From the UHGV virus genome UHGV-0207028: a stretch of 34,923 nucleotides of DNA; one strand, 5' to 3'. The stretch is from a virus. The notes below the pieces were generated by a model. That model ran no database searches and had not been told where the DNA came from. It saw only the letters and a list, made by a program, of their open reading frames with translations. This document shows, one piece after another, positions 1 through 34,923 of the stretch; the stretch's first letter is position 1, and every line of letters begins with the position of its first letter. Both the position numbers and the translations under genes were made by a program.

Positions 1-279
1 TTACACTAGCCATTCTTCCTCGCTGTCAAAGAAGTTATCATAATGTCCATGTTTCAATTCTGCATTTAGGCGTTCTTCCACTTTTAGAAACTGACATACT
101 TCCTTTTCTGCCTGATTTACATATTTCCATTCTCCCGATAATAATTCATTAGGGGTTACGTCCAGTACTTCCATTATCTTTTCCAGTGTATCAAAGGTAG
201 GATAATTCACTCCACGTTCAATCTTGGAAAGGCTCTGCATATTGATTCCGATTCTGTCCGCAAGTTCCTGTTGTTTCAT
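1..279 (-). CDS. XRE-family helix-turn-helix transcriptional regulator (Cro/C1-type)
   Basis: 92-aa ORF ending at the TAA at 1-3. N-terminal QQELADRIGINMQSLSKIERGVNYPTFDTLEKIMEVL is a typical HTH_XRE fold. It is divergent from the Rep_trans operon, with an AT-rich promoter region upstream (280-480). Confidence 0.7.
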   Translation of the reverse strand: MKQQELADRIGINMQSLSKIERGVNYPTFDTLEKIMEVLDVTPNELLSGEWKYVNQAEKEVCQFLKVEERLNAELKHGHYDNFFDSEEEWLV

Positions 280-590
280 TCTTCTAAATTTTCTTATAGT
301 TTGTATGTTCTCTCCTAAAAAACTGATTTTTTTATAAACTCCATAACTTTATATAACCTCCCGTTTCTTTTCTTTTTATCTCGTTTATAAGTATATCATA
401 CTTAATAAATTATAAAAAGTCAAGAAAATATATTGACAAATAATTCTAATAGCATTATTCTACTGTTATAGAAAGTGATTAAGCACGCTAGGGTCAATCA
501 CGCGCTTGAGTAAGCATAGAAAAGAGTTGTTTTCGCTTTGATAGCATGAATAGGCATGGACTATCTGACCGAAAATCATGGTTTCTGACT

Positions 591-650
591 GGGGCTGTCC
601 CGTTTAGCCACGAGCCTTACAAGGCTCGTGAGCGTTAAGAACGGGGCAGG
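591..650. repeat. Nested inverted repeats (cruciform). Inner perfect hairpin CACGAGCC-ttacaa-GGCTCGTG (609-630), flanked by outer imperfect IR GGGGCTGTCCCGTT(591-604)/AACGGGGCAGG(640-650).
   Basis: Read directly from the sequence. Located upstream of the Rep_trans gene, so a candidate nick site or oriT/dso. Confidence 0.55.
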
Positions 651-695
651 CACAGGCAAAAAGGGAACGTCTTTGGCGTTCCGTACAGGGCGTAT

Positions 696-741
696 ATGTA
701 ACACCGCCCTGCGCATACATGTAACACCGCCCTGCGCATAC
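696..741. repeat. Tandem direct repeat 2 x 23 bp (ATGTAACACCGCCCTGCGCATAC), iteron-like.
   Basis: Two exact adjacent 23-bp copies. A partial third copy ATGT follows. The preceding CAGGGCG is the inverse of the CGCCCTG inside the repeat. Confidence 0.7.
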
Positions 742-914
742 ATGTCATAGTACCTAGAAACTGTGATAAATAAAGGACAAAACGCTATTTTTACCCCGCA
801 AAAAAACGGGGCATACGAAAGGAGAAATGTACTATAACTACACACAAAAATTTATCCGTTAAGGTTGATTACATCAGCATTGTATTTGAAACGGCAACCG
901 CTGAAGATGTAATC

Positions 915-1925
915 ATGCGCATTTTAGATTTACCGACTGACATTTTCAATGTTTATCCAGCAATGATAAAATTCAAGACTTATCAAGCACGCTGGCAGAT
1001 TGGAGATATTTATGTATCGGGTGAAGCCAGAAAGACAGAGGACAACCCACAGGGACTTGGCTGTTATCTCGTTATGACCGGCAGAGGATGTGATGACATT
1101 TTCCGTATCCTTGATGACAGTGGCTTGACCTTTGGAGATATGTTCAGACGCTGTGAAAGACGATACGGGACAGGCAACTATCACTTCACCAGACTGGATA
1201 TTGCCATTGATGATAAGAACGAAAAACCATTCTTTACCATAGAGCAGATCAAGAAGAAATGCGAAAAAGAGGAATTTATCTCCAATAGTGAGGGCTACCA
1301 CTTTGACGAAAGCAAGTTTGACGATTTCGACACCGCAAAGACCGTCTATATCGGTGCCGGGAAATCGGGATTGTCCTACCGCTTTTATGACAAGGATAAG
1401 GAAGTCTGTACAAAGTATAACAAAACATTTGATGAAATCGGCAGTTGGAAACGGACAGAAATGCAACTGCGTGACGATAAGGCACATTCCTTTGCCATGG
1501 CATTCAAGGACAGACCGTGGGCACTGGGAGAACTGGCTTTCGGACTATTGGCAAACAACCTGCGCTTTGTCGTTCCAAACAGAAATGAAAGCAATAAGAG
1601 CCGATGGAAAACGTGCCGGTTCTGGGAACGCTTTTTAGGGGCTGTGGAAGTCTTGAAACTGCAAGTACCGAAACAGCAAAATTCCCTTGAAGAAACACAG
1701 CAATGGCTCACAGAGGGTGGCGTGATTTCCGCTGTCAAAAGTTTTTACTTCTTGGAAGAACATGACGCACTAGGTGGACTGGAACGGGTAGGAACTATGC
1801 TTGACAGGGCAAGATACAGTACGTCTCTTTCCAGTAAACTAACCGCCCATTTACAGAGGATAGATCGTACCGACCTTATCCCCTATATCCAGTATGACAC
1901 GAAACAAGGGAAAGGGGGCATCTGA
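915..1925 (+). CDS. Rep_trans-family replication initiator / relaxase (rolling-circle initiator typical of Tn916-like ICE/IME)
   Basis: 336-aa ORF. Its size, its position immediately upstream of xis-int, and the iterons and cruciform upstream fit Rep_trans (PF02486)-type proteins. There is no in-frame alternative start upstream (stop at 771-773). The RBS is weak. Confidence 0.6.
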
Positions 1926-2128
1926 TGAAGTACAACGAGATTCCCGTATGGGAAAAATACACCCTTACCATTGAAGAAGCGTCAAAGTATTTCCGTATCG
2001 GAGAAAACAAGTTAAGACGACTGGCAGAGGAAAACAGGGACGCTGGCTGGCTCATGATGAATGGAAACCGCATACAGATTAAACGGCGACAGTTTGAAAA
2101 GGTTATTGATAAATTGGACGCAATCTAG
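1925..2128 (+). CDS. xis: Excisionase, Tn916 Xis family
   Basis: 67 aa: [67 protein letters not shown]. This is nearly collinear with Tn916 Xis-Tn as I recall it. The ATG overlaps the Rep stop (ATCTGATGA). Confidence 0.85.
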
Positions 2129-2206
2129 TGCAAATGAGCCTTGGTTGTGTTATGATGAACACAAGTCATATCAAGGCTCTTTCCAACACGGAAAGGAGCA
2201 GACACC

Positions 2207-3400
2207 ATGAAAGAACAAAGACGGGATAACAAAGGACGTATCCTGCATACCGGAGAGAGCCAGAGAAAAGACGGGAAATACTTATATAAATATGTTGACG
2301 CATTTGGAAACACAAAATATGTGTATTCCTGGAGATTGACACCCACAGACCCGACACCAAAAGGGAAACGGAAAAAGCCTTCCCTTCGAGAACTGGAACA
2401 ACAGATAAGACGGGATATTGAGGACGGTATCGACAGCACAGGCAAGAACATGACGCTTTGCCAACTCTACGCCAAACAGAACGCACAGAGGGCAAACGTG
2501 AAGAAAAGCACGCAGAGGCAAAGAAAACAGCTCATGCGGTTATTACAGGAGGATAAGTTAGGTGCCAGGAGCATTGACAGTATCAAGCCCTCTGACGCCA
2601 GGGAATGGGCGTTACGGATGCAGGAGAACGGGTTTGCCTACAGTACCATCAGCAACCATAAACGCTCGTTAAAGGCTTCCTTCTACATAGCGGTACAGGA
2701 TGATTATGTGCGAAAAAATCCCTTTGATTTCAAGTTGAGTGAAGTGATAGAGAATGATACCAAGCCCAAGGTCGTATTGACAGAGGGACAGAAACAGTCT
2801 TTTCTGACTTTCATCCGCACAGATCATGTATATCACAGGTATTATGATGATGTGCTGATTCTGTTAAAGACCGGACTTCGTATCTCGGAACTGTGCGGAC
2901 TGACAGTAGCCGATATTGATTTCAAAAATGAAGTTGTGAGTATCGACCACCAGTTACTAAAGAGCAAGGAACAGGGGTATTATATTGAAACGCCTAAAAC
3001 AAAAAGCGGAACAAGGCAGGTGCCATTAAGCAAAGAAACGATACGAGCATTCCAAAGGGTTTTCAAGAAACAACCCAAGAGCCAGCCGATCGAGATAGAC
3101 GGGTACAGTCGTTTTCTGTTCGTGAATCGAAAAGGCAAGCCGAAAATAGCACTGGATTACAGCAACCTGTTTGCCCGTATGGTGAAGAAATACAACAAGC
3201 ACCATAGGAACAATCCTCTGCCACATATCACACCGCATACGCTCCGCCATACGTTCTGTACGAGGCTGGCAGGCAAGAACATGAACCCAAAAGATTTACA
3301 GTATATCATGGGGCATTCAAATATCAGTATCACCATGAACTGGTACGCACATGCGTCCATAGATACGGCAAAGGCAGAGGTTCAGCGTCTCATCGCATAA
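2207..3400 (+). CDS. int: Tyrosine integrase, Tn916 Int family
   Basis: 397 aa. The N-terminal arm-binding region (RRDNKGRILHTGESQRKDGKYLYKYVD) and C-terminal catalytic residues (HTLRHTFCT, MGHSNISITMNWYAH with Tyr) parallel Int-Tn916. RBS AAGGAG lies 9 nt upstream. Confidence 0.9.
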   Translation: MKEQRRDNKGRILHTGESQRKDGKYLYKYVDAFGNTKYVYSWRLTPTDPTPKGKRKKPSLRELEQQIRRDIEDGIDSTGKNMTLCQLYAKQNAQRANVKKSTQRQRKQLMRLLQEDKLGARSIDSIKPSDAREWALRMQENGFAYSTISNHKRSLKASFYIAVQDDYVRKNPFDFKLSEVIENDTKPKVVLTEGQKQSFLTFIRTDHVYHRYYDDVLILLKTGLRISELCGLTVADIDFKNEVVSIDHQLLKSKEQGYYIETPKTKSGTRQVPLSKETIRAFQRVFKKQPKSQPIEIDGYSRFLFVNRKGKPKIALDYSNLFARMVKKYNKHHRNNPLPHITPHTLRHTFCTRLAGKNMNPKDLQYIMGHSNISITMNWYAHASIDTAKAEVQRLIA

Positions 3401-3623
3401 GAAGTATTGACCACGATTTTAACCACGTTTGACAGGCAAAATATAAGAAGATAGACCTAGAAACGTGAGGTTTAGCAAAACAGAAAAATGCCCGTAGAGC
3501 CGATAAAATAAGGCTTTACGGACATTCAAGAAGATATAAAAAGATAGTCAAAAAGACATATATAATTTATGATAAATGGCCTATGGCTTTTTAATAAAAA
3601 CAAATGAAAAGAGGAATATGAGT

Positions 3624-4754
3624 ATGAAAAGTAATTTATTTACACTATTAAGTATTCCAGAACTTCCCACTAATCGTAACTATTGGATTGTTCGTAGCAA
3701 TGGCGGAATTTTTTATGATGATTTTGTAATGCATGATTATATTGCTATTTCTTGGGATTATGTTACAACAAATATAATGTGTAATGAATCCGAGGCAACT
3801 ATTCGTGCCATTATTGAATCGCAAGAAAAAGTAAATCCTTCTCATGATGGAGAGGATGACACTTTAGACACTGAAGAGCGTGGAACTAAGTCAAAAATAA
3901 CTACGATTTTTAATAAACTACAGCGTTTTATAAATGAATTTTCTGTGAATGACATTGTTTTGGTTCCGAGTAAAGATTCTGACAGAATTTCCATAGGCGT
4001 TATCAAGAGTACTGTTTATGAAGATTCGCAATATGTTCAAAACTATTTATCTGAGGATCCAAACACGGAATTAACACTATGTCCCTATTTTAAAAGACGT
4101 AAGGTTCAATGGATTAAGCATCTAACTAAACAAACTGCTGATATTTATTTAATGAAAGCATTTAATTCACAACATGCCTTATCAAAAATGAATGATTATG
4201 CCCCTTATATTGATAGGACAATCTACCCTATCTATAAGAAAAATGATGAGGTACATTCAACCCTTCATGCAGGGCATCCAAATGGAATGTCTCTCAAAGA
4301 ACTTAGTGATTTAGCACTTAATTTAAATAGTGCTATAGCAGATATATCTGAACAATGCGAATTGCCCATAAAAGAAAAAGAAATCCAGGTTAAATTAAAT
4401 ATTCATTCCCCTGGTTTAATTGAACTTATAGGATATGGAGCGGCCGCCGGGGTTTTTGTTTCTATACTTATGTTCTCGATTAATCATTTAATCAATGGTG
4501 GAAAGCTTAATTTGTCATTCAAAAAAGATAATAATGGTAATATTGATTTTTCTGTTGACGCAGAAACAAAGGGATTAAAGGGACGCGCAGAAGAACGGAA
4601 GAAACTTGAACTCAAAGAGCAAGCACAAATGGCAACTCTCATCAAAGAATTAGATGTAAAAAATCCCGAATTGATTTCCGATGTACTTTTTCACTATAAT
4701 GGACAATCTAATCAAATTGACGAATTAGAAAATACAGAAAAAAAAGAAGAATAG
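3624..4754 (+). CDS. Hypothetical protein: N-terminal soluble domain, one predicted TM helix (GLIELIGYGAAAGVFVSILMFSINHLI) and a charged coiled-coil C-terminus
   Basis: The long ORF runs 3576-4754. The best RBS (GAGGA, 8 nt) serves the ATG at 3624 (MKSNLF...). The gene is very AT-rich compared with its neighbours. I recognise no family. Confidence 0.6.
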   Translation: MKSNLFTLLSIPELPTNRNYWIVRSNGGIFYDDFVMHDYIAISWDYVTTNIMCNESEATIRAIIESQEKVNPSHDGEDDTLDTEERGTKSKITTIFNKLQRFINEFSVNDIVLVPSKDSDRISIGVIKSTVYEDSQYVQNYLSEDPNTELTLCPYFKRRKVQWIKHLTKQTADIYLMKAFNSQHALSKMNDYAPYIDRTIYPIYKKNDEVHSTLHAGHPNGMSLKELSDLALNLNSAIADISEQCELPIKEKEIQVKLNIHSPGLIELIGYGAAAGVFVSILMFSINHLINGGKLNLSFKKDNNGNIDFSVDAETKGLKGRAEERKKLELKEQAQMATLIKELDVKNPELISDVLFHYNGQSNQIDELENTEKKEE

Positions 4755-4759
4755 TTTTT

Positions 4760-4984
4760 CTATTCTTCCAATCGGAACACACGATGTATATATAAATTGA
4801 TTTTTACCCTGTATCTTTTACGAGAAAAAATAATAGGGGCTATAAGCACTATAGCTACTCTAACGCCTTCATTTTTAATAAAAGAGGTTACAGAAATCAT
4901 AACTAAGATCATTGTAAAATATAAAATGGCTGTCATGCAATATGCATCAATCTTTTTATGATGCTTTATAAAAAAAGTATTCAT
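4760..4984 (-). CDS. Small (74 aa) predicted 2-TM membrane protein, convergent with the 3624-4754 gene
   Basis: RBS AAGGGGGTG 6 nt upstream of the ATG at 4984. Two hydrophobic helices are evident. It is AT-rich like its neighbour. It could still be spurious. Confidence 0.35.
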   Translation of the reverse strand: MNTFFIKHHKKIDAYCMTAILYFTMILVMISVTSFIKNEGVRVAIVLIAPIIFSRKRYRVKINLYIHRVFRLEE

Positions 4985-5226
4985 TCATGACACCCCCTTA
5001 TTTTCTCTTCAACTCAAATATAATCATTTTTATTGCTTATTGCAATAGATATTTTGTGAACAATTGTTACAAAAATTTTAAATTTGTCTATAGAATTAGA
5101 AATCCCCAGGAGCCGCGAACTCCCGCGCTCCCGGGGCCACCACCTTGACAATAATATCCTTACCTGGGCAGCCGGGAGGGCGTGCGTGCCATTCGTTCTG
5201 AGTCTTGACAGGAAGGATGGTTGCTT

Positions 5227-5307
5227 ATGAGTACATATGAGGAGTTTGAGATTATATTAGGCGTTGCCTTGTTAATCGTTGCAATCCTGAACATGAAAAA
5301 TAAGTAA
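5227..5307 (+). CDS. 26-aa hydrophobic peptide MSTYEEFEIILGVALLIVAILNMKNK. It resembles the Firmicutes holin-like toxin (Hol-Tox) small-peptide family, so a candidate type I toxin.
   Basis: ATG 5227, TAA 5305-5307. An RBS-like GGAAGGA lies 9 nt upstream. A single TM segment is followed by a KNK tail. It is preceded by a GC-rich structured leader (5101-5226). Confidence 0.45.
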   Translation: MSTYEEFEIILGVALLIVAILNMKNK

Positions 5308-5604
5308 GCCGCCCTGCTCCTTGGCCGGATGGGCGACTTACTAAAGTTGTTATAATTCGCCAGGACGGATAGGCTTAATCTATCTCCCGGCTGTCTTGTT
5401 AAGTATATTATACCAAATATACGGAAATTGTCAAATGTGAAAAGCGGCCCTGTTACCAGCAGGAGCCGCCCTCACATAGATTTCTCTTTCCGGACGAATC
5501 CAGGAAGATATAATCAACTAAACACACCTGAATTATATCATTCCTGAAACGTTCTGGCAAGAGGACGTATTTCTTTTACCCATTTTTTAAGGAGGAATGA
5601 TACC

Positions 5605-6999
5605 ATGGCAACCGCAGTACCATATAAAGACAAAGACGGCCGGATTGTCTCCTACCAGATTCAGGTATTCCGCGGCCGAGACAGTGCCGGTAAGAAGCTT
5701 AAGCCCTACACAGAGAGCTGGAAAGTACCGGAGACGTATAAATCTGAGAAGGCCATCAAAAAGGCGCTGGAAAAGGCCATGGGTGAGTTTGAGGCCAGGT
5801 GCAAGGAAGGTAAGATATCCGTAGATACCAGTACGCTGTCCGAATACTGCAGGCGTTATATTGAACTCAAACGTGGAAACAAGAAAAAATCGGTCGCCTT
5901 CTATGAATCCCTCATGCCCAGGATAGACGCCGAAATAGGCTTCATCCGCCTAGACAAGCTGCGCGCAAAGCATCTGGATGATTTCTATCTGAAGCTTCAG
6001 CAGGAGGGAATCCGGAAGGATACAAAAGCGGTCGCCAGGGACAGTCTGATATCCGAACGTAATAAGCAGAAGCTTACCAATAAGGCCTTGGGCGATTTGA
6101 CCGGGCTCACCCCTACAACAGTTGGCATAGCGATGAAGAAGCGGAACGTGAACCTCCTGACGGCTGAGAAACTATCATCGGCATTGAACCGGAGTGTTTC
6201 AGACCTGTTTGAGATCATAACCCTTGGGGACAAAGAGGGGCTATCCGCAAAAACCGTAGGACACTACCACACATTCATCCACTCCGTCCTTGAAATGGCC
6301 TGCCAGAAAGGGGATATGGCACTCAACGTAGCCAGCAGGGCCACTCCGCCGGCTATCGTGAAAAAGGAAGCGGAATATCTGGAGATAGATGATATCATCA
6401 GGATACGCGAATGTCTTGAAAAGTACCCGATGAAATACAGGGTCATGGTCTGTCTGCTCGTGGATACCGGCGTGCGCCGCGGGGAGTTATTCGGAATCCG
6501 ATGGCCGGTCATTGATTTTGGTAAAAAAGAGATACTGATTGACCGGAATATACAGAGGTTAAAAGGTATCGGTCTGTATGCAGATACACCAAAAGGCAAA
6601 AAATCAAGGGTAGTCAGTATATCAGACGAGATGACAGATTTGCTTAAGGAATACCAGGAATATCAGAAAAAAGAACTGTTCTATGTTGAAGACCCAAATT
6701 ACAATAAAGAACAGTATTTATTCATTCAGGAAAACGGGAACGTAATGGATCCCCACAGCCTGAACCACTGGATCATTGATTTTCAAAAGGCTGAGAACCT
6801 GCCGCATATCTATCCACATAAGTTCAGGCATTCACAGGCCAGCATACTGCTTTACTCCGGTATTGATATCGTGACCGTGGCAGGAAGGCTTGGACATGCC
6901 CAATCCAGCACAACCGGGAACCTATACGGCCATATCCTTCGTCACGCTGACCGGCGCGCATCGGATGCCGTAGCCAGTGCTTTATATAGAAAACGATGA
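5605..6999 (+). CDS. int: Tyrosine recombinase (phage-type integrase) with an inserted XRE-type HTH domain
   Basis: 464 aa. N-terminal arm-binding domain. Catalytic motifs HKFRHSQAS and LGHAQSSTTGNLYGH (Tyr nucleophile), plus R in GVRRGEL. Residues around 150-215 (NKQKLTNKALGDLTGLTPTTVGIAMKKRNVNLLTAEKLSSALNRSVSDLFEI) read as an HTH_XRE insertion. RBS AAGGAGG lies upstream. Confidence 0.9.
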   Translation: MATAVPYKDKDGRIVSYQIQVFRGRDSAGKKLKPYTESWKVPETYKSEKAIKKALEKAMGEFEARCKEGKISVDTSTLSEYCRRYIELKRGNKKKSVAFYESLMPRIDAEIGFIRLDKLRAKHLDDFYLKLQQEGIRKDTKAVARDSLISERNKQKLTNKALGDLTGLTPTTVGIAMKKRNVNLLTAEKLSSALNRSVSDLFEIITLGDKEGLSAKTVGHYHTFIHSVLEMACQKGDMALNVASRATPPAIVKKEAEYLEIDDIIRIRECLEKYPMKYRVMVCLLVDTGVRRGELFGIRWPVIDFGKKEILIDRNIQRLKGIGLYADTPKGKKSRVVSISDEMTDLLKEYQEYQKKELFYVEDPNYNKEQYLFIQENGNVMDPHSLNHWIIDFQKAENLPHIYPHKFRHSQASILLYSGIDIVTVAGRLGHAQSSTTGNLYGHILRHADRRASDAVASALYRKR

Positions 7000-7005
7000 T
7001 GAAAA

Positions 7006-7025
7006 TTTATGGACTATTTATGGAC
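7006..7025 (+). repeat. Two direct TTTATGGAC arm-type repeats (7006-7014 and 7017-7025), 11-bp register, immediately after the int stop
   Basis: Read from the sequence. The same 9-mer pair recurs at 7274-7293 on the other side of the tRNA-fragment core. Confidence 0.6.
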
Positions 7026-7167
7026 AGAATTTAAAAAAGTCCTCAGAAACAACGAAAAATGACAAGATTTACAAATTTTAACAAACCCGGGAAGCCGCAT
7101 AAAATAAAGGTTTTTCGCAAATTATGAAAATGCTAAAAAGTTACAATTTTAACAATGTCAAATTCAT

Positions 7168-7204
7168 ACCCGTGGTGTCGAGAGTTCGAATCTCCCTTCC
7201 GCTA
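7168..7204 (+). other. 3' fragment of a tRNA gene (T-arm GAGAG-TTCGAAT-CTCCC, acceptor 3' strand TTCCGCT, discriminator A). This is the att core. The 5' half of the tRNA is absent.
   Basis: The canonical T-loop TTCGAAT lies at 7185-7191. No complementary AGCGGAA acceptor 5' strand is found upstream. An intrinsic terminator follows. Confidence 0.5.
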
Positions 7205-7208
7205 CTTG

Positions 7209-7242
7209 AAAACCCTTGTAAAATCAAGGGTTTTTGTTTTTT
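7209..7242 (+). terminator. Rho-independent terminator (AAAACCCTTG-taaaat-CAAGGGTTTT then T-run) downstream of the tRNA fragment
   Basis: Perfect 10-bp stem, 6-nt loop, followed by TGTTTTTTAT. Confidence 0.65.
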
Positions 7243-7273
7243 ATAACTATATGCAGTTACCATGAAAAAATCA

Positions 7274-7293
7274 TTTATGGACTTTTTATGGAC
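7274..7293 (+). repeat. Second pair of direct TTTATGGAC repeats (7274-7282 and 7285-7293), 11-bp register
   Basis: Same 9-mer and same orientation as 7006-7025. Together the two pairs bracket the core, giving an attP-like arrangement. Confidence 0.6.
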
Positions 7294-7355
7294 TACTTTC
7301 TTCTATCAATATAGAACGGCGGGCCCGGTCACATCCGGTACCCGCCTGTTACAGA

Positions 7356-7541
7356 TCAATCAACATTCAGCTTTGTCCCCATTATTAAAACCATTTCCAG
7401 GCCTGTCGATGCGGTCTTATCATCAACATAGCGTATATCCTTCATATTTAAATAATTTAATAACTTTTCCATAGCGGTGAACGCGTCTTCAGCCGCTTTT
7501 AGAGATTGATATTGAACATATGGATCTCCAACCTGAACCAT
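7356..7541 (-). CDS. Small hypothetical protein (61 aa) next to the att site
   Basis: Strong RBS GGGAGGGGAGG 9 nt upstream of ATG 7541. A TATAAT -10 element lies just upstream. I recognise no domain. Confidence 0.45.
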   Translation of the reverse strand: MVQVGDPYVQYQSLKAAEDAFTAMEKLLNYLNMKDIRYVDDKTASTGLEMVLIMGTKLNVD

Positions 7542-7785
7542 GACCTTTTTCCTCCCCTCCCTTCATTATATTAGCATATCATGAGGGAGGATGTCGTTAA
7601 GATTTTGTTAGGATTTTGTTCATGTTTTGTCTATATCTGTTTATTAAATTAAGTATGTATGTGGCATCCATGCTTTTCATACACTTTTTCAAGGGGCTGG
7701 CAGGCAACTGCCGGTCCTCCTCTTTTATCCTGCCAGCCTCCTCACGTTTGAGGGCACCTCACGGCCGAAAATTCGGCTGTGAGCA

Positions 7786-8484
7786 TCACAGAGCTTCGAT
7801 AAACCTCTTCACGCCCTGGTACACTTCCTTATACGGCAGCTCCTCCGCCATCAATGTGGCCAGATGCAGCTCCACCACCGTTTCCAGGGACTTTAGATGC
7901 ATAAGCGTCTTCTGGTCTGCCTTATCCCTTCCGCCGTTCTCTATACCTAGCCTGCGATTTATGAGGTTGGTCAGCAACACATAGTACCTGTCTGCGTGCT
8001 GGCTCCCCTGCGCCCTGGCGTACTCCACAAACAGCTTGATTTGGTCTGTTTCAGCCTTTCGCACTTCCTTCGTCTCCTGCCGGATGCACAGCCACTTCTC
8101 GTCTTTTTCGGATGCTATGTAATAGCCGTTCTCCTTGATGGAGAGAATAACATCGTACACCCAGTCGTTGAAATCATCGGCCACCTTCTGATTGGACCAA
8201 CGGCATACCTCATATATTCCGCGCTCTTTATACATCCAAACGGGGGCTGATTTGTCCTTGTTAAAATAAGGGGTATCAAACTGTGACCCCTTTACTTCGA
8301 TAGAAAATTTATCCAGTCTATCTTTATGTCTTTGATGTACCATCAAAATTGCATGCTGGGGCTGCCTATACTGTAAGGCATATCCCACCTGTGTTCTACT
8401 CATAAAAATGTTTCCGCTTTCATCTGTATAAAAATCACACTTCGTTCCCAAGAAATCTCCCTGTTTAACAAGTCTCAGTTTCAT
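7786..8484 (-). CDS. Phage antirepressor-like / regulatory protein (Bro-N or ORF6N-type N-domain with an ORF6C/KilA-C-like C-domain)
   Basis: 232 aa. It sits in the moron position between the lysis module and the att site. The C-terminal region (YARAQGSQHADRYYVLLTNLINRRLG...) resembles Rha/ORF6C regulatory domains. It is followed by the palindromes at 7695-7738. Confidence 0.5.
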   Translation of the reverse strand: MKLRLVKQGDFLGTKCDFYTDESGNIFMSRTQVGYALQYRQPQHAILMVHQRHKDRLDKFSIEVKGSQFDTPYFNKDKSAPVWMYKERGIYEVCRWSNQKVADDFNDWVYDVILSIKENGYYIASEKDEKWLCIRQETKEVRKAETDQIKLFVEYARAQGSQHADRYYVLLTNLINRRLGIENGGRDKADQKTLMHLKSLETVVELHLATLMAEELPYKEVYQGVKRFIEAL

Positions 8485-8560
8485 AAAAAATCATTCCTTT
8501 CCGCGCATTGTGCGCACAATAAAAGCCCTGGGAATCCCCAAGGCTTAATCCATCTACATG

Positions 8561-8818
8561 CTATTTCCTATCAAAAAATTCTTTAATTTTGTCTCCTGTA
8601 AGTTCTGTACACGTCCGCGTTAACTGCACCTGCTTATGCTTAGATTTTTCTGCTTGCCTCAATGCTTCCACAAATGCATGGGCAAGTTGCCTATCCTGTA
8701 TTTTGATATCTTTCAGGAAGCTCTTTGTTGCCACACATATCGCCCCCACTCTTTTTATTACTCTCCCAAGCCCAGGCCACCGCAGCGCCCCGTCCTTGTC
8801 CGGCGTCAGTGTCACCAC
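8561..8818 (-). CDS. Hypothetical protein (85 aa) downstream of the endolysin
   Basis: Its ATG overlaps the lysin stop. Function unknown. Weak support. Confidence 0.35.
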   Translation of the reverse strand: MVTLTPDKDGALRWPGLGRVIKRVGAICVATKSFLKDIKIQDRQLAHAFVEALRQAEKSKHKQVQLTRTCTELTGDKIKEFFDRK

Positions 8819-9585
8819 TCAAACACGTACCGTCGATTTACCATATCATACTCCTCCGCAATCCGCAGCGCGCCCCTGGCATCCGTAATCATGCACTTGC
8901 CCTCGTCGCTTCCTTTGACCGGGCAGAGTAAAAATGCCTCGCCGGCGGGGTCCACCTGGTAGCCGGTCAGCATGTAGCCCTCAGCATCAAACAGATACCA
9001 GCCACAGGTGCCGTCCGTGGCCTCCCGGAGCCAGTACCAGCCATTGGCCGCATAGCTGCCGTCTGCAAACTGATACCACCAGCGCTGCCCGTCTGCGGAC
9101 GGCTGGAAGCCCTGGGTGTATGTCACTGGAGCCGGCGCGTAATCGATGTCGCAGAGTTTGAGCGCCTTCTGCCAGGGTGTGACCGCCACTCTGGACTTGA
9201 TGGTCCCGTAGTTGATGCCCTTGGCCTCGATGCACCATCCATCCCCGATGTATACCCCGATGTGTCCCGGCTTCCAAAGCGCCCAACCGACCATGGACTC
9301 GTCCAGATGGTCAACGCCTATCCGCTCCACGGCTGTGTCCTGGTAGTTATAGCTGCCGCGGATACGGCCAGTGTACCAGCTGATAAGGCCAGAGCAGTCC
9401 GTGCAGTGCTGCCCGATGTATTTCGCCGCCTTGGCCTTGTAAGTGGATGTGTATGTACCTGGGTTCTCCCAGGCAAGCCTGTCCAGGATGGCCTGGGTAA
9501 GGACCTCGCCCTTGGCCCCGTAGACATAGGGCGTGCCCAGCTTGTCCTTGCAGTGCTGTATTAATCCTGATGCTGTCTTACTCAT
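8812..9585 (-). CDS. Endolysin: N-terminal NlpC/P60-family cysteine peptidase plus C-terminal cell-wall-binding (choline-binding-type YG) repeats
   Basis: Catalytic Cys context GQHCTDCSGLISW and His context HIGVYIGDGW. C-terminal repeats WYQFADGSYAANGWYW and GTCGWYLFDAEGYMLTG. RBS AGGAGG lies 9 nt upstream. Confidence 0.8.
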   Translation of the reverse strand: MSKTASGLIQHCKDKLGTPYVYGAKGEVLTQAILDRLAWENPGTYTSTYKAKAAKYIGQHCTDCSGLISWYTGRIRGSYNYQDTAVERIGVDHLDESMVGWALWKPGHIGVYIGDGWCIEAKGINYGTIKSRVAVTPWQKALKLCDIDYAPAPVTYTQGFQPSADGQRWWYQFADGSYAANGWYWLREATDGTCGWYLFDAEGYMLTGYQVDPAGEAFLLCPVKGSDEGKCMITDARGALRIAEEYDMVNRRYVFEW

Positions 9586-9663
9586 ATACTACCTCCTGTT
9601 AAAAAATAAGGCCCAGGCCATGAAAAGTTGTGACGTCACAAGTTACGTTATTGCAACTGCCGC

Positions 9664-9918
9664 TTAACCCTCTATCATCTGTTTAAACGCCTGATGCAGT
9701 CCTGTACTTGCAAGACCGCTAAAGGCTCCGGCCAGAATGATATCCGGGCTTACACTTCCCGCAATCCAGATGTTAAGTGCTGCTCCCAGGATGGCCACCA
9801 TGGTAGGGATGTATTTGTTGTCCAGGTCTTTCACCCACTTTTTTGCTATGTAACCTATAATCAAGCAAATGCCTACAATGACCGCCACCGCATAATTGCT
9901 AAAAAGTGATAAATCCAT
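9664..9918 (-). CDS. Holin
   Basis: 84 aa, with two or three hydrophobic TM segments and a charged C-terminus. It lies directly upstream of the endolysin in a PBSX-like lysis cassette. Confidence 0.7.
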   Translation of the reverse strand: MDLSLFSNYAVAVIVGICLIIGYIAKKWVKDLDNKYIPTMVAILGAALNIWIAGSVSPDIILAGAFSGLASTGLHQAFKQMIEG

Positions 9919-9921
9919 ATT

Positions 9922-10173
9922 CTATTCCTCTCTTTCTTTTTCCAGGTCACCAATCCTATGGTTGGCAACCTTAATCTGTTCCTGTATGACCGCCTGAGTC
10001 TCCTCCAGCTTGTATGTGCGTTCAATCACAGTGTTGTGCTTATCCACCTTCTTTTCCAGCTGCTCAATCCGGTAATTGGTCAGCTTGGCGGAGGTTACCA
10101 CACCTACGAAAGCTCCCGCAGCGCTCCCAAGCAGGCCGATGAGCGCCACCATGATGTCCGTGGGTATCTGCAT
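9922..10173 (-). CDS. Holin-associated membrane/coiled-coil protein (XhlA-like position)
   Basis: 83 aa. N-terminal TM (MVALIGLLGSAAGAFVGVVTS) followed by a coiled coil. It occupies the XhlA slot of the PBSX-type order XkdW-XkdX-XhlA-holin-lysin. Confidence 0.45.
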   Translation of the reverse strand: MQIPTDIMVALIGLLGSAAGAFVGVVTSAKLTNYRIEQLEKKVDKHNTVIERTYKLEETQAVIQEQIKVANHRIGDLEKEREE

Positions 10174-10193
10174 GTCTTTTACCTCACCATTCG

Positions 10194-10331
10194 TTATTTC
10201 CCAGTATAATCCTCGCCGGTAATCTCCTTGTAATCTGCCTCAGACAATTTGCCGGCCGCCACCAGGGCCTTAAGCCGGTCAATGTCCCATAATCTTGGGT
10301 AATACTTCTGCGCCAGTCCTTTTACATCCAT
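10194..10331 (-). CDS. XkdX-family small phage protein (45 aa)
   Basis: Not in the ORF track because it is under 60 aa. MDVKGLAQKYYPRLWDIDRLKALVAAGKLSEADYKEITGEDYTGK. The RBS TAGGAGG lies 8 nt upstream. The motif (W...L...GKI/LT..EY.EITGE) fits the XkdX family. Confidence 0.55.
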   Translation of the reverse strand: MDVKGLAQKYYPRLWDIDRLKALVAAGKLSEADYKEITGEDYTGK

Positions 10332-10342
10332 AGTCACACCTC

Positions 10343-10753
10343 CTATAAATCAATACCGGCCATTATAGCCACGTAATCAATGTCAGCCGTATTCTTTTCC
10401 ACCGCAGCCTTTACACCCGGCTGTGAAAGCGTCAGGATTGCCACACGGCCATATACAGCCTCCGCGGTGACCGCACCGTCATCCCCGTACTGCTCCGGGG
10501 TAATAAGATAGTTGTCATCAATACTCTTTGGGTCATTCAACACCATATAGCCATCATACACGGCCAGGGCGCTGCCATCCTCGTTGACAGTCTTAATCTG
10601 CTCTGTGGCAGCGGTGTCCTCAAACACGGCCACGATATCCTCCAATGGTTCGGTGGTCTGGAAGATAAGCTGCAGGGTACTGGGTGTGGAGGATGTGCCG
10701 CCGATGACCAGAGGATACTCCTTACCATTTTTTAATCTGATTTTTTCATTCAT
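10343..10753 (-). CDS. Hypothetical phage protein (XkdW-like position)
   Basis: 136 aa. RBS GAGGAAAGGA. It lies between the tail fibre region and the XkdX-like gene. Confidence 0.5.
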   Translation of the reverse strand: MNEKIRLKNGKEYPLVIGGTSSTPSTLQLIFQTTEPLEDIVAVFEDTAATEQIKTVNEDGSALAVYDGYMVLNDPKSIDDNYLITPEQYGDDGAVTAEAVYGRVAILTLSQPGVKAAVEKNTADIDYVAIMAGIDL

Positions 10754-10818
10754 AGATTTTTCCTTTCCTCCCGGCAGGTGCCGGGCAATAAAATAAGCCC
10801 CATTTAGGGACCTGGTTT

Positions 10819-11367
10819 ATGGGTTTCATTCATATCCAAAATAGCAATTTTGGAGCAAACAGATATACAGATAATATAGATAATCTGTTTAAAAATTGTA
10901 TAGTTCAATTGTTTCCTTCGCTTGGCACTACTGGTACCTTTCCAGTATCAGACATTAATGGGTCATTTTTGCGCGTTGTTAATAATGGTAGTGACTTCTG
11001 CTTTCAGCAACTTGACATCATAACCAACAAACACACAACATCATATATCCGTAGTTGGTATTATGGCAATGATACAGTATACCCTGGATGGTCTGATTGG
11101 CGAAGGGTTATCACAAACGCGGATTTAGCCTCTGGTGCCGTGTCATATACAGGGCTAACGGCTGGAGGTGTGACCCAGAAAACTATAACTTTTGGAAAAT
11201 CTTTTTCGAAGGCTCCCATTGTTTTAGTACAACCTGTGACAAGTAACACAGCCGCACAAGTCAGGGTACGATCAATAGCAGCAACATCGTTTATAATTGA
11301 TATAACACTACCTTCAAGCATGACAGCGTTAACTGTATATTGGTGTGCCATTATTAGTAACACGTAA
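10819..11367 (+). CDS. Opposite-strand ORF encoding a tail-fibre-tip-like protein. It shares a domain with the C-terminus of the 11373-11972 tail fibre, followed by an H-type-lectin-like C-terminal region.
   Basis: 182 aa. The motif NNGSDFCFQQLD...SYIRSWYYGNDTVYPGWSDW parallels GNGFCLTYSLGD...YTRYRREGVWSGW in the convergent minus-strand gene. The RBS is weak. Confidence 0.45.
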   Translation: MGFIHIQNSNFGANRYTDNIDNLFKNCIVQLFPSLGTTGTFPVSDINGSFLRVVNNGSDFCFQQLDIITNKHTTSYIRSWYYGNDTVYPGWSDWRRVITNADLASGAVSYTGLTAGGVTQKTITFGKSFSKAPIVLVQPVTSNTAAQVRVRSIAATSFIIDITLPSSMTALTVYWCAIISNT

Positions 11368-11372
11368 AATAA

Positions 11373-11972
11373 TCATTTCGTTGTCCAGCCACTCCAAACG
11401 CCCTCACGCCTATATCTGGTATATAGGTTAGGGTCGCCAACCGCCATTGCCAATTGGCATAGCCACTGATCACCAAGGCTGTACGTAAGGCAGAATCCAT
11501 TGCCGTACGCAGTGTTTCCTGTGGACTTGGGGGTGCTGGCCGTATTGGAATCCCACGCAACTATGTTGACAACTCCCGCGGTATTATTGTTAATGTCTCC
11601 CACAAGGCTTGTTTTGAGTGGATTCAGGGATTCCTTTACATTGTTCAGGTCTGCGGATAATCCAGACACTGTATCAGCATTGGCCTTGGACTCTAAATTG
11701 CTATTTATGGTACCAAGCGCCTGCTTAAGATATGCACTGGACGGTACCTTATCCGTGGCCGTGGACTCCGTCTGCACGATGGCATTTAAGGATAACTTTT
11801 GCTCCTCCAGTTCTTTCAGTGCGTTTATCGCATCATTTGCCGCATCCGTCACCCGCTTTAAAGCCTGTTCTGTTTTGTTTAGGTGTTCCGCATCTAAATC
11901 CGGTTCCGAATTATTCACATAGGCTGTAGGATTATAATCTGCTATGGTCTTTAATTCACTTACTAATGACAT
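11373..11972 (-). CDS. Tail fibre protein (coiled-coil shaft plus C-terminal tip domain)
   Basis: Start chosen at ATG 11972 (MSLVSELK), with RBS AAGGAGG 5 nt upstream. The longer ORF to 12056 overlaps the upstream gene. The Ala/Leu-rich heptad region and Ser/Thr/Asn-rich stretch are typical of fibres. Confidence 0.6.
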   Translation of the reverse strand: MSLVSELKTIADYNPTAYVNNSEPDLDAEHLNKTEQALKRVTDAANDAINALKELEEQKLSLNAIVQTESTATDKVPSSAYLKQALGTINSNLESKANADTVSGLSADLNNVKESLNPLKTSLVGDINNNTAGVVNIVAWDSNTASTPKSTGNTAYGNGFCLTYSLGDQWLCQLAMAVGDPNLYTRYRREGVWSGWTTK

Positions 11973-11982
11973 GTCTTCCTCC

Positions 11983-12885
11983 TTATGTGTTGAATTTTGC
12001 AAAGTATAGATTGAAATCAAATACAGCTGATGAGGAACCGATGTATAAATAAGCATTCCCGGTCAATCCGCTGAGTCCGAACGTTTTCTGCTGCTGCCAC
12101 TCATTCCCTTCAGCGCTGCTCCTTCCGATGGAGCCATCAAGGAGGACATCTCCCAGCGCCTTATTATAACTGTACTTTATTGTGGATCCTGACACGGTTG
12201 CCTCTTCTATGTAGTTCTCCACCCGGTTGCGGCACACCATGACCTTTGCCGTCTTCCCTGTACCTGACATCTCAACCGAAAGCGATTCCACACCGTCCAA
12301 CCGTATGGGAAGGTCAAAGACGAACGCCACTGTCTGTCCGCTCCCTGCACTGGCCGCTATATGGTCACGTGCAAGGGATACCTTTCCGGTCCCCTGCCGG
12401 TATGTCGTATACCGCATGTATGTGATGCCCTGTGAACCATAAAATGTACCATATAGGTATGGGGTTAGTGGGTCATCATTAACATACCCTTCCCATATCC
12501 CAGGCCCTACACCACCGACATAAGCATTTTTCTTTATGTTCGATATGGTAAGGTTCCTGACTGGCCTTACGGTTATGTTCCCTGTCATATATTTCCCAGC
12601 AGTATGTATCACAATCTGTTTCGCACCAGGCCCTACGCTTTGTGCATCCATCATTTCTATGGCCTGGGTAACCTGGCCCCCACTGTATTTCCCGGCTGGA
12701 AGTTCCAGTTTCCCATTCACAGGCAATGTCAGTTTGGGACTTCCATGGTCCGGCATGGTACCTACCTGCCGGCCATCACTTCCGGCCCCAAGAAATATCT
12801 TACCTTCCGTGACATCCTCAGGTAATGCTGTAAGCCGGTCCGTATCTACACCACCACCATTTTTCCTTAACGATAAGATTGACAT
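11983..12885 (-). CDS. Tail protein (putative receptor-binding / baseplate protein), paralog A
   Basis: Start at ATG 12885 (MSILSLRKNGG), with RBS AGGAGG 6 nt upstream. Its N-terminal roughly 120 aa are homologous to the adjacent 12900-13319 product, sharing the AGKYMTG motif. Confidence 0.6.
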   Translation of the reverse strand: MSILSLRKNGGGVDTDRLTALPEDVTEGKIFLGAGSDGRQVGTMPDHGSPKLTLPVNGKLELPAGKYSGGQVTQAIEMMDAQSVGPGAKQIVIHTAGKYMTGNITVRPVRNLTISNIKKNAYVGGVGPGIWEGYVNDDPLTPYLYGTFYGSQGITYMRYTTYRQGTGKVSLARDHIAASAGSGQTVAFVFDLPIRLDGVESLSVEMSGTGKTAKVMVCRNRVENYIEEATVSGSTIKYSYNKALGDVLLDGSIGRSSAEGNEWQQQKTFGLSGLTGNAYLYIGSSSAVFDFNLYFAKFNT

Positions 12886-12899
12886 TATGATCCTCCTGA

Positions 12900-13319
12900 T
12901 TAATCGAAAAATCCCTGGCATGTCCCAGTGACAGCTCCTTCCCCTTCGCCCACCACAACCCCATATTTTATGTTGTCACTGGTAAGGTTTTCTACCGCCA
13001 GGATGATGATGTCACCCGTCATATATTTCCCAGCGCATTCAACAACAATCTGACCAGATCCCGGGGTGACATACTCACCAGGCCTGGAAGCAATGCCCTG
13101 CCGTACCACATCACCTCCCATATGTTCCCCTGGAGGTATGTCATATGTCCCGTTAAGCGGGAGGTCATATTCAACAGGCGCGATTGGTTCCATCGCGCCA
13201 AGCTTCTCATCATCGCTGCCGTTACCGATATAACGCTTGTTCTTACGCACATCTGATGGTACCGCAGTCAGCCCATTTATATCCACTGACTGCCCCCGGA
13301 AAGGTAATGATAGGTTCAT
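12900..13319 (-). CDS. Tail protein, paralog B (shorter paralog of 11983-12885)
   Basis: 139 aa. Shares LSLP...VD..GLTA.P.DV......G.GSD and the AGKYMTGDI block with its neighbour. Confidence 0.55.
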   Translation of the reverse strand: MNLSLPFRGQSVDINGLTAVPSDVRKNKRYIGNGSDDEKLGAMEPIAPVEYDLPLNGTYDIPPGEHMGGDVVRQGIASRPGEYVTPGSGQIVVECAGKYMTGDIIILAVENLTSDNIKYGVVVGEGEGAVTGTCQGFFD

Positions 13320-13786
13320 GACTTTGCTCCTTTCAGTGATATTATCATGTCTGCAGTAGGTTTCCTGAATTTACAGGTCACCCTGATTCCTCCATCAATG
13401 GTCTCCAGCTTGGTTATCATGTTCGAACTCTTATCTATCTGTGTCTTCTGTTCCTCTGTCATGGCATCCGGATACAGCATCCCCGGTGTGGGGGAATATG
13501 TCCCCCTCATCCCAGGGATGGATATTGTCTGTACATAAGGTGCACTGGCATTCCACCCTGAGACAGGGATGTTGACCTTAACTTCCCCTTTTAAGATCCC
13601 TACATCCTCGTCAATCCGGTTGACAGCCTCATTAGTATCGTTCATGTCCTGGGCGGAGAATATATCCCCCGTTTCCGCATACTGCGTCACATCGTCCAGG
13701 GTGACAATCCCATCATCCTGGGAAGTAATCTTATACAGACGCTTGCCTGCAAACTTATCATCCTTATAATTCGTTTTTAAACTCAT
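13316..13786 (-). CDS. Hypothetical tail/baseplate protein
   Basis: 156 aa. Translationally coupled to its neighbours (ATGA overlaps). Confidence 0.5.
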   Translation of the reverse strand: MSLKTNYKDDKFAGKRLYKITSQDDGIVTLDDVTQYAETGDIFSAQDMNDTNEAVNRIDEDVGILKGEVKVNIPVSGWNASAPYVQTISIPGMRGTYSPTPGMLYPDAMTEEQKTQIDKSSNMITKLETIDGGIRVTCKFRKPTADMIISLKGAKS

Positions 13787-14223
13787 ATCCCTATACTCCT
13801 GTTTCCCAATGTCCTCCTTCCCAGATGGAAGCCGAACCGGCGCGGTCCTGGAAAGGATGACTCAATCAATGTTCCCAAGTCATATATGATTTTTTCAATG
13901 AAATTGGCCTGGTAGATGGACGTGTATGTGATTTTCTCCGGAGTCTGCGGGGTACTGGGCGGCGTGTAGTAGGCTGCCCGGATGGCAGACAGGTTATTCC
14001 TCAACCGTCCCATCTCGGTTTCCGTACGCTGGTCCTCCGGCCTCCAATCCAGTTTGTTTTCTGTCTTATTAGGATACCCATATCGGTTCAGGACATATGA
14101 TACCCATTTGATTGCGGACTCTATCCGGTTCAGGTCCCGGTAATCTATATATGCCTTGTCCGTCATCTGCTGCACATCAGCCGCCACACGGTCAAATATC
14201 AATGCATCCAGGTATTTACTCAT
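13783..14223 (-). CDS. Hypothetical tail/baseplate protein
   Basis: 146 aa. Coupled to both flanking genes. Confidence 0.5.
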   Translation of the reverse strand: MSKYLDALIFDRVAADVQQMTDKAYIDYRDLNRIESAIKWVSYVLNRYGYPNKTENKLDWRPEDQRTETEMGRLRNNLSAIRAAYYTPPSTPQTPEKITYTSIYQANFIEKIIYDLGTLIESSFPGPRRFGFHLGRRTLGNRSIGI

Positions 14224-16009
14224 GTATCGTTACCTCCGCTCTTATCTCGCGCAGGCCGAACTGATAGTTTATGCTTTCCAATGTCCCATTCCGCCTTCCG
14301 TCATATCCAGTATCAACCGCCACCATCTGTCCAAGGACCTTATCCGCCAGCAGCACATCACCAGCCACATTTTCAGCGCGCTGGTAGTATCCGTATACCC
14401 GGTCAAGTACTTCGGCAGCATTCCCTGGATGTACAAGTGTGGCCTCTGATACTTCCCTGACATTTTTATTGAACACGATGGCAGGATTCTCCTTCAGGAG
14501 GGAAGTTGTCAGATGTGTGTACTTTTTACCTGTCATCACTACCGTACCCCCAGTCCCATTGATCACCGCATGATTGTCCCCGCTCCGCATGATTGTCCCC
14601 CCTGTGATTGCCAGGCCATGATGTGGTTCAGGGAATATCACCTCGACAGTACCGGAAAGCGTATCATTATATAGTTCCTCTGCCTCTTCTGACTGCTGGT
14701 ATGTATGCACGGCCAGCCGGATTCCTGTTACCACGTCATTGTGTTCCAGTGTCACGCCATCAAATGTATCGGATGGCATGAATTCACCAGTCACCTCTGT
14801 CTGTTGTGGATAAATCAATACCCCATCGTAATTACTTGTGTCAACCACGGCTCCTATGGCAAACGCAATCTGCACAAGTGCATTACGTTTCGTTGTATAA
14901 GGTATGTATCCAGTCAACTGGATATCTGAAAGGGATTCATCCAACAGGTAATTGAAATCCTCCCCTTCGAAAATTGCATCAACCACATCACCGGCCCGCT
15001 GTCCCGTATACACTCCCCCGGCAAACTCATTCCCATCCAGTATCCCAACTGCATCGTGGCTGTCCATATGGTAATCCGTCCGGTTCTTTCTTGCCCCATT
15101 CTTTAAATAAAAGTTCCCAATACGCTTCCCATTGAAATACAGTGCCAGCTTCTGCTTCTTCTGGAAATCAAATGGGATGTCCGTTTCAGTACGGACAGTA
15201 AAATCCAGCGTGTTGATGCTGATGTTCTCACTGATTGCATTGACCTCCTGCAGGCAGGAAGACTCCAGGATCTCGTCCGCGAAAAAATCCCTGTAAATCC
15301 CATAATCAATCCGGGTGATGAATACCGGCCTCCATGGCCGTGATGTCTCATAAAACGTTATCGCTATCTTATCATACAGGCGCACATAGTTATTACAGAA
15401 ATAGCGCACGGAATCAGGATGGAATTCCATATCGGATAACAATTCCCCATCTGAATACCACCTGATCCTTAAACGCGTGGGATAATCCCCGGACATCATG
15501 TTGAACGTCAACAGCAAGCCTACACTTGTGAATTTCTGGCTGAACAGGATGGTAAGTTCCGGACTGCTTACTGTCTCATCCACACTGGGCTGCGGGAATA
15601 GGAACATACTGGGATGCATGCCAACGTGAGGCCGGAGTCCCGTGGTGTGGACCGACCTTGCAAGCTGGCAGTCTTCCCCTGATATCCCATCCGATATGTA
15701 GCCGTAGTCCGCTGCATCATCCGGAAAGTTGATGTATTTTCCATCCAGCAATGCAAACCTTGGAAGGCACAGTGCGTACCCCGGATATTTCAGGTCATCC
15801 CGCTTCAGGTCTGGGAACTCCTGTCTTATCCTGGTCCTTCCCGGGTACAGCCCTTCCCTTGGGTATAGTCCTTTATGGGGCCGTAGCCCTGGGGCAATCA
15901 CCTGGACGCTGCTATGCTCCTTTGCATATGGCGCCACGTCATCATATACGATTTTCAGTCCCTCCATGTTCTGCGGAGCATCTGATAGGATTGTCTGTTT
16001 CAGGAACAT
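14216..16009 (-). CDS. Tail tip / tail-associated (endopeptidase-type) protein, Tal-like
   Basis: Start at ATG 16009 (MFLKQTIL), with RBS GAGGAGG 7 nt upstream. About 597 aa. Its size and its position after the TMP and Dit-like gene fit Prophage_tail-type proteins. Confidence 0.65.
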   Translation of the reverse strand: MFLKQTILSDAPQNMEGLKIVYDDVAPYAKEHSSVQVIAPGLRPHKGLYPREGLYPGRTRIRQEFPDLKRDDLKYPGYALCLPRFALLDGKYINFPDDAADYGYISDGISGEDCQLARSVHTTGLRPHVGMHPSMFLFPQPSVDETVSSPELTILFSQKFTSVGLLLTFNMMSGDYPTRLRIRWYSDGELLSDMEFHPDSVRYFCNNYVRLYDKIAITFYETSRPWRPVFITRIDYGIYRDFFADEILESSCLQEVNAISENISINTLDFTVRTETDIPFDFQKKQKLALYFNGKRIGNFYLKNGARKNRTDYHMDSHDAVGILDGNEFAGGVYTGQRAGDVVDAIFEGEDFNYLLDESLSDIQLTGYIPYTTKRNALVQIAFAIGAVVDTSNYDGVLIYPQQTEVTGEFMPSDTFDGVTLEHNDVVTGIRLAVHTYQQSEEAEELYNDTLSGTVEVIFPEPHHGLAITGGTIMRSGDNHAVINGTGGTVVMTGKKYTHLTTSLLKENPAIVFNKNVREVSEATLVHPGNAAEVLDRVYGYYQRAENVAGDVLLADKVLGQMVAVDTGYDGRRNGTLESINYQFGLREIRAEVTIHE

Positions 16010-16010
16010 T

Positions 16011-16397
16011 CTATGGCCTCCTCTGTGGTTTCTTCGCAACGAAATACACCGACAGCCCTGCCCACAGGTTTCTCCCATTACTTCGTTTCATCGTGTCCTT
16101 ACCTTGTGTAACATAGGCTTCAAATTCCAACGTCTGTTGCGCGTAAGGAAATACCATACTGTGGAACGGCACTGGGGCTGAAATGATGTCGTAAAAGGTA
16201 TCATAATCCTCCCTGTATTCAGGATATGGTTCGATTTCAAGCGTATAGTTGTAGAATGTACCGGCTATTTCCCGATGCATGTCAAAGTCCTGCAGCCGTC
16301 CAGAATTTTTTGTGTCCGTCACAGAAAACCCTCTTTCCAGTTTCATGACATTCACCCGCAGCTCCACGCCATCAATTGAGAATATGCTCCCTTTCAT
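16011..16397 (-). CDS. Distal tail protein-like (phage tail family protein)
   Basis: 128 aa, immediately downstream of the tape measure gene. Confidence 0.5.
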   Translation of the reverse strand: MKGSIFSIDGVELRVNVMKLERGFSVTDTKNSGRLQDFDMHREIAGTFYNYTLEIEPYPEYREDYDTFYDIISAPVPFHSMVFPYAQQTLEFEAYVTQGKDTMKRSNGRNLWAGLSVYFVAKKPQRRP

Positions 16398-16399
16398 CC

Positions 16400-17920
16400 C
16401 TATCCCTCCGTTACCATCCTGACGCCAACGCGTTGCTTTTCCTTGTTGTTGAACCTATATACCAGCTGTCCGAACTTCGTACCATCCACAATCAGGTCCG
16501 CCTTAAGTGTCTGGTTCCCACCGATACCTCCCATCTCCTCGATTGCTTCCTTGAAGGCCTGTTTCATGGCCTGGACCGGACTGACGATTTCTGTGTCACG
16601 GTTATTATCCCCCAGTATTGCAGCAAACTCACCTGCACGGGGTGGCACTACGGTTCCGGTTGCCAGACGCGGCATACGATAAGAGGATACCGGCATTGCA
16701 TAAGCAGATACCGGACCAGTGCTTCTCCCTCCATATCCACCGGAATATCCCATGGATGCCGCACGCTTTCCTGCGTTGATGGCTATTGTTGCTGCCGCAA
16801 TCCCTGCAGCCAGGGAAGCAGCTACCACACCTGCCCCTACTCCCCCTGCCAATGCACCCAATGCAACCGCCAGGATTCCTACTGCCGATGCGGCCGCCAA
16901 TATACCGGCAATCACTTTTTCTTCCGGGGTCATGTTCCCCCAGTTCCTGGCCAGGATGGCAATCAGGGATATGATTCCAGATACCGCAAGGACGAGTGGA
17001 TTGATGTTTGACACGGTCCTGACCAATAATGAGATGACACGCTCCCCGATTCCCAGGAATCCTCCAAGCCTGGTTATCAGCCCTGCCATCCCTGCAACGA
17101 ATTCAGAAAACTTCCATGCTGCAAAGAAGGCAAGCACTGCAAGTGTTATGTTCTCAACATCAGTCTGATGCCTTGATATCCAATCGGAGAGCTGCGTCAG
17201 CCATTCCACGATTTTCTGGATTGCCTTCAGGAACAGGTCCCCTGTCCATTTTGCTAACGGCTGAAGGAATTCATCCCATAACCATATCGCCAGCGGTTTC
17301 AACGCATTCAATATTGAATCCAGTACTTTCAATGCGGCGGATATCAGGTCAAAAGCAGCCGGTACACCATTCTCCAGTCCCCATTTAGCCAATGGAAGCA
17401 GGATGTCCCTCAATAGCCATAAGAGTATATCCCCAACCTTGCTCACGATTGGCCTAAGGCTTACCAGGACTCCATCAAATGACTTAAGTAAAGGTGAAAA
17501 ATCCAGTGTCTCAGACCATATCCTGATTTCCCCTGTGGCATCCCGGAAAAACCCGGTCACCTCTATCAGTAAGTCCCCCAGATGACGCATGATAAGCAGC
17601 CCGGTATCCCCGCTCTCCCATGCCCGGTCAAAACCATCCGCCAGGTTCCCAACTGTGTAAAGCAGGTTCGATACGGAAACCAGCACATCATCCGTGACTG
17701 CTTTCCCATATCCCTCTCTTTCCCAGACAGTCATGAAGGTCCTTCCCACATCACTTCCAAGTCTATTCAGGCGGTCAAGGGCGTACCCTGCGGCATCGAT
17801 GACCGCGGATCCATTCTCATCCCAGGACTGGCGCATGGGGTCAAAGAGGCCTGCAAGGATGCCTTTTACTGTATCCGCAAACCTTACGATTTTCCCTTCT
17901 ATTTCAACTGTTTCAAACAT
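16400..17920 (-). CDS. Tape measure protein, C-terminal portion (Gly/Ala-rich TM segments)
   Basis: 506 aa. The long hydrophobic GxxxG/Ala-rich block (GILAAASAVGILAVALGALAGGVGAGVVAASLAAGIAAATIA) is typical of TMPs. It starts 37 nt after the stop of the upstream TMP fragment. Confidence 0.75.
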   Translation of the reverse strand: MFETVEIEGKIVRFADTVKGILAGLFDPMRQSWDENGSAVIDAAGYALDRLNRLGSDVGRTFMTVWEREGYGKAVTDDVLVSVSNLLYTVGNLADGFDRAWESGDTGLLIMRHLGDLLIEVTGFFRDATGEIRIWSETLDFSPLLKSFDGVLVSLRPIVSKVGDILLWLLRDILLPLAKWGLENGVPAAFDLISAALKVLDSILNALKPLAIWLWDEFLQPLAKWTGDLFLKAIQKIVEWLTQLSDWISRHQTDVENITLAVLAFFAAWKFSEFVAGMAGLITRLGGFLGIGERVISLLVRTVSNINPLVLAVSGIISLIAILARNWGNMTPEEKVIAGILAAASAVGILAVALGALAGGVGAGVVAASLAAGIAAATIAINAGKRAASMGYSGGYGGRSTGPVSAYAMPVSSYRMPRLATGTVVPPRAGEFAAILGDNNRDTEIVSPVQAMKQAFKEAIEEMGGIGGNQTLKADLIVDGTKFGQLVYRFNNKEKQRVGVRMVTEG

Positions 17921-17954
17921 CTGGTCCGGGGTAGGTGGTTTGTATGTACCGGGA

Positions 17955-19196
17955 TCACTCCCCCCCCTGCGCCTGAATCAGGTCATCGAATGCGAAGGCA
18001 AGCTTCTTGGTCTCTTTTTCCTTTTCTTTCAGTTCCTCATTTGTTTCCTTAAGTGAAGCCGCATAATCCTCTTCGACATCCACCGCTTTCACGAACGTAC
18101 TCCTGCCTGTCAGCGCCGCGATGAACTGGCCCGCATAGGTTGCTGCGGCAGAAAGCAGGTCAATCATCTGTTTTAATGCCGGTGCCGCTGTATGTAAAAC
18201 CGGAGCAAACGCCGTGGCAAAGCTGTTCTTCAGTTTCGTATTGGCCGACATTAACAAGGATATGCTCCTGTTCGTATCGTCTGAATACCTGGCAAGATTC
18301 TGGAACCCTTCCTGTGCTGCCTTAATGGCCGCACGCATGGCCATACGGATGACCATCAGACGCAACATGCTGGATAGACGAATGACGGCTTTTGTGAACG
18401 GGATGGCCCCTTTTGCAGAAGCCCTCTGCATGTTCCCGCCCAGCCTATTCGTGGAGGTCGATGCCTTTTTCTGTGCGCTGTCCATTCCAATCAATGACTT
18501 TTTATACTTCTCGGCTGCCGCCCTTGCAAGCATAATCCCCCTGTACGCCTTGTCATACTCTGCATCCCCTAAACCAAGGCCCTTCTGCTCTGCATAATAC
18601 AATGATTCCTGATAGCGGTCTATCTCATCCTGGAATGTCCTTGTCTTGGACCGTACCCCATCCATTGCCGCCCCCGCACGTCCAAAGAGCGCTACAATGT
18701 TTCCCGGGAAGCGCTTGAATGACTCAACCGCAAGATTCATGGAATCCTTTAGCCCTACTACTGCATCCCCTTCCTTTCGTGTCTCAGCGGTTACCGTTGC
18801 GGATGCCTGTCTGGCGGCAGCCTCCAGTTCCCGGTTCTTCGCAATGATGGCATCTACATCATTCCCATAAATATCATAGCGTTTCCCATCATCAGGAATG
18901 GATGATGGCGTCTCATTATTATTCGTAATGGTCCCCGAAAAGGTTTCTGCCTTTTCCTTTTTGAGCCGTTCCAGTTCATCCCTGGCTTTTTTTGCCGCAT
19001 CTGTTACACCATCCACCTGTCTCGCCATTGTACCAGCCGAGGCCCCGGATGAGGAGAATGCATGATCCATCCTGGCGGACAGGCTTTCAATTGCCGCAGT
19101 AAGCCTTTCTGCTGCCTTTAGGAGACTGTCATTCCCTTTTTCAAAGCCTGCAGTGTCCACTTTTGTGTCAAACTTTAAGCTTCCGTCCGTTTCCAC
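17955..19196 (-). CDS. Tape measure protein, N-terminal portion (GTG start), ending right after a G8 homopolymer
   Basis: 413 aa, Ala/Lys/Glu-rich coiled coil. It ends GGGGGGGGAGTGA (17957-17967). Deleting one G fuses it in frame to the 16400-17920 ORF. Confidence 0.7.
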   Translation of the reverse strand: METDGSLKFDTKVDTAGFEKGNDSLLKAAERLTAAIESLSARMDHAFSSSGASAGTMARQVDGVTDAAKKARDELERLKKEKAETFSGTITNNNETPSSIPDDGKRYDIYGNDVDAIIAKNRELEAAARQASATVTAETRKEGDAVVGLKDSMNLAVESFKRFPGNIVALFGRAGAAMDGVRSKTRTFQDEIDRYQESLYYAEQKGLGLGDAEYDKAYRGIMLARAAAEKYKKSLIGMDSAQKKASTSTNRLGGNMQRASAKGAIPFTKAVIRLSSMLRLMVIRMAMRAAIKAAQEGFQNLARYSDDTNRSISLLMSANTKLKNSFATAFAPVLHTAAPALKQMIDLLSAAATYAGQFIAALTGRSTFVKAVDVEEDYAASLKETNEELKEKEKETKKLAFAFDDLIQAQGGE

Positions 19197-19244
19197 TTCA
19201 TCACCCCATTCCAGGACATAAAAATAAGACGCCCAACCTACGCC

Positions 19245-19805
19245 TTATCCCAATAGCTTATTCCAATAATCAATCTCCGCCTGTTCCTCTTCGGTATACC
19301 TTTTCCTTAGGTCACAGAGTTTCCGGTTGTTCCTATAAAACTCCTGCTCCCATTTCTCCAGTTTCTTCCCCTTAACCTTCTTCTGCCGGATACCGACAAC
19401 AGTCGAAAACGTACCATCATCAATTTCCATGAAATATCCCATGAAGGTCCACCAATGCATGTACTCGGTGTTTCTGACTTCCTGTCCAGCCACCTTGTTG
19501 ACTGCAGGGAATACCAGGCTTTCGTCCTGTTCCCAATCCATCACCTTCACCGGTGATGGGTTATCCGTCTCCTGCTGTCCACAATCCAGGAACCATAGGG
19601 CCTTTTCAATTGCCTCAGGGATTGCCTCAGGGGGTATTCCATCCGGTTCCTCATACAGTATGGTCAGCATTACATCATACTTTTCGCGTGGACTCAGTTC
19701 CTGATCGTTAAATGCCTGCATTATGACCAGGACATCGCGGAAATCAGGGCGTATTTTCTGTTCTGTCCCTGCCACTACAAGGGAGGTTGGCAACCGCCCG
19801 ATCAT
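19245..19805 (-). CDS. Phage Gp15-family protein (tail assembly)
   Basis: 186 aa. It lies between the chaperone gene and the tape measure gene, as in A118-like phages. Confidence 0.5.
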   Translation of the reverse strand: MIGRLPTSLVVAGTEQKIRPDFRDVLVIMQAFNDQELSPREKYDVMLTILYEEPDGIPPEAIPEAIEKALWFLDCGQQETDNPSPVKVMDWEQDESLVFPAVNKVAGQEVRNTEYMHWWTFMGYFMEIDDGTFSTVVGIRQKKVKGKKLEKWEQEFYRNNRKLCDLRKRYTEEEQAEIDYWNKLLG

Positions 19806-20248
19806 TTATGATACCCGGCTGTATATTTATCCATGCGGGCTTGACTGTCTCTTGCAAATGCATCTATCTCTTCCTCTATGATCTGCATGGCGGGGAACAG
19901 GAATGCCTCGAAGAGAAAATATTTATCTTTTCCTACTATGCATAAGGGTGACTGCCCATCAAACACAATATCATAGACATCCGCGTTGAAGATATAATTC
20001 AGTTCATGGCGAAGCATGGCATCAAAATTCTCCAGGACATCCGCTGTCCCTTCATCACTGTTTACTGGCGTTCCGTCTGCATTCAGTTTAATATCCTTTA
20101 TTTCTGCCTGCCATTCTGAAATCCGTTTAGTAGCCTCTTTGGCCCGGACCTTCATGTTCAGGTCTCCAGGATTGAATCTGATTACCCGGGACTCATCTCC
20201 ATTGATTGCAAATGATTTAAGCCCATCGTCAAAATTTATACTTCTCAT
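19802..20248 (-). CDS. Tail assembly chaperone
   Basis: 148 aa and acidic. It lies immediately downstream of the major tail gene. ATGA overlap with the next gene. Confidence 0.5.
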   Translation of the reverse strand: MRSINFDDGLKSFAINGDESRVIRFNPGDLNMKVRAKEATKRISEWQAEIKDIKLNADGTPVNSDEGTADVLENFDAMLRHELNYIFNADVYDIVFDGQSPLCIVGKDKYFLFEAFLFPAMQIIEEEIDAFARDSQARMDKYTAGYHK

Positions 20249-20257
20249 ATAGCCTCC

Positions 20258-20758
20258 TTATACATCAGCCGTAAACGTCTTTGTGGAAAGGACGAACTTA
20301 CCTTTAACCCGATTCCCTATATGATGCAGGTTGAATGGAATCTGGTATCCCGTTGTATCCCCTCCATAACTGGATACTTCAATGATTGCGTCCTCCTTAT
20401 AGGCTACATACGTGCCATCTGCAGCCTCAACCGGCTCCCACAGATGCACCTCCAGGACGCTGGTCTTAAGGTCATCCAGTGTCTTCCTCTCGTCCACGAT
20501 GGCCTGTAATCGGTCAAACAACGGTTCCCCTATCTCAGCATAGTACGGGTCTGTGGATGCCTGTGGCTGATAGCTATCCAGAATAACAGATGTCTCCCCA
20601 ATGATATTGTTCTTTGTATTTACATTGGCATTCATTTCAATGATGAACTCTTCCAAATCCTTTCCCAACCGGCTATAATCAGGCTTACCTGCGGATTGAA
20701 GGGCCGTATCGATATAATGCGCCATGAACTTTCTTTTGATTTTCCCTGTCTCAGGCAT
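20258..20758 (-). CDS. Major tail protein
   Basis: 166 aa. Its position between the tail terminator and the chaperones is canonical. Confidence 0.6.
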   Translation of the reverse strand: MPETGKIKRKFMAHYIDTALQSAGKPDYSRLGKDLEEFIIEMNANVNTKNNIIGETSVILDSYQPQASTDPYYAEIGEPLFDRLQAIVDERKTLDDLKTSVLEVHLWEPVEAADGTYVAYKEDAIIEVSSYGGDTTGYQIPFNLHHIGNRVKGKFVLSTKTFTADV

Positions 20759-21211
20759 TTAAAATTCCTCGCTTTCTATTTTGTAGGTCACCTGTATCTG
20801 TATCTGATACAGGATTCCATCGTTAACTGTCTCTCCCATGGGCTGCATGGCCATTGCGTTGGATGTGGTGGCCTTCAGGAACCTTGCTTCCAACTCCTGC
20901 CCTCCGATATTGGCAATAAGGCCACCCTCTTCAGGCAGCTGTTCCAGCCAGTAGCCAAGTTCCAAGAGAAAATTGCTGTTGGCCAGCCGGCAGTAATCCG
21001 TGAAGGATGGCGCCACCGCGTACATGGCGAAGTTGTGGCGCCGGGTCTGGTTACCCAGCATGTCCTCCTTGACCAGGCTGTCCCCATTGCTGGACAGGCC
21101 ATAACTGGAGCCTGGCTCCGTGAAGTCCACATGGATATCACCATCGACCAGGAACTCCGATATCTTCGGATACTCTGTTAATTTCTGCCTCATGAAATCT
21201 ATGATTGTCAT
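20759..21211 (-). CDS. Tail terminator / minor capsid protein
   Basis: 150 aa. Position in the head-tail joining block. Confidence 0.45.
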   Translation of the reverse strand: MTIIDFMRQKLTEYPKISEFLVDGDIHVDFTEPGSSYGLSSNGDSLVKEDMLGNQTRRHNFAMYAVAPSFTDYCRLANSNFLLELGYWLEQLPEEGGLIANIGGQELEARFLKATTSNAMAMQPMGETVNDGILYQIQIQVTYKIESEEF

Positions 21212-21633
21212 ATATGTCCTCCTCTGCCTATCAGTTCCTGAGCTGCCTGCAGGATATCATCCTTATGGTCGGCCTTCATACGGTCGAACCACTTCTTGCC
21301 ACGCATCGGGGCACCGGCATAGGTGAGTTCCCGGTCCGTAGGGACTTTTATCTCGTTTTTCTTTGCCCAAGGGCTGCCTGTTGTCGGCGATACATACAGG
21401 ATACCCTCATGCAGGCAATGGGCATAAGGACCTGGGGTGTCAATCTGCCCGGAGCCAATCACTGTAGACAGCACCATCATATGCTCCAGTTCCCCTGCCT
21501 GTCTGCGCGGCATGTAGCCGCTCATGTACCACATGGTCTCGCTATCAACCAGACGCTGCACCGGGCCGCCATCCTGCAGCCCATGGTTCCTTTTGATAGT
21601 CTCTGCAGTGCTTATGTTAAATTCCACCTTCAC
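21208..21633 (-). CDS. Tail completion protein (HK97 gp10-like)
   Basis: 141 aa. Position. Confidence 0.45.
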   Translation of the reverse strand: MKVEFNISTAETIKRNHGLQDGGPVQRLVDSETMWYMSGYMPRRQAGELEHMMVLSTVIGSGQIDTPGPYAHCLHEGILYVSPTTGSPWAKKNEIKVPTDRELTYAGAPMRGKKWFDRMKADHKDDILQAAQELIGRGGHI

Positions 21634-21644
21634 AGCCCCAACTC

Positions 21645-22025
21645 CTACTTACAGGCCAGTTCATAATGCTGCACGGACTCGCTGCCGTACAGCCTCTCAT
21701 CCACCGTGACCACCGTCAGGAACCCATGCGCAGCCTTAAGGGCCGCCAGGGACTTCGACATGGCCTCCTGGCTACTGCAGTCTATCCCATCCTCAATAAT
21801 ACCCTTTACAACCAGGTCCTTACCCTGTGTCAGTTTTATGGGGCCGTCCAGGCTTTCCAGTGGGATGACCAGGAGGACGGATGTGCCGTCCCGCTGGCCA
21901 GTCTTAAGATAGGTGGACTGTCTCACATCCTCCCAGTACACACCCTCTATGGGCATCCTGGTGTACTTCTCGGCCTTCCCTTCCTTACCATACAGGTACA
22001 GTGTCACATCCACATTGGTATACAT
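21645..22025 (-). CDS. Head closure / head-tail adaptor protein
   Basis: 126 aa. Position. Confidence 0.45.
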   Translation of the reverse strand: MYTNVDVTLYLYGKEGKAEKYTRMPIEGVYWEDVRQSTYLKTGQRDGTSVLLVIPLESLDGPIKLTQGKDLVVKGIIEDGIDCSSQEAMSKSLAALKAAHGFLTVVTVDERLYGSESVQHYELACK

Positions 22026-22026
22026 A

Positions 22027-22398
22027 TCACACCCCCTGGTAACACAGGCCGGTATCCGCCAGCCATTTCATGATGATGTTACGCTGTTCCCTTCTGGTTG
22101 CCGCGGCAGATTCCTGGGCGCTGACAAAGCTGACTGAATAAGTGCCATTCTTCTCCGATGTCTTCCCTCCGGATTCCTTCTGCTGCTTCTCCATACGGTA
22201 CTCGGATTCCGCCAGTTCACAGCAGCACATCTGTACTGCCTCCGGTATCTCCACTATATCCTTCAGGCAGCTGAACGTATAACGGTCAATGACCTGGCTG
22301 GCAGACTGGGCGTAAAAAAGGAAGCCAGATGTGATAACCGGCTTCCTTCCCTTCAGATAATCGTTGATATAGTACATTTCGTCAGTATAAGCCTGCAT
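22027..22398 (-). CDS. Head-tail connector (gp6-like)
   Basis: 123 aa, immediately downstream of the major capsid gene. Confidence 0.5.
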   Translation of the reverse strand: MQAYTDEMYYINDYLKGRKPVITSGFLFYAQSASQVIDRYTFSCLKDIVEIPEAVQMCCCELAESEYRMEKQQKESGGKTSEKNGTYSVSFVSAQESAAATRREQRNIIMKWLADTGLCYQGV

Positions 22399-22411
22399 CG
22401 TGCCTGCCTCC

Positions 22412-23602
22412 TTACTGCTTGATGAGGGTTACGTCCTTTGTTACTGCTTCACCTGCTACAGTCACTGTCTCGGTAACCTGGCTGTAGCCTGATTTTTTAA
22501 TCTTTGCTGGATATATTCCCGCGCGGAGGTTAAACTCTGCCACGCCGGACGCGTCCGTCTTAACCCTAGAGCCATTCACATCCACAATTGCCCCATCAAT
22601 GGCTGCTGGTGCTTCGGCGTTATCCTTAACTGTAAAGGTCACCTTCTGGGTTGTAACCGGGCTTGTAGGCTCCAGGTAAGCGAATGGACACCCTACACGG
22701 TCTTCATCCATCCGGGTTGCTGGGTTCGGCAGTGCCCACCCCATCCGGAATACAATACGCAGGGCAACCATATCCTGCTGCGCCAGGTTGTAGACGATTT
22801 CTTTCGTTGTCGGGTCCTGAATGACACCCTGGTCCAGAATCTTTACCGTCACATCCTGACGGATGGAATACACCGCCTGCTTGAAATCACCAACAATCAG
22901 CTGCGCAATGGTGTTATCGTAGGCCCCATTCTGTGGGAAATACATCGGCGCGCCGTCTAATGCATAATTTGTGGAACCCTGCATGTCAGACTTAAAAATA
23001 AGGCTGCCGTCTGTTGCCCGGATGCCTCTCAGTTTCGCCCGCATGCTCATTGCAGCCAATGCTCCAGTTGCCATGAACCCATCTTCCTCAACTTTGGAAA
23101 TAACACCACCCTCGCCCAGGAGCAAGTTGTAATAATCCGGACTGGAACCCACTGCCACGTTGTTACCCGCCTGCCTGGCCAGCGTGATGATGTCATTCTG
23201 CCAGTTACGCGGGCGATTCACACCAAAGATGATGGCGCTATCCACGCGCTGCCCAATTGCCTCATTGACCCTCGGTGTAATCTCACCGAAGATGTCGAAC
23301 TCCGCATCATCCAGCACTGCCTCAGGAATCGGCACGATGACAGCCAGTTCCGCAGCCTCGATGAATACGTTATCCCAGGCCTGCCTGGTTGTCTGTTTCA
23401 TGCCAGTATCCCCATCCACCCAATAGGCCGTGGGCAGGAAATCAAGTACCCTCATCCGGGTCTGGTTGCTGGTCATGTTCGGCAGCTTCCGTGCCAGGGA
23501 CATGAAAGTAGACTGCTTCGGCGCGTCCTGGAAAATAGTTGAAATAACCTGCTCACGGATAATGGCCTCCGCGTCGGCCCTACTTGTAATATTTACAGCC
23601 AT
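22412..23602 (-). CDS. Major capsid protein (HK97 fold) with a C-terminal Ig-like / carboxypeptidase-regulatory-like decoration domain
   Basis: 396 aa. The C-terminal roughly 90 aa (TFTVKDNAEAPAAIDGAIVDVNGSRVKTDASGVAEFNL...) read as a Big/CarboxypepD_reg-like beta domain. Confidence 0.8.
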   Translation of the reverse strand: MAVNITSRADAEAIIREQVISTIFQDAPKQSTFMSLARKLPNMTSNQTRMRVLDFLPTAYWVDGDTGMKQTTRQAWDNVFIEAAELAVIVPIPEAVLDDAEFDIFGEITPRVNEAIGQRVDSAIIFGVNRPRNWQNDIITLARQAGNNVAVGSSPDYYNLLLGEGGVISKVEEDGFMATGALAAMSMRAKLRGIRATDGSLIFKSDMQGSTNYALDGAPMYFPQNGAYDNTIAQLIVGDFKQAVYSIRQDVTVKILDQGVIQDPTTKEIVYNLAQQDMVALRIVFRMGWALPNPATRMDEDRVGCPFAYLEPTSPVTTQKVTFTVKDNAEAPAAIDGAIVDVNGSRVKTDASGVAEFNLRAGIYPAKIKKSGYSQVTETVTVAGEAVTKDVTLIKQ

Positions 23603-23615
23603 ACTGTATTACCTC

Positions 23616-24149
23616 CTATTCTCTGCCTAAGATACTTCTTAAGGCATTGTTTGCTTGTGTCCTTATGTCGTCTGTCTTGTCTCCCCCTGGGCCAGGAGTT
23701 GGCGCAACCACGCGGGGAATACTGACGTCCTGAAACAGATAGCCCTTTTCCTTTTTGACTATTTCCAGGGCTGCCTTGATATCCGATTCCTGGTTCTTGC
23801 TGGCTTTCAGCTTATCCACATCCAAGAAAGGCATAACAGCTTTAATGTCCCTGGGCTTGAAGCCTTCCGCTGTGGATTTCAGAAGGTCGTTAAAATCACG
23901 TTCTGCCAGCTGCTTTTGGTACTCAGCATCCTTGTTGGCCAAGTCTGCCGTCAGGGTCTGTATCTTCCCCTGGAGCTCCGATATGTTTACGCCTTCAAAG
24001 CTCTTAAGGGTAGCTTGTGCTGCGGAAAGCTGGGACTTATAGGTATCCCTTTCCTGCTTAATCCCGTTGACGTCCTTTCCGTATTCGGCCATGACATAAT
24101 CAATCTGTTCCTGTGACAATCCTTTTGCCTGCAAATCCTCTGTCTTCAT
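23616..24149 (-). CDS. Scaffolding protein
   Basis: 177 aa. Alpha-helical and charged. N-terminal MKTEDLQAKGLSQEQIDYVMAEYGKDVNG is typical of GP20-type scaffold proteins. Confidence 0.7.
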   Translation of the reverse strand: MKTEDLQAKGLSQEQIDYVMAEYGKDVNGIKQERDTYKSQLSAAQATLKSFEGVNISELQGKIQTLTADLANKDAEYQKQLAERDFNDLLKSTAEGFKPRDIKAVMPFLDVDKLKASKNQESDIKAALEIVKKEKGYLFQDVSIPRVVAPTPGPGGDKTDDIRTQANNALRSILGRE

Positions 24150-24428
24150 CTTCTTTTCCTTTCCTGCCCGTCCTTAGGTTATTTATAGGTGTGTAACCAT
24201 CCACCAACGGCTGACTGTTTTAGGTCTCATCATCTGACCGATTTTTAAGCATAATAAAAGCACCTGACTAATCAGATGCTTCACTCTCCCGTTTGTATTT
24301 ATAATCCTTACATATATCCTCAGGCGGCTTTTGAGCCAAAACAACTTTCCTTGGTATGCCTTGCGGATATACCCTGCATTTCATACCCTTTTCACAGTAT
24401 TTACATTTTAGGCATATAGGAATCACAA

Positions 24429-26180
24429 TCACTGCTTTCGCCACCTTTCAATGTGTTTTATAACTAATTGCTTAGCTTCGTCCGGAACGGGCTCGTTATT
24501 CCTCATTCTCACAAATGCTTCAGCCAAGGCTTCAAATCCATCCTTCATGGTATCCGAATATCCAGATACCCCCGGAACATATTGACTTTCCAATCGCTCT
24601 TTGAAGGCATTGTAACCAGAAATAGTTTTAAATTGTTGGCCTGCCATTACGTGGGTCATTTCATGGATAGCATGGTCCTTGATGGTGCGGCCGGCAAAAT
24701 ATCCGGTCTCATAACCAGCCTTCACAATCCTTCTGAAGTCAGAGAAATTATAGCCTTTATTAATCACGAACTCAACTTCCCTTGACCCATGATTATCAAC
24801 TACCCTTGTCAGGTATGGGGTGTCAGGGAATCTGTCACTCACATCCTGCACTAACGCCCGGTCAATCCGAAGGTCATATTCCCGCTTCATTTCGTCTATT
24901 CCCGATTGGATTTCATCTACTATATCTGGGGTAATATTCTTTGCGTCCAAGGCTTCATTTGGAAGTCTTATCTCTTTTATTATATCATCTTTGGTATCCC
25001 CTGCAACTATATCCTTTGGCGCCCTCAACCGTTCACGCTGCTGCCGCAGCCCCATTTCCTTGGAAAAGTCCACATAGGTCTTGTTGGTCAGACGCAACCG
25101 GCACTTAGCCGCCGTGATATCCTCCTTGTCAGCTCCAGCCTTCTCCAATAACTCTACATCCTGTTTCTGTTTCCGGATGGTACGTTCCAGTTTTCGCTGA
25201 TGCTGTAATGCCGCATATGTGCCATATTCCCGGCCTCTATATACCCTCTTCTCATTTTCCTTCCGATTCTGTTCTGCCAGCCACTCATCCGTGTACTTAC
25301 GCTTGCTGATACCCGGAATGAAGGCGAAGGCTATATGGTAGCAGTTAATTCCTCCGAAACCTAACATCTGTCCTTTTCCACAGACAGTCCGCATCTCTTC
25401 AGAATTGTATACCTTCCCTTGCCAGCTCTGGTGATTGAGATATCCGGTTCCAGTGTTCCTGGCGCCCATGTGCCAGTCTACTTCACAGTAATCTGTCTGT
25501 AGTTCCTCCATGTTTTTCTCGTTGACCTTATCCGTCATCTGGGCCACACCGGTCATCACTGCACGCCTGGCTGCCACCTCTATGCGGTCTGACTTCCCGG
25601 ATGCATAATCCACAGTCCGGATGCCGCTGGCCGTCATCTCGTCAATCACCTCACCTATGGCCTGGCTGTACGTCCTGGTGCCGGTAGTGATTCCAAGCAT
25701 TGCCTTATCCAGGCTGCGCTCCAGGTATTCAGATAATGGAGTGAATACTTTCCTTCCGCCTATCGGGACATTGAAGCCTGTGGTCTGGGTGATGTTTTCC
25801 AGTGGCCTCAGGCTGTCCTTGGTCTGCCTCCTGGCAGCATCCACGACTTGCTGCAGCCATTGGTTGTCCTCATAGGGCTGGTAGTCCTTGCCAGCAGCCT
25901 CATAGATTGCCTTGTTGCGAATGTAGTCAGACTTGACCGCCTGTTCATAGATGTCATCCACCTGAAGACCCGCCTTTCTGATGCCCTCACCTATCAGCTG
26001 TTTGATTCGCGCCCGGCCTGCTCCAATGGCATCCATCCTCACCAACAGCCAGTCAATGAGCGGAGTTATCTGAGCAGCCGCCTGAATGCGCTGTATGATT
26101 TCATCCATGACGGACAGCTCCAGAGCCGTCATGGTGCGCTCCAATGGTTTGGGCAGCTTCTCCAGCTCCTCTGGTGTCAA
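24429..26180 (-). CDS. Minor head protein (SPP1 gp7 / MuF-like morphogenesis domain) with a roughly 280-aa C-terminal extension containing an HExxH (HEMTH) zincin-like motif
   Basis: 583 aa, immediately downstream of the portal gene. A MuF-type N-terminal half. The C-terminal half carries KDHAIHEMTHVMAG. Confidence 0.7.
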   Translation of the reverse strand: MTPEELEKLPKPLERTMTALELSVMDEIIQRIQAAAQITPLIDWLLVRMDAIGAGRARIKQLIGEGIRKAGLQVDDIYEQAVKSDYIRNKAIYEAAGKDYQPYEDNQWLQQVVDAARRQTKDSLRPLENITQTTGFNVPIGGRKVFTPLSEYLERSLDKAMLGITTGTRTYSQAIGEVIDEMTASGIRTVDYASGKSDRIEVAARRAVMTGVAQMTDKVNEKNMEELQTDYCEVDWHMGARNTGTGYLNHQSWQGKVYNSEEMRTVCGKGQMLGFGGINCYHIAFAFIPGISKRKYTDEWLAEQNRKENEKRVYRGREYGTYAALQHQRKLERTIRKQKQDVELLEKAGADKEDITAAKCRLRLTNKTYVDFSKEMGLRQQRERLRAPKDIVAGDTKDDIIKEIRLPNEALDAKNITPDIVDEIQSGIDEMKREYDLRIDRALVQDVSDRFPDTPYLTRVVDNHGSREVEFVINKGYNFSDFRRIVKAGYETGYFAGRTIKDHAIHEMTHVMAGQQFKTISGYNAFKERLESQYVPGVSGYSDTMKDGFEALAEAFVRMRNNEPVPDEAKQLVIKHIERWRKQ

Positions 26181-26192
26181 TCACATCACCGC

Positions 26193-27575
26193 CTATTCTT
26201 CTGTCATTGCCGGTTCCGGCAGATTCTTGACCGCCTCTTCTAGTGTTTCCCCATAATACTTAGCCCGATATTCCTCTAATCTCATAACTCCCATCGCCAC
26301 ATCCTTGCGGTCCTGCTCCCGCTCAGTCTCTGCGTCAACCATCACACTGTCATCCCAGTCAGATGACACTTCGTAATCATTGCCTGCCGGAACCAATCCA
26401 TATAACGCCGACCAGAAACTCATAGCATACACCAGGTCTTCCAAAGCATCCTGCAGGGCCATCTGGGTGTCAGAGACCATCACATAAGAGCGCTGCCGGC
26501 TGGTCTTAATCTCAGTTGCCGTTTTATCCACGCTCTGCGGGTCTGACAGGGTGCCGTAGGCAAGGTTACAGTTGAACTCCACCAGCTTCAGCTGGTTGTT
26601 AAAGCCGTTGAATAGGGCCGTGTCCCTTATTTCTGGGCTGAAGGTGTCAATGAAAGGCTTATCCGCGGCGCCTGTATCGTATTCCACGTTTCGGTATAAC
26701 CGTTCCTTACCTCCCGGATACTCAAACTTGTCCCGGTCCTGGTTGTACTTTAGCAGGGAGGTGGCAATATGGACAGCCAGCTGTGTCCCCTCATACTCCC
26801 AGCAGATGTTGGAATAGCGCCTGTCTGCTTCCCGGATCAGGTCCACGGCCCTGGAAAACACAGATACGCCCAGTGGGCTGTCTGAATCGTCCGCATTGGC
26901 CAACGGTACCTTAAAGTACCCAAACAGCAACCGGTCTGCCCCCTCAAGCAGCAGCTCCGGAACCAGCTCCGACCACCTGTCTATGGAACTGACCACCACT
27001 TCGCTGCCAAGGCTGTAATCATTTGTGGCCACAAATGCACGGTTGGTAATATGTACCCGTTTTCCCTGCAGCGTGTGTACCTCCAGCCTGGTGTATATCT
27101 TCTGACCCTTCCGGAACTGCTCTGTGAATACACACTGCGTAATCCGACCGGAACTATCGAAAGACAACGGGAAGAAACAGTCTGCCTGTACGAACTGTAC
27201 CTCAATGCCCTGCTGCGTGATGTACGGCTTCATCACCAGTCCGCCTTTCGCACAGCCGTACTCCACATACCTGCGCAGGTCCTTAAGCACCTTACGCTGA
27301 TATTGCTCATTCAGGTAATCCGCCGCCGTTCCGCCTGTCACCTCAGATTTGAGCTCCAGCGTCACCAGGCGCGCAATCTCTGAGGCAATGGCCGGCGCTA
27401 AGTTCGCACTAAGCGCGTCCTTGTTATCCACCCAGGGGGACCGGTTCTCATACATCCGGGTCCACAGCTCTATCTGGTTCGCCATCTGGGATGTCAGGCT
27501 CACATCCACCTGGGTGTCCGCATCCTTATTCAGGATGTTTGTAACCAAGTCCAGCATTTTTGTGAATCTCATCAT
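26193..27575 (-). CDS. Portal protein
   Basis: 460 aa, immediately downstream of TerL. Acidic C-terminus. Confidence 0.85.
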   Translation of the reverse strand: MMRFTKMLDLVTNILNKDADTQVDVSLTSQMANQIELWTRMYENRSPWVDNKDALSANLAPAIASEIARLVTLELKSEVTGGTAADYLNEQYQRKVLKDLRRYVEYGCAKGGLVMKPYITQQGIEVQFVQADCFFPLSFDSSGRITQCVFTEQFRKGQKIYTRLEVHTLQGKRVHITNRAFVATNDYSLGSEVVVSSIDRWSELVPELLLEGADRLLFGYFKVPLANADDSDSPLGVSVFSRAVDLIREADRRYSNICWEYEGTQLAVHIATSLLKYNQDRDKFEYPGGKERLYRNVEYDTGAADKPFIDTFSPEIRDTALFNGFNNQLKLVEFNCNLAYGTLSDPQSVDKTATEIKTSRQRSYVMVSDTQMALQDALEDLVYAMSFWSALYGLVPAGNDYEVSSDWDDSVMVDAETEREQDRKDVAMGVMRLEEYRAKYYGETLEEAVKNLPEPAMTEE

Positions 27576-27582
27576 CTCACCT

Positions 27583-28842
27583 CTATTCGTACCGGATGAA
27601 CCGGCTTATATCACGCTCAAATGTATACTCGAACGCATCCAGCGTATCGATGTCGCTCGTTCCGTCATCCAGGCGCACATCCTCAATCAGACATTTCTTC
27701 TCGTCCCACAGCGCAGTAGTAAGCGCGTCCTCAAGCGTCCGGCACTGGTCCTCGACATAGAAGAAACGGTGCTGGCTGAGCATCCGCTGCATGAACCGTA
27801 TCCGGTCGTTAATTGATGTCTTAAGGGCGTTCTCAATCCTCAGCCAGGACAGGCCCGACTTCCTCGCCGCTGTACGCAGCCCCGCAATCAGTGTCTGTTC
27901 CGCGCTGTCACAGTACACATGGGTGATATACCCATACAGGTTGATTATCTTAAGGCAGAAGTCCACGAACAGGTCCCCAAGGACATCAGGGTCTATGCTG
28001 CCGTTCTTGCTCATGTGCCTCTCACTGGCAAGGGCCGTAATGCCGCCATACCCCCTGGATATGGCTGTCGCAACAAACGCATGGCCGGAACCGGAACCTC
28101 CGAAGTCAACGCCTATGTTGATTTCCATGAGGCTTTTCGGCTTCTCATGGACCGCATATGGATTGATTCTGGCATCACTGGATACTGCATCACACATGAG
28201 TTTATAGATAGAGCCTTCCGCTGCCACCCACAGCCCCCGGATATACCTGTCATACAGCACAGTCCCCTTATACTCCTTGCAGAGCTCAGCCACGAACCCC
28301 TGGTCCAGGAAGGGATTGTCAAATATCTCATACTTCTGGCAGTAGATGTCCGCATCTGAATCCAGGAATGCCTTGAACCAGTGCTGCGGCGCATCCGGGT
28401 TGCATGCCCCATCAAAACAGGAATAAGGCTTATCCAGACGGGACTTCAGCATGTCAAATACATCCTTGTTCCAGTCCGTCACCTCATCACCATAGCAGTA
28501 CTTAAGCCCGGAACCCCTGAGTTTCGATACCTGGCTGACCTTTTCGGCACCCAGGCAGTAGACATCCTCACCAAACATGTGACAGATGTTCTGTGAGTTG
28601 ATATCCCCTACAAGCCGTGTCCCCCATATCCCCTGCAGGGGTTCTATGATGTTCCTCTGGATGGTACCTTTGGATACCCCCAGGATGGCAGTCAACCCTT
28701 CCTTCCCTGCCCTTGCCCGGATACGCTTGGGTATGACATAATAGTCCATGTAGGTCTTTCCTGACCTGGTAGCGCCTGATTTTATGTTCCAGCGGTGGTT
28801 TGCGTTCTCAAAAAACTCCTGCTGCTTTTTGGAAAATGGCAT
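27583..28842 (-). CDS. terL: Terminase large subunit (PBSX family)
   Basis: 419 aa. N-terminus MPFSKKQQEFFENANHRWNIKSGATRSGKT carries Walker A GxxxxGKT. A nuclease domain follows. Confidence 0.9.
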   Translation of the reverse strand: MPFSKKQQEFFENANHRWNIKSGATRSGKTYMDYYVIPKRIRARAGKEGLTAILGVSKGTIQRNIIEPLQGIWGTRLVGDINSQNICHMFGEDVYCLGAEKVSQVSKLRGSGLKYCYGDEVTDWNKDVFDMLKSRLDKPYSCFDGACNPDAPQHWFKAFLDSDADIYCQKYEIFDNPFLDQGFVAELCKEYKGTVLYDRYIRGLWVAAEGSIYKLMCDAVSSDARINPYAVHEKPKSLMEINIGVDFGGSGSGHAFVATAISRGYGGITALASERHMSKNGSIDPDVLGDLFVDFCLKIINLYGYITHVYCDSAEQTLIAGLRTAARKSGLSWLRIENALKTSINDRIRFMQRMLSQHRFFYVEDQCRTLEDALTTALWDEKKCLIEDVRLDDGTSDIDTLDAFEYTFERDISRFIRYE

Positions 28843-29544
28843 CTATACAACCCCCTTAATCTCAGACAGCACCTTGTCAAGCTTCTGCAGTTCCTCACTG
28901 CTCTCCGTCCCCTTAAGCCTGTCGGTATTCGCTTTGATCTGCGCAATCCGTGCCTTCTGCTCCTCACTGGCCAGTTCCCAGTTTTTATGCAGCAGCTCAT
29001 CGTACTGTTTGATGAGCCCTTCCAGCGTCTTCTGGGCCCGGGCCTGGGCCTGCAGGAAGTTGCCCTGCTTATCCCAGGCCTGCTGCACCTCCCATTCCTC
29101 GCCGGATATCTTTCCTTTCTTGACACCCACCCGCTCAATGGTCTTGTCATCCCGGTCCCTCACATACATGATGGTCTGGGCCCGGATGATGGCAGCATAT
29201 GCAATCTGTACCTGGTCCCATAGGATGTCCAGCGGGTCCGTGGGCATCTCCTGAATAATAGAAACGGTCTCCTCAGGCAGGTACTTGCTGAAGAAACCGT
29301 ATTTTTCTGCGTTCTTATTCTTCGGCGGCCCTGTGGCGTTCTTATTGCCAGGCTGGGCGCCGCGTTTTCTTTGCGAACGTTCGCTAACTCTATCCGAACG
29401 CTCGTTATTCCACTTGTGTGTGCACTTCCACCGGCGGACCGTTCCCTCCGGCAAATTTAGTTGACTTGCAATCTCAACTAGTTTCCTGCCTTCCAGATAC
29501 ATGGCCTTCGCCTGTTCGATTCTTGGGTCTGGCGCCCTGGCCAT
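28843..29544 (-). CDS. terS: Terminase small subunit
   Basis: 233 aa. N-terminal HTH (LEGRKLVEIASQLNLPEGTVRRWK). Its stop abuts the TerL start. Confidence 0.7.
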   Translation of the reverse strand: MARAPDPRIEQAKAMYLEGRKLVEIASQLNLPEGTVRRWKCTHKWNNERSDRVSERSQRKRGAQPGNKNATGPPKNKNAEKYGFFSKYLPEETVSIIQEMPTDPLDILWDQVQIAYAAIIRAQTIMYVRDRDDKTIERVGVKKGKISGEEWEVQQAWDKQGNFLQAQARAQKTLEGLIKQYDELLHKNWELASEEQKARIAQIKANTDRLKGTESSEELQKLDKVLSEIKGVV

Positions 29545-29628
29545 GCCTCCTCACCTCGATTCGTCGTTTTGGGTATAGAAAAGAGCCGCCCGGAGGTGGC
29601 CCCTAATCATCGCCTTTTATATGATAAA

Positions 29629-30261
29629 TTATGGTTTTTCTTCCTCATCTATCATTTCAAGAACTCTTGTCACAGCATATATATTGAACAGTTGAAAAAT
29701 TGTAGAAACGAAACTAACTGTCCTCCACAGTATTATTCCAATAAAAATAAAATAAACCGCAATTAAACTTACTGCAATCACATTATTTACTATCATGTTT
29801 AAAAATAATGTAAAACTGTCAGGAAAACAAAACATCACTATTTTTATAATCAATGTTACAATTATCGCAATAACATACAATAGCATTAAATATACAAAAT
29901 TCTCATTGATATCTTGTAATCTACTCTTTTCTCCTCCGTCACATACTTTTGTGTCTTTTAGAAGTTGAAGTAACATCTGTTTATTCATAAAGGCTTGTAG
30001 CAAGGAATATCCAGTGAAAATTACTCCGAAAAGTGCTAGTGAAACATTTAAAATAGCATCTATACTTTCTCTGAAAATAGTGACTGTTTCTTTATGAATT
30101 CCGACTATGGAACCGAGGATACAACATATAACTACTAATATCCATCGTGATTTCCTATTCTTCTTTTCAACTTTAAGAGCTTTGATTGCTTTAAAAAGTA
30201 ACTTTTCAGAAGGTTCAGATTGAAGTAATTGTTCAATATTATCAAGATTTAAATTATCCAT
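29629..30261 (-). CDS. Predicted 4-TM membrane protein, second gene of an AT-rich two-gene cassette
   Basis: The ORF extends to 30303, but RBS GGAGGGGG sits 9 nt before ATG 30261 (MDNLNLDNIEQLL). TM helices: WILVVICCILGSIVGI, AILNVSLALFGVIFTGYSLL, FVYLMLLYVIAIIVTLIIKIVMF and IAVSLIAVYFIFIGIILW. Confidence 0.6.
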   Translation of the reverse strand: MDNLNLDNIEQLLQSEPSEKLLFKAIKALKVEKKNRKSRWILVVICCILGSIVGIHKETVTIFRESIDAILNVSLALFGVIFTGYSLLQAFMNKQMLLQLLKDTKVCDGGEKSRLQDINENFVYLMLLYVIAIIVTLIIKIVMFCFPDSFTLFLNMIVNNVIAVSLIAVYFIFIGIILWRTVSFVSTIFQLFNIYAVTRVLEMIDEEEKP

Positions 30262-30283
30262 AATCATCCCCCTCCAAAATTGT

Positions 30284-31267
30284 TTATTTTTCCTTACGAA
30301 CAAATTTTATTATTTTCCCTTGATTTCTCAAATATATTTTATTATTTTCCTCACTAGTATAATTTATACTGTCAATTTCTTTTCCCTGATTAATCATGCT
30401 GGATAACTCTGCATTTCTCTCTCCATCGGGTACACGCATTTTTCTCCTATCAGATATTTCATTATACTTAATCGTGGATTCCCCTTTTCTTCCTGGATAC
30501 TTCGCCACCACAATAGGCTCAACTGTACCTTCCGCTGCCTCTACTACCTCTATAACTCCATTAATATTCTTTGGTGATCGGTATGTTACCGATCCCCGAT
30601 CACTTCCTATTTTTCTACGCAATTCTTTTGATATCCCGCTCATTATCTCAGATAAATCTATATCTCCATCACCATTCAACGGATAAAACTTCAATGTCAA
30701 TGTTGAAATTTTTTCTACCTGTTTTAATGCCGCTATCATGCCACCCTTAGGCGGTATTCCCACGACACTGACAAGAGGAATTGGAAGCTGCTCTTTCTCC
30801 TGCTCCATTCTTGCATGGTTCTCTCTTGCAACGTACGTATCTAAAACATACTTAACAGTTGAGCGGAAGCTGTCCAAAGATGGACTTCCTTTTTGATTTT
30901 CAACTAAAATCATTCTATGATTTTTTAGGTAAATTATAAAAGTAGAAAATGGAGCCGTTGGATAAACATCATTTCTTTCGACCAAATTCCCGTTCTCATC
31001 AAACATAGATTTAACTTCAAGAACTGTACTTTTAACAATCAACCCTGTCAATATATATTCACAATCTGCATCCTGATTAACTTCAATATCCATAAGCAAA
31101 TAGGTATTATCCCCTTGGCTTCTTGTAATTCCACTTTTCAAAGCCGGCATTAAAATAGTGTCAAAATAATCCAGTAACGGACTCTCATCTTTGTCCCCCA
31201 TAAAAACTACATTAAAATTAGCCACTGATACCTTTTTCTCATTATTTGCACTTTGCTTTTTATCCAT
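30284..31267 (-). CDS. Hypothetical soluble protein (327 aa), first gene of the AT-rich cassette
   Basis: ATG 31267 with a GGGGAG RBS. TGTGATATAAT extended -10 at 31298-31308. I recognise no catalytic or known-family motif. Confidence 0.6.
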   Translation of the reverse strand: MDKKQSANNEKKVSVANFNVVFMGDKDESPLLDYFDTILMPALKSGITRSQGDNTYLLMDIEVNQDADCEYILTGLIVKSTVLEVKSMFDENGNLVERNDVYPTAPFSTFIIYLKNHRMILVENQKGSPSLDSFRSTVKYVLDTYVARENHARMEQEKEQLPIPLVSVVGIPPKGGMIAALKQVEKISTLTLKFYPLNGDGDIDLSEIMSGISKELRRKIGSDRGSVTYRSPKNINGVIEVVEAAEGTVEPIVVAKYPGRKGESTIKYNEISDRRKMRVPDGERNAELSSMINQGKEIDSINYTSEENNKIYLRNQGKIIKFVRKEK

Positions 31268-31394
31268 TTTATTCTCCCCGTTTCGACGTTTTTCTTAATT
31301 ATATCACACGCCGAATGGAAAGAATATACAAATATCCCCCTCCCAATTCCACAAATCTTACAAAAACATACCCATATTTTCTCTTCGTAACCAA

Positions 31395-31423
31395 AGTATA
31401 GAACATATGTTCTTCTGAGTCAA
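31395..31423 (-). promoter_or_regulatory. Sigma70-type promoter TTGACT-N17-TATACT (minus strand) with the perfect palindrome GAACATATGTTC (31401-31412) inside the spacer
   Basis: Read on the reverse complement. -35 at 31423-31418 and -10 at 31400-31395. An imperfect hairpin plus T-run just upstream (31440-31470) would terminate incoming transcripts. Confidence 0.5.
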
Positions 31424-31739
31424 GGGTCAAATAATAAAAAGGACACCCTATTTCTAGGATGCCCTAATTGTATCTGGAAAATGTCGTGGGGGATAAAACC
31501 AGATACCTCACCGCCTGTGTACCCTGCGGCATTGTCCCGTTAAAGCACAGGTCTGTCTTATGAGGGATTACACAATACCGGTTAGTCAGCCACCAGGGTA
31601 TGACACCTGGCAGCCGCTATCTGTGGGGAGGATAACAAAATCAAGTCTTTTTCGTATCACCCAATTTTGCATATTACAATTATAAATCATCCAAGCGGAC
31701 ATGACAAGGACACGATTTTGACACGCTCCTGTCAAGCCC

Positions 31740-32240
31740 CTAATCCAGCATGAGGGCATCCGACCCAAACAGATATACACTAAGTATCCCCGTAAGTTCC
31801 GTTATCCATCGCCTGGCCGTCCGCTCCCCATATCCGTAAATCTCTGCAATACTTTCGTATGTCATCCCATCCAGATAGAAATACTTGAATGCCAGATACT
31901 TCTCATGCGTATTCTTCCGACACTCCTCATCCTCCAGGAGCTTCAGACACTTGTCTATGTGCCCTATCATTACAATACTCCGCAGCTTGCTCTTGAGGAT
32001 ACTGTTGATAAAGATATCTTCCTCGGTGAACTCCTCCAGTTCATCGCCATTATCCATGTCGGACAGTTCTGCCACCCCCTCCTCCACGCTCTGACAGATG
32101 CGGTTATAATTCTCCATCAGCTTCTTGGTGTTCTGGAATACTTTTATTCTCTTTTCCCTTCGGAGTTGCTTCTCATGTTCCTTAAGGGCTTCCTTTGCGG
32201 CTAGCCTGGCCACTTCCTCCAACGCTTCTGTCTGTTTCAT
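31740..32240 (-). CDS. ArpU-family / sigma-like phage late transcriptional regulator
   Basis: Start chosen at ATG 32240 (MKQTEALEEV), with GGAGG 8 nt upstream. The C-terminal YGYGERTARRWITELTGILS is a sigma-70 region-4-like HTH. Its position upstream of the packaging genes is typical. Confidence 0.6.
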   Translation of the reverse strand: MKQTEALEEVARLAAKEALKEHEKQLRREKRIKVFQNTKKLMENYNRICQSVEEGVAELSDMDNGDELEEFTEEDIFINSILKSKLRSIVMIGHIDKCLKLLEDEECRKNTHEKYLAFKYFYLDGMTYESIAEIYGYGERTARRWITELTGILSVYLFGSDALMLD

Positions 32241-32534
32241 CGGCATCACCTCCTCCCGCATCCAGCCACGGGCATGCCCAGCACCCGTACCGTATCCTGC
32301 CCTTGTTGTTACGCTGGCCGTCACAGCCCCCACGCCCGTTGTCTATGTAGCACTGTCTCATGGTACCGTCTCACCTCTTTCGGCGGCCTGCGCAGTTCCG
32401 GGTCCGGGCACAGGCTGGTGTATGCATAGGGCGGCATCCTGACAGGCCATGTATCCGGCGGCGGTTCTCGGATGGCCGATTCAGCTGATGCCGCCACGGC
32501 GGATGCCCGCAGGACCTTGTTGGCCTTGGCCTGT

Positions 32535-32687
32535 TTACTGTCTGCTTTCTTTCTCATAGAAATCCTCCACCCATTCCAGTGGCTCCCCACAATCCTGGCA
32601 ATAACTCTGTCCCATCTCAACCTCTCCCCCACATTCAGGACACTCATAGATTATGCCATGCTCCATATCAATTTTTATTTTTGCCAT
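32535..32687 (-). CDS. Small zinc-ribbon protein (50 aa; CPECGG...CQDCGE)
   Basis: Not in the ORF track. MAKIKIDMEHGIIYECPECGGEVEMGQSYCQDCGEPLEWVEDFYEKESRQ. Frame checked from ATG 32687 to TAA 32535-32537. Confidence 0.4.
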   Translation of the reverse strand: MAKIKIDMEHGIIYECPECGGEVEMGQSYCQDCGEPLEWVEDFYEKESRQ

Positions 32688-32702
32688 CTTGTTCTCCAAA
32701 TC

Positions 32703-32867
32703 CTAATCTTCCTCATTACGTGCTGTGCAGTATACGCACCGCTTGCACAACTCTATCGGCTCGTCATTATTGGCGTGACCAAATCCCATGCACTTACCAT
32801 TACTGTCCCGTCCCGGCTCCCCGCAACACCTAATATACTTACAATTATCTGGCGTTCTCTTTGGCAT
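32703..32867 (-). CDS. Small Cys-rich protein (54 aa, 8 Cys)
   Basis: Start at ATG 32867 (MPKRTPDNCKYIRCCGEP...), with RBS GAGGAGGTG 4 nt upstream. The longer ORF to 32957 lacks an RBS. Confidence 0.45.
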   Translation of the reverse strand: MPKRTPDNCKYIRCCGEPGRDSNGKCMGFGHANNDEPIELCKRCVYCTARNEED

Positions 32868-32999
32868 CTTACACCTCCTCGTATAATAAGTTCGTAGGCA
32901 AGAAATATCGCTTATGAACTTATTCTTTTTATGGGTATAGATGGTAAGGACATCCAAGAGGAACTCCCCTCATCCTGAATCCCATCCATACGGTCAACA

Positions 33000-34660
33000 G
33001 TTACTTTTTATATGATTCATCCTGTGTTATGATATCAGGCAGAGTCTGATGTCCGAAGGCACTGCTTTTCCTCCTTTCAGCCGGCTTTGGCCGTGACTGC
33101 TTTTTTAGCATTCAGCCTGGCACATATGGCACATTCCGCTAACACAGAATTTTCGTCCCCCGCCGTAGCTCCAGCAAGAAAGGCTGGCCGGGTGCATGCT
33201 CATTGCGCGAGGCTTCGGTCACCATATGCAGCACAGGATAAACCTTTTACTTCAGGCTCCACAAATCCAGATCGGAAAGGATGTGATATCTTGTTAAAGA
33301 TCAACTATATGTCCACCTTGTTTGTAGGTATTGATGTAAGCTCAAAATCCAATGCGGTCTATGCCATGGATTTTGAAGAAAACAAGTACATCTCATCCTC
33401 ATTTGGCAACAATCAGCCCGGCGCTGATGAACTTGCCGATATGATCGCTAAATGCATGCAGAAACATAAAAACCTTGATACAATCATCGTTGCTTTAGAG
33501 TCTACCTCTGTTTACAGCGTCCATATCGCAAATTTTCTTTCTACATGTGAGACGCTTATGCCGTACAAGCCCTATGTTTTCTGTGTCAACCCCAAGGCTA
33601 CATCCAATTACCGTAAATCCTATATCGGAATGGAAAAGACGGATCCTATCGATGCTTTTCTCATTGCTGACTTCGCAAGGGTCGGCAGGACGAAAAAGCT
33701 TGAGCCTTGGCGCGGCGGCCAGTTTATCGCCCTGAAGCGTCTTACCAGGCATCGCATGCACCTGTCAGAATGCATTACCAGGGAAAAGACCTACATGGTT
33801 TCAAACCTGTATCTGAAGTTCAGCGAACTGCAGCTTCTTGAGGGTGATAACAAGCCGTTCAGCAATATTTACGGCGCAACATCTTCTGCCATACTGACGG
33901 AGTTCCTGTCCCCCCAGGAGATCATCGACCTCTCAGAGGAAGAACTCCTTTCGTTCCTCGCTGAAAAAAGCAGGAACCGTATTTCTGACATATCCAGGAC
34001 ATCCGAGCTTTTGCGGAAAGCCGCAAGGGACTCGTACCGTTTGGATCAATGCATGTATGAACCACTGAATATTTCACTTGCAAGCTCATTTAACTGCATC
34101 CAGGCCTATCAAAAAGAAATAAAACTGATAGAGCAGGCAATTGAAAAGTGCATCAATGGGATGAACCCGAATGCGTTTCTTATCCTGAAGTCCATTCCCG
34201 GTATCGGACCGGTATGGGCCTCCGGCATGCTGTCCGAAATAGGCGACATAACTGCGTTCCACTCATCCGATGCACTTGCAAAGTATGCCGGTTTGTACTG
34301 GCTGAAAAACGATTCCGGCGATTTTATTTCCGAGGACAATCAAGTCTCAAAAGTCGGGAATCCGTATCTGCGCTATTATCTGGGAGAAGCGGCTAACAGC
34401 GTCAGGAAGCATGTGCCAGAATACACTGAGTATTATGCAAAAAAATATGCTGAAGTTACCAAGCATCAGCACAAAAGAGCACTCGCGCTTACATCTCGTA
34501 AACTTGTACGGCTTGTTTTTGGATTGCTGGTCAAAAACCAACTGTACACCGGCGAAAAGCTGGACACTCAATCAAATATCAACAAGAACTGATGTTCGCC
34601 TTTGGATTTTCCGCCGAAGGTCTATTAAAGTTACCCTTTTTCCTGAAAAATATATCAAAA
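33000..34660 (+). mobile_element. IS110-family insertion sequence (boundaries approximate)
   Basis: It contains an IS110-type transposase. IS110 elements lack obvious terminal IRs, so the ends cannot be fixed by eye. Confidence 0.55.
33309..34592 (+). CDS. IS110-family transposase (DEDD N-domain plus Transposase_20 C-domain)
   Basis: Start at ATG 33309 (MSTLFVGIDVSSKSNAVYAMD...). C-terminal SIPGIGPVWASGMLSEIGDITAFHSSDALAKYAGL is the IS110 signature. The upstream in-frame extension to 33087 has no coding features. Confidence 0.85.
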   Translation: MSTLFVGIDVSSKSNAVYAMDFEENKYISSSFGNNQPGADELADMIAKCMQKHKNLDTIIVALESTSVYSVHIANFLSTCETLMPYKPYVFCVNPKATSNYRKSYIGMEKTDPIDAFLIADFARVGRTKKLEPWRGGQFIALKRLTRHRMHLSECITREKTYMVSNLYLKFSELQLLEGDNKPFSNIYGATSSAILTEFLSPQEIIDLSEEELLSFLAEKSRNRISDISRTSELLRKAARDSYRLDQCMYEPLNISLASSFNCIQAYQKEIKLIEQAIEKCINGMNPNAFLILKSIPGIGPVWASGMLSEIGDITAFHSSDALAKYAGLYWLKNDSGDFISEDNQVSKVGNPYLRYYLGEAANSVRKHVPEYTEYYAKKYAEVTKHQHKRALALTSRKLVRLVFGLLVKNQLYTGEKLDTQSNINKN

Positions 34661-34707
34661 TCTTTTTTAAAAACTCTTGACATATCACCAGAATGCTAAA
34701 TCCTAAT

Positions 34708-34923
34708 TTAGTCATCTAATTTCCGCCCACACATAGGGCAAAAATGAATAGGCTCCGATGTGTTTTCTGATTCATCATCTGCGTATTTTAGATAGTGATT
34801 CTTATTATGCTTTGATTGCACAATGTTAAATTCTCCCGCATACTCCCCTGTTAAATCCCTGCCCCACAAAAAATCACTTCCCGCATAGGTTCCTGTTTCT
34901 TTCAGCTCGCAGTAAGCGCACAT
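34708..34923 (-). CDS. Small zinc-ribbon-like protein (CAYC ... CPMCG), ATG at the window edge
   Basis: 71-aa ORF whose ATG is the last three bases of the window. The true start could lie beyond the window. Confidence 0.4.
   Translation of the reverse strand: MCAYCELKETGTYAGSDFLWGRDLTGEYAGEFNIVQSKHNKNHYLKYADDESENTSEPIHFCPMCGRKLDD

Follow-up and report, generated by a model that had tools for sequence, protein, structure and literature searches.

Of the known abortive-infection systems, Rex is the oldest; its mode of action is unsettled and few of its families have been characterised. In phage lambda, the rex pair is co-transcribed with cI and encodes a soluble component, RexA (279 aa), and directly 3′ of it, in one operon, the four-TM protein RexB (144 aa). 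RexA dimerises and binds DNA non-specifically, and when RexAB excludes a superinfecting phage, membrane potential is lost. Exclusion of T4rII does not need DNA binding by RexA, and how Rex works is still debated (PMC11077077). Rex-like systems of the ‘DUF4747/CarolAnn’ type are found in actinophages, as Sbash gp30/gp31, CarolAnn gp44/gp43 and Butters gp30/gp31. These pair a soluble protein of ~370 aa with a four-TM protein of 165-178 aa and are lysogenically expressed, in Sbash from their own promoter. The DNA of incoming phage enters cells carrying Sbash gp30/31 and its early genes are expressed; within gp31, conservation peaks in the central loop. In a Pseudomonas putida prophage, the system RexABpp (PP_5643/PP_5644) is tied to lambda by an HHpred match of PP_5643 to RexA at 98% probability. 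Here, we describe a two-gene cassette in the UHGV virus genome UHGV-0207028, a prophage of a gut bacterium, analysed over its full 34,923 nucleotides (the window). Most probably, the cassette is related to RexAB, distantly and so far without annotation, and does not represent a new kind of defence.

A mobile cassette in the slot upstream of terS

The cassette lies on the minus strand, between a sigma-70-region-4-like regulator and terS, as a discrete module (29565-31506) made up of gene A, gene B, a putative terminator and one or more candidate promoters. The features of the region are as follows.

31740-32333, minus strand: HTH / sigma-70 region-4-like regulator, upstream flank, phage backbone (sub-threshold matches to HTH_23, HTH_28, Sigma70_r4_2 and TIGR02937)
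29565-31506, minus strand: whole mobile cargo module, comprising junction, putative terminator, candidate promoter(s), A, B and downstream hairpin (homology breaks, GC)
31470-31506, minus strand: upstream junction element, an inverted repeat GTATCTGG-N21-CCAGATAC at the upstream edge of the cargo slot, kept in relatives
31440-31465, minus strand: intrinsic-terminator-like hairpin and U-run at the start of the cargo, an 11-bp stem followed by TTTTTATTATT
31395-31423, minus strand: sigma-70-type promoter candidate TTGACT-17-TATACT, with 10/12 consensus positions
31298-31306, minus strand: extended -10 TGATATAAT, 31 nt 5′ of the gene A ATG, read directly from the sequence
30284-31267, minus strand: gene A, 327-aa soluble protein with a RexA/RdgC-type two-domain fold (structure comparison)
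29629-30261, minus strand: gene B, 210-aa four-TM membrane protein, putative effector (hydrophobic segments, AF2 helices)
29581-29604, minus strand: downstream hairpin followed by UCUUUUC, at the slot's downstream junction, ~37 nt 5′ of the ATG of terS (folding)
28843-29544, minus strand: terminase small subunit, downstream flank, phage backbone (NCBIfam NF040601, E 4.7e-64; Pfam Phage_terminase, E 8e-10)

The initial annotation had described an AT-rich cassette of about one third GC against about half in its surroundings, and the computed values agree: 0.338 for 29565-31506 (gene A 0.356, gene B 0.286), compared to 0.513 for 24000-29564 and 0.50 for 31507-33000. Comparison with relatives placed the borders of the cargo at 29608-31469 and those of the exchanged module at 29565-31506, nearly coinciding with the extents first proposed (29545-31470). 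TerS was correctly named as the downstream flank. The upstream regulator had been called ‘ArpU-like’; Pfam and NCBIfam searches do not confirm that label, as they matched the protein weakly to sigma-70 region 4/HTH models and not at all to ArpU. In relatives this regulator is called as a 168-aa product, whose start would correspond here to the ATG at 32246.

We find that the module is 97-98% identical in two otherwise unrelated phage backbones (L113 and L115), with homology ending at 31506/31507 on one side and 29564/29566 on the other. A protein identical to A occurs in at least four different phage backbones, each time just upstream of terS. Among viral contigs with a related TerS, 80/80 lack the cassette, which rules out a core phage gene. 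The same slot is nearly empty in some relatives (478 nt of ordinary GC, with no cargo-length ORF), and in others it holds a dGTPase (PADLOC, E 5e-105) or a SLATT protein. The module is accessory and mobile, and its slot houses defence cargo in relatives, as anticipated when the interval between regulator and terS was proposed to be a cargo hotspot. When the cassette region was compared with deposited phages by megablast, the sole match was 190 bp long and located elsewhere in the window. An Rfam scan of 29400-32000 gave no match.

The cassette had also been credited with its own expression signals, and the promoter and terminator predictions, together with GC content and mobility, fit its description as separately acquired cargo. 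The upstream hairpin (31465-31440) has a folding energy of dG -21 kcal/mol (z -4.56, with 0/200 shuffles as stable) and by this measure may act as a terminator. The candidate promoter TTGACT-17-TATACT would, judging from its consensus positions, be active. The extended -10 TGATATAAT has a poor -35 and is for this reason not listed by the promoter scan. Both elements accord with the strong promoter and extended -10 that had been noted near the first ATG.

A RexA/RdgC-type protein with a conserved four-TM partner

Lambda RexA was the best PDB match of protein A by two independent methods. Protein A has the two-domain fold of RexA, a split globular domain plus a dimerisation domain, which is RdgC-like. 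Global TM-scores against the RexA structure 8TWQ are low (0.30-0.36), as would be explicable for a hinged two-domain protein; the similarity is seen locally and at the level of domains. A resembles RdgC (PDB 2OWL) almost as much as RexA, so a role in a DNA transaction other than defence would also fit its fold. RdgC, however, is a stand-alone chromosomal gene, whereas A resides in prophages and is paired with a four-TM gene in about 37/44 loci; we know of no pairing of RdgC with a membrane protein.

At the sequence level, Pfam, PADLOC, PHROGs and NCBIfam returned nothing significant for A, for B or for distant family members. The RexA models (Pfam PF15969 and PADLOC) miss A, while the same models match lambda RexA at E 1e-97 and 9e-110. 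By hhalign, the A family aligned to lambda RexA with a probability of 0.5%, whether RexA was given as a single sequence or as a 23-sequence alignment, and profiles A1, A2 and A4 found no match among PDB sequences. The Pfam RdgC family likewise leaves A unmatched. Unlike for PP_5643, no sequence-profile link to RexA was found for A. In agreement with the initial annotation, no nuclease, NTPase, TIR, SIR2 or HEPN motif was recognisable in A with Pfam or PADLOC. Two residues, H117 and N198, are invariant across relatives of about 25% identity, and A carries an EF-hand-like loop (P196-LNGDGDIDLSE207); for none of these has a counterpart in RexA been described.

Turning to the actinophage systems, the A family and the actinophage family share two colinear N-terminal motifs, ANFN and LLxxF. 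A faint precomputed match to DUF4747 (PF15931) on 12 of the 120 family members listed was not reproduced by hmmscan. Aligned with hhalign to a 3-sequence CarolAnn/Sbash/Sejanus profile, the A family gave E 0.03 and 1.6% probability, which is not significant, and to CarolAnn gp44, 0.2% probability. The hosts also differ, with the A family in Bacillota, Coriobacteriia and Enterobacteria and the actinophage systems in Mycobacteriales.

Gene B had been read mechanically as an ORF starting at TTG 30303. Homologue alignment and a ribosome-binding site, GGAGGGGG, place its start at ATG 30261; the proposed pair of a 327-aa soluble protein and a four-TM protein stands, with the start of the second gene moved. 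Protein B has four hydrophobic segments (about 38-56, 70-88, 125-143 and 161-179), and its AF2 model has four long helices. An N-tail of 37 aa, a TM2-TM3 loop of 36 aa with 5 K/R and a C-tail of 31 aa complete the layout. In this putative inner-membrane protein, both termini and the positively charged, conserved TM2-TM3 loop are predicted to be cytoplasmic, and it is in this loop that conservation is highest.

The layout of B is nearest to that of CarolAnn gp43 (34/29/23, compared to 37/36/31 in B) and also resembles Sbash gp31. In sequence, B is similar to neither gp43 nor gp31. Relative to RexB, the N-tail and central loop are longer. The RexB models (PF15968 and PADLOC) miss B and match lambda RexB, and hhalign of B against RexB gave 0.6% probability. 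In profile-profile comparisons, the B family scored about 0-1% against CarolAnn gp43, the actinophage profile and the Klebsiella B-like ORF, and 43% against the Collinsella partner. Searching the B structure against BFVD gave no E below 0.001 and no RexB in the top 50, and for this reason a link between B and RexB could not be shown at the fold level; four helices in the membrane are in themselves a generic arrangement. A holin was ruled out, as the prophage encodes an endolysin and small TM proteins for lysis elsewhere, in a module of their own at 8.8-10.2 kb (read by eye).

Only 22 nt separate the stop codon of A from the ATG of B, the spacing initially reported. We surveyed the family for this arrangement and found a four-TM ORF of about 200-220 aa 3′ of A in about 37/44 loci, namely 22/25 viral loci and 15/19 genome loci, including Collinsella at 32% identity. 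The gap between the two genes is 2-26 nt in all loci but one, where it is 143 nt and A is frameshifted. Purifying selection acts on both genes (Ka/Ks 0.06 for A and 0.16 for B), and copies with a truncated A or B were found in about 6/44 loci. The toxin-antitoxin-type genes HicB, Fic and SocA lie near some relatives. At 50% identity, the family still counts 647 representatives, and 1148 assembly blocks are indexed for the identical protein; its members occur in prophages of gut Lachnospiraceae, of Collinsella and of Klebsiella. A lambda-like context is seen in Klebsiella phage 4LV2017, where a homologue of A (hhalign probability 99.9%, E 3.5e-31) follows the cI repressor and is itself followed by an unannotated 201-aa four-TM ORF and then integrase; this homologous pair begins 2 nt past the cI stop. 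Lambda rex is co-transcribed with its repressor; the present cassette, in contrast, sits outside the immunity region with its own promoter candidates, and no immunity region lies anywhere near the pair, either here or in most Lachnospiraceae relatives.

A RexAB-type reading and its rivals

Our analysis shows the fold of A, the topology of B and their conserved pairing. We consider the cassette to be, with fair probability, a prophage-borne two-component abortive-infection or exclusion system of the RexAB type. By analogy with RexA, protein A is probably a dimeric, non-specific DNA-binding sensor. Rex precedent would further predict expression in the lysogen, interaction of A with B, DNA binding, an effect on the membrane and a protective phenotype. 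In such a model, the lysogen would transcribe the pair from its own promoter, with the upstream terminator insulating it from phage late transcription. On infection by a heterologous phage, A would be activated by a phage protein or by a replication or recombination intermediate and would act on B, probably via the conserved cytoplasmic loop. B would then compromise membrane integrity or potential, so that growth stops and the infection is aborted.

The pairing of a soluble protein with a small multi-TM effector had been recognised in the initial annotation, and it corresponds to the architecture of RexAB. Two other systems with comparable logic were ruled out. Kiwa also joins a four-TM protein (KwaA) to a soluble one (KwaB, DUF4868) and involves the membrane; its gene order is reversed, with KwaA first, there is no PADLOC or Pfam match to KwaA, KwaB or DUF4868, and no Kiwa entry is among the top PDB matches of A, in line with the earlier exclusion of Kiwa. 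For CBASS or Pycsar with a TM effector, the cassette has two genes only, and A has a RexA-like fold and no cyclase, SMODS or PADLOC match.

If the near-equal likeness of A to RdgC is taken at face value, A could be an RdgC/RexA-fold DNA binder that serves the prophage itself, biasing lysis-lysogeny as RexA does without RexB or acting in recombination, with B as membrane anchor or modulator and no primarily anti-phage role. We regard this as improbable, given the distance of the pair from the immunity region, the dGTPase and SLATT defence genes with which relatives fill the slot and the conserved pairing with a four-TM protein; moreover, a self-contained module that moves between unrelated phages would be unexpected for a component of a repressor-tuned switch. 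The tight coupling of two genes, one for a small membrane protein, could also denote a toxin-antitoxin-like addiction or stress module, in which B is a membrane toxin, A its cytoplasmic regulator and the prophage is stabilised with no sensing of incoming phage. The truncated copies, as expected of a costly or toxic module, and the neighbouring HicB, Fic and SocA genes are in keeping with this. However, neither protein matches a toxin-antitoxin family in Pfam, NCBIfam or PADLOC, A, at 327 aa and with a RexA fold, is unlike known antitoxins, and such a module, which we consider very unlikely, would in practice overlap with abortive infection to the point that no clean line can be drawn between the two.

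Small prophage-encoded inner-membrane proteins are typical of Sie systems, and B could block DNA entry at the envelope as Sie/Imm-type proteins do, with A as an accessory and no growth arrest. Yet the known Sie membrane proteins act alone, while B has a conserved 327-aa RexA-fold partner, and B is most conserved in its predicted cytoplasmic loop and not in its short outer-side loops; we give envelope exclusion very little weight. Finally, the resemblance to RexA could reflect a shared ancient fold only, and the cassette be a new defence system. No component of Rex is similar to either protein in sequence, H117, N198 and the EF-hand-like loop have no described RexA counterpart, and B, at 210 aa, is well above the 144 aa of RexB. 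Nevertheless, fold, gene order, partner topology, prophage residence and a cI-linked relative all fit the Rex pattern, and the Sbash, CarolAnn and P. putida systems, whose sequence links are equally weak, behave Rex-like when tested, leaving a new system highly improbable. The initial annotation had favoured a potentially new kind of system; with the lambda RexA fold in A, and the RexAB/actinophage Rex architecture long known, that headline does not hold, and its alternative of a superinfection-exclusion pair came nearer the mark.

A more novel reading, which we consider unlikely, is that the family would represent a third, sequence-independent branch of RexA-fold sensors with four-TM effectors, working unlike lambda Rex, and that the cassette would sit in a defence hotspot of Lachnospiraceae phages that has not been described before. 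H117, N198 and the EF-hand-like loop of A could serve metal or small-ligand binding, or catalysis. B is half again the size of RexB and has a conserved, structured cytoplasmic loop.

The family and the junctions of its slot

The cassette family is large and invisible to PADLOC, Pfam, PHROGs and NCBIfam. Once it is recognised, defence genes of gut prophages could be annotated better, and its diverse sequences would help to find the essential features of RexA-fold sensors and their membrane partners. The slot upstream of terS, precisely delimited and occupied by Rex-like pairs, dGTPase or SLATT, is a place to seek more defence genes of Bacillota phages.

The upstream junction element is conserved in cassette-bearing phages and in relatives with other cargo (dGTPase, SLATT). 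Its 26-nt core was found in 26 IMG/VR contigs, and in those with enough sequence the cargo between core and terS measures 79 to 2783 nt. The downstream hairpin is weak by folding (dG -16.6 kcal/mol, z -1.07); its sequence is common to the unrelated cassette-bearing phages and L050, with a diverged form in L068. On the more novel reading given above, the ~37-nt inverted-repeat junction and the downstream hairpin delimit the hotspot and may mediate the swapping of cargo between unrelated phages. For the leader of ~200 nt that precedes the slot, the predicted fold is only marginally more stable than those of shuffled sequences (z -1.7).

Layout of the cassette

The cassette lies on the minus strand between a small HTH regulator gene and terS, and its features, in the direction of transcription, are these:

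31506-31470, minus: upstream junction, inverted repeat GTATCTGG-N21-CCAGATAC
31465-31440, minus: strong hairpin and U-run upstream of gene A (dG -21 kcal/mol, z-score -4.6; 0 of 200 shuffles fold as well)
31423-31395, minus: promoter candidate upstream of gene A, TTGACT-17-TATACT
31306-31298, minus: extended -10 element upstream of gene A, TGATATAAT, read directly from the sequence
31267-30284, minus: gene A, 327 aa
30261-29629, minus: gene B, 210 aa, ATG start
29604-29581, minus: weaker hairpin downstream of gene B, ahead of the terS ribosome-binding site
29604-29565, minus: downstream junction, terminator-like hairpin region

The initial annotation described this cassette accurately in each detail that could be checked. 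The GC content of 29565-31506 is 0.338 (0.356 for A and 0.286 for B), against 0.513 at 24000-29564 and 0.50 at 31507-33000. A gap of 22 nt separates the TAA of A from the ATG of B at 30261, a start supported by alignment with 31 homologues and by the ribosome-binding site GGAGGGGG; the mechanical ORF call starts upstream, at the TTG at 30303. The downstream flank is indeed the terminase small subunit (NF040601, E 4.7e-64), but the label 'ArpU-like' for the upstream flank could not be confirmed, as this small HTH protein gave only sub-threshold matches to sigma-70 region 4.

Immediately past the regulator stop (31466-31707, minus), we also observed a near-consensus sigma-70 promoter (TTGTCA-17-TATAAT, 11/12), followed by a leader of about 200 nt that is conserved in relatives up to 31584. 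The leader had no Rfam match and folds only marginally better than shuffles (z -1.7). These may be the promoter and leader of the packaging operon, in which case transcription would have to read through the terminator that opens the cassette.

Protein A and its four-TM partner

Neither A nor B has a match in Pfam, PADLOC, PHROGs or NCBIfam. The relatives of A number 357 when counted as 90% clusters; at the 50% level there are 647 representatives, 135 of them with E below 1e-30. An identical protein occurs in Enterocloster clostridioformis, annotated solely as hypothetical. With 53 homologues as input, AlphaFold2 gave a confident model of A (pLDDT 80.4, pTM 0.80). In it, residues 10-155 form seven strands with helices on their flanks, residues 163-278 an alpha/beta domain, and the C-terminus further helices. 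Searched against the PDB with Foldseek, the model retrieves lambda RexA (8TWQ) at the top (E 3.5e-7, probability 1.00), with the next entry at E 0.019. The authors of the RexA structure describe a globular domain that is split, has seven antiparallel strands and is connected by flexible hinges to a dimerisation domain at the centre, and they name RdgC as a structural relative (PMC11077077). Global TM-scores between A and 8TWQ are low (0.30-0.36), plausibly because of the hinge between domains.

By sequence, hhalign of a diverse A alignment against a 23-sequence RexA alignment found no relationship (probability 0.5%). A three-sequence profile of the actinophage proteins CarolAnn gp44, Sbash gp30 and Sejanus gp46 aligned with the A family at E 0.03, colinearly and across the ANFN and LLxxF motifs. 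A faint precomputed DUF4747 match on 12 of the 120 A homologues listed was not reproduced on re-search. The modelled fold links A to RexA, without a link at the sequence level.

Residues 196-207 of A (P-L-N-G-D-G-D-I-D-L-S-E; 30647-30682, minus) are invariant or nearly so and fit an EF-hand calcium-binding loop at all positions but the first. The sole supporting match is weak (calcium-binding protein 1, E 0.29), and the model has low confidence at 201-212. Among relatives at about 25% identity, only G75, H117, P129 and N198 are invariant.

In B, four hydrophobic segments can be recognised, and the structure model has four long helices. As its N-terminal tail and TM2-TM3 loop are basic, the positive-inside rule predicts that both termini and this loop are cytoplasmic. 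The loop is the best-conserved part of B (FTGYxLLQAFMNK...SRLQDINENF), recalling Sbash gp31, whose invariant residues map to the central cytoplasmic loop, as do substitutions that inactivate defence. For B itself, no similarity could be detected with RexB, gp43/gp31 or any BFVD entry. We also considered B as a holin; the lysis genes of the prophage, by eye an endolysin-like gene at 8812-9585 and small TM ORFs at 9664-10173, are located elsewhere, which argues against this role.

The pairing of A with a four-TM ORF of about 200-220 aa recurs downstream of A in 22 of 25 viral loci and 15 of 19 genome loci, the latter including Lachnospiraceae, Dorea, Roseburia, Faecalimonas and the actinobacterium Collinsella, whose A is 32% identical. 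The gap between the two genes is 2-26 nt in all loci but one (143 nt, with A frameshifted), cassette GC is below flank GC in every case, and the genes that follow are mostly the terminase small and large subunits and portal. Compared with a copy at 81% identity (locus L010), A has a Ka/Ks of 0.06 and B one of 0.16, values that are approximate as dS is near saturation; B diverges faster than A. Truncated or frameshifted A or B genes, such as a B of 115 or 130 aa or an A of 107-271 aa, occur in about 6 of 44 loci (L011, L020, L026-L028, L139, L141), which suggests recurrent inactivation of the module.

One relative shows the pair in a different setting. In the P2-like Klebsiella phage 4LV2017 (NC_047818), the A homologue gp02 (hhalign 99.9%, E 3.5e-31) starts 2 nt past the cI repressor stop and is followed by an unannotated 201-aa four-TM ORF (4540-5145 of our locus L029, about 1244-1849 of the NC_047818 record) and then by integrase. 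This order is that of lambda cI-rexA-rexB. The same pair is also present in 11 other, annotation-free Klebsiella prophage records.

The cargo slot upstream of terS

The cassette had been proposed to be separately acquired cargo, and its distribution bears this out. Both A and B are absent from all 80 IMG/VR contigs encoding a TerS 64-87% identical to that of the window. On the other hand, at least four distinct phage backbones, which differ in TerS family, portal, capsid and replication module, encode a protein identical to A, always with the 210-aa partner downstream of it and a terminase small-subunit gene following within about 0.8 kb. In two unrelated backbones (L113 and L115), DNA identity to the window is 97-98% and confined to 31506/31507 to 29564/29566. 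In L115, only 2 nt separate the end of a tRNA-Met gene (9662-9735) from the module's upstream junction.

Those of the 80 contigs that share the upstream regulator space it from terS by 477-478, 780, 1007 or 2375 nt, compared with 2195 nt in the window. The shortest spacing holds no cargo (GC 0.49), the 1007-nt cargo encodes a SLATT_5 membrane protein (Pfam E 4.9e-8; PADLOC RTasSLATT E 8.7e-13), and the 2375-nt cargo a dGTPase (PADLOC E 5.3e-105) with an unknown 195-aa protein. Against these cargo-swapped relatives, homology ends at 31470/31469 and restarts at 29607/29604. Between these breakpoints and those seen with L113 and L115 lie short junctions common to all compared phages.

A 26-nt core of the upstream junction is present in 26 IMG/VR contigs (L146-L171). 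Where enough sequence is available, the core is separated from terS by 79 to 2783 nt of AT-rich cargo (GC 0.31-0.39). At least nine slot states can be told apart, among them empty (79 nt), a 115-aa TM ORF, two SLATT types, the Rex-like A/B pair, the dGTPase with the 195-aa protein, a 366-aa soluble-TM fusion, a 243-aa multi-TM protein encoded after a distant A relative (contig L161; hhalign 68%, E 4.7e-5, for the A relative), and an unrelated pair in which a 302-aa soluble protein accompanies a 188-aa TM protein (contig L155). At least two alternative cargoes are recognised defence genes. The 'moron hotspot' suggested for this position is therefore borne out; it has the look of a defined hotspot for defence genes, in which short homology arms would serve the exchange of cargo.

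Rex-type and alternative readings

Collectively, the cassette fits a RexAB-type system, given that A has the RexA fold and is the soluble protein encoded first, and given a four-TM partner whose conserved loop is predicted to face the cytoplasm, residence in a prophage with autonomous expression signals, and the cI-linked relative. From fold, topology, pairing and context, which are observed, we infer a mechanism in which A would sense infection and trigger B, and membrane damage by B would abort the infection. Three other readings were weighed: a TA-like addiction module, an envelope-level Sie system, or a new system having only an ancient fold in common with Rex. Modular mobility, a slot for defence cargo and obligatory pairing, taken together, agree less well with each of these.

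For a RexAB-type system, the kind is already known, from Rex itself and from the Rex-like DUF4747/CarolAnn type, and in this respect the early suggestion of a potentially new system is not supported. What is new is the family: A/B is large and widely distributed, including in very common human-gut prophages, and has been missed by current defence and protein-family libraries. A second novelty is the cargo slot ahead of terS, with its sharp boundaries.

Other elements are present in the window. Its left end (915-6999, plus) resembles another mobile element, with a MobT-like relaxase (915-1925) and two tyrosine recombinases (2207-3400 and 5605-6999). Between the recombinases is a second AT-rich island (GC about 0.31 at 3501-5000), whose 392-aa ORF (3576-4754) had no NCBIfam match. 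The phage regulatory region is immediately preceded by a gene on the opposite strand for an IS110-family (RNA-guided) transposase (33087-34592, plus; NF033542, E 2.4e-63).
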